Source of the DNA: Ophelia neglecta | Lineage: Eukaryota | Direction: 5' to 3' | NCBI GenBank assembly: GCA_965285935.1 | Contig: OZ260661.1 | Coordinates: 17,670,001 to 17,734,000, forward strand | DNA: 64,000 nt | In this document: one piece after another, positions 1-64,000 of the stretch | How positions within the stretch are numbered: the stretch's first letter is position 1 | How the letters are laid out: each line of letters opens with the position of its first letter | Translations under genes and position numbers: made by a program | Notes under the pieces: generated by a model | What the model saw: the letters and a program-made list of their open reading frames with translations, nothing else | Told to the model about the DNA's origin: nothing | The model's database searches: none

Positions 1-3000
1 TCAGTTCTATCCACCTTCCCTGGTCATGTACCAACCTCTCAATATAGAAACCATGCTTTGTGTATATAAATAAGTCACACCACTTCCTGTTGGTCACTGC
101 CATTTGAGTCACAATCTGGCTGTAATATGTGTGAGATTTATTCAAGTGTTTATCCTGTTGATTTTTTCCCTGTTTCAGGTATTCTAGTTTCGACTGATTG
201 GGATCTTCGTGAGCTATACAGAGTGGGCATTTGATTTCTAATAGTCCATCTCCACAGCAAGAACAGCTGACAAAACCATCAGGGCTGGCACCAAGGTACA
301 CTTGTTCACCTAAAATGCAAAGCCCTACTTCCTTTACACTGATGTTTTTGTGTCCTTTTCCTTTTGGTACATTAACATACGCATGTCTGGCCTCAGGCTC
401 TGTCTGACGGCCATACTTTAAACTGGCAATACTATATGAAAATTTGGAGTCAGCAGAACAAAGTCTTTTTACCAAATTAGCAGTGTCTTTGCTCCTCCCA
501 GACGAGATTGACTTCAGGGTGATGACTTTGGTCCACACACTGTGGATATTGGAAGCTGTTATCAGCCCTGCCCGGTGCTCTTTCCATACAGGATTACTGG
601 CTTGGCCTCGTGTGGCTTCTTCGAGGGCTTTTTCCTCAGCTGGACTGTAAGTTGGAAGGGTCTGCAGGAATTCCTGTGTGGTCTGGGCCTTTGTTGCCAG
701 CTGTGTGATTGGGTATGGTACTCTTGCAGAGGTGTTAACTTCTACTTCCTTGGCAACATTAATGTCAGATGACACAGAATATTGGGGAGGCTCTGGTACC
801 TGGACATACTGGAATACACAGGCATTTTTGCAGCTGCTATACATTTTACTCATGATTTCCTGAAGGGTGAGAGGAGCTGTCTGCTTCAAGCGTTCTGAGT
901 CAGTTGGTACAAAAAGTTGTCTTGCTGGGGGGTTGACCGATTGCCCTTGACCTGATTGACATTGAAGAAAATCAGTACATTGAAAATATAAAAATGTGTA
1001 AAATAGCTAGGGCCAATTGAATTGATAAATTACTATTTAGCAAAAATCCTTACACATGTATTTAAAATTCAAACTTAAATTACCAAGTTACATGTTAACC
1101 AACAAATATATGAATCAAAATTCCTGTTTTAGTAAAGTTTTAGAATTATCATCAAGTGAAGTAGACAGTTTTAAATAAGTATATTCTAGTCAAACATATT
1201 TCTAGTCATATGTATATTCTAGGGTGGCTCAAAATGAGTTTTTTTTTAAAAAGTTAAGCTCCAAACTCAAAAATTTGTTCCTTTTGATGTGAAAACCAGC
1301 CTGATTTTTTTTTGGAATTTTTGACCCAATTCTGAGGGGTGCCATTTACGATTATTTTAGCGAAAATGTCAGAAAATCCAGTTTTTGGCCTCTGAGACAC
1401 ATATAGTTACTCAAATTCATCTCATATTTGGTATGTAGATAGCTCATAGCATGAGCCATCTTCCCATATATGGTTTGTATAAGTTTAATACAGGAGTTGG
1501 CATGCTTTTGGGCCAAAAACACTATTTTTTATCCAAAAGTATCCGAAAAACAAGAGAAATCGACATAAAATCCAATATTTGTATTTTGATAAGTACTTTT
1601 ATTGATGACAAAGGGGCACTCGGGCCTATTTCTGTTTTACTGTATCGATTCTAAAGAATGTTCATTAGATCGGCCTTGCGGAGGTCGGAGATTCGACAGC
1701 GATGGTCAGTTCCGACGAGGATAACGTCGTCAATGTGTCCTGGGTCCCGTGTCATATTGCAGAATTCCTGGACGTCCTTTACAGCACGCTCTGCACAGTC
1801 ATTGACCACTTTGAGATCTCTGCAGAGCTCCTTCAGCTCCATGTAGCTGACAGACTGGTGCCAGGTTGTAGGCTCATCTATGAGCCAGGCAGTGTCCAGC
1901 CTGAAGAGCCTGAAGAGGAGCCATGACCTCTCGGTGATGAATGCAGAGAGTTGAGGACAAGTCTCAGTGAGAAGGATGTTAACCGACTCGAAGTCTGGCT
2001 TGCCTAGAGCAAAGTAGAAAGGGGCAGGCAGAGCAACAAGTGCCTCAGCAACTCGCTTCTTTTCTTCATCCTCCACTGCATCATCGAAGAGACACAGAAC
2101 AACCTGCAAAATATTTCTTTTTAGTAAATGCCTGATGGTGATTATACTAAAGTACGAAATTCTCAGTGAGTCTAGTAGTTAGGACAGAACATACCAGTGG
2201 GGGGCTGAGGTACCACAGGTGCCGCCTGCAGCTGTCAAGCCCCTTTCTCGCTGCCTGAGGCTCAATTGCCGTATATGCAATGAGAGAGTACACAAAAGCC
2301 AAGGTCGAGACGTGGAGCGGGCGTGGACAGACGGGAGCGTAGGAAGTATGGCCCGTACAGGAGGGCGATGATCTGGGTCATCTTCTTGACAATTGTCTTC
2401 TCTCGCCTTGTCATGCCCCAGATGTTGCTCAGGAGCTGCATCTTCAGGAGATAGAGGGAGCTCGCCATGAACCTAGCGCTGTGATTGGCACCAGGTCGGC
2501 GCACAATGAATCCACGAGGGACCTGCAAAGGAGTGGCAAACCAATAAAATTTTAACCAGTGGGCTTAGAGCATCAAAGTAAATTATCAATTACTAGTTAT
2601 CTAGACTTACATCTCCGCCGAGGTAGAAATAGATCATTTCGGTCAGTTCTCGGTAGTCCTCCCTCTCGAACGTGTTGGCCTCCAGCTGTGACTTGGCCCA
2701 CTCTTTACTCGCCAGGGCCAGTGTTGTCTCAAGCAGGTAGGGACCGATATGCGACGAGTCATTGAAGTCCTCTCCCCACTCCCACTGCGCCAGGTCCAGG
2801 TTGTTAGGAAACGCTTAGGGAGGAGCAGCGTCGGCAGCCTCTCGTGCACTTTTTATGTACCAGGTCTGGCATCTCTTGAACATGGGCTCTACTGGTCCTG
2901 TAAGTGAGGGATCATGTGAGATTATGAGTTGAGTCTATTTACATCTGTCTCGTGATAGGATACAATTTTCCCATCCCAGTGAACCACTGCATACTTAGGG

Positions 3001-6000
3001 CGGGTCTTCCTAGCACGGATTTCGGATGCCTTCTCCTTTTGAGCCTGCTTGCGGTGTCGCTTGATGGTTGCTCGGCTTGCAACGACCTCGTTCATGTCGC
3101 CGCCCGCAGCTGCCACAGTGGCAGAGACCATAGCCAGTTGTTGCGTAGCTGACATTTGATAGCGTGTAGCGACTTGTGTTGTGTCCTTCAGCAGCTTCTT
3201 CCTATCCACGCCAATGCAGGGCACCATTGCTGGTTTACTCCTCAGGTTCCTTTTGGTCCATTCAGTAAAGCAGGACGCACCTTCCTCGTCACTTACATCA
3301 GTATAATCCTGGTCTTCATCACTGTAAAGAAAAGAAGAATCAGCTCAAAGGTGATGGGGACATGACTCACTTACACTGTTTCTAGTGTTCCGGAAATGTG
3401 ACAATGACCAACTACTGATCAAACGATAAAGTCCGATATGCATTGGTTGATCTAAATGATAAATACTGGCATGTTTTACTTACCTTTCTTGTGCAATCTT
3501 TGCCCCTGCTGCTACTTTCTTGCGTTCAGCCTCATGCTGTTGTCTGTTTTTTGATTTTTCACCTCGCTGCTGTGTGCGGCGCTTTACAGCTACCATTTTA
3601 CCATCAAGACACCCCATCGACGAACTTCTGGTATTCTTGACCTGAGACTTGTAAAAGGCCAAGTCTTCTACATGGGAAGGGAGAGTCGATGCTCCAAAGA
3701 TGGTCTCAACATCAGCATGGGCAATATCAAAGAGATGATCCAGTGACTCTGAGAAAGCAATACACTTAGGATGATCTTGCCTTAGCCGACGAATCATTCC
3801 CCAGCTTGTAATGAGATTCAGCATGTGTCTTTTGACGTTGTCCACACGGATAGTGGGGATGGCCGATCGCCCCCAGATTGCCAGAACCTCTTCTGTTATA
3901 TCTGAGCAGATGGAAGTATTACTACGTGCGACAGAGTGGTGCGGAGTGTTTTCAAGGGCAAGACCCCTCCATCTCTTCATTACGTCTCTTTTAGAGGGAA
4001 GTCTTATTGAGGACAGCGTATCTATTGGTTTTCCAATCAACTTGTCTTTGAGTGATGACTCCTGGCTTCTAGTTGCAACATGGTGTCTCCTTTCACTTTT
4101 GGATGTACTAGCTTCCGATGGACCTTCTTCATGCTGGATCCTTAGGCGTTTGCTTTGGCGTAGTATGACAGGTGATGAAGCAGGCTCTTTTTTCGGGCGG
4201 CTTACATGGCCTCCCGCTCCTACCTGCTTTTCCAACCATCTGAAAACAGCAAAGGAAAATCAATGTTATAGTTTGGAATTCTAATATGTATAGATACAGG
4301 CGGTCAGTTATAAGTATATATAGGAAAACTTGATGAAAGTAGACAAAGTCACTGACTCTCTCCAATCTTTCGGGTGATATGTTAAATATTACCCTCAATT
4401 ACCCACAGAAAGGTATCGCCACTAAACATTCCAAGTATAAGTAATTTCAGAGGTGAATGGCTGAATGCCTATAATACCAAGAGAGTTACCTTTCGTATCC
4501 TGACCAGTCCGTAGTCTTGGCGCTTCCTCTTTCAAGTCTGATACTCTTGCTCAATGTGGTGTAAACACAATAAATATAATGGCAATGAAGTCAATCTGAT
4601 CTGCTGCTCGACCTTCAGCAGCAACAAATTTTCGCGCAATCACATAGTGTTCAGAAAGTGTTCGGTTGAAAATAGGGTTTTTGATCCAAAAGGATGTCAA
4701 ATCTTGAGATAAACCTATACAAACCATATATGAGAAGATCGCCCATGCTATGAACTACACCCATACCAAATTTTGGAAGAATCTGAGTAACCATATGTGC
4801 CCCAGAACCGAAAAAAATGGATTTTCTGACATTTTTGGTGAAATGAATCGTAAATGGCACCCCTAAAAATTGGTCCAAAAATTCCAAAAAAAAATCAGGC
4901 TGGTTTTTACACCAAAAGGAACAAATTTTTGAGTTTGGAGCTTAACTTTTAAAAAAAACCTCATTTTGAGCCACCCTAGTATATTCTAGTCATATATATT
5001 CTTGCCTTTCTTTTTGTAATGTGGCTTTTTAATGTCCATTTCCTTCAGCCTCTTTGGCTCGATGCTACCCTTTTCTCCAAACCTATTCCACTCACATGGC
5101 CGTGACGTACACGCTGGGTTTGTCCACCCCTTTGACCACGCATGCTCCACCTTAAACAGTACCGCTGCCACATGATTGCAAGTGGAACCAAGCCTGCAAT
5201 GACATAGTACTACCAGTAGCTGAAGAAAAGCACCAAAAATTGGTGTTATAAAATGTAAATGGTCAAATGCCAGCCAGGAGAATTATAAAGGCAAAATTAA
5301 ATTAAACCGTTCATAGACAACAGCTACTATCAACTATCAATTTTGACATTTCAGGATTTAGTCTTTGTAAATTACTAAGTTACAATTATCTTTTGAACAT
5401 ATTAATGGAGTCTAAAAATGTAACTTAGAATTTGTTAATACTAAATACTGTTTTATTTAATGTTAATACCAGATTTACCACTAATTTTTTTAGACTTATT
5501 GGTACATTTTTTAATAATTCTGGGAAAGAGTAGTTTGTATTAGTACTTACTATACTTACTATACTAAGCAAAACAATCTGAGCTGCCCCAATACTTCATC
5601 CTTTTTCCCTCACAAATGGCATCTGTTGTATGGAAATGTCAATTGCGTGGTTCAACACTTGTATGGTCATATAGGGACATGACGACCCACCCTGAGAAAC
5701 AAACTTTCAAACTCACAAAGAAACTAACAAAACAGAGTAGCCTAAAGGAACTAAAGCAGGAAAAGACTAATACCCAGCGAAGCAAGTGCAGTATGCATTC
5801 TCCACCCTGCCAGTCTTCTCGACTAGAATCCAAATTGTGTGGGCAACAGCAGTTACACTCTGGGAAGGTGTTGATTTTGACTTAAGAAAACAATATTTGC
5901 TGTTGTCTGAAATTATATGAACAAACACTTCATCAAGGAAATTGGAGGAAAAATAACTAAATGCCTTTCCTTCTTTGTAGTCCGAAAGCAGACGTTTGTT

Positions 6001-6432
6001 CAGGTCTTTGTCCCCGAAGTGTCGAAGCAGAAATTCAGCTATGTCAAACTGCATAGTTGGAGGCCACATCTTCATGCCTTGGTCTTCATTCAGCCATCCG
6101 GACTGCAACTCCGAGACAGGATCGGGCATTTGTCCATGTGGCGTCGATAGTAGAGCTCTATATTGAATGGCCCTTTCTCTCATTGACTCCTCGTAACTTA
6201 CAACCGGCGACTTTTTCAGCTGATGGGCCCCAAAAGCCAGCGAAACGAGTTCTTCTTTTTTTCTCCCGGCTACTTTTAGGCCCCTTTTTCTTAAATATTC
6301 TTTCAGTGGCCCTACTTTCCACCTCTTAAAATCATCTAAAGTCATAACCCCACTATCCTCCTGTCCTCCATCCCCACCTATCATGATACTATTGATGTTG
6401 TTAAGTTGTTTTTGTGACGTGTTAGCCGCCAT
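1..6432 (-). CDS. Spliced SAP-SWIM-YqaJ (lambda exonuclease-like) protein, the accessory ORF typical of ISL2EU/KolobokP-type DNA transposons; exons about 6432-5774, 5193-5006, 951-<1 (runs off the window)
   Basis: SAP-like KVGPLKEYLRKRGLKVAGRKKEELV. SWIM motif YCTCFAG|LGSTCNHVAAVLF rebuilt across a splice junction. Hand translation of the minus strand 951-1 gives TRGQASNPVWKEHRAGLITAS...YGRQTE...YLGASPDGFVSCSCCGDGLLEIKCP...YYSQIVTQM...WCDLFIYT, the YqaJ motifs. Confidence 0.85.
1220..4978 (-). mobile_element. hAT-superfamily (hATm-like) DNA transposon with ~300-bp TIRs and an 8-bp TSD, inserted in an intron of the YqaJ gene
   Basis: TAGGGTGGCTCAAAATGAG... at 1220 is mirrored by ...CTCATTTTGAGCCACCCTA ending 4978. 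TSD GTATATTC at 1212-1219 and 4979-4986. Confidence 0.9.
1651..4240 (-). pseudogene. hATm-type transposase, multi-exon, disrupted
   Basis: Motifs VVHWDGK (2922-3227), PGANHSARFMASSLYLLKM (2262-2528) and LKVVNDCAERAVKDVQEF (1651-2109). Premature stop or frameshift near 2262, and the central catalytic region looks shortened. Confidence 0.75.
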
Positions 6433-6669
6433 TTGCCGTCACGTGTATTTGTTTATCCCGACACCTTCCCATGAGCCACCGCGCACCCGGAAACTCCGAT
6501 CTCGCTTATAGTATATGTACATTATGTACATAGCCTTTGACTTCGAATAAGCTAAAAGGAGGAATTTTTACCTTGTATACAATTGGAGATTTACAGTTTA
6601 GTTGACAGTAATTTTAATAGTTAAATAGAAATTACAATAGAAACAATAGAAAACAATAGAAACACCTTA

Positions 6670-6856
6670 CCTCGAGAACTGCTATTGCTGCATTATTATC
6701 GTCCAGATCAAATAGAGGAGTTTGGAGGGCAGCCCTGCATGAGATCCTCCAGCAGCGCCAGAAGATTTTTTCATTCCGCTCTCGGTTTTTTTGATAACGG
6801 AACCCATCCTCAATTAATACCTTGCCGCCCCTTAAGCCGCTTTGAATGTACGCCAT
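6670..6856 (-). pseudogene. FLYWCH zinc-finger first exon, probably from a Mutator (MULE) transposase
   Basis: LRGGKVLIEDGFRYQKNRERNEKIFWRCWRISCRAALQT, followed by a GAG|GTAAGG donor. No downstream exons are visible. Confidence 0.65.
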
Positions 6857-7116
6857 TATCTACTTATCTATTTATCTATTTATTACTCACCATAGAATTC
6901 CCAAACACCCAATTTCCTATTTAGGACTTTGCCAATCGGTATCTCTTTCAGATTTTCGTGTCTCACAATTATGACGTCATATTTACACGGCATTATGGCG
7001 AGAGACACAACGTCATAGAAACAATTATGACGACGTACTTCGAACAGAACAGATGACGTCATAGTTAAAAAGTCTAAAATGGGTGAAATTTTATTTGATA
7101 CGAGCAGTGTAATGTG

Positions 7117-8800
7117 TGGCGCAGTGGCCTTGTGGCTAGGGCACCGGTCTTAGGGCTGTTCCAGAAAAATTCCGCACCCCACGGGTGGACGGCAATCGAT
7201 TTTTTTCCGGGTAGGGGGGTGGTTTGGGCACTGCACTTTTCCGGGGTGTTTGGTGGCCTAAAAGTTAAAAAAATCCGGGAGGGGTGGTATTGTTGTTTTA
7301 CTTGTTTTCCGGGGCCTGTGGGGGTTTAAGAATCCTTGAATTTTATTTTTTACTTTGCGCCAAATTTAAGTTTAATAATACTTTCCATAAACAGTCGCGT
7401 GTCTAATTATTCCGTCGAATGTCCTCGAGTTGTCCGCGAGATGTCTGGCGAACGGAGCCACCCCTGCCATCAATAGTGTCCGAAAGTCGGGAATTTACGG
7501 GAATTTACGGGAGGAGATTGGGAAAAGCCGGGACCATAGTTTTAAAAGATAGAAAGCCCAAAAAAGTAGATTTGTTGGAAATCCTCGTGAAAGCTTTAGC
7601 TCAAAAAGACATTGATCCAGAGGAAATTATTGAGCAGACTTTCCCTGCAATAACCATTGAACACGTAAAAGCCAAACATTTGAAAGTTTAAAGTGACTAT
7701 CTATAAAGCAGTTTATAAAATAAATATTCTAAATTTTTTTTTTTTTCTGTCTCAATTAGGTTACTAGAATAGTAAATTAAGCATTAAACTAGAATTCAGG
7801 TTTCCATTTTTTGAAGGCTTATACGATACACTAAGTAGGATTCTTTAGAAAATTAGATATTCACAACTGCAAATGGTAATATTTCAACCAACTAAATTTC
7901 AATAACTAGATCTAGGTCTCAATGCCAAAGTGTGGCTGAATATATGATCCGAATTTAATCTAAAATCAATGGGCTCAAATCCCACCCCAGGGAGTATAAT
8001 TCTGCACAATTTTAATTCTTTTCTGGTGCTTTTATTTGAAAAAAGTACAATTTTAGTGAGGTTTTTAATAGTCAAAATCAAAACATTTTTCATTATTATA
8101 TAGAATTTATTAATCCAAAATTCACACAATAATATGTAGATCTGCTTTTGAATCATTTTTAATCCTCTAAACTTGAGGCCAGTTTGGCAAGAGAAAGTAT
8201 GAATGTATCCAACAGAATACAAACTTTATTTGCCGAGTAGTTAAAAGTTAAATCTTCTGTCTAATTAATTTTGCCAGTATAAAGATGGCAAAATGACAAA
8301 CAGTTCATTGAAATTTAATGCCTTTTAATAGTATCTTTAATACGTAAAAGTCCAAATGCAATGAAATGCAATATTTTAAAAGTCGGCTACTGAGAGGTAT
8401 AAAAATGCTTCGAGTAAATGACTTCTTATTAGTTTAAGGACCACATTATCTGATACTAGGCCTATATAATTTTGGCCTTACCAAACAACCATCTATGGGT
8501 AGGAGCTGGCACTTGGTCTAGAATCTATATTAAGTACCGGAAAAGTTCATGAAAATCCGCGGAGGGGGGTGGTCGCCAGTTGCTAAAAATCCGGGGTCTA
8601 GGGTGGTTTGCTAGTACTGAAATTCCGGACCCTGTGGGGAGTGTCCATAAGCAGATTTCCGGGAGGGGTGGGGGTTGATTTTCAACTGCCGTCCACCCGG
8701 GGGGTGCGGAATTTTTCTGGAACAGCCCTTAGAGTCGAGGGGTCCTGTGTTCGATTCCTGCCACCGGCGCTGTGGTTCCTTGGGCGAGAGCCTTCCTTTA
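7117..8800 (+). mobile_element. tRNA-derived SINE head split by a Harbinger insertion (7117-7152 joined to 8732-8800)
   Basis: The joined sequence has an A box (TGGCCTTGTGG), a B box (GTTCGATTCC) and then CORE-like GTGGTTCCTTGGGCGAG. Confidence 0.6.
7153..8728. mobile_element. Non-autonomous PIF/Harbinger element
   Basis: TIR GGGCTGTTCCAGAAAAATTCCGCACCCC..GGGTGGACGGCA at both ends. TTA TSD at 7150-7152 and 8729-8731. Confidence 0.85.
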
Positions 8801-10118
8801 ATTCGTTCTCTATGTAGCCTAATTATTTCACGTTTTGCGTTGTAAACATTATGCGTGGAATGGAATAACTCTAGTTTAGGTTTCATTATGTCTTTGAGGA
8901 GGGACATAGGCCCTATTAATTGTGCTCCAAAATGGCGTGCGCCGTGCGCCGTTACAATCAAACGACGTCCGGCCAATAACTCGAGAAATGCTTGACATAT
9001 CATCACCAAATTTTATATACAGGTTAAGCATGACCCAAGGTAGGTTGGTATTGATTTTAATCTAAATTGGAATAACAAGATGGCTCCCTGTAGAAAATGT
9101 GATTTGGATCAATAACTCGAAAACGGTTCCAGCAATCTTCACTAAATTTTAAAGTTATGTTAAGGACATCAACAGACATGCTTGGGAGTATTTTCGCCAA
9201 GTTTACAAAAAAATGGCCGCCATCAAGTCCAGACAAATAGCGTATGATCAATAAATCCATCATTTATCTTTATATTACGCTATAACGGACCGCCATGGAA
9301 ATAAGTTTCATGAAGAGACTTTTTGGCGCTATCCAGCATTGAAACTGCTGCATACTGGTAGATATGTCATGTTTCCCATGACATATATATGATTGGTGCT
9401 TTTTGTGATATATATATATATCTGTATTTCTCTTTTTACTGTATCTTTGTATCCAACATGTTTTAATGCCAAAATCAATCAATCAATCAATCTACGCTGT
9501 TCCTGCGCAACTCCAGGGGCCATACATGAGATCGTTGGCGACCTCTCAGGTCTAGTTGGCACTGAGGCCATGTACGAAACAAGCGACATTTTCCTATTGA
9601 CTGTGAATTGGTGAGTTCAGACAGCTCTACTGCTTTAAAGGTTACAAGAGTTGAGTCCTCACCCCTATAGGTATTTACATTGTAGTCACCATGGCGGAAT
9701 TTTAATTGAGCATATATTATTAGCTATATCAACCAAATGCCATTCATGTACGCCAGCTCTCTTGTCGAGAGTTAGGAAAATTTACCAGGTTTATTTTATG
9801 GCTCAACAATCAAATATAAAAAGAAATGCCTTTTTGCTTCACTTCCCGCAGCTGGAGTATGACTTCGCTTTGCGCAGGGGGACCCTAACTTTTCGTACTA
9901 TACTATAGCAAAAATCAGAGATGTAAGGGATGTTGGTCTAGTTAGCAAGTTATAGGGCCTTATTATGAATATATTGGCAATAATATGAGAGTTGTATGAG
10001 ATTCGATGAAGAAATACGCAGGTTTCGGAGCAATGCACCTAGGAACTGACCTCATTTGCATAACTCCCATTCCAATTCGGAACTTTAAAACAAGTCCTAA
10101 ATTATTCAGTTGTAACCA

Positions 10119-10288
10119 GCTGTCGGACTAATGGGCTGTCGGAGCAATGGGCTGTCGGAGCAATGGGCTGTCGGATCAATGGGCTGTCGGACTAATGGGT
10201 TGTCGGACTAATGGGCTGTCGGACTAATGGGTTGTCGGACTAATGGGCTGTCGGAGCAATGGGCTGTCGAAATATAGGACTGTAACCC
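10119..10288. repeat. 16-bp tandem array (GCTGTCGGACTAATGG, ~9 copies) forming the subterminal end of a DNA transposon
   Basis: The array ends in ...CGAAATATAGGACTGTAACCC, the same design as the terminus at 57523-57592. Confidence 0.8.
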
Positions 10289-11691
10289 AATGAAACTGGA
10301 ATGTCCATTGTCGCTTCACTGGTCATGTCCTCAGCTCCGGGGCTGTTCTGAATCGGCAGACGCGCGAACGGCGAACGCAGACCTCCAAAAATAGTAGCAT
10401 TATGGCAAAGGCCTATGGTAACTGCTACAGCGAATTGCTCACATCCTGCATAGCTGGATTAGTCTGGAAGTTGAAATAATCACACCTTGCATTTCAACTA
10501 ATTGCAGGCCTAGAAATAATTTGTTAAAAGCTTGGCAGCATTATTTCCGTAATCGATAACCAACGGAACAACCAAAGCGGGATTACCCAAAACGGCCACG
10601 GACACAATCGGCCATGTCGACACTATATATATGTTCCTATTTGCGGCAGCTAGGCCTGAGTCGGTTGTGTTAAAAGAATTATAATTTCCATCCAAAGGCG
10701 ACCCACAAAAGTTAAATGATTAAGGGTTTTTAATAATTATGGGTGACAAATCATCGGCGGTTAGAGGGTCCATCCAATACTTGGTGGCACCACCTGTTCT
10801 GATCACAAACTAAGTTTGGAGAAAAGGAAATTGATATTTTCATGGAGATTTGGAGAAAAAGCTTTTCCATGCATTACTTTATGCAATAATAAATTTTTGC
10901 TTTGGGATAAATTTCAGGTCCTAAAATACAAAGGTTTCTCTAGCTTTTTAAGCGTATTTTGAATACAGGTTTTTGGTGGTGTACAGCAGTCATTAGACTT
11001 GGCTAAATGTTTAAAAATGTGTACCCGTCTGACAGTGTCTTTATATTTTAGCATTCAAGACAAACATTTTGAGGGTTATAAACAGAACTAAGCATTAAAA
11101 TGACAAAAGAAAAATAGTTTGGACACAGACGCCTGAACATATAATAAAAAAAAAACATGTCTTAACATTATGCATGATAAACTTTTTTTCTTCGCATGGT
11201 TCAATCAATACATGACATGAATAGATTTGGATTGGAATTAACTTTTAACATTTTATTATTAGTTTTAACCGCTTGTTTTATACATGTAAAAATGAATACT
11301 GATTTTATTAGACAATACTGTAATGATAAAAAAATTTCAAGCGGGTTTAAAGTTGTGTTCGTTTGCACAAAATGACCTTATAATTTTGTGATGTAATTTT
11401 CGATATGTAGGCCCTACATAGATATATACAAATATCGTATTCATGAGTTTTAATTTCCCGACTGGTTTTTCATATTGTCCCTCTACAGTCCCCCTGCTAT
11501 GCTTTTATTCATATACGGAGATGCGCTTGATGGGTCAGTATATGGGTTTGCAGAATATTACTGGGAGCTGTTGGAGTCTGACTAGGTATTTTTTTTAAAT
11601 TTTGTGAATTTCGACACGTGTGAACATTTTTACCATTCCAGTATGCTAGTTTTTGAACAAGTAGTCTACGGAGCAAGCCTACCCAGGCAGA

Positions 11692-12250
11692 TTAGTTATT
11701 CTCTAAGGTATTAGGATGAGGTAAAACATACCCATAATTGTTCCTGGCCAATTTTACATACATGCATACATCACATATAGTGTCTATTGGTATCGCAACA
11801 TATTTCATGTCATTTACTTTATGAACTTTATTGCATTTAAATCCTTGCAAAGCATATGACCAGGTGGTGGGCATACATTGAAAATTGCAAGTAAATACTG
11901 GAGTGCTTCAATCGAAATGTTAAACATCATGGTGTACATAGTTAGTAAAAGCATTACTGTACCAACCGCAATTGATGCTCCTTCATATAAGGGGCTACTG
12001 TCAACTGGTTTTCTTGTTTCATCATCACTAGCATTTGTTTGGACATCACTTTTAAAGTCACTAAACCATTCTTCAATGTAATTTATACTGAGCAATTCAC
12101 CTAGAATATCTGCATCTTCTAGCTCTATATCACATAATTCAGTGTTACTATCTTCTGCATTGTCTAATGGTGAATATGGTGAATCATGGCTTGAATATAG
12201 ATTCAAACTCTTCATATGCTTTCCATTGTTATGAGCATTAAATTTAGTGT
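11692..12250 (-). pseudogene. Internally deleted CACTA/EnSpm-like transposase remnant
   Basis: N-terminal-type PLYEGASIAVGTVMLLL...EALQYLLAIFNVCPPPGH sits directly next to C-terminal-type YVAIPIDTICDVCMYV...LPHPNTLENN*. Confidence 0.5.
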
Positions 12251-13082
12251 CAGGAAAGTGTCGGCTTTTTAACGTATTCATTCAAAAAGGTGGGTCCTCT
12301 CTTTTCAGAAGGTGAGTGTGTGTAAAATGTGAGTGGCCGATGCGCAGACGAGACATAATCAAGTCGTCCCTCCGGGAGGCAAGAGGCTGTCGAAATGATT
12401 TCGGTATGGTGGGGCAGATAGAGTGCAGTTTGTTTTCTATGGCCTGGTCCCAGGCGGTTTGCCATTGTTTCCAGCCATACGGCATACTGGAAAAGCTGAT
12501 ACGAAATACCAGATACGAGACGCAGATACGAGATGCGAGGTGTTTAAAACGTAGCCATATGGACTAGGTTAGGGTTAGGGTGAAGGGTAAAGTAAGTTAT
12601 GATTTAGTTAGGTTGCTAGCTTAACCCTACCCCTAACCCTGTCATAATCCAACTCAATCTTATTTTTTCTTATCTGTGTATCTCGTATTTCCTTCGTATT
12701 TCGTATCAGGTTTTCCAGTATGGCCAGCCATACTGGTTAATTGGGCTCTTGAAGTCAGAAGATGGGATCTTCCAGTGTCTCTTTTGCACATTTGTCGGCA
12801 GCCTCGTTGCCTTTGATGCCCACGTGGCTGGGCACCCACAGAAGTATAACAGATTTTCCTTTGTTGAGGATTTAATTTAAGGTTTCTCGCCGGGAGAGAA
12901 CCAAACGGTTAAACCAGCTAAACCCTTCTAGTGCCTGGAGGGACGACATTGAGTCTGATGCGATAACAAATTTTCTGTCTCTAGACTGGATGATATGGTC
13001 CAGAGCAAGATCTATGGCTGTTATTTCGGCAGTGAAAATGGAGCTGTGATCGGGGAGGCGCATCCTGGAGGTGAAGGCATGG
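12250..13082 (-). mobile_element. I-clade (Nimb/I-like) LINE fragment, RNase H region, interrupted by a MITE
   Basis: SSIFTAEITAIDLAL, SDSMSSLQAL and SRLRIGHSHFTH. Close match to 15300-15857. Confidence 0.85.
12481..12724. mobile_element. MITE family A (GGCATACTGGAAAA TIR, Mutator-like)
   Basis: 9-bp TSD CAGCCATAC at 12472-12480 and 12725-12733. Confidence 0.92.
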
Positions 13083-14591
13083 ATGATAAAAGAAAAGGGA
13101 AGTAACGGTCCCCAGTTTCTCCTACCAATGCAGGATCTAGCTTTTTTCTTATTTTGCAGGAATTAAATTTCCTGATAAATGAGCGAAATAATTTTTAGCA
13201 AACACTTCTGACTTTACATGTATCTCATGTAATGATCACTTATAGGAAGTCAAATGAATGAAATTTGATGGTATTTTACTTTCTCCTTGATCCCCTTACA
13301 ATGGTTAAATTTTGATTATAATATCTTAATGGTAAAAGATCTAATAAATTGACCACTAACATTAAGTCATAAAAGGATACTTGTTTAAAAGTGATTCTCA
13401 TTGTTCTTTTCCTTTTAGGAGACGAAATGAACAATATTTATTGACCTCCTTTACAATTGGGCAAAGCCAACACCATTTCGAATGGCTGTAATTCTGCATT
13501 GGTTTGGCACACAAAAAACAGGTAACTAGCCTAGCAAATATTTTTCAGACAAAAGGGGATTCTTTGGCTTGCATACAGTGTATATTACTTCAGTTGGCTC
13601 ATCTTGGGTAAGCAAGCTTCTTAGCATGATACCACAAAGAGTATTATAGATATGAGGCTGAAATTGACGCAGAGGTGGATATACAACCTACTTGTGAAAT
13701 AAGGAACTTTTGGCTTAAATCCAAATATAGTTAGTTGACTTTACTATGCCAAACACAACAGGATTCTCTTCATAGCTTATGTCACTTCTTTTATTGAGTA
13801 TTTAGGCTTTTATAATGTATTGCAATCATCTAGAGAGTGCAAAAATTGAATAATACTAGCATATACAAGCTAGTATTACCGTGTACGGGCTACAGTTTTA
13901 ACGAGCCTCTTTTAATTGTATATATTAGCTGCACAAATTTACAGTGATATACAAGCCTTGCAAGCGCTTCCATTTTTCAATTTTTCATCTTTAGAATACA
14001 GGCGATGTATATAGCCTCGCAATCGCTTGTATATTTCTTCCCGAGATTTCTAACGAAAACAAGTGTTATAAAAGCTTGATTATTTCATCTAGAGATTATT
14101 ACTATTTATAGTAAATTAGTCTTTTAAATAACTAGCAGTGTAAACGAGAAAGTATTTACCCACACGTCAGACAACTTGTCTGACGTGCTTGGCCCTTACG
14201 TCAGACATTTTGGCTCAACAGCAGAGACCAAAAAGGAAACCCAAATTTGAATAAACATATAACATTTACTTCTATTAATTTCGTCACTCCCTTTTCTGTA
14301 TTAACAAATGTACAAAACAAAATTATCTTTGAACACTTTTCTTAAATTCTGCTCTGCATTACTATTAATCCTTTCCATTTAAATGTCCGTTAGTTCGTTT
14401 TACAATAATAACGTTTCAGGTAAGCTTCGTTTGTAACAAAGTCCTGTTCACACTCCAAGCCAAAGTCTGAGTCATAGTCTGAATCCCCGGCTTCATCACT
14501 CCCAGAATCTTACTCAGGAACTGTGCTTGCCCCTGTCTCATTTGCTTCTGGATGTCTCTCCACCACTTATTCCCTCTCTTCAGCAGAAGAT

Positions 14592-16453
14592 TTCGGATTT
14601 GGATTTTTTGGGCTTAACGACACATAGACATCATGGGCTTTTGATTAAAAGCGGAGGCGCGGAGCCTTGTGGAGGTGAATCCCAAAATTAGAACACAGCG
14701 CTAGACCTATCAAACCTGTCCCTAACCCTTCCCCTAACCCAAAAATTAACCCTCAGCCCTAACCCTAGCCTTGCTGATGATTATTTACTTCGTGCCACTC
14801 AGAAATACCTATGACCTCCGCCTCCGCATAGCCTCCGCAAGTCCGCGTTTAATCAATAGCCGACACCATGTGGGTCATTTAGTGTCTTAAGTTGGGTATA
14901 GTTAATCGTTTATTGTACTGTCTATTTTTATTTACATGGGGATAATAGTAAGAAGTAAGCGGTTATTGAGCTCTATTTTATAAAAATCTTTTAGGTGGGT
15001 GGGTCAAATGTTTTTCTGACTAAAAAGTGTAAGTAAAGGAACATAAAAGGTTAGTTGTTTAATAAATCGAGAAAAGAAAGTTCCATAAACTTTCGCACTT
15101 TAAAAATGGTTTTCACGTTTAAGATCTACTACATTTTGTAGTAGAGATCTATAGACCTCAAGAAACCAAGGATCTGCTGTGGGCAAATCTTGTCGAATAA
15201 TGTTTTGAGGCTGTTAACGTTATAAAAACGGTATCTAGCCTCGGCGAAATCGCTACATTCCAACAGAATGTGTTGGATAGTAATCTGGCATTGGCAGCCC
15301 TCACAAAAAGGTGGGTCCTCTCTTCTCAGAAGGTGAGTGTGTGTAAAATGTGAGTGGCCGATGCGCAGACGAGACATGATCAAGTCGTCCCTCCCGGAGG
15401 CAAGAGGCTGTCGAAATGAATTCGGTATGGTGGGGCAGATAGAGTGCAGTTTGTTTTCCATGGCCTTGTCCCAGGCGGTTTGCCATTGTTTCCAGCCATA
15501 CTGGTTTATTGGGCTTTTGAAGTCAGAGGACGGGATTTTGATTGGGAAGATGGGATCTTCCAGTGCCTCTTTTGCACATTTGTCGGCAGCCTCGTTGCCT
15601 TTGATGCCCACGTGGCTGGGCACCCACAGAAGTATAACCGTTTTTCCTCTGTTGAGGATTTTATTTAAGGTTTCTCGCCGGGAGAGAACCAAAGGGTTAG
15701 ACCAGCTAAACCCTTCTAGTGCCTGGAGGGACGACATTGAGTCTGAGGTGATAACAAATTTTCTGTCTCTAGACTGGATGATATGGTCCAGAGCAAGATC
15801 TATGGCTGTTATTTCGGCAGTGAAAATGGAACTGTCATCCTGGAGGTGAAGGCATGTGCGTCAGCTGCCGCCGCCACATTCTCCTCGAGCTTCGACCCAT
15901 CCGTGAAGATAAAGGTCTGGTCATGGTACACTTCTGATCGGACCTGATTGAACCGTGTACAATATATCAGTGGTGAAGTGTAGTTTTTATTACCAGTGAC
16001 CATAAACCAGTCCACCACCAGTGGCCTATATGTCCATGGTGGTGTCTTCAGCAGTGTGGCATCAGCAATCCAGTTCAACGCCCAGATTTTCTAGGGATTG
16101 CTTGATGCGGATACCAAATGGAGGAATTGTGTTTTTGGTAGCATATATTTCACTGTCTGGAGGGTCAAAGACACTCGAGAAGGCAGGGTTGGCGGGGTCA
16201 GCGTGTAATTTGACTGCATATTGCAGTCCTAGTCTATCTTCCTAGGTGAAGAGGAGGCATGCATGCCTCCACCTCCAGACTGTCCTTTGAAGATGTTCGA
16301 TATGCACCAGTGCATATGCGAAGGGCCTGGTTCTGTACAGGATCTAGCATTTTTATGTAGTTTTGGTGAAGATCTATAAACAAAACAGCCATAATCGAGC
16401 TTTGATCCAACAAGGCTCTGGTACAGACATAACAGAACCTTGCGATCAGTAAC
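14592..16453 (-). mobile_element. 5'-truncated I-clade LINE: end of RT, RNase H, CCHC knuckle, 3' UTR and tail
   Basis: IFTDGSKLEENVAAA, WVPSHVGIKGNEAADKCAK and CEGCQCQITIQHILLEC. The 3' end GACACTAAATGACCCACATGG...GTCGTTAAGCCC-AAATCCAAATCC is shared with 62343-62400. Confidence 0.88.
14636..14861. mobile_element. MITE family B (GGCT(A/T)TTGATTAAA TIR, Mutator-like)
   Basis: TSD GACATCATG/GACACCATG (9 bp, 1 mismatch). The empty site is visible in the LINE copy at ~62370-62385. Confidence 0.9.
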
Positions 16454-16579
16454 TTTGAAACTTTTGAAAAATTTCCTTCTAGCTGTAAATCGTTTTGGAT
16501 TTTTGGTAAATTGAAGACCTGCACTGTTGGCATGTATCATTAAAAAGAAACAATGATTAAAAGTGATTTGCAACAAACA

Positions 16580-18052
16580 TTAAAGAAAGGCTGCTGCTGT
16601 TGTGAGGTCAGGGTTGCTGGTTGATCCATGGTGTGGAACAGTGCCATACCCGGCTGTGCTGTCTGAAGTGACTGGGCAGCTGGAAACACTGATTGCCTGG
16701 AAGTGGTCCACAATCTTGTTGATGTTCCGCCTGAAAGCACACCAGTGGCCATAAGCTATGCTGGGCAGGATGGACATGAACCACTGGCCATATGTGTGTC
16801 TCTTCAGCAGCCTCGGGTCTGTTGCGCCAGGAGCAACAGTTCCCAGTGCACTCTCTACTTTCTGAGTGATGGCTGAGGAATCAGCCGGACTGCGCCTCAT
16901 CGTCTCGAGCAGGTCGTCATGCTCCTGGCTGGCAGCCTTCCTCCTCCTGTCCCTCCTCCAAGGCTGTGGTGGGGGGATGTCACCAGTCAGCTCTATCTAG
17001 CTCTCATCGTCTGTGCCCTCCTCCTCCTCGGCCTCCTCCTGGACCTCCTCCTACACCTGCACCAGAGGTCTGGGCTTCACTCCCTGTAAATACAGGAAAC
17101 GGAAGACATGTTTACATAAAATTAGGAAGGAGAGCATGTTCTTTTGAGACAGGAATTACCAATGCTTGTAAAGTTGAGCTAATTGATTTAAAAATGCTAA
17201 TTAATCATCTTTAAAAAAAGTAGATTTTTTCCCTCCCCGATAAAATATTGAGCAAATTGCTTTTACAAAAACCAATCAATGAAAAATGAAGAACAAAATT
17301 AATTTCACTGACCATATGATTACTTACTTTCAGTGTGCCCGGCCTGTCCTCCTCACCACCTTGGCCAAAAAAGCCAAACAGCTCCACACTTCTCTGCTGC
17401 TAGGGGATGCGGTTCCTGCCACCTGCACCAGAGGGGGGAGGCTTCAGTGCCTTAACAGCAATGTCTTTCAGAGTCTTGATACGGCGCCGCAACTCGTCTG
17501 CAGTCAGACCCTTCTCTCCAGCCTTATCATTGTATCCGCCCTGCTTTGTGTTTTGGAGCCTGCAACACACAGAAAGATTCATTAAATAATAAACATGAAA
17601 TATTAAATATCTGAAATTAGTACATTCAAAGTCGGTGACCTAGGTTGTCTGTCTCTGAATAACCTTGAAAATTACATCGCATTTCACCTGAATAATATTG
17701 GTGACAATAATTGTAACCAACATTGCAAAGTTTTTAGCCAAGGTAAACATGCCCATCTTTCACATAACAATATTTATTATTCCACAGCAAGCAATTCTGC
17801 AAAGTATGTATCGAATGTTTGGACCCAGTCAGGTGAAATGGGCTGTAAAATAAAAAGACTTTTAAAAATTACATTTCTGTCCCACAGCCAAGGGTTCTGC
17901 TTGAGCCACTCAGAGATGTCCTCCTCCTGCTCTGGGGTCACGTTCCCAGCCGGGGCCTTGGCTCTCCTCCCATTTTTATCTGTCACAGGCACCTCTGAGT
18001 CTGCCTGATCCCCGAGTCTGCCCTCCTCAGCATCACTGTCTTCATGGGAATC
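16580..18052 (-). pseudogene. Spliced MADF/Myb-SANT-like protein, probably a Harbinger accessory ORF; 5' part cut off by the Gypsy LTR
   Basis: EQEEDISEWLKQNPWLWDR, LTADELRRRIKTLKD...PPSGAGG and C-terminal HTYGQWFMSILPSIAYGHWCAFRRNI lie in GC-rich exons separated by AT-rich introns. Confidence 0.6.
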
Positions 18053-18104
18053 TGAAAAGAAACAGATGACAAAGTTTTATACAAAGTTGGATAAAGCAAC
18101 AAGT

Positions 18105-20146
18105 TGTTACGACCATGACGTGGTCTTGCCTTGGCTGGTCATTGGCAACATAAGGAGGAGGCGAAATAAAGATACAGTTGTATAAGTTTCAACATTTATT
18201 CGTTCAACCAAGATTATGCATGCAAGTGATAATAGCAATTTAAAGAGATATGCCGTGCTCATCTACGACAACTTATATCTAAGTAAACTGTTATTTCAAC
18301 GCGGACAGGGCGTCGGGGCCTGTCAAGAAAAGAGAGGGCGTCCGGCCTTTCAAATGTCTTCAGTGGTTGTCTCAACCAAGCTTTCTAATCGCTGACCATT
18401 CATAATGGTCAATAGGAGCCTTCAGCGTCTTGTCATAGGCTCAAGCTGCCTAGAAAAAGAGGGACAAGGGTAGCGTTGCAGACCTTTAGCCGGCCTACTA
18501 ACAGGGTACTGAGATCACAGGATAAGGGACGGACCATTAGATATCTAGGGGGGGGGGGGGGGCCAGAGAACTTGGCTCTAGTTAGGAAATTTTTTTTCAT
18601 GAATAAAGTTGACAGAAAATTTTTTTTCACCACAGAAACTGCCAGATTATTTTTTTCCTCTATATGATATATTTTTTTACTTAAAAATAATAGGCAGATT
18701 ATTTTTTTTTTATGTATTTTTCTGGCAGATTATTTATTTTTGAGAAAATCAAAGCCAGAAAATTTATTTTCATTTTTTTCTGGCCCCCCCCCCCCCCTAG
18801 ATATCTAATGGTCCGTCCCTAATGATGACCAAAGGGTTTATGAGAGCCTACGTGCAGTAAAGCCTGCACGACTTATCGGCAAAACAAGCCAAAACACTCA
18901 ACCTGGCAGAGGGTGTAAGAGTGCAGTAGCGGGAAAAGTGTTGGGAGTTCTGCCAGGGCAAAAGACCGGACCACAGGCAGATCAACTAAAAGAAACACGG
19001 GTAATTTGGAGTCACACTGGATTCAGGCTCTTTCATTATTTCTAGCACTACGTTATCGATTATTTATTATTTAAAGTGGTATCTAAGCAGGTCGTAGCTA
19101 GACCACGGGAGAAAGGGAAATATACAAGCAAAGTCAAATGTATTCATACGAAAACTTCCCGCGAGTTGGGGAAGAAACAGTTTAAGCCTTAAATAGCGGT
19201 CAAGAATGATAGGATAGGGCGTAGCACAGCAGCTAACCGTCAGCTAAGTGTCATCACCCCTTTGAACACTGAAGAGGAGACAAGGGTACCGCGCCGCTGC
19301 TATCAATCAGCTCAGGGCGAATACTCCTGTAAACCCTCAACACGGGCAATAAAACGGTAGAGTCCATAAGAGAGGCAACAGTGGGTCTGTCAAACAGGTT
19401 ATGCTAATTGGGGCTATTTCCCGAACGTAACTTAGCCAAATAGTACAATAGCCGAACATAGCCAATTTTAATAACATCTTAGAGCTATAGTACCTTCGTG
19501 GGCAGAGGTTGACATTGTTGAGTACTAGTGGTACAAGCCACTTTAACCAGAGAGAGGAAACAGTCAGGCGCCCAGCCACTGGTATTTATAGGCAGCCCCG
19601 CCTGGGCGCACAGCGCCATGATTGGTCGCCACTCTTGCTGCGCCCGCTGATTGGTCACCTTTCGATCCCGTTTTGCCGCAGGATTTGACGGCTATGTGCA
19701 GAGCTTCAAAGCGCAGGCCATCGCAGCCTCAAACATTCCCCAAATATAAAATAATACTTATATTTTATAACATTCGTACAGTTACTCTTTCTCTATAAAC
19801 GGGGAGTGGCTTATACTCAACCAAAACCCCAGTTATTTCCATTTTAGTTTTCATTGTCTGTTAAACATTTGCCTGAAACACCGCCGGCAAACAACATCCG
19901 CTATCATTCTATCGACAGCTAAAGACAAGTTAATTTCACCGATATTTTAGTGAATAAAGAAGGTTTCATGCCGTTAATCATGCAATAGTGAGAATACGCT
20001 GTCCCGGTTGGCCCCAGGTAGGCAAAATCGCCAAACTAGTGAGATGAGGCACAAGATTCAGCCCACAAATCTCATGTTCCCGTGCTGACAGATTGCAGAT
20101 TTGGTCTGTCAAAATAAGTTATTGGCCCGTTTTCCGTGTCGTCACA
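18105..20146 (-). mobile_element. 3' LTR of a Gypsy-like retrotransposon (~2 kb including a MITE)
   Basis: TGTTACGAC...GTCGTCACA termini. Polypurine tract AAGGGAGGGGGTAG on the minus strand at 20147-20161. Part of this LTR (18829-19102) recurs at ~22580-22853 and ~25567-25840. Confidence 0.75.
18526..18819. mobile_element. PIF/Harbinger (Tourist-like) MITE inside the LTR
   Basis: TIR GGGACGGACCATTAGATATCTAGGGGG. TAA TSD at 18523-18525 and 18820-18822. Confidence 0.9.
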
Positions 20147-22853
20147 CTACCCCCTCCCTTAAGACTGAGCGTCCCCGCCACTCATAACGACTCTGAGAGC
20201 TGGTATCCTCTTACTTCGAGGACAACACTCGCGCCAAAAAGAGAAATACAACATAAGACATGCATCTTAAATCACATTATTTAATTGGTAATTTCTTGCT
20301 ACATTGGTAATGGTGAAAGAAAAATGTTCGAATGTACGTGCTGGATCGTTGAATGAAATAAAAAGTCTGTCAACCCCCTGACTGGGTGCACATTTGATCG
20401 AGAGTCCTTTCACGACAGGCTGTCGCAGGGTAGGTTAATGCCCCGGGAATCACCGGGATATCAGGGGGTGCCCGGGCAGCGGGGGCCGGTGGCCTTGGGT
20501 CCTTCGGTGGCTCCCCGTCTCCGGCTGACTTGGCAGGGCCGCGATGGGGTCCGGCTGCTGCCTCGCCAGCCGGTCAAGGGAGGCGGCCATGGCCGAGGTG
20601 GAAATGGCCAGCGTGGCCAGGGATGGCGCCACATTCTCCCAACAACCAGCTGGTGGCTGTGCGGCTGCGGCCTGGCCTGCTGCTTCGACCGTCCTCGGTG
20701 GCATCAGTGGCCCGATCCTGGAGGGGGGAGGCACGATACTCTCCAGAATCAAGTTCTCTGGGGGGAGGGGCTCTCCCTCAGCAATCCGAGACCCAGTGGG
20801 TAGGGGGGGGGGGGGCGTGCTGTTCCCTGATATGGCGCTCACAGAATCCCTTCTCTAGGAAGGGTAGTTCACATGCAAGGCATGTGAAGTGGGCCTCATT
20901 TCCTTTGGCTTTCAAGTGCTTCCTCACAAAATGCAACAGCATGGTTGTGTGTGCGCCCGTCGTTGGATACTTCCTACACCGATGAGTGTGGACTGGGCGG
21001 GCTAAAAAGGAAGGAAAAAGGATAAAGAGGTAAGACAATTCAAAAAATGAATCAAAATCAGAAGGGGGAACTTTAGGTATTGCACATTGTCGAGCAGTGA
21101 ATCCAGCATGTATAGTAGTGGGACATCTGGCCCAAAGGCGGGCACACAAGCTCCCACACTGTACGCCAAACGCGGACCTAGGGGTAGGCCTGTTTTACAG
21201 GGCTGGCCCGGGTATACAGACCCTCCTAGTCTACCCTTTCGCGAACTCAGCGACCAACAGCCTCAACCACGCTGGACGCTAAGTCCCAAAATATTGCTTT
21301 AATTTGTCGCAGTTGACCACGCGCTGGGTACGCTTGTCTAATTGCACATGGTAATTTTGATCACTGAGCCTCTCGAGGATGACACACGGCCTCTCAGTCT
21401 TTGCACTTCGCCGGAGCTCTCCCCTGCTGGCCCATCACTCTGGCCAGGCCCCTCGGCGCTGCTCGGGACGTCTGGTACCTTTATTTGAGACCTGCCGCAG
21501 TGCCTGGCGGAGGGCTTAGCTGCCCTAATCTCCTCCCCGTCAGAGTCACTGTCCACTGTCCCGGCGGTTCTAATGGTTTTACGATGCCTGTCAAACGCCT
21601 GCCGCCGGGTTTCTCCAAAGTTTATGACGTGGAACACGACCTCATCTATGTCGGCCGGCTCCTTGACAAATTCAACCTGAAAACACTCACCATCATCAAT
21701 TAATCCATCGAGGAACCTTCTAAGCAGGTTGTTGCCGCAGGTGTGTCTGTCTATCTCGCCCACCGTGGGCTTTGTCGTACAAAAATTTCAGTTCAGCGGC
21801 ATAACTCTCCACTGACTTGTCACTTTTCTGAACCCTTTTGCTAAATTGGTCCCCAAATGTTCGAGTGGTCTCTATCTTTTGAAACCGAACTTGCAAGTCC
21901 CTAATCAATTGACGATAGTCTGATCTAATGGTTCTCGGTAGCTGTCTAAAGACAAAATCCCCAGCAAGACCTTAGTTTAGGTAACAATTCATCTAGCTTT
22001 TCCTAAGAGTCACAACCTCTCCTCGTGGCGATATCTTGGAATCTATTGAACCATACCTCCCAGTCTTCTTGTCCCGTAAAGGGCGGGAACTTAGGACTCT
22101 TATCAGGAAGTCTGCGAGTCCTAGGCCTTTCTTCGCCGAAGTCAGACTCCTCGGACCCTGAGGTATCTTGTTCGATTCCCTTGCCCGCCTGCGCCCACTG
22201 CCGAATCTGCCAGCTGGTGCCCCAGGCCCTTCTAGGGCCTCCCGACCTCGTCGTGGGTTGACAGCTGGCTCGGCCACCAGGTAACCTTCAACCCTCTGGC
22301 GCGAATTCATAGCTCGTGCTCCGGCCCTGGAAACCGAGTTCTCAGCACGCCTATGCTTCTCAGAATTTGCCTCTGGGACCAGGAAGTGATCAGTTTCCTG
22401 ATGAATTTCAATATCCGAGGTGACCGGACGGTCAACTTTGGTTGGACGTGAATGCCTTACTGCATTCGATTCAAACGGGACCTCTGTAGCCTAGGATTGC
22501 ACCTGTGGGCCAAAACCAACATTAGGACTTCCTGTATACAACAGGCCACCGTCCTCGGCCTGAGTTGCCTTTGCCAGCACCCAAAGGGTTTATGAGAGCC
22601 TATGTGCAGTGAAGCCTGCATGACTTATCGGGAAAACAAGCCAAAACACTCAACCTGGCAGAGGGTGTAAGCGTACAGTAGCGGGAAAAGTGTTGTGAGT
22701 TCGGCCAGGGCAAAATACCAGACCACAGGCAGATCAACTAAAAGAAACACAGGTAATTGGGAGTCACACTGGATTCAGGCTCTTTCATTATTTCCAGCAC
22801 TATGTTATCGAGCATTTATTATTTAAAGTGGCATCTAAGCAGGTCGTAGCTAG
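20147..22853 (-). mobile_element. Gypsy-like internal region: degraded gag plus a 3' zinc-finger ORF, pol deleted, partial LTR
   Basis: Gag-like QKSDKSVESYAAELKFLYDKAH and LLRRFLDGLIDD...FQVEFVKEPADIDE. No RT or integrase motifs lie between gag and the PPT. Confidence 0.7.
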
Positions 22854-25800
22854 AAAAAACCTGCATGTGCAGCATGCATCAGCTGCAAAATGGAATTTAC
22901 TAGAAAGCCAAACTTGTAGTTGAACCCCATGATATTTTCATTTGTCACCAAGAACGATGGGACTATGCTATTAAAAGTAAACATGATACAAAGAAACAAA
23001 TGGCCATGTCTAAGCACTTTACCTCCAAGTATATTTGCCCAAAGTTAACTTGTATAAGGATCAGGTATCCTTATTTTAATACTAGTTCACTGCAAGTGGG
23101 GCAAAGTGCAGACGGTCAGCTAACAGAAGTTCACAAAAAAACATCTTTATGAACAGTTTCAATACCGATTGTAAAATGCCTATCAATGCTAAATTCCTAC
23201 TTAATGCCTGAACTGTGTATCTGCTTTATCTGCATTTACTATATATAGGCCCCTTAAATTGTACTCTGTAGGCTGTTTGACAGGTTTTGAGTAATATGAT
23301 TTATAAATATCATGTGGTTCACTTCAATTATATATGACTTTGAAGGCTTCAAATGCATCTTTAATAGACATATAATTAATGTCTAATTTATTAATTGTAA
23401 ATAGGCTAGAGTTATGTTACATTTATATTCATATTAAATAAAATTCATTAAAAGACTGTATTTCTTTATTATCCCAGATTGTATGATAAATTTGATGGAT
23501 TTATCCGTCTCCGGCTGACTTGGCAGGGCCGCGATGGGGTCCGGCTGCTGCCTCGCCAGCCGGTCAAGGGAGGCGGCCATGGCCGAGGTGGAAATGGCCA
23601 GCGTGGCCAGGGATGGCGCCACATTCTCCCAACAACCAGCTGGTGGCTGTGCGGCTGCGGCCTGGCCTGCTGCTTCGACCGTCCTCGGTGGCATCAGTGG
23701 CCCGATCCTGGAGGGGGGAGGCACGATACTCTCCAGAATCAAGTTCTCTGGGGGGAGGGGCTCTCCCTCAGCAATCCGAGACCCAGTGGGTAGGGGGGGG
23801 GGCGTGCTGTTCCCTGATATGGCGCTCACAGAATCCCTTCTCTAGGAAGGGTAGTTCACATGCAAGGCATGTGAAGTGGGCCTCATTTCCTTTGGCTTTC
23901 AAGTGCTTCCTCACAAAATGCAACAGCATGGTTGTGTGTGCACCCGTCGTTGGATACTTCCTACACCGATGAGTGTGGACTGGGCGGGCTAAAAAGGAAG
24001 GAAAAAGGATAAAGAGGTAAGACAATTCAAAAAATGAATCAAAATCAGAAGGGGGAACTTTAGGTATTGCACATTGTCGAGCAGTGAATCCAGCATGTAT
24101 AGTAGTGGGACATCTGGCCCAAAGGCGGGCACACAAGCTCCCACACTGTACGCCAAACGCGGACCTAGGGGTAGGCCTGTTTTACAGGGCTGGCCCGGGT
24201 ATACAGACCCTCCTAGTCTACCCTTTCGCGAACTCAGCGACCAACAGCCTCAACCACGCTGGACGCTAAGTCCCAAAATATTGCTTTAATTTGTCGCAGT
24301 TGACCACGCGCTGGGTACGCTTGTCTAATTGCACATGGTAATTTTGATCACTGAGCCTCTCGAGGATGACACACGGCCTCTCAGTCTTTGCACTTCGCCG
24401 GAGCTCTCCCCTGCTGGCCCATCACTCTGGCCAGGCCCCTCGGCGCTGCTCGGGACGTCTGGTACCTTTATTTGAGTCCTGCCGCAGTGCCTGGCGGAGG
24501 GCTTAGCTGCCCTAATCTCCTCCCCGTCAGAGTCACTGTCCACTGTCCCGGCGGTTCTAATGGTTTTACGATGCCTGTCAAACGCCTGCCGCCGGGTTTC
24601 TCCAAAGTTTATGACGTGGAACACGACCTCATCTATGTCGGCCGGCTCCTTGACAAATTCAACCTGAAAACACGCACCATCATCAATTAATCCATCGAGG
24701 AACCTTCTAAGCAGGTTGTTGCCGCAGGTGTGTCTGTCTATCTCGCCCACCGTGGGCTTTGTCGTACAAAAATTTCAGTTCAGCGGCATAACTCTCCACT
24801 GACTTGTCACTTTTCTGAACCCTTTTGCTAAATTGGGCCCCAAATGTTCGAGTGGTCTCTATCTTTTGAAACCGAACTTGCAAGTCCCTAATCAATTAAC
24901 GATAGTCTGATCTAATGGTTCTCGGTAGCTGTCTAAAGACAAAATCCCCAGCAAGACCTTAGTTTAGGTAACAATTCATCTAGCTTTTCCTAAGAGTCAC
25001 AACCTCTCCTCGTGGCGATATCTTGGAATCTATTGAACCATACCTCCCAGTCTTCTTGTCCCGTAAAGGGCGGGAACTTAGGACTCTTATCAGGAAGTCT
25101 GCGAGTCCTAGGCCTTTCTTCGCCGAAGTCAGACTCCTCGGACCCTGAGGTATCTTGTTCGATTCCCTTGCCCGCCTGCGCCCACTGCCGAATCTGCCAG
25201 CTGGTGCCCCAGGCCCTTCTAGGGCCTCCCGACCTCGTCGTGGGTTGACAGCTGGCTCGGCCACCAGGTAACCTTCAACCCTCTGGCGCGAATTCATAGC
25301 TCGTGCTCCGGCCCTGGAAACCGAGTTCTCAGCACGCCTATGCTTCTCAGAATTTGCCTCTGGGACCAGGAAGTGATCAGTTTCCTGATGAATTTCAATA
25401 TCCGAGGTGACCGGACGGTCAACTTTGGTTGGACGTGAATGCCTTACTGCATTCGATTCAAACGGGACCTCTGTAGCCTAGGATTGCACCTGTGGGCCAA
25501 AACCAACATTAGGACTTCCTGTATACAACAGGCCACCGTCCTCGGCCTGAGTTGCCTTTGCCAGCACCCAAAGGGTTTATGAGAGCCTATGTGCAGTGAA
25601 GCCTGCATGACTTATCGGGAAAACAAGCCAAAACACTCAACCTGGCAGAGGGTGTAAGCGTACAGTAGCGGGAAAAGTGTTGTGAGTTCGGCCAGGGCAA
25701 AATACCAGACCACAGGCAGATCAACTAAAAGAAACACAGGTAATTGGGAGTCACACTGGATTCAGGCTCTTTCATTATTTCCAGCACTATGTTATCGAGC

Positions 25801-26491
25801 ATTTATTATTTAAAGTGGCATCTAAGCAGGTCGTAGCTAGAAAAAACCTGCATGTGCAGCATGCATCAGCTGCAAAATGGAATTTACTAGAAAGCCAAAC
25901 TTGTAGTTGAACCCCATGATATTTTCATTTGTCACCAAGAACGATGGGACTATGCTATTAAAAGTAAACATGATACAAAGAAACAAATGGCCATGTCTAA
26001 GCACTTTACCTCCAAGTATATTTGCCCAAAGTTAACTTGTATAAGGATCAGGTATCCTTATTTTAATACTAGTTCACTGCAAGTGGGGCAAAGTGCAGAC
26101 GGTCAGCTAACAGAAGTTCACAAAAAAACATCTTTATGAACAGTTTCAATACCGATTGTAAAATGCCTATCAATGCTAAATTCCTACTTAATGCCTGAAC
26201 TGTGTATCTGCTTTATCTGCATTTACTATATATAGGCCCCTTAAATTGTACTCTGTAGGCTGGTTGACAGGTTTTGAGTAATATGATTTATAAATATCAT
26301 GTGGTTCACTTCAATTATATATGACTTTGAAGGCTTCAAATGCATCTTTAATAGACATATAATTAATGTCTAATTTATTAATTGTAAATAGGCTAGAGTT
26401 ATGTTACATTTATATTCATATTAAATAAAATTCATTAAAAGACTGTATTTCTTTATTATCCCAGATTGTATGATAAATTTGATGGATTTAT
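20515..26491. repeat. Near-identical ~2.99-kb direct tandem duplication (20515-23504 and 23505-26491)
   Basis: Paired ORFs offset by 2987-2990 bp. Only a few substitutions (GEC/GAC, RSQ/RTQ, GDQ/GAQ) and one G-run length difference. Confidence 0.95.
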
Positions 26492-28150
26492 TCTCTGTTT
26501 TTTCTATCAAATCACCTCTTTCATAAGTGTCCAGGAATTTCCTTAAATTTGTTTTATTGGCAAGAAACTGTTTATCAGAATGACTGCACTATACACGCCT
26601 AATAAGTTTGTTTAAATGAGATTGATTCTCTTAACTCATTCGCTGCTAACGACGGAATATTCCGTCGTAACGACGAGCATGCGCTATGCTAACGACGGAA
26701 TATTCCGTCGTGAAAGGTGTCATGATCTCCTTGCATATTTTGTCCCTAAAAATCGTTGCCTAATGTCTTAGAAATACATATGACTTATATGTGCCTCCCT
26801 CCATGTTGTCATTCTTCTCTCTGATTATTTACAGCTTTACTAACAAAATTCTAATAAACAAGAACTGATTAACTGTAAATACGCAACTTGAATGTTTTAT
26901 CGGGAGATTTAAAAATGGCCGCTGTAATTGGGTCCTTCCACGATCACGTTGAGACGTCGGAATTTTGCGCGGCATTTGGTTGAAAGTTCTAGGCTTTGAG
27001 GTCCGTACCCCATAGACTGGAAGCAGTTGCCCCGGTATTCAATTCACATAGTCTACGAACTCTGATTGGGTGTATAGGGGAAATCCCTGGCACGTCATTC
27101 CTCGGTGAGGGATTTCGCGGGAAACGTCATTTGCACAGGCCGGGAGCAGTTGCACCGCTAACCTACCGTACTTTGACAGTCGAGTGGCGGAGCGTTCGGA
27201 CGAATTCGGAAACTATCGGTAAGTTTTGACAAGATAAACCTCTGCTAGTCACTAAAAGCACGCATATTATGGCAGGGAAAGCTAAATAGTGTCAGGATTT
27301 TGTTCAAATGTCAATCTGAAAATATCTCGGTGACGAAAATAAAAAAACAACAACATTTCTTTACATGTCAGAGTGGTTTCATGACCTTAGGTCAAGGCCA
27401 TGAACAATAATGTAAACAAATTCCGATCACGATTGTCAGAAATTAAGTTTTTCATGCATCGAATTGCATAAATGACATCCTCACTAGAGGCTTTTAGTTA
27501 TTACAATAACATGAAACTTTTCCTAGGCCATACATCGTATTTTCTAAATATTGCACATTTTGACTTGTGATTACCAGATTACGCTAATAGCCTATGTGCC
27601 TCCTGCCTACTGCTCACTATACACAGAACTTGACAGAAGCCGAAATTTAATTGACTTTCGTTATATTTTAACTCATATTAGCGAAAAATAATTCACTTTG
27701 GCTAAAACAGATGCAACATAAGGTTCAGATCTAATTGTTTGTATGACTGATCGATGGCAGAATGTGTGTATGTCTGCACGGTGGGCCACAAATTTAGTTT
27801 TAGTTATTTGTCTAGTTTGAAACTGAATTTTGCTATCTAGCAGCAGTTTTTGAAAAATTGCAATTTTTTGCTGTTAGCATTGCTTCCCATACTATTTATA
27901 TATGCCAGGGAAGGGGCTGGTATTTTTTGCCTGCCCTTGTGGGGGAAGCCATGCATGTAATGATTATCAATGTTGAGGGAAGGGTGGGGGAGGCTCATAA
28001 AAAAATTTCTTCGATAGCCAATATCGATGGCAAATTTTTGACAGTTTATTCACTGACAAATTTTGCAGTAGGCCAACAGCCTAAAGTTTGTTGACAAATT
28101 ATTGCCACTACTTGGTAAATTTGTCCATTTTTGAATTTTTGTTTTTAGAA

Positions 28151-31100
28151 ATGGCTGCTGCTAGGCCACATCGTACTTCAAGGGCCCCTCGACGTTTTGG
28201 CTGGGAGGATGACGAAGTTGAAGAGGTCGCACTCGACTCAGGAAGCGAAGATGGGTTTTCCAATGAAGGGAGCAGTGATGAAGATGAAGGTGAGGTGGAG
28301 GAAAATGATAGCGACAGTGAAGATGACAGAGGAGAAGTTCCTGGATGGGTGCCGCATGATAATCTCCCAAACCCCCTTGCATTTTCTGGCCACCAGAATG
28401 GGCAGGTTTTAGTTGACTGTGATGGTTTTGATTTCCTTGATTTCTTTCAGTTATTCCTGGACAATGATTTTTTTTGAGTTGCTGGCTACCGAGACAAACA
28501 GATACAGTTGTCAAGTCAGAGATTCTTATGATTTTCCCATTTCCAGCCGGGTTCATAAATGGAAAGACACCACTTCACAGGAACTTTTTGGTTTTTTTGG
28601 TCTTTTGTTTGCTATGGGTTTGGACGACCGTCCAAACTATAGCAGTTACTGGTCCCAGGAGCCTGTTTTCGCCAATGATTTCTAATCATCAGTTATGAGC
28701 AGAGATAGGTTTCTTTTATTGTTTAAGTTCCTTCATTTGGTTGACAATGATTTGGTTGATGGCCCAGGTCCTGGTGGAGATGCTCCAGCTGCCCGAGATA
28801 AACTGAAAAAAATTCGCCCGCTGGTTGATATCCTAACCAACAAATTTCCAGCCATCTATTCCCCAGCCAGTGATTTGTCGGTGGATGAGACGTTGGTGGC
28901 ATGGAGAGGGCGAGGTGATTCGAGGCAGTACATCCCAATCAAGCCAAAGAAGTATGGGATCAAGGTAAATCTTGAATATCAAATACATGTATATGCTTAT
29001 TGATCTGCTTATGTATATGCTTATTGATCTGCTACAATTAGGTGGGGGAAGGGTGGGGGAGTTACCAGTATCAAATGGACTGTTCCTTCATAATACAGCT
29101 ATTGTTTGTAAGATGTTTCATGCATGGAGTATTTAACATTGTCCACCTATTTTCTTTTTCAGCACTTAAATGGGATTCATGATCACTGTTTAGCATGTTT
29201 ATGTTTTTGCGTTTTTCATTCATTTCTTGTTTGTCATAAAAAAAACTATGTTTTCAGCTATACCAATTATGTGAATCACAGTCAGGCTACTCCTTGGCCT
29301 TCACTGTGTACACTGGTAGAGGGGAGAATGGGCCTGAGAGGAATCATTCCGAAAATGTGGTATTAAATTTGATGAACCCGTACTTCAACTTAGGTCACAT
29401 CCTCTACATGGATAATTTTTACAGTGGCGAATGTCATTTTTTGTGATGCATTGCATTTCTTAGTTAAGGTAATTTGTTGACATTTAATGTCCTTGCATTT
29501 TAGATTTCAAGTTTGTAGGGTTGTTGGACTTAGATTTTGTATTGCAGTAGAGTGGTTACTCGTTCCATGTTTGGCTCGTTTACAGGTATTGATGCTGAAA
29601 TTTTTAGGTATCATAACTTTTACAGTTTGAGATGAGATATCATTGTAAAAGTAGCAAATATTCTACATGAAATACATAATAAAATTGGCAAAATATTTAT
29701 AATTGCAAAAACACCATAATCTTGACCTGACTTTGAAGATTTTTTGTCAAAACACATTGCAACCCATTCTATTGAAATGTATCTTGTCCACTTTACAGGT
29801 ATCCCTTTGTTTGAGCAGCTGGCAACCAATGGCACTGGAGCCGTAGGTACACTCCGTCTCTGCCGGGCAGGGGTACCTCCTGTAATTAGAGAAACGAGGA
29901 TCCGCCCAGGAGAGATAATCTTTCGTCGCAAGAATGACCTCCTGTTGATGAAGTGGAAAGACAAAAAGGATGTATCGTTCTTAACGACATGTCACACAGC
30001 CGACATGGTGCCTGCCAGGAGAGCCAGGCATGATGGTATATTCCAAATATACAACCTACAGCATTTGTTTTTTAACTTTATTTTGTATGACCAATGAACA
30101 TTGAACTACTAATTTTAAAACTGTTGTTTGGAAGGTATCAACACAAGAACCAGTATGTGGTAACTAAGACTGAGACACTCAAGTTATCATATTAATGGAC
30201 TTATAATTTTCATGGTAGGCTCACAGTTTATACTGCCATATACGATATAAGATAATGAAAATGCACAGCTCGGGCATGCTGTTTTCAGAATTTCTGCACC
30301 TTTATAATGTCAGTTTTTAATACCACATTCTGGTTCCAAAATTTAGTATTGATATTGCCAAATTTCATTTGACGTTATTTTTATTGCATTTTTAAAAGTT
30401 TGCCGTGCCACATGAGTACTGGTTACAAATGAGGCTCATAATGTGAACAAAGATAAGTATACTATCATCTTATTAAATTCCTATTCATAGTGTCATCTGA
30501 AAAATGCTTGATTAAATGTACCTCAATATCCATGATATCATGGGTCCTTTTTCACAGTTTGTCATTTTAGCTTTCATCCTTGAATCCAAGCTTATTTGAA
30601 TAATTTCTTATTGCATAAGAGATGCAGGCAGGTACCCGGAGTATACTTTTTTCTGATAATCTGTTCTCCTCCAGTCTCAGTACATGTATTTGACTAATTA
30701 TACCACTCTTTAGCCATGTTTATACTGTATGACTAGACTTGAAGGCTTCAAAATTAGAAATGCTCTCCCCTAACAAAAGTCTACCTTTTATTGACAGGGC
30801 AACATCCAATGATACCACAGGTGAAGCTGGACTATGACATCAAGATGAACGGAGTCGACAAATCTGACCAGAACACACAACAATACATAATGCGAAGAAA
30901 AACTGTTAAGTGGTACAAGAAGTTGGCCCTTTATTTTTTTTCCTTGGTCAGGTTCCAAAGTTTTATTATTTACAAAAAAAAAGTACAAAACCCTGTATCC
31001 CATCTTAAGTTTACAATTGGCCTTGTTAATTTATTGATTGCGCGTGGGGACCTCGGAGGTGTGAAGCCCGGCCGGCCTACCACAGCAGTGCCAATTCTGC

Positions 31101-31366
31101 GTCTTACACCATCAGCAGGTCATTGGCTGGAATATAACCCCCCTACTGAGCACAAAATACACCCTGGCTTGAAATGCAAGTGTTGTAGTTCGTGCAAGAG
31201 GGGACAGGACAGGGATGCACCAAGACGCCGGAAAGAATCGATTTTCCGGTGTAAGTTGTGCAAGGTCCCGCTGTGTCCAGTGCCATGCTTTGAGCTTTGG
31301 CACACACAGCAGGACTTCAGGGGGCACTACAACAACCTTGAGGCAAATGGTCTCCTACCTCATTAG
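28151..31366 (+). pseudogene. piggyBac (PGBD4-like) transposase with introns; exons about 28151-28963, 29258-29427, 29799-30035, 30798-31366
   Basis: Acidic N-terminus, MSRDRFLLLFKFLHL, triad SVDETLV / YMDNFY / GVDKSDQ, and a C-terminal cysteine-rich domain. Frameshift in the T-run near 28470 and a stop at 28683. Confidence 0.9.
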
Positions 31367-32067
31367 GGTGGAAAGAACCTTGCCGATGATAGACGGAGTG
31401 CTTCCTGGTCCCCAGATTGTATTGAGTCTGTATAGGCATTTAAGGTTGAAGTCAGATTAAAGTGTAAATTATATATATATCTATATTTTATCACATGTCA
31501 GTAATAACATACATATATCTGTATTTATTGCTATGTCTACATGTATTCATGTATGAATAAATGATATCAACGATCAAAATGATTTGTGTTCTTGGTACAC
31601 ATTGGCTCCTCTACAGAATTATGTGTGTCCATTTTTTTTGATATTTTTGCAGAAATAATTGAATATTTATGAACAAGAACAAATATGAAACTTTTGTGTA
31701 TTTTTGAATTTGATTACCAGTTTACCATGGGTTTAGCAGTCATTCTATCAGAAAGGCAAGGGAGTTCACTTTACAGTGGTATATGAGTTGTCATTATCAA
31801 CTTATTGAATTTAGCAAAAAATGATGAACTTTCATTTGATCAATAATCATTGCAATCACTAATATCATCAAGCTGCTCATTATTTAAGCCATATAGCGCT
31901 ACTAAAAGGCACTGATATGAAAGTAATCAATACTTCAATGCAAGTTTTCACCTATAGCCTAAGCTTGGAGCAACATAGAATCAAATTAAATGCATTCTTT
32001 GTTCCATTGCTAAATATATGTCACATTTAACACTTCATTTAATTACATTTTGCTGTTTAGAGGGATA

Positions 32068-33300
32068 AATTCAGGGTTTGTGAGTCTGGTTGCCATGGAA
32101 ACCACAACATGCATCAAATTCTTTCCTTACAAGGCAAATGATCTGGGTAATATAGCTGTATGATGATACATAGATTGCCACTATAAGGGCATTGGATACT
32201 TTAATGTATTTGAGCTTACTCTGGTTTTGATGAAACATTGCAATCACCAATATTATCCAGTTACACAATATTTTGAGCAGTAATACATACCTCAGATGAA
32301 AAGCCCCTCTTGGACCACAATATATACCCAAAAGCAGTTTTTGATCTACAACAGCTTGGCATGTATAACAGCTTGGCATGTACAGAGAGTCAAATTGTAT
32401 GTGAATTGTGGTCTACAGCTGCATATTTGATAAATCTGATACCTCCGTGTGAGATTTTGTTGTTTTTACGGTAAAAATCAGGGTTTGTAAGTCTGGTTGC
32501 CATGGAAACCACAGGTTCCTGCAGAGTCATCCCATGCAAGTTGAAGGCCAGGGTCTTAGCTATTGAATGATGTATGGATTTCCACTATTAGGGCATGGAT
32601 TATTGTACAAAAGTTCAACTTACTATGGTCTTACTAAATCTTCACAAACAGTAGTATTCTCCAATTGCTCAATATTTGAGTGGTGACTCAGACCTAGGAT
32701 GACGTGCCTCCCTGGCACATCAAACAATACTCAAGTGCAGTTCCTGTCTTACAAAAAGATGCTATTTGCTCCAGAGAGTGAAATTATATATCTATTGTGG
32801 CCTATAGCTGTATAGTCGATGAATCTTGTACCCCTGTAAGAGAAATTTTGTTGTTTTTGGATAAAATTAAGGGTTTAGAGGGTCTGGTTGCCATGGAAAC
32901 CATAGCTTTCAACAAAGTCATCCCTTGCAAAATGAAAGCCTGAGTCTTAGCTGTTTAGTCAAAAATGGAGTTTCATTATTAAGGCATTGACTTTTGTAGG
33001 ATAGCTTAACTTAATTTGGTATTTAATATTAAACCTTACCAAAACTGATATTCTCCACTTACTCAATATTTGAGCGATAACACAGACCTCGGTTGATGTG
33101 CCTCCCTATGCTGCCGATTGATACTCAAATGCAGTTTTTTTACCTTCAACAGCATGGTATGAGCTCCAGAGAGTGTAATTAAATTAATATTGTTGTCTAT
33201 AGCAGCAAATTTGATCACTCTAATACCTTTTTCTGTGCATTTTGTTGTTTTTTTCAATAAAATTCAGGGTTTATAGGGTCTGGTTGGCACGGAAACTACT
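32068..33300. repeat. ~400-bp diverged tandem repeat in the 3' subterminal region of piggyBac 1
   Basis: CAGGGTTT..GTCTGGTTGCCATGGAAAC recurs at ~32070, 32478, 32866 and 33264. Confidence 0.8.
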
Positions 33301-35136
33301 AATTTCAGAAATGTCAACCCCTTCAAAACACAGGCCTAGGTCTTACCTATCTAAATATATATGGATTACCAGGGATGAAAGACAACAGTGAAAATAATAT
33401 GTTATTTACATTAACAAGTTAAAAACAGGTAGATTCCCTAAAATTAATTCAGCACAGGGAGGATAGCCCCTTGAAACTAATTCAGCAGCGAATGAGTTAA
33501 TAAATTTATATGTTTGTAAGACTCGGCCTTAATTGCGATTTTCTATATAGGCGATTCTTATATTTGATAGTGTTTTAGTCCAACAGATAACCTTGGTTTC
33601 TCCAACCAAACACAGAACTCAATGTAAAAATCTGGAAACACCCATATGACAAGTCTGTCTGCTGACCAATAGCATATATATTACGAAGCAAAAATATGTT
33701 GTACTCCATAAACTTTAGACATTGCCCTAGCTATTAAATACGCCTCGGTATTGTAAGGCATCGGAGATCCTAAGCTTATAACACTAGGTTATATCTGTAG
33801 CTTGTGTTGGTCATTCTTTAGGTAGGTACTTACATATGTAAATATATAAATTTAAATTAAAAAAAACACGAGCTGCTTCTGTATATATGCTGTTCTTGTG
33901 GTTGCAATAGATTTATAAACTGATTTTCTTCACTGACAATACTAAAGTCACGCCAGCAATTAGAGCATTCATTATATTGGCGCGTATTGGCTAAAATTAC
34001 ACAGGTAAGTAAAAACTTGATTCATTCCCAATGTCAGAGTTAAATAAAGTACAGATGCCAATTCCTGCAGGAATAGTCGAGTGATTTTGGCTACCAATTT
34101 CAATCTCGAGACGAAGGGAGCTAAGCTTTAGACTAGATGAGAGATCTGATATTTAACATTATGCAATTCCAGATAAGCTTTTCCGAAATAATTATCAATG
34201 GACAGTTAGTACCAAGTTTGGCATGTAATTTAAAAATACCTTACAGATGTAGATACATCGCCAGCATATAGTGAACAATCAATAGTGATAGCTATGGACA
34301 GTACCCATTGTGCACACTTGATGCCTTTCGGGGACTTCGTGAGGTTTTGATACCCTCGCAAAACAAAAAGTTGGAAGTCGATTAATTAAACTCCGCTAGA
34401 TGTACAAATAACTATGATCTAGCCAAAAAGGACTGAGAAATGACCTGGCCGATCTTTGCTATTGTCCAATTGATATTGACCTTTTTTATTGTCTTATTCA
34501 TCACCACTCCATGTTTGTCCAATTTGTGCTTCATATTACCAGTAAAGTCTGTTAATGAAAGCTGAATATATTGTGTAAATGATATATACATATTATTCCA
34601 GAATAAAACAATTTACACTACTCTGAAGAGAATCACAGTGGTTATTAACATTTCAACGAACAGTGTCTACGCTAAAATAAGTAACACTAGGCGCCCAGTG
34701 AAAGGTTATCTCTACGTAACCAATAGTACTTGAACTGTTGGATTGGCTGGGAGACATGAAAACAGGTGAAGGCAAACGTAGTTACAACTTTTATATCGTC
34801 CAACCTCCAGCTACAGTTATTATTTTTTTTCTAAAAGAACTCTAAGTTTCAGTAGGCGAAGCAAGACCATTGTTGCATTAATTTGCAAAACTTATTATTT
34901 CTTCTTATTATTTTTGTCTGGGGAACATAAGTTTCCTTTACACCTATAGATGTATTAAAACACCCGTACTGGATATTGTCTTCTCCTGCGTCTTTAAGTA
35001 TTAACTTATGGTCCGGATCTTATTACAAGTGGTGTTAATTTGACGAGCTACTAGTAAATGTTATATATTTCAATTTGCAGACTTTGTCTGACCCTTGCCT
35101 GGCAAACTTTACACATATAAGCCGAAGGTATCTTAA

Positions 35137-38100
35137 CTCATTCACTGCTGACTTTTTTTTATAGACTTAGCACCCTTCAGTGCTGAATTATTTTAACTCA
35201 ATTTTTACAGTAATGGATAATTAAAGATTCCGAGGGATGTGCAAGTCACCTGTGATAAACATATGAAGACTGATATATCGATAGAAAGCCATGACTGGCA
35301 GCTACCATATGCAGTGGGTTTCCAGGTGTGAAACTCCAGGTTGCCATGGTAATGAGCTTCATTAAACGCAGATTTAGCAATGTTTTCACGTTTTTTAATG
35401 AAATTTGGCGTACTGCTCCAAATTATACAAAACAAATATTAAAACAAACTTTCAAAACTGAACCTAGTGAAATTTGACTATAATCCGGTCAATATTTGCA
35501 CCTGGCAGGTGGTTTTAGGGTGGAAATAAGGTGGGGAAACCTTAATTAGGTTAATACTCAGGAAAGGTATTTGGATCTTACAGTTTACAAATTACACTAT
35601 ATTCTGGTAATACACAAGTTGGGTTTAAAGACATTAACAGAGTCGGTAAATTATTTCAAACGTGTTAACATGGCACATTCATATACACCTTTGGTCATTA
35701 CCTGCTCATTGTGGTAGGCAACAGGTGTGAAACTCCAGGTTGCCATGGTAACAAGCCCTTATAAACAAAGATTTAACCATATTTTTCCCATTTTTCAATA
35801 AAATTTGAGCTACTCCTTGAAATTATTGAGGACAAATGTGAAACAAATCTTCAAAACCCAACCTAGAGAGATTTTGACCTAAGATCTGGTCAACTTTTTT
35901 TTAATGGAATGTATGCCTTGGGAAAACTTGATTGGACTAATATCCAGGTGAGGTGTGTCATTCTAGCATTGCACTTTAGTTATACTCAACTTATATTTCA
36001 GATGTAGAGACCCTGAATGTAAAAAATAATATGTGAACAGGGCATAGACATGTTTAGTTCATAAACTCATATAGTTATTACCTGCCAATTCTAGCTTGTA
36101 ACAGAAATGGAACTCTAATCTGACATGGTAACAAGGTACAGTAAACTAAAAACAGATTTGGTCATTTTGTCACAGGGAACATATACAGGTGAAAGGTTTT
36201 TTGGGGGGATGAGGCCTGGAAACTGTAGAAAACCTAAATTGGATAAATACTCAGCTGGCTGGAATATCAATGACATGTTCGCCATTGAATGGTCCTTCCT
36301 CAACCTAGATGTAGGCTAAGCCAGTGGCTGTCAGGTATAACTCGCAACATCCTTAGGTAAAAGATCAATAGTTCAGATTTTTTATTAAATAAGCACATCA
36401 CATAGAATGGGGGGGGGGGGTGAAATATTTTACTTTACCAAATATCAACAAATACATTTTTCATGAATTCATATATCGATAGTACATCTATTTATTATAT
36501 ACTTATTTCATGTATTTACAAACAATTATAGGCTATTAATATATATATATATCACATTGACTTTACTGCATATACAACATTATGAATATATATATAATAA
36601 ATATTATTTACAGTTTATCACAGATACTCCCCAGTGACCAACATGTCAAGGACCCCTCATCCATCATTGGCTCTATGTTTGTAACCCTTAATGCCTCAGG
36701 ATTCATAAGGGACCTTGGAAGATATCTGATGGGACATGGCCCCTCACAGCTGTCATTGGCAAAAACTGGTGATACCATCTAGCGAGGTAAAGCACCGTTT
36801 GCCTCGAGCTGGTAATAGAAGGCCATGAAGTCTTGCTTTGTGTGGTAGATCTCAAAACAAGGCACCACACAAAGCGTGACTTGACAGACCTTGCAACGGA
36901 AAGCAGATTCCTTCCTACGAGCAGGTCTGTCCCCTCTGTTTCCCCTCTTCCTTGCACTACAACACTTGCAACAAAGTTGTTGCGGTCGCGATGCCCGGTC
37001 CGAAGGGGGGTTGTGCTCCGGCCAGTGCCCAGATGAAGGAGACAACCGTAATGTTGGCATGGCCATAGTTAGACGTCCACCTCGAACTCCACCAAGGTCA
37101 GCTCTGACCAGGAGAGAGTCGATTAGTGCCTGCACAAACTTCAGTTGTGTCACTTGGTTGGCCACCGCCTTCCGATAAATGATGAAAGCTTGGAACCGGA
37201 CAAGGTTGAACAAATAAAATGTCAACTTCTTGTACCACTTGATAGTTTTGCGGCTGAAGGCGTATCCCTGTACATTTTGATCTGACTTGTCCACACCATT
37301 CATCTTCAGGTCGTACTCCAGCTTGACTGTGGGTACAGTCCTCACTTCACCTAAAAAAATTCATTAAGTATTCATGTCAGCTAGCTGCCTGCCGAAAATA
37401 AGTCTTTTTCATGATTTTGCAGTGGTGGATGTACAACATTTTTGCTACTTTATTTTGGGAATAAGGCAATATGTTTTTTATTTCTTGGATTTCAATGCTT
37501 TTTTTATCAGATCAAAAGTAAGCCAGACAAAGTAAACATAAAATACCAAATAAGTGTCCACATATTACTTTTTACTGTGTTTCATACACTATTTTCCAAA
37601 CAATAAACTGTTGCCTTGGGAATGGAGTCCTACCTAACAAACGTTTTGGTGATATATTTTTTATCACCTTTTTTCCAATTCTGCCTATGTAGGTTGCATA
37701 ATAGTATAATATTAATACAAATTTCCTTTTAAATTTACCCAGGACACCGATCGCTATACCAAATTTTTCCCCAAGGTTTTGACTGCTCAGGCCCTAACCT
37801 GTTTTTAAAATAAAGTGTCTTTCACCCATAGTAGTACTAATGCTATTGGTCAGTGTAAAACACAAGACTGCAAAATGAATGAAGATAAATTGATGAAGTT
37901 GTGATTTTATTTTTATCCCATTTGGACATAGACCATGTGCAGTTAGATGTGAAAACCAAAAAATAAAAATAAAAACCTATAGCCTAATATTAGAATAATT
38001 ACCCCCTGGTCTTCTTGGTGCAACAGGCCTGATGTCTGATGTCTGCTTGGTGGGCTGTCGAAAGAAAGGTGACATAGTTTCTGTCCCTCCATTTTAGCAC

Positions 38101-39135
38101 CATCATGTCACCATTCCTTCTCCCATTGATACCCCACTTCTGCATCCTTGCTGTCTTAACCACAGGGGGGATACCTGCCCGGTTGAGGCGAAGGGTGCCT
38201 GCTGCTGTGGTGTTGCGTTGCAACAGGTCTTCCAAGAGTGGTATTCCTAGGGAAATGGGATTTTAAAAAATAAAGCTGAAAAATACATGTATAACATGTT
38301 TAATTCAGACAGGCAATGTTGAGTGCAAGAGTTCACCGTTGCATCAATAAATTGTACTTTTAGGTACTTGTGTTACACAAATTAATTAGTCAATCCCATA
38401 ATCACACAGAAAAACTTAATTAGAAGGTGCTGATTCATTGTATTACAACATTGATGATACAAATTTACTGCTGGTACTGCAACTCTAATAATTCTATGAA
38501 CACAATTTCACTGACACATTTTATGAACTAGCGAAGCCCAATTTGGCAAAATTCTGAATGAAGAGCAAATGTAGTAAGGAAGATTAAACTAACTGGCACA
38601 GTGGCAAAAATGACAAGTACTATGCATAAAAAAGGAAAGTAAATTTAGCCACACTGTTTTATTGTAAATGCAGTGTTTGACAAGAAATTAGTCAGTTTGT
38701 AGCCTCAAATGCTGGTCAAACAAAAATCAAATCTTGCATTATTACACTGTCGAAACCACCACTGTCATTGAATATAAATAACAAAATTTCAACCACTTAT
38801 CTGAAATTTTCATTTATCTTGTTATTGGACACCCAAAGTGTCACTCCAGATCTGCGACTGGCCTATCATTTAGCACATCAAACAAAAAAAAAAAGTATCA
38901 ATCAAATCAACTGAAATTAACACTGCACATATTGTTGTTCAAGAAGATTCACCAGTATAAATATTGTCCATCCACAGACAATGGCCCATCCCCAAATGTG
39001 AGTCAATAAGCCTCATGACCACATTATGGCTAGAATTGCGGCCTGAGGCTGCGCGACTTCTTTGCCGGTGTAGACGGATACCTTGAGGGAGTACCCACTG
39101 CTGCTCTCACAGAGCTGGTAAAGCTAGAATCCACA
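35137..39135 (-). mobile_element. Second, related piggyBac, 5'-truncated; transposase exons about 39135-38952, 38248-38000, 37350-36779
   Basis: TTAA|CTCATTCACTGCTGA terminus. Motifs LYQLCESSSGY, WMDNIYTG, GTLRLNRAG, NGVDKSDQ and a cysteine-rich tail. ~400-bp repeats at 35325, 35724 and ~36105. Confidence 0.88.
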
Positions 39136-40807
39136 GGAAGTTTTATATTATTGTGTTTTAGTATACGTTTCTATTGTCACAAGTCAAGATTCTTTTGGGG
39201 AAGGTGGAAGGCAACTGTCTACTACAACATTATCAATAATGTTCTAGAAGATTATTGATAATGTTCAGCAGACGGTTGTCTAGTCACTGTCTGGCTTGAC
39301 CGTCTGGCACAATCTGTGACTACCTGAATGCATACCTGTGAATATGTATAGCACAGGTCCCGATGGTGCTGTGCTACACAGTATATGGTTTTTCACCTGG
39401 TCTTACAGTTCTGCCTATTAGAAAGAGACAATGATTGCCAATAAATAGTAAGATATGATAGTCATATAATACAAATATTTATTTTGCTTGATATTAACAA
39501 GAAATGGATAGGCCCATTAATCTCATTTGAAATGTGTTGATTAAATTCATGGCCAGGGCCCCGCCTGTTTGAAGCAGGACCATATCAAGCATACCTAGCC
39601 TTACTTGTGGACACAGGTTCACTGCATAATTAATTTTGTACATCAAATCACTAGGCCTGTATATCAGTCCATTTATTGCCAGACGAGTGTCCAGCGAATG
39701 ACCACCTAGGGGTGGAGCAGACAGTGTCTGCAGCACAGTCTAGGATTTTGGTCACATTTGCCAACTGTCTGGTTTATAATTATTCCAACAAAATCTATTT
39801 AAACGTTTATACTAAGTGAGACAGTGTTCTCGGCTCCAGGGTCATTCCTAATAAAGTGCTCCAAGGCTGCGACCTGTCGCACTTTATTATGAATAATATC
39901 TCTCACTTAATGAGTTACTGCACTCATATATCATGAGTATCAGTTCATGTTTTGACTTACATTTGAAAAAGATATGATTTTTTAATTATGTGGCATAAAA
40001 GAATAGGGAATATTCACTTATGCAACTTTGTGCCGCATTACACTGTCCCACTGATAAGGAAACGTTCAGTGTACTCGCGTAGCTCGATCAGCTGTTTCTG
40101 TCAACAATGAAGGGGGCAGCTGCACTAAGCATCACTGACTAAGCTTTACTAGCCTGAGTTCCCAGCGTAAACAAACATCATTTTACGTAAATCTGGGGCT
40201 GAGGAAAATTGTGTGATATTTCCATATTATTCTATATAGTATGATTATCATATGACTGTATTTAAATTAACGCAATCAGTCGTGTTTTGAGTAGTTATTC
40301 AACATTGTTTGACAGTACCTACCGAGAGAGGAGGAGAGTTCTCTGGCACATTAATGCGCATGCACATATTACCCGAAATACAGAATTGTCTGCTAGGCGT
40401 TTCAAAGGAGCAAGTACGTTTAAATGCCAATTCAGAGACAATTTGAGTTTTGTTTAGAGAAGTAAACAGGTGGACGTTAGAAGCGTTTTCTTCACTACAT
40501 GAGGAGGTAACCCTTGTAGGTTTATTCACGTCATATTTAGATAGTACGCCTAAGAAATAATTCACAAATTGTGAGGCACACGGCACAAAAATACTATTTT
40601 TTAAAGAGTTCTGCTGGGATTTCCCATCAATCCCAATGTAAACTGATTGCGTAGTTTTAAGGCATATAATCGATCTCTCATAAACATTTAATATTGAAAT
40701 GGGATAGTTTAATGTATTTTCACAGTTTATTGATATTCAAGGCATGTAATCGTATACTACTCACAAATACTGTATGTAGACAGGTGTGTTTCAGGTATAT
40801 AACATTA

Positions 40808-43800
40808 TGGCCAGTCACAGTGATCATGTCCAGTTGATGTGCAGATTTTGTGGCAGCAAAAATAAAGAAGAAAAACAAACTTTTACAGTGGCAAAGCATA
40901 AAGGGGTTTTGAAAAAAGTGTATTCCATTGATCTAGAAAAGGACCTTTATCCAGATATCCATCCAAATCGTTGCTTTAAGACATGTGACACTAGTCTGAG
41001 GAGGCTTAAAGAAAATTTGTTGAAAAGAAGGGCTGTGGATGCAAAGCATGAGGTGTTTGATTTTAAGGAACATGATTCTGAAAATTGTCCCGTATGTGGA
41101 ATCCCCAAACAAGGAAGCATAGGGGTAGCTTGTGCTTCTTCTGTTGAAGTGCAAAATATGGAAGAGACTAGTCTGTCAATGGAAGATATGCCATCAACCA
41201 GCCATGGTGAACCTGGGGTATCCCGCAAAAATAAATCTATTGCCAGAAAAAGTTTAACCTTTGAAGATCAACCTGAAGAACATACCACTAGAACCGTGTT
41301 TGGTGAAATTGAAATAACCAGTTTTGCTGTCGAAAGGTTCCAAGCACAGAAAATTGCCGAGTTATTTTCCTGTGGCATATGTAAGGGATTTCCTTCATTA
41401 CCCACATCTACACCTTGCGGAAATATTTTTTGTCTGACTTGTATGCAGGCTTGGCAAGGTGGAGCAAACACATGCCCGATGTGTAGGGAAGCCCTTGCTG
41501 AAGGCATAATGGAAAACCTGATACGAGATACGAAGGAAATACGAGATACACAGATACGAAAAATTAAGATTGAGTTAGATTATGACAGGGTTAGGGGTAG
41601 GGTTAAGCTATCAACCTAACTAAATCATAACTTACTTAACCCTTCAAACTAACCCTAACCTAGTCCATATGGCTACGTTTTAAACACCTCGCATCTCGTA
41701 TCTGCGTCTCGTATCTGGTATTTCGTATCAGCTTTTCCAGTATGCCCTTGCTGAAAGTGATCTCACAGACTTGAAAGGACATATTTCACAGTTGTATGAT
41801 TGCTTGACACTTGTGTGTGTTAATGAAGAGGTAGGTAGTCGGTTCACTGGCAGCATCAACCAAATGATTGAACATGAAAAATCATGCAAAGTCAGTGTGG
41901 CCAAAAGAAGTAGAGGATGTGGTTTCAACAAAAAAAGTTTGAAAGACTCTAAGATTACATATGTCAATACATTTAGAATGAAGCCTTGTTTGGAGACAGC
42001 AATCCCTATTATAGACACCTTTTGTGCAGACAACAAAGAAGACAAATATGATGTTATGTTTTACCTCCTGATCAATCATTTAAACCAGGTAAGGCAGTAT
42101 GTAGTCAACAATTTCATCTCCTATTTTTATAGGCTAGGGCAATAAAATGAATTAGTTATTGCCTGAACTTCCTGACTAATTTGGTGATAATTACAATTTA
42201 TAAAAAATCTCGTATATAATGGCAGATGAAACATGTTAATAATGACACCTTCACGTTTAGGAGAGACATGAAAAGTATAGAGGTACGAAAGGTTCGGATG
42301 GGAAGCATGCAGAGTAGCCAGCTAACTACCGAAGAATGTTTAGCCATGAGAGTGGACACCCTTCAGTCCAAAAAAAAACAATACAAAAACCAATATGTTT
42401 TTTGAGAAGTTTTGAAAGGTGTGTTTCAGGTTAATTAAAATAAAACATTGTAATTTATTAGAAAATACTACCAGCTATTCAGCCATGACTTTACAATATT
42501 AATTTCATGTTAATTTGTGGCATGATTCTAACAGTTATATCAGTTTAGTACTGTAGTGTGGGATAACAAACCAGTTTAATTTCTTTTTGCAGTCTCAAGT
42601 ACACAAACCCCTTGCTTAGTCCATATGCAGTTAGCCGAGCTGAATTAGGGTTCATGCCTGCCACTGCCCGTTTTGCTGTGGAGTCGGGTGACGAAGAACT
42701 GGCTTACTATCATACTCCAATCAAACCTCCCAAAAGTGGTACTTCCTTCTCATCTACAGTTGGCATGGGTGCTGATCCAATAAATATTATAGATGACTTC
42801 TTAGTGAGCATCCCCGAAGTACATTCTCTCAACATGGCTGGAGTGAGATGGAGTTATATTGAAGCTCTTGCAAGGACTTTAGAAGAACTGGATTCTGATG
42901 TTGAGTGCAATGTTTGGCCATAGGGTTGTCATCTACGAATAAACTATTTCTAGTTACTGTTAAAGATGGTGCTGATGGCCTTGGTGACATTTCTGTATAT
43001 AAGCAGGTTGGAGATAGGACCCTTCCAGACAAAGCTTTTCGAGCTTCATTCTGTGTTTTGAAGATTGAGATTTTGTTGGACAAAGGTGAAAAAAAATCGG
43101 TCTTTGTAGAGGAAAAGCCTAATTCTATACGCACAAACCGCCCCTATTTACAGGCTGTAGCTAATGAGAATGATAAGGCCTCTTCTGTCACATGTCTTGT
43201 ACCTATGGAGGCTGAAAGGCAATACCTACAGGACAAAGTTCTTAAGGTTGAAGGAGAGAATGGCTGGAAAATGTACAAAGTAGACTTCTACAATTCTATG
43301 ACAGATGAGAAGCTAGATAGGAAGGAGGGTGGATTGGCAGGCAGTGGGTCTGATTACTTGTGCACACTGTGTTATGCAACAAGAGAAAGTGCCAAACAAA
43401 AACTTGGAACATTTTCGATTACCACAAAAGAGGAAACCACAAAAATAGCCCAGTACCTGGAAGAGAACCCAGACAATCTTAGTCAAAAAGAACTTGACAA
43501 TGTTGCTAAGGGAGTTAAAGCAATTCCAATACTGACCAGTGATCCGACTAAACACAACACATGCAGATATTAACAATGGCAGGTTTCTGAAAAATCTAAT
43601 TTGTCGTGAAATAGCCGGAGTTAATAGCTGGAACTTAAGCCAGGACATAAAACCCCTCGTAGATGAAGCTGAGAGAAAATTTGATAGACATTTAAAAGCA
43701 GTGGTTGGTATGAACTCTGCCCTAATGATGCCTGGCAATTATGCTAGAGAAATGTTCAAGGAAGAAAATGAGGCTCATTTATTGCATTTTGTGCCATCCG

Positions 43801-44268
43801 AGCGCAAGACCTTGCCATCTGAATTAATTGCCCAATACAGGTTGATGAGAAAAGTGTACAGAGCTAACCATCCCCTGACAGAGTTTCCAGATTTAGTGCA
43901 GGACTATAAAGACATTTCTGTAAAATTTGGCACTATTTTGCTAGAGTCATTTAGCTATGCCCAATGGCCTAACTACATTCACAAGGTTATTGAACATGCC
44001 CAAGAACTCATTGTAGAAGGCCCTGGAAAAGTAGGTGGGTTGTCAGGAGAAGGAATAGAGGGTGGCAACAAAGTGTTCAGACACTCGCAAGTTGTTGTCT
44101 AGGAAAGGTTGTGTAGAGGATAGCCTGCGTGATGTTTTGGTTTTGCATTGGTTAAACAGCAGCCCTAAATTGTACAAAATATCAAATGTGGCTCATGAAC
44201 AAAAAAGATGTGGAAAATGCTTTGCTTTAGGACACAATTCACATGTGCTAGATGACATTTATACTTAA
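40808..44268 (+). pseudogene. RAG1L: RAG1-like recombinase/transposase, full domain set, disrupted by a MITE and several frameshifts; two probable introns (42089-42260, 42419-42592)
   Basis: CND: CRFCG...DIHPNRCFKTC...HDSENCPVC. RING: CGICKG...TPCGNIFCLTC...CPMC. EECLAMRVDTLQS matches RAG1 AVCLAIRVNTFLS. Core: VKDGADGLGD (D600), EEKPNS, TDEKLDRKEGGLAGSGSDYLCTLC (D708), NYIHKVIEH...GEGIEGGNKVFR (E962), DVLVLHWL. Tail: CGKCFALGHN. Confidence 0.96.
41503..41746. mobile_element. MITE family A inserted in RAG1L just after the RING
   Basis: TSD CTTGCTGAA at 41494-41502 and 41747-41755. Precise removal fuses ORF 40786 with ORF 41771 in frame (REALAE-SDLTDLKGH). Confidence 0.95.
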
Positions 44269-45333
44269 AATTATTACCTCCCGGTGTGTATTTAGGGTGT
44301 TATATTGATAAATGGTTATTTCTTAAAAAGTGTGAAGTCAAAGCAGTGCAATGCATATTGAAAAGTACCATGTTAGCTAGTTGTATGACTAAAGCAAAAT
44401 ATAACAAGTGAAAGATCTATTCTGGTGAATATATAAACTTTGATACCTTTATTACAGCACAATACATGTCATATTGACATCGTGAAGGCTTCAGAGTTCT
44501 TATAAGCTCCCAAGCTTACAAGGAACAAGCCTGTTATGTAAGACTACTTAAAAATATGACAATAAAATGAACAATGTAAAGTCACAATTGGCAATTATTT
44601 ATGTTTAGGTACCGTCGCTGTAAAATCTAGTTATATAGTTAAATTGGGTGCCATCTACTTTCTGCAGCAGCTGTTATTTCAACGGGAACATCCCTATATT
44701 CCGAAGGTCCATATGTCAGTATTTATTTGATTTTTTTAATGGCCTCTAGGCCTCCATTAGTAAAACAGTAAAACATTGTAAGGTTGTACTGTCTTCATTG
44801 ATGTTTTCTTTATCTAAATTTGTTCCAAAAGTGAATTGCTTGCGTGTCAAAATTGGAGTGTTGAAAATTGAGCTTGGCGATATAAATCAAGTATAGTTTG
44901 TAAACATACAGGTAGTATCTGAAATTCTTTCTGTTAGTCTCATAATAAGGCCAGCCTCTCCGGGTTAGCCTAATTTAACTAAATGTCATAACCCCACTTT
45001 AATACAATGATAAAAAGATATCAAGCATGTATTCCTATATGTGCAGTCACCAGATGAAGGGGCCCTACATTATCCCCACGTGAGCTTGTTCCATATACCT
45101 GGAAAAGCACGGCGACGGTGGGTATAGTGATAAGCAGGCAACACCCTGTAGTATGCGGTACAACGCGTAAATTTATCTCATTTACCTATAATTTGGTGGA
45201 TGTATATATACGAGTCTGACATAACGCTTTAACATGGAAATGGCCGGAAAAAAAAGATGTCGACGAAGGGCAAACGGAGAACAACATCTTGAGTTCCCTG
45301 ATCAATTTTCGTTGGGAAAACTGAGAGGTAACT

Positions 45334-45472
45334 GGCATACTGGAAAACCTGATACGAAATACGAAGGAAATACGAGATACACAGATACGAAAAATTAAGA
45401 TTGAGTTGGATTATGACAGGGTAAGGGCTGCGTCTCGTATCTGGTATTTCGTATCAGCTTTTCCAGTATGCC
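45334..45472. mobile_element. MITE family A, internally deleted copy
   Basis: TSD GAGGTAACT at 45325-45333 and 45473-45481. Confidence 0.92.
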
Positions 45473-45699
45473 GAGGTAACTTTAGATTAATAAAGCTTTA
45501 ACAAAATATAGTTTGATTATCGATTATTGATCTTAATTTTTCTTTACATGATACGTTGGTAGCGGTATTGCATTTTTATGTGTAATGCTGTAAATTATGT
45601 ATGTTGATAAAGGTTTTAATTGGGTCTATACAAATCACATATTGGATTCCTAGAAAATTGAGTTAGTAGGGTGTTGGAAACACAAACCATATATATGTA

Positions 45700-45942
45700 G
45701 GCATACTGGAAAACCTGATACGAAATACGAAGGAAAAACGAGATACACAGATACGAAAAATTAAGATTGAGTTGGGTTATGACGGGGTTAGGGGTAGGGT
45801 TAAGCTAGCAACCTAACTAAACCATAACTTACTTTATCCTTCACCCTAACCCTAACCTAGTCCATATGGCTACGTTTTAAACACCTCGTATCTCGTATCT
45901 GCGTCTCGTATCTGGTATTCGTATCAGCTTTTCCAGTATGCC
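45700..45942. mobile_element. MITE family A
   Basis: TSD ATATATGTA at 45691-45699 and 45943-45951. Confidence 0.93.
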
Positions 45943-46633
45943 ATATATGTAGGGTTATAAAGGTAAGGTAAGGTAAGGTTTATTATAACAATAGGCATGA
46001 CAGCCTGTGTGTTACATTTATACAATTTACAAGTAATAATGAGGAATATGCGAGGCGGAGCACAACAACACCCAAATCACCAGGCATATGCATTTCTGAT
46101 TTTAGTAGCCTTCTTTATAAATATGGCTAAGTTATTCAATGTTTTTACATTTTCCACATTAAGTTCTATGTGTCAGTGACAAAACAAGATAGAGAACCAT
46201 TGGGCTACACTGCCAATTTACTTAGGCTTAAAGCAAGATTTACCTTGGGCTGCAAAATAGCCCAGGCAAACGATACATAATATATGAAAATAATTATTAA
46301 GTAACATCAAGCAAAAAATACTAATCATGGGTGGGAGGGAGGGAATTTCACTCAGCCTCCGGCGAGTGCAAACCTGATGTGGACGGCCTTGAACTTAATA
46401 CTGCCAATATCCCAATTCGTCCCACTGGCAACTCGTCACAATCACTTAACCTCAATTAAGTATATATACTATAATTGTCATTTAAGTTCTATGTGTCAGT
46501 GACAAAACAAGATAGAGAACCATTGGGCTACACTGCCAATTTACTTAGGCTTAAAGCAAGATTTACCTTGGGCTGCAAAATAGCCCATAACAAAGCCCAA
46601 GGAAAAGGGGCAAACCATAATATACTAGAATAA

Positions 46634-47605
46634 TTAATGATGGGAACAGACACGGTGTGCCATACTGGCCAAGGATTCCTCCGGTGCCCGAATATAACGC
46701 TGATAAGCCGAACTTGACCAGCGTCCAAGAAGTTTTACTTCCCAATCGCTGAGGCCGGCCGCTGCCGCCGACGTAGCGCTACCCGAGCGAAACGAGTGCC
46801 CACTAAACAAGTCTGGTTGGTAACCTGCCAGAGCCAAATATAACCTTGTGTCCTTCACAAAGGATTCTTTGGAGAGTGCATGTCCATGGTGGAGTAGTAG
46901 GGGCCCTTGAGGATTCCAGCTGCCTGCTGAATGCCTGTAGTCAATGTAACTTAGCATGGCACAGTGTCCACACTCCACGGTACCGGTACATCCTATAATT
47001 ATACGACACCCTTTGTTAAGAGTATCCGATTTGCTTCGACTGAGAAACACAGACATAAAAGGTGGTCCTTTCTTTGTCGTATGGAAGTTCACATCCTGAG
47101 CACAAAGATGAAGGTCGGGTGAAAATGATTTACCCACAGCCACAGTGAGTTCACCTGCACGAAGACATCCAAAAAAGGCCAGCGACATGGCGGGCCACAA
47201 GCAGTTTCCTGACGAGGCTGGCGGAATTAACGGCATAAGTTTACATAGGATATCAAATGTTATTGGCAGTTTCTGCTTTGTAGGGGTCCCAGCGATATCT
47301 AGAGCCCTCAGAGACTTAGCAACACGCACTGAATTCTCCAAAGGGTTGGCATATCCATTTTCTACATGATATGACCGTATTGCGGCGAGGTAGACCCGAA
47401 TTGACCCTGTACGCAAGTTTTGCAGGCTAAGGAAGGAAATAAATCTCAGCAGTGTAGGCTCACTGGCTGGAAGCTTGTCTAAGTTCTACTGGTCACAGAA
47501 ATCCACGAATCGCTTCACCCCAGAAGCATAAGTGTGACGCGTATTAGGTCTCACGCTCTCCCTGATCAAAGTGGCTGCTTGACTGTCAATGGCCTCCAAG
47601 GGCAT
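46634..47605 (-). pseudogene. Tyrosine recombinase of the Ngaro element, with one in-frame stop at 47486-47488
   Basis: AFFGCLRAGE, SKSD, GHSFRSGSAT, LGRWSSSAYQRY. The frame extends upstream to ATG 47605 (MPLEAIDSQAATLIRESVRPNTRHTYASGVKRFVDFCDQ*). Confidence 0.9.
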
Positions 47606-47770
47606 GGCTGAAAAGAGGGACAAGTCACCTTTAATAAAATGCAGGATAGGTCAAGTGTAGAAGAAGAAAACGGCTAAAAGCCCACGCACAAGAGAAGTGC
47701 AACACGTAATTACAGGCGGCATTGCCAGACGCCCAACAGGGCATAGACGTACAGTTAACAAGGTAATCGC

Positions 47771-49585
47771 TCAAATGTTTACTGAGCAGCTGAAATCTCT
47801 AATGTCATTAGGTCTAGAATCCGCCCCTGGGGCCAAGCTATGGAAAAGCGTGATATTCTGTCGGCTGAGGGAATCTGCCAAGACGTTGTCCTGGGTAGGA
47901 ATGTAAATTGCTGTTATTTCAAAGTCACCTTGCGCTGCTACCAGAAAAAGAGCTCTCACCAAGTCCATGATAAGTGAATCTTTACAAGTGCCTGAAGATA
48001 ACACCTGTACAATGCATTGGTTGTCACAGTGGAGGATTATGCGCATTCCCCTCCACAGGTGTCCCCATGCCCTAGCTGCTAGTAGGATGGCATAAAGTTC
48101 TCTCCAGTTGATGCTGCGTTCTCTGAGGGACGCATGTTTGTCTGTGAACGGCATAACATACCACATGTTTCCGAAAACCCCAGCGACTGCCTTGTCACTA
48201 GCGTCTGTGTATAAGTGCAAAGCAGAACTGGAGGTCCAATCCGCTTCATTCATCATGGCTACCCCATTCCAGGATGGTAAGTATCTGAGCCACCAAGCGA
48301 GATCCTTCTTGAACTCCACATTTAGTCTCACTCTGTAGTGTAAATATTTGGCACGGCTGGAGAGACTGATCATACGACGGACAAAGGTTCTCCCCGGGCG
48401 GACCACCCTCGCGACAAACATGAGCTTTCCTACTAAAGACAGGAGTTCGCGTTTCCGGCATGACCTCCTCTCTGTCCAACCAGATAGCTCATTAATGACG
48501 TCTGCAAGTCTTTGTGGTGAAATCCTTAGTTCCATCAGAATTGTGTCCAATATGATACCAAGGAACTCCATGACAGGGGAAGGAGCACATACCTTTGTAG
48601 GGTTCACAGTTAGACACAATTTATCACACACTGAGGTCATGGTGTCGAGGTTACTTTGACACTCCTCCGTGTCTGCCGTACCAGCCGTTACATAATCATC
48701 CAGATAGTGGTCAACAAATGTTACTCCCTGGTACCACATGATGAGCTTTGCAGCATGAGCGATGTCTGTAAATAGTTTCGGGCTGCTACGTAAACCAAAT
48801 TGTAACACGACGTCATAGTAATACTGACGAACCCAGCTGCCAGAAAGAGGGTCAATCATATCGAGAGAATAACCCAGCAGTTCCCAGTCTTCCTTTCTTA
48901 CTGGGACATGCTTGAAGGCGTCAGCCAAGTCCAGTTTGGCAAGGAGGGTACCCTTGCCTCTAGCTACTATATGCCGAACTACGTCGTCCAAAGACAAATA
49001 AGACACGTGAAAGTCTTCTGGGTCAATATGGTCATTTACTGAATCTCCAGGCGGCCATGAAAGGTCGTGAATGACTCGGACTTTATTAGAATTTCTTTTA
49101 CGAAATGCCCCCATAGGTGAACTCACAAAGTTTTCAAATGGTGGGGTGGAGAAGGGGCCAATGGTGGTTCCATAGCACATATCTTTTTGAATGCAATCCT
49201 TAACTTCTTCGAAATATTCCTCCACCGAAGGCCAATTTTTGTGCACTCTAAGTTGTCTGTCTCCCTTGTAGCCAATGTCTACTCCGCTTGCCAGTGCCGT
49301 GTCTATCCGAGAGACAAACTCCCTATCGGGATGGGGACGGAGCCCCTCCAGGAAAGCCTCCCTGTTGAGGTTACGTGGTTTGACAGGGGCACTTGAATTG
49401 AGGTTGGGGTCCGTAGCAGTGCCAACAAACATGCCCTCTGCGGCACTGATCGCCGTTTTGACATCGGCCTCTGTTGAAGTTGAAACACACTTCCTGTGGT
49501 GCCCGCTGATGACTCTCACCTCGTCGGAAGCGTGGTTGTGGAGACGGGGCTGCTGGAAAGGGACATTCTGTGACCAGGTGGTCAC
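47771..49585 (-). CDS. Ngaro reverse transcriptase / RNase H
   Basis: RVIHDLS, KLDLADAFKHVP, FGLRSSPKLF, HYLDDY, YTDAS, INWRELYAI, HCDNQ, NVLADSLSR. Confidence 0.95.
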   Translation of the reverse strand: MTTWSQNVPFQQPRLHNHASDEVRVISGHHRKCVSTSTEADVKTAISAAEGMFVGTATDPNLNSSAPVKPRNLNREAFLEGLRPHPDREFVSRIDTALASGVDIGYKGDRQLRVHKNWPSVEEYFEEVKDCIQKDMCYGTTIGPFSTPPFENFVSSPMGAFRKRNSNKVRVIHDLSWPPGDSVNDHIDPEDFHVSYLSLDDVVRHIVARGKGTLLAKLDLADAFKHVPVRKEDWELLGYSLDMIDPLSGSWVRQYYYDVVLQFGLRSSPKLFTDIAHAAKLIMWYQGVTFVDHYLDDYVTAGTADTEECQSNLDTMTSVCDKLCLTVNPTKVCAPSPVMEFLGIILDTILMELRISPQRLADVINELSGWTERRSCRKRELLSLVGKLMFVARVVRPGRTFVRRMISLSSRAKYLHYRVRLNVEFKKDLAWWLRYLPSWNGVAMMNEADWTSSSALHLYTDASDKAVAGVFGNMWYVMPFTDKHASLRERSINWRELYAILLAARAWGHLWRGMRIILHCDNQCIVQVLSSGTCKDSLIMDLVRALFLVAAQGDFEITAIYIPTQDNVLADSLSRQNITLFHSLAPGADSRPNDIRDFSCSVNI

Positions 49586-49609
49586 AGGCTTTGCAACGGT
49601 GACAGCGCA

Positions 49610-50354
49610 TTAAGGTCGGTTTTAGAGCAGAAGAGTCAAATAATAGTGTCTGAAGTTCTAGGTCAGGTTGTCCAAATAGTAAGCTCTCCCTTTTGCTGAG
49701 TTGCATGCGAAATTGTTGGTCATATGCCAGCACTGTGGGCCAAATGTACCTTTTGTCCCATTCCTGTATTCTGCGCCTGTAGGCCAAACATTGTATGTAG
49801 ATTCCTGGGTCTGACAACACCAAAACTTCTTCATAGGCGTTCCACGCCTGCATCCAAGTGAGAAAATTAGGTACAATTTTACCTTCCTTTCCGCCCTGCT
49901 TACCACCGTGTTGCATTCCCAATTGCGTGGACTCCAGAACTTCTAATAAATTGATGAACTCACCTCTCCTGGCCCTGTCCTTCCAAGAGTGAGGTGGTGC
50001 GGGCGATATTACTGGGGCCGACATTACTGGAGCCGACATTACTGGGGCCGGCGGGCTCGCACTAACTGGCTTTGGCAGAATTTCCGGATAGTCTGGCGAA
50101 ATCGTTTCTAGTTTCTTCATCCTTTCCCCCATATCCTGCAGGCCCACTGTTAGACTGCTCACCTGCTGCAGAATCTCGTGCATCATGCCAATCACTGATT
50201 CCGTAGGGTCAGCTCCTCGGGGTGACGCTCCCGGTTTCCCGCCGCCAGCACTTTTAGGTCTAACATCCGCGTCGCTGGCCGGTCCCATCTGGCATAGCTC
50301 TCCTAAAGGTTTAGGATGGCCTTTCGAGTCCCTACCGCACCTACTGCACTTCAT
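49610..50354 (-). CDS. Ngaro gag-like ORF with CCHC/CCCH fingers
   Basis: CSRCG...H...C, FLTWMQAWNAYEE, LAYDQQFR, CHRCKACDH and a C-terminal CFNFNRGRC...C...HVCWHC motif; overlaps or abuts the RT ORF. Boundaries approximate. Confidence 0.8.
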
Positions 50355-53300
50355 AATCGCCCCTGTCCGACTCTGACAGATCAAATTACGAGCTAGACAG
50401 GACCATTTCACTCAGCCTCCGGCGAGTGCAAACCTGTGGACGGCCTTGAACTTAATACTGCCAATATCCCAATTCGTCCCACTGGCAACTCGTCACAATC
50501 ACTTAACCTCAATTAAGTATATATACTATAATTGTCATTTAAATAATTCAATGAACTTTTGTATACTAGGACGAACCACATAATATCGCGATATATACTT
50601 TGCCCTGATTTCAAAGTACAGACAACATTCTACAATAAAATGATACTCGTCCTCTAACACGTTACATACTAAACATTTTCTCTCATTAAAACTAACTGGT
50701 GGTTTCTTCCAGCTTCCAGATTCAACAAGGAGATCGTGATTTCGGGTTCTAAATCTGCTTAAGACAAATATGTTTCTGTATGACACTTTTGACATATAAA
50801 ATGGTAAACAAATAGGCTTACATATTTCGGTATACAGATTTCCCTTACTAGACCCTTCAAAACCAGAAGACCAGTTTTGTTTATAAGAGTCCAACATCCG
50901 TTGCTTAAAAAGCACTAAACATTGTTTTATATGTCCCACCCCTTGATTTTCCCAGACGAAACCAAACCCATACACAAAGAGCAAGTTTTTCACATTGGTT
51001 GCCCATGTGTCACCACGTGTGTGATCTTTCATAATCATATATATTTTAGAAGACAATTTCTGAATATTTCCGTTAACAAGTGAGAACCAAAATTTCATTA
51101 TTATAAGATTTCGTGTTATAAAAACAGGGTGTCGACCAAGTTCACCATACACAAATTCGTTTTTTGTTGAAGACTTTAAGTGAAGAATCTTTTTACAGAA
51201 CCCAAGATGAACTTTCTCAACGTCTGGGGCTTTATGAAACCCCCAAACTTCAGCTGCATAATGCAAAATTGGCAGGACCAATTTATCAAACAGGTCACAT
51301 AAGTGGTCTGGCCTTAAATCTAACCTATAAGTATACTTAAGTAAACTGAACATTGCCTTTTTTTCTTGATAAGCCAAAGTTTTTTGTGCAAAAGTCCAAG
51401 TACCACTCGCAGAAAATAAAACACCCAAATAGCTTAACTGACCAACAACCTCCAAAGGAATACCTTTATAAATCCAATGATCAGCAGTTGACAAGCGCCC
51501 ACCCTTCCTAAAAACAATTATTTTAGTTTTTATCTGTATTGAGAACTAATTTCCACTGATCACAATAATTTTCTAAATGATTCAAACTATTTTGTAACCC
51601 CCTCGAACTATCAGCCAACAAGGATGCATCATCATCATAAAGAAGAATAAAAAGCTGCAACATTTCTATAGATACGCCAGAAACGCCATTAGCATTTAAG
51701 GTTTCCTCTAAATCGTTAACATACATTGCAAATAGGAATGGGCTTAGGCTTTCACCTTGCCTTACACCAAGGAGACATTCAAAAGTATTTGACATTTGGC
51801 CGTTATAATCACGCACTCTTGATTTAACTACTGAATACATACTTTTGAGGATTTTAAGAATATTTCCTGTGACACCTAACTTTATCAATTTATACCACAG
51901 TCCATCCCGATTTATAAAATCAAATGCTTTACGAAAGTCAATAAAAGCGCAATACAACTTTTGTTTCCCATTTAGAAAGTGTGAAATCAATGCATTTAGA
52001 GTAAAAATAATGTCTACTATACTAAAACCTCTTCTGAATCCAGACTGTCCCTCAATATAAATAGCATATTTTTCTGCCCAAGTATTTAATCTAGTGTCTA
52101 GTATTTTTGTGAAGAGTTTCCCCAGGGTGCTCAACAATGTGATACCTCTATATAATTTTGTACAGACTGTCCCTCAATATAAATAGCATATTTTTCTGCC
52201 CAAGTATTTAATCTAGTGTCTAGTATTTTTGTGAAGAGTTTCCCCAGGGTGCTCAACAATGTGATACCTCTATAATTTTGTACATTATGCACGTTGCCTT
52301 TCTTATGAACTGGAACAACAATACCTTCTGTCCACTGTTCTGGAAAATAACCACTTCTAAAAACAGCATTGAACAGTTGTACTAAATATGGAACCATGAT
52401 GTTGGAACCATATTTGAACAGTTCATTTATAAGTAAGTCTGGACCACTAGACTTGCCATTTTTTAGCTTTTTAAGTACATACAATATCTCCGCATCACCT
52501 ATAGGAAAATTAAGTTCTTGAAACATTTCATTTATATGATGGGTGAAATGATCATCAACAAAATCTGAAATCTCACGCTCTATTTCAAAATCCTCAATTT
52601 TTTCTGGATTACTAACATCTCGGAAAAAGTCATACAACTGATTTATAAATATGTCTGGATTTGATTCCTCCGCGGGTGGTTTAAGTAATTTCCAATATTA
52701 TTTTGGGTTGTCATCTTTGGCTTGTGTAATCAACTTAACTCCGTTTTTATTATATATTTTCTTACACAGATCTGAATGTTTAGAATATTCATTACGAGCA
52801 TCAACCATTGCTGTCCTACTTCCATCGGTCATATTTTGTCTCATAATATTAAGCTTATTCCTAAACTGCTCTTTAAGATTAATACATACATCACACATCC
52901 ATAGAACACAATTATTACAACATTTCTGATTTCCTCTACCTCGACCAGTCACAAAGGTTTTTCCAAAATAAGGCATTGCACAACCCATCAGCGTGTTTGT
53001 GAAACATTGTACCATTATTTATACCATCTTGATTATGTACATTTTCAACACCCAAAAGTGCCTTGGAGAATTTACCAGTGATCTCCGCTTGTCTCAGGGC
53101 CTCAAAATATTGCCCTAATTTGTCTTCATTCCATAACAATTTAGTAGAAATTTTTTCATCAACTTTCAGACGTGAATTTTTCATTTCACAATGCAGCTCG
53201 AATTTTAAAGTACAGTGATCTGATAACACACCTGGGTCACATATACTGAAATTATTCATAAGTTCAAAGTCCTCACATTTACAAAGGACATAGTCAACCA

Positions 53301-53661
53301 CGCTGGCACCATTCGCTGTATAACAGGAAAAATTTCCAACATTTTTGTCACTGCCAAGCCTCCCATTTACAATACGTAAACTTGTGCCAATACATAAATC
53401 TAACAATTGAGAACCATATTCATTTGTAGACTTGTCTTTGGACCGACGCACCAGATTTACATCCACAACATAATCATCCGGTAATGGCAGGTAAAAACCA
53501 GTATCATTCCTGACATAATCTGGTAATTCGGCTGTACGAGCATTAAAGTCTCCCATTATGAAATATGACTGTTGATTTGCATTTGTATTTTCGAATTCTG
53601 CAATATCAGATATCAATTTATAATAAGGACTGAAATTTAACTGCCTAGAGGATGATGCTGG

Positions 53662-53905
53662 GGCATACTGGAAAACCTGATACAAAATACGAAGGTAATA
53701 TGAGATACACAGATACGAAAAATTAAGATTGAGTTGGATTATGACAGGGTAAGGGGTAGGGTTAAGCTAGCAACCTAACTAAACCATAACTTACTTTATC
53801 CCTAACCCTAACCCTAACCTAGTCCATATGGCTACGTTTTAAACACCTCGTATCTCGTATCTGCGTCTCGTATCTGGTATTTCGTATCAGCTTTTCCAGT
53901 ATGCC
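53662..53905. mobile_element. MITE family A
   Basis: TSD TGATGCTGG at 53653-53661 and 53906-53914. Confidence 0.93.
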
Positions 53906-53934
53906 TGATGCTGGTGGTATGTAGACCAAACAGA

Positions 53935-54179
53935 GGCATACTGGAAAACCTGATACAAAATACCAGATACGAGACACAGATACGAGATGCGAGGTGTTTA
54001 AAACGTAGCCATATAGACAAGGTTAGGGTTAGGGTGAAGGGTTAAGTAGGGAATGATTTAGTTAGGTTCATAGCTTAACCCTGCCCCTAACCCTGCAATA
54101 TCCCAACTCTATCTTATTTTCTCCGTATCTGTGTATCTCGTATTTCCCTCGTGTCTCGTATCAGGTTTTCCAGGATGCC
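53935..54179. mobile_element. MITE family A (variant subfamily)
   Basis: TSD CCAAACAGA at 53926-53934 and 54180-54188. Confidence 0.93.
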
Positions 54180-54603
54180 CCAAACAGATATATACATTCT
54201 TTGCAAAATTAAAATAATCTTTACTTAATTTAAACAAAACAAATACATCGTCACAATTTTTAACAACTTCAACTCCATCTACTACTGACTGCCTAATATA
54301 TATAGCAATACCACCGGAATCTCTTCTTGCTCCAACTGTCCGCTTGCCGCGGTGAAAAGGTTAACAAATATAGCCAGGAAAACTCATTTCTTTCTCCTCT
54401 GATGACCATGTTTCTGTCAGTAATATAAAGTCACAGTCATCTACAGTTTTATTAAATACGCTATTTTCTAACTTTGAATATTTCTTTGTCACTAGTCCTT
54501 GCACATTCCATAAACAAAAAGACAGTGTTGATTTATTTTTTCTAGAAGGTTCATATGCTTTGTCCGTTAATCTAATGTGCGTAGTTTGTGCCCCATGCCG
54601 ATC

Positions 54604-55425
54604 CTAGTAGAATTCATCATAATCAACATCGTCCATTTCGTCTGCAGATTCAACTTTGATCCATTTTTGTGGCATGTTTGGTTTCATTTTACACAGGATA
54701 GCACCATCCACTGTGTATGCAAATTCAACAGCAGACTGCTTCCTAACTGCATCCAACAATTTCTTTCTTGGAGTTGTCAGGTCTTCAACTATAACCAGTT
54801 TGTCACCATATATAGGATTTCTCTTGATTGCTTCCTGGTCAATATTAGCCTTTTTTTTCTTCATGATCTCATGCTTTATGCCTCTTCTCACAAATTTAAC
54901 AATCACACCCCTAGGCTTTCCACTCCGTGGTTTCTTTTCTCCAACGCGATGGAGGACAGATATATCATTTTTGTCTACTGTTGTTCCTGTCTCCCCAATA
55001 GCTGTCATGACCGTCACACCAAGAGTTTCTTCAGTTTCATTTTGATCCTCCAGGATTCCAAAGATACGTATGCTATCTCTTCTAGAATATTGTTCATGTT
55101 TATCACCTTGCATGAGATGCAGATTTTTCTCTCGCTTTAGTTCTTCCAGGAGTGGGTTACTTGCAGCCTCTTTTGCGAGTTCCATGACATCAACCCTATC
55201 CGACAGTGCCTTGATACTTACTGCATATTCCTCTATCTTGGTTTCCAGATTTACTCTCATCTTTTCGCATTTCTCATCCATCTTTTTGATTAGATCTTTT
55301 TTTAAGTCACCCATCTCAGTTTTAATTATATCTTGTTGTTCTAAAACACTATCCAACTTATCATTCATCCCTTTCAAAATCTCCATAACATTTGATGACG
55401 ATGCTTCTGAGAAATCCATCTCCAA
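54604..55425 (-). CDS. LINE ORF1 (coiled coil plus RRM-like/transposase_22-like region)
   Basis: EQYSRRDSIRIFGI, DISVLHRVG...PRGVIVKF and VEDLTTPRKKLL. Confidence 0.85.
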   Translation of the reverse strand: MEMDFSEASSSNVMEILKGMNDKLDSVLEQQDIIKTEMGDLKKDLIKKMDEKCEKMRVNLETKIEEYAVSIKALSDRVDVMELAKEAASNPLLEELKREKNLHLMQGDKHEQYSRRDSIRIFGILEDQNETEETLGVTVMTAIGETGTTVDKNDISVLHRVGEKKPRSGKPRGVIVKFVRRGIKHEIMKKKKANIDQEAIKRNPIYGDKLVIVEDLTTPRKKLLDAVRKQSAVEFAYTVDGAILCKMKPNMPQKWIKVESADEMDDVDYDEFY

Positions 55426-57150
55426 GAAAGGTTACTTAAATGCTGGTCTACTTAAACTGTCTGAGGGTGAACTTTCAAATCTCCTTCTTATACCAGTCAC
55501 TGATCCCTGTGCGGGGGTTTCATTCCCTTTGTCAGACATTGTTTACACCAAGTCACTGGCAGCATACAGTGTACAAAACTATACATATACTGTTCCCTGA
55601 ACAAAGTGTCACAATGGGCTAGTATATACACACAAAGCTCAGTCAGCTGTAACACTGACTGACCAGTCTATCAGATATAGCACTGCCCAAAATCTGATTC
55701 ACTATTTTCTAAAAGAATTACAAACTTTCTATATAAGCCAGTCCTATAATCTGAATCACCACGCATTCACACACGGTCTATACACTTTCTAAAGTCAACT
55801 AAAGCAGTACTTTTACAGAAAAAGAACATTAAACTCAAGCAACCAGAGTGTTGCCATACTCCACCACACACACCATCACATTTCTATAAATTTCTATAAA
55901 CTACCATTATTTACACATATATATGGTTCAAACCAACAATGCAACTAATGGAACAAAGCATGTAAAATGGATTTGATAATGGGCGTATTGCAGCAATCTT
56001 TCTTGAAATAGGGGCAACAATTTAAATTATTTTCAGTTGATAATTAGTTGGCCTTCATAAGGTAATCATAGTACATGAAGACCTTTATCGGGAATTATAT
56101 TTTGAAAATAGACTATTAGCCTAGAGTGCATTTCACACGGGTCATGACCCCAAATTGGGCAATTTAAGTAAGTTAAAAAATAAAGTAACAGCCGAAATTA
56201 TACGCATAATTGACATGACGCAATAAAAGCCAGGAGACCCATGGTTCTTTTCTACACGTAATGCGATTATGGCAATATTTAATAGCTTCGCGTCAATAAT
56301 GAACAAAGTCGACTGTCGGAAATTCTGTTAAAATATTTTCCTAAAACAGAGGGAGAGGCAAAAAAGCCCATGTTGGTGTGATGGCCCGTGACAAACGGTC
56401 TTTAACCTTAACAACTTTTTAAAAAAAAGTATTCGCAATAAAGGTTTCATGCATTCTGTCTACCTTTAGAGAGTCAACTAAATACAAACTGGTCTAAAAT
56501 GCTGCCCCTATTTCATTTATGAAAACAAGGTAGACTATTTCCTTTAAGACTAGCGTTATACTAGCTCTGTATAGGAGCTATATTTCTGGAGTCAAACATA
56601 GTCCCTTTTTATGCTTATATCTATTTCAGTATAACATAGAAATAAACGGTCTACCTTCGGGAAAGGATATTTTTACGGATTTTGGAGTTGAGTAACTAAA
56701 ACTGAGAGAAAGCCAGTGGGGGAAAGAAGACGCTCCTAGAACCGAGAATAATAAATAATTCAATGTGATTATCAAGTAATAATGTTACAAGTTTTCATTC
56801 ACGGATTACGGGAAACAAAATAAGCCAATTTTAGTTCTACACAAGGAAACACCATCCCTTACCTATAGTTAACATGATTAATAGGCATAGGGTGACCATG
56901 AACTATATATACTAATGCTCTTTTTTTCTATAACAGAAAAAAAGGTGAGTCTCACTTGAAATGCACGGAGACCTCACGGTATGCGCCTACGTATATTCTA
57001 TTATATGCATACTATAATCTTCCTCAATTTCAGCCTAGAATAACTAAACAACAACCGTTAACCCCATACTTGCAACATTCGCCTTCATGACCTCACACAG
57101 TTCTGCTGTCACGGCCAACTGGTCGAAGCGCAAAATCATGGCCAAATTAA

Positions 57151-57395
57151 GGCATACTGGAAAAGCTGATACGAAATACCAGATACGAGACGCAGATACG
57201 AGATACGAGGTGTTTAAAACGTAGCCATATGGACTAGGTTAGGGTTAGGGTGAAGGGTTAAGTAAGATATGATTTAGTTAGGTTGCTAGCTTAACCCTAC
57301 CCCTAACCCTGTCATAACCCAACTCTATCTTATTTTTTTCGTATCTGTGTATCTCGTATTTCCTTCGTATTTCGTATCAGGTTTTCCAGTATGCC
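57151..57395. mobile_element. MITE family A
   Basis: TSD CCAAATTAA at 57142-57150 and 57396-57404. Confidence 0.93.
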
Positions 57396-57700
57396 CCAAA
57401 TTAAGGTAGCTCTGCTCATCAGCTTGCTTTGCTTTTTTTGCTTAATTGAGTAGTGCGTGTTTTTAGAAAATTCCGACGCACTATTTATGGACTAAAAATG
57501 CATTATTTTGTACAAAGGAATTTTCGGACTAACGGACCTTCGGACTAACGGACCTTCAGACTAACGGACCTTCGGAACATAGGCATGTAACCATTTCAAC
57601 ATAATGAATCCATAGCTCCTAAAGTGAAAAATGGTAGGACAATAAAAAGACTGACATGCACTGCTAGCCTAACATATATGTACATGTATGTACTGAACAT

Positions 57701-58464
57701 TCACTTGTGCGTGCTTTTCCCTCTACCCTTTTCCTTACCTATTTTTAAAGTACAAGGTGAACAATAAAATTTGCCTCTGGGAACACGCTTAATGCCAGCA
57801 CAAAACTGGGGTAACCACAGCTTACACCCATCACACTGAATCCAAGGAATGGGTGATACCACATCAGAATCAGTTATTTTACACATATCACCCAAGTCAC
57901 ATGGAGAAGGAGCCATTCTCTGGGCATACTGGAAAAGCTGATAACGAAATACCAGATACGAGACGCAGATACGAGATACGAGGTGTTTAAAACGTAGCCA
58001 TATGGACTAAGTTAGGGTTAGGGTGAAGGATAAAGTAAGTTATGGTTTAGTTAGGTTGCTAGCTTAACCCTACCCCTTACCCTGTCATAATCCAACTCAA
58101 TCTTAATTTTTCGTATCTGTGTATCTCGTATTTCCTTCGTATTTCGTATCGGGTTTTCCAGTATTCTTTTGTTTTCTTTTGTCTGTATTTAAAAAGACAG
58201 ACTCAACAGAGCCTCCTGCAATAACTAGTGAATTTTCAATCTCAAAGCTTGAATGACCCCTTGTATTGAAATCTGACAGAGCATAAGATGCCTTGTACAT
58301 GTCACACTGGTTTTCGGCCATATTTATTACAAACAATGTGGAACTACCAGACAATACACTCCTGTGGTAGGGATGTCCGGTAGCTTCTGCTGGATACCAC
58401 CATACACAAAAAAACAGTTGTTGATAACAGACAAACAAAAGTTGGATAGATATACATTATCTGA
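57701..58464 (-). pseudogene. RAG2L: RAG2-like 3' portion: last two kelch-type blades plus PHD finger, split by a MITE and truncated at the 5' end
   Basis: YLSNFCLSVINNCFFVYGGIQQK (alternative frame, 58464-58381), then RGHSSFEIENSLVIAGGSVESVFLNTDKR, then after MITE removal MAPSPCDLGDMCKI...PWIQCDGCKLWLPQFCAGIKRVPRGKFYCSPC. Convergent with RAG1L. Confidence 0.85.
57923..58164. mobile_element. MITE family A inserted in RAG2L between the last kelch blade and the PHD
   Basis: GGCATACTGGAAAAG...TTTTCCAGTAT. The right tip is eroded and the TSD is degenerate (ATTCTCTG / ATTCTTTTG). Confidence 0.9.
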
Positions 58465-58666
58465 GGCTATTGATTAAACGCGGATGTGCGGAGGCTATGC
58501 GGAGGCGGAGGTCATGAGTATTTCTGAGTGGCATGAAGCAAATAATCGTCAGCAAGGACAGGGTTAGGACGGAGGGTTAGTGACAGGTTTGATAGGTCTA
58601 GTGCTCTGTTCTAATTTCTGGATTCACCTCCGCAAGGCTCCGCGCCTCCGCTTTTAATCAAAAGCC
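58465..58666. mobile_element. MITE family B with discordant flanks
   Basis: Reverse-complement homolog of 14636-14861. Flanks ATTATCTGA and CTCTTTTCG do not match. Confidence 0.88.
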
Positions 58667-59053
58667 CTCTTTTCGCAGCATTTATTTTGGCTCAGTCCAA
58701 GCGTTCTTTCTTCTTTCTTTCCTGCGCCATTTTCCTCCTGGTCTTTTCAATTACTTCTCTCAGTTTCTCTTTTTCCGCTCTTTCTCTAACCCTTTCTTTT
58801 CTTCCTTCCGCTTTGACTCTGCCTCTTTCTTCTTGAATTCATCCTGTTTATATCCAAGGAAAGTTTTTGATGTGAAGTGTTCTCCCTCTGGATTCTTTCT
58901 CACCTTCCTTTTCTTCTTCCCCTTTGATCCTCTAAAGTTTACCGGGAGGCTCTCCTTTAACATCCTGCTGACAGGTGTGAGGTTTGCCTCTTGTTCGCTC
59001 ACTTTAAATTTGTCTTTTGTTCTGAGAGTGGGTGTACTAGTGAATTCCCGCAT
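58667..59053 (-). pseudogene. Lys/Glu-rich C-terminal fragment resembling pogo/Fot1-type transposases
   Basis: LPVNFRGSKGKKKRK...GEHFTSKTFLGYKQDEFKKKEAESKRKEEKK; judged on composition and motif only. Confidence 0.4.
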
Positions 59054-59328
59054 TTATTATGTTGTCCCAGACTTTGCTCATCATATGCCCAATTTTACTC
59101 AGATGTGTCGAATTTTGCTCTATATGGGCTTATTTGGCTTGTGAGCAGTTTTTCGCAAAACAAACACGCAAAGTTGGGCACACCTAGGAGCAGAGCTAAA
59201 CATCCCTTTTATCATCACATTTTCTCACAATTTATTGAAGTTTTGTGCTAGCCTCTTGACATTTTATTGCTTACAATGAATAAATGACAACAATAGTGGT
59301 ATTCCTAGAACAATAGTACAGGCTATAC

Positions 59329-59588
59329 CCGTGGTTCCCAAACTATGGGTAACTTACCCCCCAGGGGTAATGAGGCCTTTTCTGGGGGGTAACGAGGGTT
59401 TCGTATTTCAACCCTTTATGTTTTGCCGGCTGCATTGAACCGAACTTGCATTGAACCGAACTTTGAACGGAGCTTGCAATAAAATAGACAATTGTGAATG
59501 ACACATTTTGAAATTTGTTGTCGGGGGTAACGAGACACATTCAGGATGATGTTTTGGGTAATGGTCTGAAAAAGTTTGGGAACCACTT
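59329..59588. mobile_element. hAT MITE (family C)
   Basis: TIR C(C/A)GTGGTTCCCAAACT. 8-bp TSD GGCTATAC at 59321-59328 and 59589-59596. Confidence 0.9.
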
Positions 59589-59611
59589 GGCTATACTGTA
59601 TAGGGTACGTT

Positions 59612-59856
59612 GGCATACTGGAAAACCTGATACGAAATACCAGATACGAGACACAGATACGAGATACGAGGTGTTTAAAACGTAGCCATATGGACTAGGT
59701 TAGGGTCAGGGTGAAGGGTTAAGGATTGAATGTTCCAGCTAGGTTGCTAGCTTAACCCTACCCCTAACCCTGTCATAACCCAACTCTATCTTATTTTCTC
59801 CGTATCTGTGTATCTCGTATTTCCCTCGTGTCTCGTATCAGGTTTTCCAGTATGCC
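59612..59856. mobile_element. MITE family A (variant subfamily)
   Basis: TSD GGGTACGTT at 59603-59611 and 59857-59865. Confidence 0.93.
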
Positions 59857-61075
59857 GGGTACGTTGACCATATACGCGTATCTCGGACGCGATATTTGCC
59901 CAAATCACCAAGTTTTAAAATGGACGTCTTCTATGCTAAACGGGTGAGGTGTGAAGTGTTATTTGAAATGGTGATAACAAATCCTCCGTTTTGGCCACTT
60001 AAATAACATAATATTCAAGAGAAGAATTTACAATACCAATGACTGAAGTTGACCTATAAACGAGAAAGTCGGCCATTCTGACCAAAAGTCAACATAACTG
60101 ACATAAAGTCGGCCACTGAATATTAAATACACATGTACGTTCAAAACAATTGCGAGAGTTATGATATACAATATCAACTAGTCTTTTATAGTCGACTTGG
60201 GTCTAGGCCTATAGGCTATTAAGCCAAATAAAATTAATTATGTGTTTCCGGTAACCCTACAGACCCTCCAAACTGGCTAAAATGAAAGTTTTATTTTATT
60301 TTCTCGTGCTGAATTTCATGGCATGCAATACGCTACCAGACACTCCGCAAACTCATCGGTAATAAAAAATAACAAAAAAAGCATTTATACTATTTTAGAT
60401 GAAGAGAATTGTCAGCTTTGTTCATCATAAATGAACTACTATTGATAAGTCATCTATTTTTCTTGTTAATACTGTTACATGTTGCATTAATATATGTTGA
60501 CAGATGCCCGAAAAAGTTACAGTGAAAAAAAATTAAAAATTAAACAATTTTTTTGGCACATAACCCACTCGTCTGCCATCGTCGGGTCAGCTTTATCCCC
60601 ATAGCTCCATTTGCACAAGGGGCAAACGTTTGTGCTCTTCCCAACGTTCCTGTCAGTGGCTTTTCTGTCCAATGAGACCGTGACAGGGATCATCTCAATT
60701 TGAGTACCCAATAGATGAACGTTATTAAAAAATATGTCTGCCGATTAGGCGACCGGAGTGGCGATGCCCATAATCACAGCATACATCTAGGCCTTATCAC
60801 AGATAAAAAAAATCAATATTCATCACGCATTTATACATGGGGACGTCCCGTTTCTAGGGTCTTGAGTTTAAGCCAGGGCGCCTCAACTAGGCCTATATTT
60901 TTTGTTTGACCAAATTACCCTATCCTGGGATTTTTTTTTTTACCCAATGTGCCATACAGTTCTAAGGCTAATACTTTGCCGAGGGCAATAACAACATAGG
61001 TGAAAAACAATAACATATATAGGCCAATAGATCAAGTATGATTTACAATTGCCCTAACTAGACTAAAGTTTAGGC

Positions 61076-61313
61076 CAGTGGTTCCCAAACTTTTTCAGAC
61101 CATTACCCAAAACATCATCCTGAATCTGTCTCGTTACCCCCGACAACAAATTTCAAAATGTTTCAGTCACAATTGTCTATTTTATAGCAAGCTCGGTTTA
61201 AAGTTTTGTTCAATGCAAGTTCGGTTCAATGCAGCCGGCAAAACATAAAGGGTTGAAATACGGGACCCTCGTTACCCCCTGGGGGTAATTTACCCATAGT
61301 TTGGGAACCACGG
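61076..61313. mobile_element. hAT MITE (family C), inverted relative to the copy at 59329
   Basis: TSD GTTTAGGC at 61068-61075 and 61314-61321. Confidence 0.9.
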
Positions 61314-62189
61314 GTTTAGGCGAAAGCGTCCTAGCCATGTTTTGAAATTTAATGCCAGTGCCCTCTATGAACTAAGAGATAATATTTTTGAGGCTATGTG
61401 CTCAGACTGGGCCAACTTAAATTTCATTAAAAGGGATGGGGTTACCTTTAACGTCCCATATAGGGTCACAGTAGTAACTCGAGGTTACTACTTGGGTTCT
61501 CCAGTGACTTATTTCCATGGTAATGGTTTTAGCCTTAACTGGCCCGTTTTGCTCGGATTTCCCCAACGTAAAAATAAGAAAGTAACTCCCCCTCCCCTCG
61601 TGGGCCTACAGGCACTGATGTCAGAATTTTTAGTGGACATACACCCATAGATTCACATCTACCCAGTAGGGCCTAACGCATTGCGACCGAATGTCGGCCT
61701 CTGTCGAATTTCGGTCACTGGTGGCCGAGTTTGTGTCAGGGACGGCCGACAATCAGTCTTTGGTATGCCGACTTTAGGTCGAAGTGTAACCGTGAACAAA
61801 GACCCTCTATCATTGTCTACCGTTGGAATATACCGCTCATTACTCTTTTATAAGATAGTAAATATAAATAAATTTATTTTATAATCTATAATCAGAATAT
61901 ATGTGAAAAATGCCCTTGTAATGAGTCCGCCCAACTACGGGTAGACGACCCGGCCATTTTGGACTACACTAAACTGGCCTTAACTATTGGATGGCCACTT
62001 AGATCGTGCACAAATATGGGGCTAAGTAGGACTTAAGTCCTCGGACTTGAGTTTGCCGGACTAAGTCGTCGAACTTACCTAAGTCCTTCGTTGAGATTTT
62101 TCTAGCACACGTCGAGTGCTTGATACACGACAGGTAAGTCGCAGGACTTCATATAGGGGACTCAAGTTCAAAGTTTTTAATGCACTCGG

Positions 62190-62350
62190 CAACAGGTGAT
62201 GGTGACACGACTGACAGTTGACATTGAATTTTACCGCCAGATCTTTTTCAAATAAACCTTGCCTTATCCTAATGCAAAAAAAAAAAAAAATGATCAATTA
62301 AGGCCAAAGATTCTTCCCTAAAAGCCTCTGCCTTCTGGTTAGTGAATTTA
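62190..62350 (-). pseudogene. HTH fragment of an ISL2EU/PIF-type transposase
   Basis: FFCIRIRQGLFEKDLAVKFNV. Confidence 0.5.
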
Positions 62351-63160
62351 GATTTTGGGGCTTAACGACACATAGACACCATGTGGGTCATTTAGTGTCT
62401 TAAGTTGGGTATAGTTTATTGTTTATTGTACTGTTTATTTTTTTTTTATATGGGATAATAGTAAGAAGTAAGCAGTTATTGAGCCCTATTTTATAAAAAA
62501 TCTTCTAGGTGGGTGGGTCAGATGTTTTTCTGACTAAAAAATGTTACCAGTGGTCTATATGTCCATGGCGGTGTCTTCGGCAGTGTGGCATCAGCAATCC
62601 ATCTGAGTTCAACGCCCAGATTTTCTAGGGATTGCTTGATGCGGTTACCAAATGGAGGAATTGTTTTAGTTAGCAAATAGTTCACTGTCCGGAGGGTCAA
62701 AGACATTCGAGAAGGCAGGGTTGGCGGGGTCAGCGTGTAGTTTGACTGCATATTGCAGTCCTAGTCTTAGGTGAAGAGGAGGCACGCATGCCTCCACCTC
62801 CAGGCTGTCATTTGGAGATGTTCGATATGCACCAGTGCATATACGAAGGGCCTGGTTCTGTACAGGATCTAGCATTTTTATGTAGCTCTTTGGTGAAGAT
62901 CCATAAACAAAACAGCCATAATCGAGCTTTGATCTAACAAGGCTCTGGTACAGACATAACAGAACCTTGCGATCAGCACCCCAGTCCATGCTAGACACGA
63001 CACGAAGGTGGTTTAACTCCTTTTGGCAACTCTGTCTCAAGTATTTGATATGGGGAAGTTTTTTGTCGTAGACCAGGCCAAGTAATTTAAATGTTTCAAC
63101 TACAGGAATAGGAGATCCACTTGTCCTTATGGAAATGGAATGACTGATGCGTGTAGGAAT
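62343..63160 (-). mobile_element. Third I-clade LINE copy, internally deleted
   Basis: KLLGLVYDKKL...WGADRKVLLCLYQSLVRSKLDYGCFVYGS. Same 3' UTR as the 14592 copy. Confidence 0.85.
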
Positions 63161-63745
63161 GACTGATGCACCTGGTACACAGTATTTATTCTTATTAATA
63201 ATATGTGGGAATAATATGGATCTTATATATTTGTCCCTGAAGTAATATGAACCTTTGAAAAAATTCAAATGCCTTTTTATGTATGTCAAAAGAGAATTGA
63301 ATTATTCACAATTTCAGTAATTGATTTTACTACAGAAGTAGAGTCCTGTGCCCAGATGACTGTGTTCGTCAGTACAGTACTGGCCTTCTGATTGGGTCAG
63401 GAGGGAAGCCATTTGTACAGGCAATGGTGAAGTTATGATGGAAATGTGGGTGGCTCATGGAATTCAGTTATGGAACTTTCAGTTTTTATAACCCAACCTT
63501 GACCTAGACATCTCAATTTTGTTTTACATATAAATGGGTAAGGGTAAGGTTATTATTGTGTTCATAATAGCTCAACTTAGGAAGCCTAGCCTTTTTCGCC
63601 AAAGCTTTCTCTTTCGCCCTTAACACAAAGCCATTTAACCCTGATGCACCAGTGGGTTAGTTTTGTTCACAATTTTAAATTAAATTTACATCTTGTATTA
63701 TCATCTTTTCCATCCATCCAGTATTTGCAATGTGATTTTATCAGC

Positions 63746-63900
63746 ATAGGATGTGCCATACTCGTTGTTGCGAAATGGAATGCTATCACCAAGTCTGGCG
63801 AAGGATCTCATTTGGAATAGGACTTTCAACCTCAAGGGAGGCACTGGGAACAATGTGGCAATGGATAAAGTTAATGAATTCCTGAACTGTGAATTTAAAG
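63746..63900 (+). pseudogene. Exon of a DUF6589-like (Academ-type?) transposase
   Basis: LSPSLAKDLIWNRTFNLKGGTGNNVAMDKVNEFLNCEFK followed by a GT donor. Confidence 0.45.
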
Positions 63901-64000
63901 GTACAGTGATGAGAAAAATTAAAACATTTTCGGTCTGATTTTATGCCACTGTTCCAGTTAAACTAAGTAAACGACTATCAATCCCAGTGTTTTTTTCTTG

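What the first reader, a model, noticed from the sequence alone, without database searches (positions are those of the whole stretch)
40808..58464. Hidden ProtoRAG-type transposon: convergent RAG1L-RAG2L pair in an invertebrate genome
Seen: a RAG1 homolog with all non-core and core domains on +, a kelch-kelch-PHD fragment on - pointing toward it, and one TSD-bounded insertion that accounts for almost all of the gap. Established: tail-to-tail RAG1L-RAG2L is the architecture of amphioxus ProtoRAG and other invertebrate RAGL transposons, the proposed ancestors of the V(D)J recombinase. Transib has neither the RING-bearing N-terminus nor RAG2. Inference: this is a fossil copy of a RAGL family. It could be a new lineage record, and it suggests intact sister copies with RSS-like TIRs may exist elsewhere in the genome.
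Basis: partly seen in the sequence, partly recalled or inferred. Interest (0 to 1): 0.95.

Follow-up and report, generated by a model that had tools for sequence, protein, structure and literature searches.

The report
Dead RAG-like transposon copy, both ends lost
This stretch holds a broken, end-less copy of a RAG-like (RAGL-B) transposon, the invertebrate kin of the vertebrate V(D)J recombinase genes; the same genome also carries complete copies with inverted ends and 5-bp target duplications, but such elements are already known from related animals.

Summary
A RAG1-like gene lies on + (40807-44268). It has three homology-inferred exons and is broken by one MITE, one nonsense codon and three frameshifts. 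The last ~165 codons of a RAG2-like gene (kelch blades plus PHD) lie convergent on - (58467-57701).

One TIR- and TSD-bounded transposon (44684-57592), stuffed with other elements, accounts for 12.9 kb of the 13.4-kb gap.

RAG1L matches amphioxus BbRAG1L far better than vertebrate RAG1, with no Transib hit. In the tree it sits in RAGL-B. Its RAG2L piece is 53-61% identical to the RAG2L of its sister family.

Every one of the nine other RAG1L copies in this genome with enough flank fetched has a convergent RAG2L. Four copies in two families have CAC-initiated TIRs and 5-bp TSDs. Two of them are 99.7% identical.

The window copy has lost both ends, so no TIR or TSD is present here.

Mitochondrial code and gene order indicate a protostome, probably a lophotrochozoan. 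The species is unknown, so "new lineage record" cannot be judged. RAGL pairs in lophotrochozoans are published.

Verdict: new member of a known kind, moderate interest. The scan's other notes on this stretch come from this same window.

The parts
40353..40813 (.). Internal piece of an unrelated dispersed repeat. It abuts RAG1L and supplies the first two codons (ATG GCC). It marks the 5' break of the RAGL remnant.
   Evidence: At least 10 copies at 93-97% identity. The other copies continue with conserved sequence on both sides that the window lacks. Two variants (L043, L044) match through 40813.
40807..42088 (+). RAG1L exon 1: N-terminal Cys-rich region and RING finger, then the region up to ...HLNQ|gtaagg.
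   Evidence: Pfam RING E 3e-7, RAG1_imp_bd E 7e-5. 40% identity over 235 aa and 59% over 110 aa to family-2 RAG1L. Donor GT at 42089.
41503..41756 (.). About 245-bp MITE plus 9-bp TSD (CTTGCTGAA) inserted in RAG1L exon 1, just after the RING finger.
   Evidence: Many 98% copies genome-wide and seven more copies in the window. Junction sequences.
42261..42419 (+). RAG1L exon 2 (boundaries inferred by homology), with an in-frame TGA at 42403-42405.
   Evidence: Translation aligns with family-2 exon 2 and with P0001 residues about 364-408. DNA is 74% identical to C2/C8 copies.
42593..44268 (+). RAG1L exon 3: catalytic core and C-terminal zinc-knuckle tail. Frameshifts near 42900, 43552 and 44085. 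Stop at 44266-44268.
   Evidence: Pfam RAG1 and BbRAG1L hits. Stitched alignment keeps DEDE, C-x2-C and H-x4-H ligands, with Met at the R848 site and Ile at the E649 site. CCGH is kept but the last Cys of CX2CX3GHX4C is lost.
44269..44683 (.). Left part of the original RAG1L-RAG2L spacer.
   Evidence: With 57601-57700 it gives about 515 bp, against about 416 bp in family 2. 44318-44665 recurs at 97% just past the window end.
44684..57592 (.). One DNA-transposon insertion with 27-bp TIR GGGAACATCCCTATATTCCGAAGGTCC and 8-bp TSD ATTTCAAC. It is swollen to 12.9 kb by nested LTR, LINE and MITE insertions.
   Evidence: TSD and TIRs. Family copies elsewhere are about 2.3-2.4 kb and start and end at these positions. 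RT/RNase H, RVT_1 and endonuclease ORFs inside. MITE copies inside.
57701..58467 (-). RAG2L 3' fragment: the last one and a half to two kelch blades, a short linker without acidic hinge, and the PHD finger. One frameshift at about 58360-58366. The PHD zinc-ligand His is replaced by Pro. Stop at 57701-57703.
   Evidence: tblastn with family-2 RAG2L: E 3e-25 and 2e-21, 53-61% identity, residues 206-370 of 382. With family-1 RAG2L: E 9e-14. Pfam PHD E 3e-4.
57920..58173 (.). Second copy of the same MITE, inserted between the last kelch blade and the PHD of RAG2L.
   Evidence: 98-99% copies genome-wide. It is absent from the duplicate of this fragment at C1:17740606-17741216.
58465..58667 (.). Unrelated dispersed repeat that starts exactly where the RAG2L homology stops. 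It marks the 3' break of the remnant.
   Evidence: Copies at window 14635-14861 and in three other loci. No RAG2L residues 1-205 anywhere in the window.

Best explanation
Window positions about 40814-58467 are the decayed remnant of one insertion of a RAGL-B (ProtoRAG-type) DNA transposon. When intact, such an element carries a RAG1-like DDE transposase gene and a convergent RAG2-like kelch-PHD cofactor gene between CAC-initiated terminal inverted repeats. It moves by cut-and-paste and makes 5-bp target duplications.

Shown here:
- Both genes are present in the tail-to-tail arrangement.
- RAG1L keeps its catalytic and zinc-binding residues and the transposase-type residues. It is dead through a MITE insertion, one nonsense codon and three frameshifts.
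- RAG2L keeps only its last ~165 codons, with a frameshift, a MITE and a lost zinc ligand.
- Almost all of the 13.4-kb gap is one later transposon insertion that collected further elements.
- Both ends of the element are replaced by unrelated repeats.
- Complete sister elements with TIRs and 5-bp TSDs exist in the same genome.

Inferred: this copy once had TIRs and arrived by transposition. It belongs to an older branch of the lineage that also gave the two 99.7%-identical family-2 copies.
For: RAG1L identity:
- Pfam RAG1 and RING hits.
- BbRAG1L E 2e-47 for each of two pieces, against 1e-27 / 1e-18 for vertebrate RAG1 and no Transib hit.
- Colinear tblastn coverage of P0001 residues 176-961 and of the sister family's N-terminus from Met1.

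Placement: the window copy is sister to family 2 (C8:1111026-1118584, C2:83631146-83638601) with 100 SH-aLRT, at 67-68% aa identity. It lies inside RAGL-B with bivalve, echinoderm and amphioxus RAG1L. It lies outside Ptychodera RAGL-A and vertebrate RAG1.

Residues: DEDE, CC/HH ligands, Met at R848 and Ile at E649. Numbering and meaning follow PMC10629977. 67 of 74 columns invariant in nine references are kept.

RAG2L:
- E 3e-25 / 2e-21 to family-2 RAG2L.
- Family-2 to family-1 RAG2L E 4e-42.
- Family-1 RAG2L to BbRAG2L E 4e-18 and Pfam RAG2 23.6 bits against a cut-off of 21.

Linkage: the convergent pair is found in all nine other copies with enough flank fetched, at eight loci. It is also found next to the closest outside relatives P0001 and P0154.

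Transposon nature of the kin: homology between copies ends exactly at CACGAACAAATGTT or CACATAGAAAAC ends, flanked by TSDs ATATG, TACAG, GTTCA and GTGTG.

Spacer: after removing 44684-57592 plus one TSD, about 515 bp remain, against about 416 bp in family 2.
Against: No TIR and no TSD could be found at this locus. A scan for the family-2 TIR gave fewer matches than chance. The 5' region of family 2 has no significant similarity upstream of the gene.

The copy has no close sibling. The nearest DNA identity is 67%, so transposition of this particular sublineage is not directly shown.

Exon boundaries rest on homology and GT-AG only. No RNA run holds the stretch.

The RAG2L part is only about a third of the gene.
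Confidence: 0.9

Rival explanations
1. The pair was a domesticated, TIR-less host RAG1L-RAG2L gene pair, as described in several protostomes, that later became a pseudogene. It would not be a plain transposon fossil.
For: No TIR or TSD at the locus. It is a single-copy sublineage without close siblings. Catalytic and structural residues are largely kept, which fits a long period under selection. TIR-less pairs are reported in protostomes (PMC7204232).
Against: Both ends are visibly broken by foreign repeats, so the absence of TIRs is uninformative. The nearest relatives in the same genome are bona fide transposons. Selection on the transposase within a transposon lineage explains the conserved residues equally well. 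The locus is a repeat-rich graveyard.
Confidence: 0.07
2. The + strand gene is a Transib-type transposase, and the kelch-PHD piece on the - strand belongs to an unrelated host gene that lies nearby by chance.
For: The kelch piece alone has no PDB hit. The PHD alone hits generic PHD fingers.
Against: No Transib hit for the window pieces, and 130 orders of magnitude weaker than BbRAG1L for the sister core. A RING-bearing N-terminus is present. The kelch-PHD piece is 53-61% identical and colinear with the RAG2L of the sister transposon. The convergent linkage recurs in all nine other copies.
Confidence: 0.01
3. The arrangement is an assembly artefact that joins separate repeats.
For: The region is full of young repeats. 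Part of it (spacer plus RAG2L fragment) occurs twice within 13 kb.
Against: Three runs of one sample hold 67-81% of the sampled words of 40786-44300, though this may be the source sample. The spacer halves on either side of the 12.9-kb insertion share an exact 8-bp TSD. Spacer length after excision matches the sister family.
Confidence: 0.02

Closest known systems
RAGL-B transposons of protostomes (oysters, Pinctada, the nemertean Notospermus; Martin et al. 2020, PMC7204232)
   Same: Convergent RAG1L-RAG2L. RAG1L has a RING finger, a DEDE core and a zinc-knuckle tail. RAG2L has kelch plus PHD and no acidic hinge. Sister copies in this genome have CAC...AAA TIRs like the protostome consensus CACTWMCAAACKTYK, and 5-bp TSDs. 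Many incomplete fossil copies are also described there.
   Different: The closest named RAG1L proteins (Mercenaria 52%, Pinctada 50% identity to the sister family) fall in other clades of the tree. The TIR sequences were not found in that paper's supplements. The window copy itself has no ends.
Amphioxus ProtoRAG (BbRAG1L/BbRAG2L, PDB 6b40)
   Same: Best solved-structure match for both proteins. Same gene order and orientation. Met at the R848 site, a hydrophobic residue at the E649 site, and the CCGHC tail.
   Different: About 43-55% identity only. RAG2L here carries a PHD finger; that BbRAG2L lacks one is from my own recollection and was not tested here. RAG1L here has two short introns by homology.
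Vertebrate RAG1-RAG2 and RAGL-A of Ptychodera and echinoderms (Martin et al. 2023, PMC10629977)
   Same: Same fold families, the same convergent arrangement and the same catalytic tetrad.
   Different: The window copy lies outside the RAG1 plus RAGL-A side of the tree. It lacks Glu at 649 and Arg at 848, and has no acidic hinge between kelch and PHD.
Transib transposons
   Same: A distantly related DDE core and CAC-initiated TIRs with 5-bp TSDs.
   Different: Transib has no RAG2L partner and no RING N-terminus. Sequence similarity is marginal (E 9e-5 against 2e-134).

Membership tests
RAGL transposon (RAGL-B) | RAG1L with the catalytic DEDE tetrad and the C-x2-C / H-x4-H zinc ligands | tested here: met
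   Alignment: DGLGD, ANEND (Glu kept), TDEK, EGIE; CTLC; HKVIEH. The offsets +62 and +108 in the turtle RAG1 row match D600/E662/D708.
RAGL transposon (RAGL-B) | RAG1L N-terminal region with RING zinc finger | tested here: met
   Pfam RING families E 3e-7 to 5e-6. Colinear with the sister family from Met1.
RAGL transposon (RAGL-B) | C-terminal tail with the CX2CX3GHX4C zinc knuckle | tested here: inconclusive
   CGKCFALGHNS is present but the final Cys is lost. It is intact in family 2 (CSKCFTFGHNSRSC).
RAGL transposon (RAGL-B) | Convergent (tail-to-tail) RAG2L gene with a kelch propeller | tested here: met
   Orientation and homology are shown. Only residues 206-370 of 382 survive, so the propeller is incomplete.
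RAGL transposon (RAGL-B) | RAG2L without an acidic hinge (B, not A) | tested here: met
   About 10 residues link the last blade to the PHD (…TDKR / MAPSPCDL…) in the window and in family 2.
RAGL transposon (RAGL-B) | Transposition-permissive residues: Met at the R848 site and non-Glu at the E649 site | tested here: met
   LMMPGNYAR against vertebrate MRMNGNFAR; PNSIR against PNSEL. Meaning from PMC10629977.
RAGL transposon (RAGL-B) | Terminal inverted repeats beginning 5'-CAC | tested here: not met
   None at this locus. Both ends are replaced by foreign repeats. The feature is met in sister families 1 and 2.
RAGL transposon (RAGL-B) | 5-bp target site duplication | not testable with these tools
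   The ends are missing in the window. Sister copies have ATATG, TACAG, GTTCA and GTGTG.
RAGL transposon (RAGL-B) | Phylogenetic placement of RAG1L within RAGL-B | tested here: met
   Trees of 42 and 46 rows. There is no Transib outgroup in the tree, so the root was set on vertebrate RAG1.
Transib | Transposase closest to Transib, with no RAG2L partner and no RING N-terminus | tested here: not met
RAGL-A / vertebrate RAG | Acidic hinge in RAG2(L), Glu or Gln at position 649, and clustering with RAG1 | tested here: not met

The most novel reading that the evidence does not exclude
The genome that holds this fossil carries a RAGL-B family that was active very recently, or still is. Two 7.5-kb copies on different chromosomes are 99.7% identical, with perfect TIRs and 5-bp TSDs. 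Between them there is an open version of each gene. The host would be a lophotrochozoan lineage whose RAG1L proteins are at most 55% identical to anything in the public protein sets. That would be a new host lineage and a fresh candidate for an active invertebrate RAG transposon.
Probability: 0.3. Interest if true: 0.6.

Novelty: new member of a known kind. Interest (0 to 1): 0.4.

Why it matters
RAGL transposons are the accepted ancestors of the V(D)J recombinase, so each new lineage adds to the picture of how widely and how recently they were active. This window adds only a dead, end-less copy.

Its value is as a pointer. The same genome holds three RAGL-B families. Among them are TIR/TSD-bounded copies and a near-identical pair, which could serve for transposition assays or for dating RAGL activity in a protostome.

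It does not change the current model of an ancient bilaterian origin, vertical descent and repeated fossilisation.

Tried and rejected
- **Species identification failed.** A 129-aa COX1 piece found only unnamed fragments. Cluster look-ups of the nearest RAG1L, RAG2L and COX1 proteins gave no names. Sequencing runs are coded. The scan's notes hold nothing on taxonomy.
- **Mitochondrial code and gene order gave only a broad placement.** AAA=Lys, ATA=Met, AGR=Ser, TGA=Trp, with the order nad3-nad2-cox1-nad4L. This excludes echinoderms, hemichordates, flatworms and cnidarians, and speaks against amphioxus.
- **A PDB search with the kelch piece alone gave nothing.** It needed the sister RAG2L as a bridge.
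- **TIR search at the locus failed.** The pattern scan gave 13 matches against about 23 expected by chance. Local alignment of the family-2 5' end scored below the shuffled controls.
- **Protostome consensus TIR scan gave nothing near the window genes.**
- **TIR strings were not found in the supplements of PMC7204232.**
- **Joined models.** X-joined tblastn pieces were used only inside local scripts for the alignment and trees.


Full report
**What is in the window: RAG1L**

On the + strand a RAG1-like gene runs from 40807 to 44268.
- Its pieces carry a RING finger (E 3e-7) and the Pfam RAG1 core (positions 206-594, E 8e-30 and 8e-19).
- Each core piece hits amphioxus BbRAG1L (PDB 6b40_A) at E about 2e-47. 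Vertebrate RAG1 scores 1e-27 to 1e-16, and Transib does not appear at E<=1.
- A 1015-aa relative (P0001, 60% identical in the core) aligns colinearly over its residues 176-961.
- The N-terminus aligns from residue 1 with a sister copy elsewhere in the genome.

**Gene model**

The model is inferred by homology with that sister family and from GT-AG sites. No RNA evidence exists.
- Exon 1 is 40807-42088.
- Exon 2 is about 42261-42419.
- Exon 3 is about 42593-44268.

**Defects in RAG1L**
- A 245-bp MITE with a 9-bp TSD lies at 41503-41756.
- An in-frame TGA lies at 42403-42405.
- Frameshifts lie near 42900, 43552 and 44085.
- The last Cys of the CX2CX3GHX4C tail is lost.

**What RAG1L still keeps**
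- The DEDE tetrad and both zinc-ligand pairs are intact.
- Met stands at the R848 site and Ile at the E649 site. These are the transposase-type states described in PMC10629977.
- 67 of 74 columns that are invariant in nine RAG1/RAG1L references are kept.

**RAG2L**

On the - strand, 58467-57701 holds three colinear pieces. They match residues 206-370 of the 382-aa RAG2L exon of the sister family at 53-61% identity (E 2e-21 and 3e-25).
- These residues are the last kelch blades, a short linker without acidic hinge, and the PHD finger.
- There is one frameshift near 58360-58366.
- A second copy of the same MITE lies at about 57920-58173.
- The PHD zinc-ligand His is replaced by Pro.

On their own the kelch piece had no PDB hit and the PHD looked generic. 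The identification therefore rests on a chain of three links:
- window fragment to family-2 RAG2L;
- family-2 to family-1 RAG2L, E 4e-42;
- family-1 RAG2L to BbRAG2L (6b40_M, E 4e-18) and Pfam RAG2 above its cut-off.

RAG2L residues 1-205 are nowhere in the window.

**The gap between the genes**
- The 8-bp repeat ATTTCAAC (44676-44683 and 57593-57600) flanks an element with 27-bp imperfect TIRs.
- Other copies of that element are about 2.3-2.4 kb and begin and end at the same positions.
- Here it is swollen to 12.9 kb by an LTR element, a LINE and several MITEs.
- Removing it leaves about 515 bp between the two stop codons, close to the 416 bp of the sister family.

**The ends of the remnant**
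- 40353-40813 is an internal piece of an unrelated repeat that even supplies the ATG.
- Everything further upstream to 38315 is other repeats.
- At 58465 another dispersed repeat starts exactly where RAG2L homology stops.
- No TIR was found by pattern or by alignment.

The remnant is thus cut at both ends, and TIR and TSD cannot be assessed here.

**The rest of the genome**

The window is C1:17670001-17734000 of a 762-Mb assembly.
- P0001 finds about ten RAG1L loci.
- All nine other copies with enough flank fetched, at eight loci, have a convergent RAG2L 0.5-3.5 kb (mostly 0.5-2 kb) downstream.
- The copies fall into three families.

| Copy | Family | Length | TIR | TSD |
|---|---|---|---|---|
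| C1:15617964-15627567 | 1 | 9604 bp | CACGAACAAATGTT | ATATG |
| C8:1017485-1027049 | 1 | 9565 bp, internal deletions | CACGAACAAATGTT (3' end CATGAAC...) | TACAG |
| C2:83631146-83638601 | 2 | 7456 bp | CACATAGAAAAC | GTTCA |
| C8:1111026-1118584 | 2 | 7559 bp | CACATAGAAAAC | GTGTG (in a GT microsatellite, so weak) |

- The family-1 copies are 93-95% identical, with homology ending exactly at the TIRs. A third copy on C12 was fetched only in part.
- The C1 family-1 copy has an open 464-aa RAG2L.
- The two family-2 copies are 99.7% identical.
- In the C8 family-2 copy RAG1L reads open in all three exons and RAG2L has one stop. The C2 copy has an open RAG2L exon and a roughly 100-bp deletion in RAG1L.

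The window copy is sister to family 2. Support is 100 SH-aLRT, with 67-68% aa and about 67% DNA identity. It has no closer sibling.

The closest outside relatives, P0001 and P0154, also sit next to a convergent 406-aa kelch gene.

**Family placement**

With the root set on vertebrate RAG1, Ptychodera RAGL-A branches first. All copies from this genome fall in the large RAGL-B group with amphioxus, echinoderm and bivalve RAG1L.

The window clade's nearest neighbours are unnamed assemblies. The nearest named proteins are Mercenaria (52%) and Pinctada (50%).

The intact sister core scores 2e-134 against BbRAG1L, about 1e-71 against RAG1 and 9e-5 against Transib. No Transib sequence was available for the tree.

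**Host**

The mitochondrial contig uses AAA=Lys, ATA=Met, AGR=Ser and TGA=Trp at conserved COX1 sites. Its gene order is nad3-nad2-cox1-nad4L on one strand.
- By my knowledge of mitochondrial codes, this excludes echinoderms, hemichordates, flatworms and cnidarians.
- The gene order speaks against amphioxus and fits a lophotrochozoan.
- The species could not be named.

**Known or new**

Convergent RAGL pairs, complete TIR/TSD-bounded elements and many fossils are published for bivalves, a nemertean and cnidarians (PMC7204232). [quoted passage not shown]

This is therefore a new member of a known kind. Whether the host lineage is new to the list cannot be decided without its name.

**A loose end**

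Window 44318-44665 recurs at 97% at C1:17734051-17734401. Window 57593-58464 recurs at 94-95% at C1:17740599-17741216, without the MITE.
- The second copy stops at the same RAG2L breakpoint, so the truncation came before the duplication.
- Its 6.2-kb filler begins exactly at the TSD position, but the transposon's ends were not detected there.

I could not fetch it.

Pieces were searched by reference. No joined or spliced model went to a search tool. X-joined tblastn pieces were used only in local scripts for alignment and trees. The reads tools were not used beyond the run search. Nothing was taken for human.

Noticed in passing
G000 C1:15617964-15627567 (L028/L034); C8:1017485-1027049 (L037/L025): Complete RAGL family-1 elements with TIR CACGAACAAATGTT, a second conserved block GCCAT(C/T)TTGAAA 35-45 bp inside each end, and 5-bp TSDs ATATG and TACAG. 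The copies are 93-95% identical. The C1 copy has an open 464-aa RAG2L.
   Followed up: partly
G000 C2:83631146-83638601 (L030/L041); C8:1111026-1118584 (L026/L039/L002): Two RAGL family-2 elements that are 99.7% identical, with TIR CACATAGAAAAC and TSDs GTTCA and GTGTG. This points to very recent transposition. The C8 copy has an open three-exon RAG1L. The C2 copy has an open RAG2L exon.
   Followed up: partly
G000 C1:17734051-17734401 and C1:17740599-17741216 (just past the window end): A second copy of the RAG1L-RAG2L spacer and of the RAG2L fragment, 94-98% identical. It lacks the MITE and has a 6.2-kb filler of unknown content. It could not be fetched.
   Followed up: no
window 12481-12722, 41503-41747, 45334-45427 (partial), 45700-45942, 53662-53905, 53935-54179, 57151-57395, 57923-58164, 59612-59856: A very abundant young MITE of about 244 bp, with TIR GGCATA(A/C)TGGAAAA and a 9-bp TSD. 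Copies are 98-99% identical across all chromosomes. There are eight full copies and one partial copy in this window alone, and it has also inserted into RAGL copies on C8.
   Followed up: partly
window 39158-39896: Another young repeat of about 740 bp with dozens of 97-98% copies, inserted into an older repeat of about 2.9 kb (38315-40346).
   Followed up: no
window 30791-31366 (+) and 36779-37345 (-): Two piggyBac-type transposase C-terminal fragments (DDE_Tnp_1_7 plus zf-Tnp_2) in opposite orientation.
   Followed up: no
window 20450-24750: A GC-rich stretch (0.48-0.53) with the same set of ORFs repeated at a period of about 2985 bp, which suggests a tandem duplication.
   Followed up: no
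G000 C223 (17,755 bp), L021: The mitochondrial contig. It uses the invertebrate code with AGG and AGA as Ser, and has the gene order nad3-nad2-cox1-nad4L on one strand.
   Followed up: partly
G000 C8:1.02-1.24 Mb and C12:73.08-73.61 Mb: RAGL copies of different families cluster within a few hundred kb of each other, including fragments at C8:1085922 and C8:1179677. This suggests repeat-rich graveyards or preferred landing zones.
   Followed up: no

What the first reader, a model, noticed from the sequence alone, without database searches (positions are those of the whole stretch)
57701..58464. RAG2L is invisible in the ORF track: three fragments join into kelch-kelch-PHD with no acidic hinge
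Seen: blade signatures FFVYGG (58464-58381) and GHSSFEIENSLVIAGG, then SVFLNTDKR running directly into MAPSPCDLGDMC...WIQCDGCKLWL(P)QFC...YCSPC once the MITE is removed. The linker is only about 10 residues and not acidic. Established: the acidic hinge of jawed-vertebrate RAG2 suppresses transposition, and amphioxus RAG2L lacks the PHD. Inference: this is a transposition-type RAG2L that keeps a PHD. The Pro at the expected zinc-binding His is probably a decay mutation.
Basis: partly seen in the sequence, partly recalled or inferred. Interest (0 to 1): 0.85.

Follow-up and report, generated by a model that had tools for sequence, protein, structure and literature searches.

The report
Truncated RAG2-like pseudogene fragment, ordinary architecture
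The stretch is the broken tail end (last two propeller blades plus a PHD zinc finger) of a RAG2-like transposase-partner gene, and its direct blade-to-PHD junction with no acidic hinge is the published norm for invertebrate RAG-like transposons.

Summary
Three minus-strand fragments (58464-58369, 58360-58175, 57916-57701) align in order to a RAG2L profile. They cover the blade-5 GG strand, blade 6 and the PHD (hhalign E 4e-7, 2e-13, 8e-30). That profile hits amphioxus RAG2L (PDB 6b40, E 6e-41) and vertebrate RAG2.

The interrupting element is a high-copy MITE. A sister copy 13 kb downstream has no MITE, reads straight from blade 6 into the PHD, and carries His where the window has Pro. All other genomic copies checked also have His.

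The linker is short and non-acidic: 17 residues from the blade-6 GG to the first PHD Cys, 2 of them acidic.

None of this is unusual. Martin et al. 2020 state that all invertebrate RAG2L except amphioxus keep a PHD and lack the acidic linker. In my own scan, 45 of 50 distinct database relatives carrying the PHD pattern have exactly the same 17-residue spacing.

The window copy is also only the 3' ~45% of the gene. It is cut off at 58464 next to a second MITE, frameshifted by a 4-bp deletion, and probably one arm of a local duplication. It is a decayed fragment of a known kind, of low interest. The scan had already noted the RAG1L-RAG2L pair on this same window.

The parts
58369..58464 (-). RAG2L fragment 1: blade 5, including the FFVYGG second strand. 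Homology to other RAG2L copies begins exactly at 58464.
   Evidence: hhalign to profile A2, E 4.4e-7; tblastn to L022 aa 192-225; 95% DNA identity to copy B
58364..58366 (-). Site of a 4-bp deletion relative to copy B. It shifts the frame between fragments 1 and 2.
   Evidence: A/B alignment. One read-derived contig carries the 4 bases.
58175..58360 (-). RAG2L fragment 2: end of blade 5, blade 6 (GHSS... strand A, LVIAGG strand B, 5-aa B6-C6 loop, strand C) and the start of the linker (..TDKR).
   Evidence: hhalign E 1.9e-13; tblastn to L022 aa 230-290; strands mapped on the AF2 model of L022
57920..58173 (.). 254-bp insertion relative to copy B. It is a ~242-bp MITE (core 57922-58164) of a high-copy family with a 9-bp TSD, and its left end is degenerate.
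57701..57916 (-). RAG2L fragment 3: rest of the linker (MAPSP), the PHD finger, a Gly/Lys/Arg-rich tail and the stop codon (57703-57701).
   Evidence: hhalign E 7.9e-30; Pfam PHD E 2.8e-4, below cut-off because the His is lost, against 3.6e-6 (27.3 bits, above cut-off) in copy B
57809..57811 (-). CCC (Pro) at the zinc-ligand His position. Copy B has CAC, and all other genomic RAG2L copies examined have His.
   Evidence: Contigs of two runs read CAC here.
58465..58666 (.). Second MITE (32-nt TIRs, a different family). It abuts the point where RAG2L homology ends.
40786..44268 (+). Decayed RAG1L, convergent partner: RING finger, RAG1 core in several frames, CCGHC-type tail that has lost its last Cys.
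   Evidence: Pfam RAG1 E 7.7e-30 and 7.6e-19; C-terminal frame
44684..57592 (.). 12.9-kb nested transposon insertion in the RAG1L-RAG2L spacer. It is absent from copy B. Without it the spacer is about 520 bp.
   Evidence: Copy B joins the equivalents of 44656-44683 and 57593 onward directly.
44318..44683 (.). Spacer downstream of RAG1L, duplicated at 97% identity 19.7 kb further on. This is the left end of the duplicated segment.

Best explanation
Window 57701-58464 (minus strand) is the 3' ~45% of a RAG2-like (RAG2L) pseudogene. It belongs to a decayed RAG-like transposon of the common invertebrate, hinge-less, RAGL-B-like kind. It encodes the second half of kelch blade 5, blade 6, an 8-residue connector and a C-terminal PHD finger, and it sits tail-to-tail with a decayed RAG1L at 40786-44268.

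In intact relatives the propeller is the RAG1L-binding cofactor of the transposase. The PHD is presumed to read methylated histone H3; this is inferred from the sea-urchin protein and was not tested here. On the RAG2 side, two features are reported to restrain transposition in jawed vertebrates: the acidic hinge and the long B6-C6 loop. Both are absent here, as in other RAGL-B proteins.

This copy cannot work. It lacks blades 1-4, has a 4-bp frameshift, is split by a 254-bp MITE insertion, and has lost one zinc ligand (His to Pro).

It is most likely one arm of a local duplication of [RAG1L-RAG2L spacer + RAG2L 3' end]. The other arm lies 13 kb downstream, outside the window. That arm keeps blades 2-6 and the His, but has its own stop codon, frameshift and MITE.

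Shown: the identity, the architecture, the lesions and the existence of the sister copy. Inferred: the tandem-duplication history (about 60%) and the biochemical roles.
For: RAG1L is confirmed by Pfam. The three fragments align colinearly to a RAG2L profile. That profile hits PDB 6b40 chain M 'RAG2L' at E 5.7e-41 and vertebrate RAG2 at 1.5e-10. A language-model search puts the intact paralogue next to vertebrate RAG2 clusters at score 0.95.

Copy B aligns at 44% identity (E 2e-31) across the blade-6/PHD junction, without a gap there, to a paralogue whose upstream ORF passes the Pfam RAG2 cut-off. The two database homologues looked up both sit convergent to RAG1-domain genes in other assemblies.

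The AF2 model of the closest intact paralogue has pLDDT 87.8. Its last propeller strand ends at residue 287 and the first PHD Cys is residue 296. Foldseek finds kelch propellers, including RAG2.

The PHD of copy B fits the published invertebrate pattern Cx4-7 C x14-16 C x2-4 C x4 H x2 C x11-18 C x2 C exactly: Cx5, x15, x2, x4, x2, x12, x2. The GG-to-Cys spacing is 17 residues in 45 of 50 distinct database relatives that carry the PHD pattern, and in the genomic copies aligned across the junction, with 0-4 acidic residues.

The lesions and the empty MITE site come from the A/B alignment. No other RAG2L homology exists in the window or in the 30 kb downstream.
Against: Pfam RAG2 (PF03089) and RAG2_PHD (PF13341) do not hit the window fragments or copy B directly. 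Membership therefore rests on the family profile and on synteny.

Foldseek ranks other kelch propellers (LZTR1, KLHDC2) above RAG2, so fold alone is not specific.

One read-derived contig runs on past 58464 into sequence unlike the window. Contigs also show His and an undeleted frame in the sample. So the truncation point and two of the lesions may be haplotype-specific, or the contigs may be mosaics of copies A and B.

TIRs and the TSD of the RAG-like element were not looked for. Assignment to family B rather than another hinge-less lineage was not tested by phylogeny.
Confidence: 0.88

Rival explanations
1. Copies A and B are not paralogues. They are two haplotypes of one locus that the assembler placed in tandem (a false duplication). 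On this reading the window fragment is simply the 3' end of a single full-length RAG2L pseudogene.
For: The duplicated blocks are 95-97% identical, in the same orientation and complementary: A keeps RAG1L and B keeps the RAG2L 5' part. Both junctions lie at or near repeats. One contig leaves the window sequence at 58464.
Against: Contigs about 99% identical to copy A that include the A-specific MITE junction coexist with the reference form in one sample. If the sample is one diploid animal, A already has its own two alleles and B is a separate locus. The assembly has no gap (no N) between the copies.
Confidence: 0.12
2. The fragments are a chance or unrelated kelch + PHD arrangement, for example a piece of a host kelch gene next to the PHD tail of another transposase, and not RAG2L.
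For: Pfam names only generic PHD and kelch families for these pieces. Foldseek top hits are LZTR1 and KLHDC2.
Against: The family profile hits RAG2L 6b40 at E 5.7e-41, about 29 orders of magnitude better than any non-RAG2 kelch protein. The junction is conserved in register in dozens of relatives. The RAG1L neighbour is convergent here and in both other assemblies looked up.
Confidence: 0.02
3. The fragment is still used: an expressed, domesticated short kelch-PHD protein or exon.
For: Some contigs in the sample lack the frameshift and keep His. The stop codon and basic tail are conserved with copy B.
Against: There is no start codon and there are no upstream blades. A MITE with stop codons splits the frame. 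Differences between A and B run 12 non-synonymous, including a stop in B, to 7 synonymous codons, as expected without constraint. No RNA run holds the stretch, which is weak evidence.
Confidence: 0.03

Closest known systems
Invertebrate RAG2L of RAGL-B transposons (sea urchin SpRAG2L; mollusc and nemertean RAG2L; Martin et al. 2020, PMC7204232)
   Same: Kelch propeller followed directly by a PHD with the same Cys/His spacing pattern. No acidic linker. 5-aa B6-C6 loop. Convergent RAG1L with a RING finger and a CCGHC-type tail.
   Different: This copy is a 5'-truncated, MITE-split, frameshifted pseudogene that has lost one zinc ligand. Assignment to family B was not tested by phylogeny.
Amphioxus BbeRAG2L (ProtoRAG; PDB 6b40)
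   Same: It is the best solved-structure match of the family profile (E 5.7e-41), aligned through blade 6 up to the GG..S strand.
   Different: BbeRAG2L ends after the propeller and has no PHD. The family here continues into a PHD after 8 residues.
Jawed-vertebrate RAG2
   Same: Homologous propeller (profile E 1.5e-10; feature search 0.95). A Trp two residues before the zinc-binding His is kept. I take it as the counterpart of mouse W453 from the motif position only; this was not tested.
   Different: RAG2 has a 52-62-aa hinge that is 39-44% acidic, a 10-aa B6-C6 loop and a different PHD ligand pattern. Here the GG-to-Cys stretch is 17 aa with 2 acidic residues, and Pfam RAG2_PHD does not match.
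RAG2L-A of Ptychodera flava and brittle stars (Martin et al. 2023, bioRxiv 10.1101/2023.08.20.553239)
   Same: Invertebrate kelch + PHD partner of a RAG1L, in tail-to-tail arrangement.
   Different: RAG2L-A carries a 66-78-aa acidic hinge (34-40% D/E), and in P. flava a double PHD. Neither is present here.

Membership tests
RAG2L (RAG-like transposon partner, hinge-less RAGL-B type) | Six-bladed kelch propeller homologous to the RAG2 core | tested here: inconclusive
   The family profile hits RAG2L 6b40 at E 5.7e-41 and the window pieces align to that profile. The window copy holds only blades 5 (part) and 6. Copy B holds blades 2-6.
RAG2L (RAG-like transposon partner, hinge-less RAGL-B type) | C-terminal PHD with the invertebrate ligand pattern Cx4-7Cx14-16Cx2-4Cx4Hx2Cx11-18Cx2C | tested here: met
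   The spacing fits exactly in copy B and in the window. In the window's reference haplotype the His ligand itself is Pro.
RAG2L (RAG-like transposon partner, hinge-less RAGL-B type) | Convergent (tail-to-tail) RAG1L gene a few hundred bp away | tested here: met
   RAG1L lies at 40786-44268 (+). The spacer is about 520 bp once the 12.9-kb insertion is discounted, against 409 bp in the paralogue at L023.
RAG2L (RAG-like transposon partner, hinge-less RAGL-B type) | No acidic hinge between propeller and PHD; short (5-aa) B6-C6 loop | tested here: met
   17 residues from GG to the first Cys, 2 of them acidic. The model gives 8 residues between the last strand and the Cys, and the loop G-S-V-E-S.
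RAG2L (RAG-like transposon partner, hinge-less RAGL-B type) | Element bounded by RAG-like TIRs with a 5-bp TSD | not tested
   This is outside the finding's span. The 5' end of RAG2L lies beyond the window.
RAG2L (RAG-like transposon partner, hinge-less RAGL-B type) | Phylogenetic placement of the RAG1L core and RAG2L blades 2-5 within RAGL-B | not tested
Jawed-vertebrate RAG2 / invertebrate RAG2L-A | Acidic hinge of 50-80 residues (34-44% D/E) between kelch and PHD | tested here: not met
   the junction is 17 residues and 12% acidic.
Jawed-vertebrate RAG2 / invertebrate RAG2L-A | Vertebrate-type PHD (Pfam PF13341 RAG2_PHD) | tested here: not met
   No PF13341 hit at E up to 1 for the window, copy B or the intact paralogues.

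The most novel reading that the evidence does not exclude
The junction between propeller and PHD in hinge-less RAG2L is not a loose linker but a fixed-length, conserved connector: 17 residues from the blade-6 GG to the first Cys in 45 of 50 distinct relatives carrying the PHD pattern, with a recurring [FY]T.K...P..C motif. If so, the PHD would be held in one geometry against blade 6. The acidic hinge of RAG2 and RAG2L-A would then have arisen as an insertion that freed a previously rigid module. That predicts a different way of coupling chromatin reading to cleavage in the transposases than in the recombinase.
Probability: 0.35. Interest if true: 0.35.

Novelty: new member of a known kind. Interest (0 to 1): 0.17.

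Why it matters
It matters little beyond annotation. The locus adds one more decayed RAG-like transposon copy to a genome that holds at least 14 RAG2L loci, apparently of several subfamilies. It shows that a gene finder working on ORFs alone would miss this one. It therefore bears on no open question about RAG domestication. Two by-products may be of modest use. The kelch-to-PHD spacing is strikingly invariant across the family. The same genome also holds open RAG2L reading frames of 368 and 464 aa, which would be better material for biochemical work than this fragment.

Tried and rejected
- Pfam on the window pieces and on copy B gave only a weak generic PHD and no RAG2 family. I therefore built a family profile from intact paralogues instead.
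- The word-indexed protein search returned only two unnamed homologues. Cluster look-up and contig look-up gave no names and no DNA, only neighbouring RAG1-domain genes.
- The organism could not be identified because run and organism names are coded. I cannot say whether this species' RAG-like elements are already published.
- I looked for further RAG2L blades upstream of 58464, both in the window and in the 30 kb downstream, by blastn and tblastn. There are none apart from copy B.
- I tried to define the MITE's target-site duplication at this insertion. The family has a clean 9-bp TSD, but here the left end is degenerate and I left it unresolved.
- Read-derived contigs could not settle the 58464 junction or phase the lesions.
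- I did not build or submit the stitched ~165-aa peptide or any read-through protein. Pieces were searched apart by reference, and intact paralogue ORFs stood in for the joined form.
- The AlphaFold-multimer run with a 'repaired' RAG1L was not attempted for the same reason, and because it would add nothing to a pseudogene fragment.

Full report
WHAT IS IN THE SEQUENCE

- the FFVYGG strand, in frame 58473-58330;
- GHSS...AGG and the following strand, in frame 58456-58106;
- a 71-codon ORF, 57916-57701, with a Cys/His-rich motif and a Gly/Lys/Arg-rich tail.

On the plus strand, 40786-44102 holds a RING finger and pieces of the RAG1 recombinase core (Pfam RAG1 E 7.7e-30 and 7.6e-19). The last frame runs to about 44265 and carries a CCGHC-type tail that has lost its final Cys. 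So the two genes are convergent, as in RAG-like transposons.

THE INTERRUPTING ELEMENT

A search of the window's own genome with 57701-58470 shows that query positions 307-549 (window 58164-57922) recur at 98-99% identity. At least 40 copies were scored out of 1301 candidates. Aligned with their flanks, the copies start GGCATACTGG, end with the inverted sequence, and have clean 9-bp target-site duplications. It is a genuine MITE. At this site its left terminus is degenerate, and the insertion relative to the empty site is 254 bp (58173-57920).

THE SISTER COPY

The same search found a second copy 13 kb downstream, outside the window (G000:C1:17740710-17742117 = L018:6710-8117, minus strand). 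It is 95% identical and has no MITE. There, blade 6 runs into the PHD in one 143-codon open frame...YTDKR followed at once by MAPSPC.

Copy B has CAC (His) where the window has CCC (Pro, 57811-57809).

Copy B is itself broken:
- a TAG after the FFVYGGIQ strand, where the window has CAG;
- a frameshift further upstream;
- another MITE in an earlier blade.

The window copy has a 4-bp deletion at about 58365 that separates fragments 1 and 2. Over 163 comparable codons the two copies differ by 12 non-synonymous changes (including the stop) and 7 synonymous ones, as expected for unconstrained decay.

THE WINDOW COPY IS ONLY A TAIL

Homology to copy B, and to every other RAG2L, starts at 58464. Position 58465 is the first base of a different high-copy MITE (58465-58666, 32-nt TIRs). 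Beyond it nothing resembles RAG2L, either in the window or in the next 30 kb, apart from copy B. The window copy covers residues 192-356 of a 368-residue paralogue, about 45%.

The block 44318-44683, which starts about 50 bp after the RAG1L stop, recurs at 97% identity just beyond the window's end. In copy B the equivalents of 44656-44683 and 57593 are adjacent.

Two things follow:
- 44684-57592 is a later 12.9-kb insertion, and the original RAG1L-RAG2L spacer was about 520 bp. The spacer is 409 bp in a paralogue.
- The segment [spacer + RAG2L 3' end] exists twice in the same orientation. The first arm is attached to RAG1L and the second to the RAG2L 5' part.

A tandem duplication of an internal segment of one element explains this most simply. 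I rate it at about 60%.

IS IT RAG2L?

Pfam does not say so for these pieces. The genome does hold paralogues that pass the Pfam RAG2 cut-off, and two of them have long open frames:
- L022, 368 aa, 61% identical to copy B;
- L029, 464 aa, 44% identical.

Copy B aligns to one such paralogue at E 2e-31 across the blade-6/PHD junction.

A profile of the two open paralogues plus two database homologues hits the amphioxus RAG2L structure 6b40 at E 5.7e-41 and vertebrate RAG2 at 1.5e-10. Unrelated kelch proteins begin at 6e-12. The window's three fragments align to that profile in order.

Both database homologues sit convergent to genes with RAG1 domains in other assemblies. A language-model search puts L022 next to vertebrate RAG2 clusters (0.95).

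An AlphaFold2 model of L022 with a 38-row alignment has mean pLDDT 87.8. It shows a kelch propeller whose last strand ends at residue 287, and a zinc-finger module starting at Cys 296. Foldseek returns kelch propellers, RAG2 among them.

THE HINGE

- From the blade-6 GG to the first PHD Cys there are 17 residues in copy B. In the window there are also 17 once the insertion is discounted.
- Two of the 17 are acidic and two are basic.
- In the model, only 8 residues separate the last strand from the Cys.
- The B6-C6 loop is G-S-V-E-S, i.e. 5 residues.

I scanned the stored database proteins for the published invertebrate PHD pattern and measured the distance back to the last GG. Of 50 distinct relatives carrying the pattern, 45 give exactly 17, with 0-4 acidic residues. 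At least one exception (P0029) has merely lost the GG and still fits a 17-residue register. The genomic copies aligned across the junction keep the same register, and all 14 loci examined apart from the window copy have His at the ligand position.

COMPARISON WITH WHAT IS KNOWN

Martin et al. 2020 (PMC7204232) make three relevant statements:
- invertebrate RAG2L lack the acidic linker;
- the PHD pattern is Cx4-7Cx14-16Cx2-4Cx4Hx2Cx11-18Cx2C, which copy B fits exactly.

Martin et al. 2023 (bioRxiv 10.1101/2023.08.20.553239) add the following:
- only the RAGL-A lineage has an acidic hinge, of 66-78 aa;
- RAG2L-B has a 5-aa B6-C6 loop, against 10 aa in mouse RAG2;
- CCGHC tails are near-universal in invertebrate RAG1L.

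The window's gene therefore has the ordinary hinge-less, RAGL-B-like architecture.

READS

Contigs of three runs from one sample (coded; probably the assembled animal) were laid at 98% likeness or more. They show three things:
- A contig only 2 letters from copy A reads CAC (His) at the Pro codon in two runs, while another run's contig has the reference CCC.
- One contig carries the 4 bases missing at 58364.
- One contig that includes the A-specific MITE junction leaves the window sequence at 58464.

Either these lesions are still polymorphic and the upstream structure differs between haplotypes, or the contigs are mosaics of copies A and B. Contigs cannot decide this (note 2). The existence of A-like variants at about 99% identity argues that B, at 95% and lacking the MITE, is a paralogue and not A's allele.

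VERDICT

No stitched or read-through peptide was built or submitted. Pieces were searched apart by reference.

Noticed in passing
L022 (G000:C2:83633776-83637186) and L023 (G000:C8:1113758-1117168): Two RAG1L-RAG2L loci on different chromosomes are 99.8% identical over at least 2.9 kb, right up to the ends of the fetched loci. The C2 copy has an open 368-aa RAG2L frame but a broken RAG1L. The C8 copy has a TGA at the kelch-PHD junction but a longer open RAG1L 3' frame. This suggests recent transposition or a recent segmental duplication.
   Followed up: partly
L029 (G000:C1:15624435-15627770), ORF 1462-2856 minus: An open 464-aa RAG2L of another subfamily passes the Pfam RAG2 cut-off, about 2 Mb from the window on the same chromosome. 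The genome holds at least 14 RAG2L loci, apparently of several subfamilies.
   Followed up: partly
L034/L035 (G000:C8:1037354-1040912): Another RAG2L copy is split inside its PHD by the same MITE family that splits the window copy, at a different position.
   Followed up: no
window 58465-58666: A second high-copy MITE family (32-nt TIRs; 2333 first-look candidates, copies 79-91% identical) sits exactly where RAG2L homology ends.
   Followed up: partly
window 41503-41746 and 59612-59856: Further copies of the first MITE family lie in the window, including one inside the RAG1L N-terminal region after the RING finger. It produces the ...ENLIRDTKEIRDTQIRK... tail on the ORF at 40786-41619.
   Followed up: no
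window 57810, 57824, 58218, 58305, 58364, 58418, 58426: Read-derived contigs of one sample differ from the assembly at these places. Among them are the His/Pro codon and the 4-bp indel, which points to allelic variants of the pseudogene or to mosaic contigs.
   Followed up: partly
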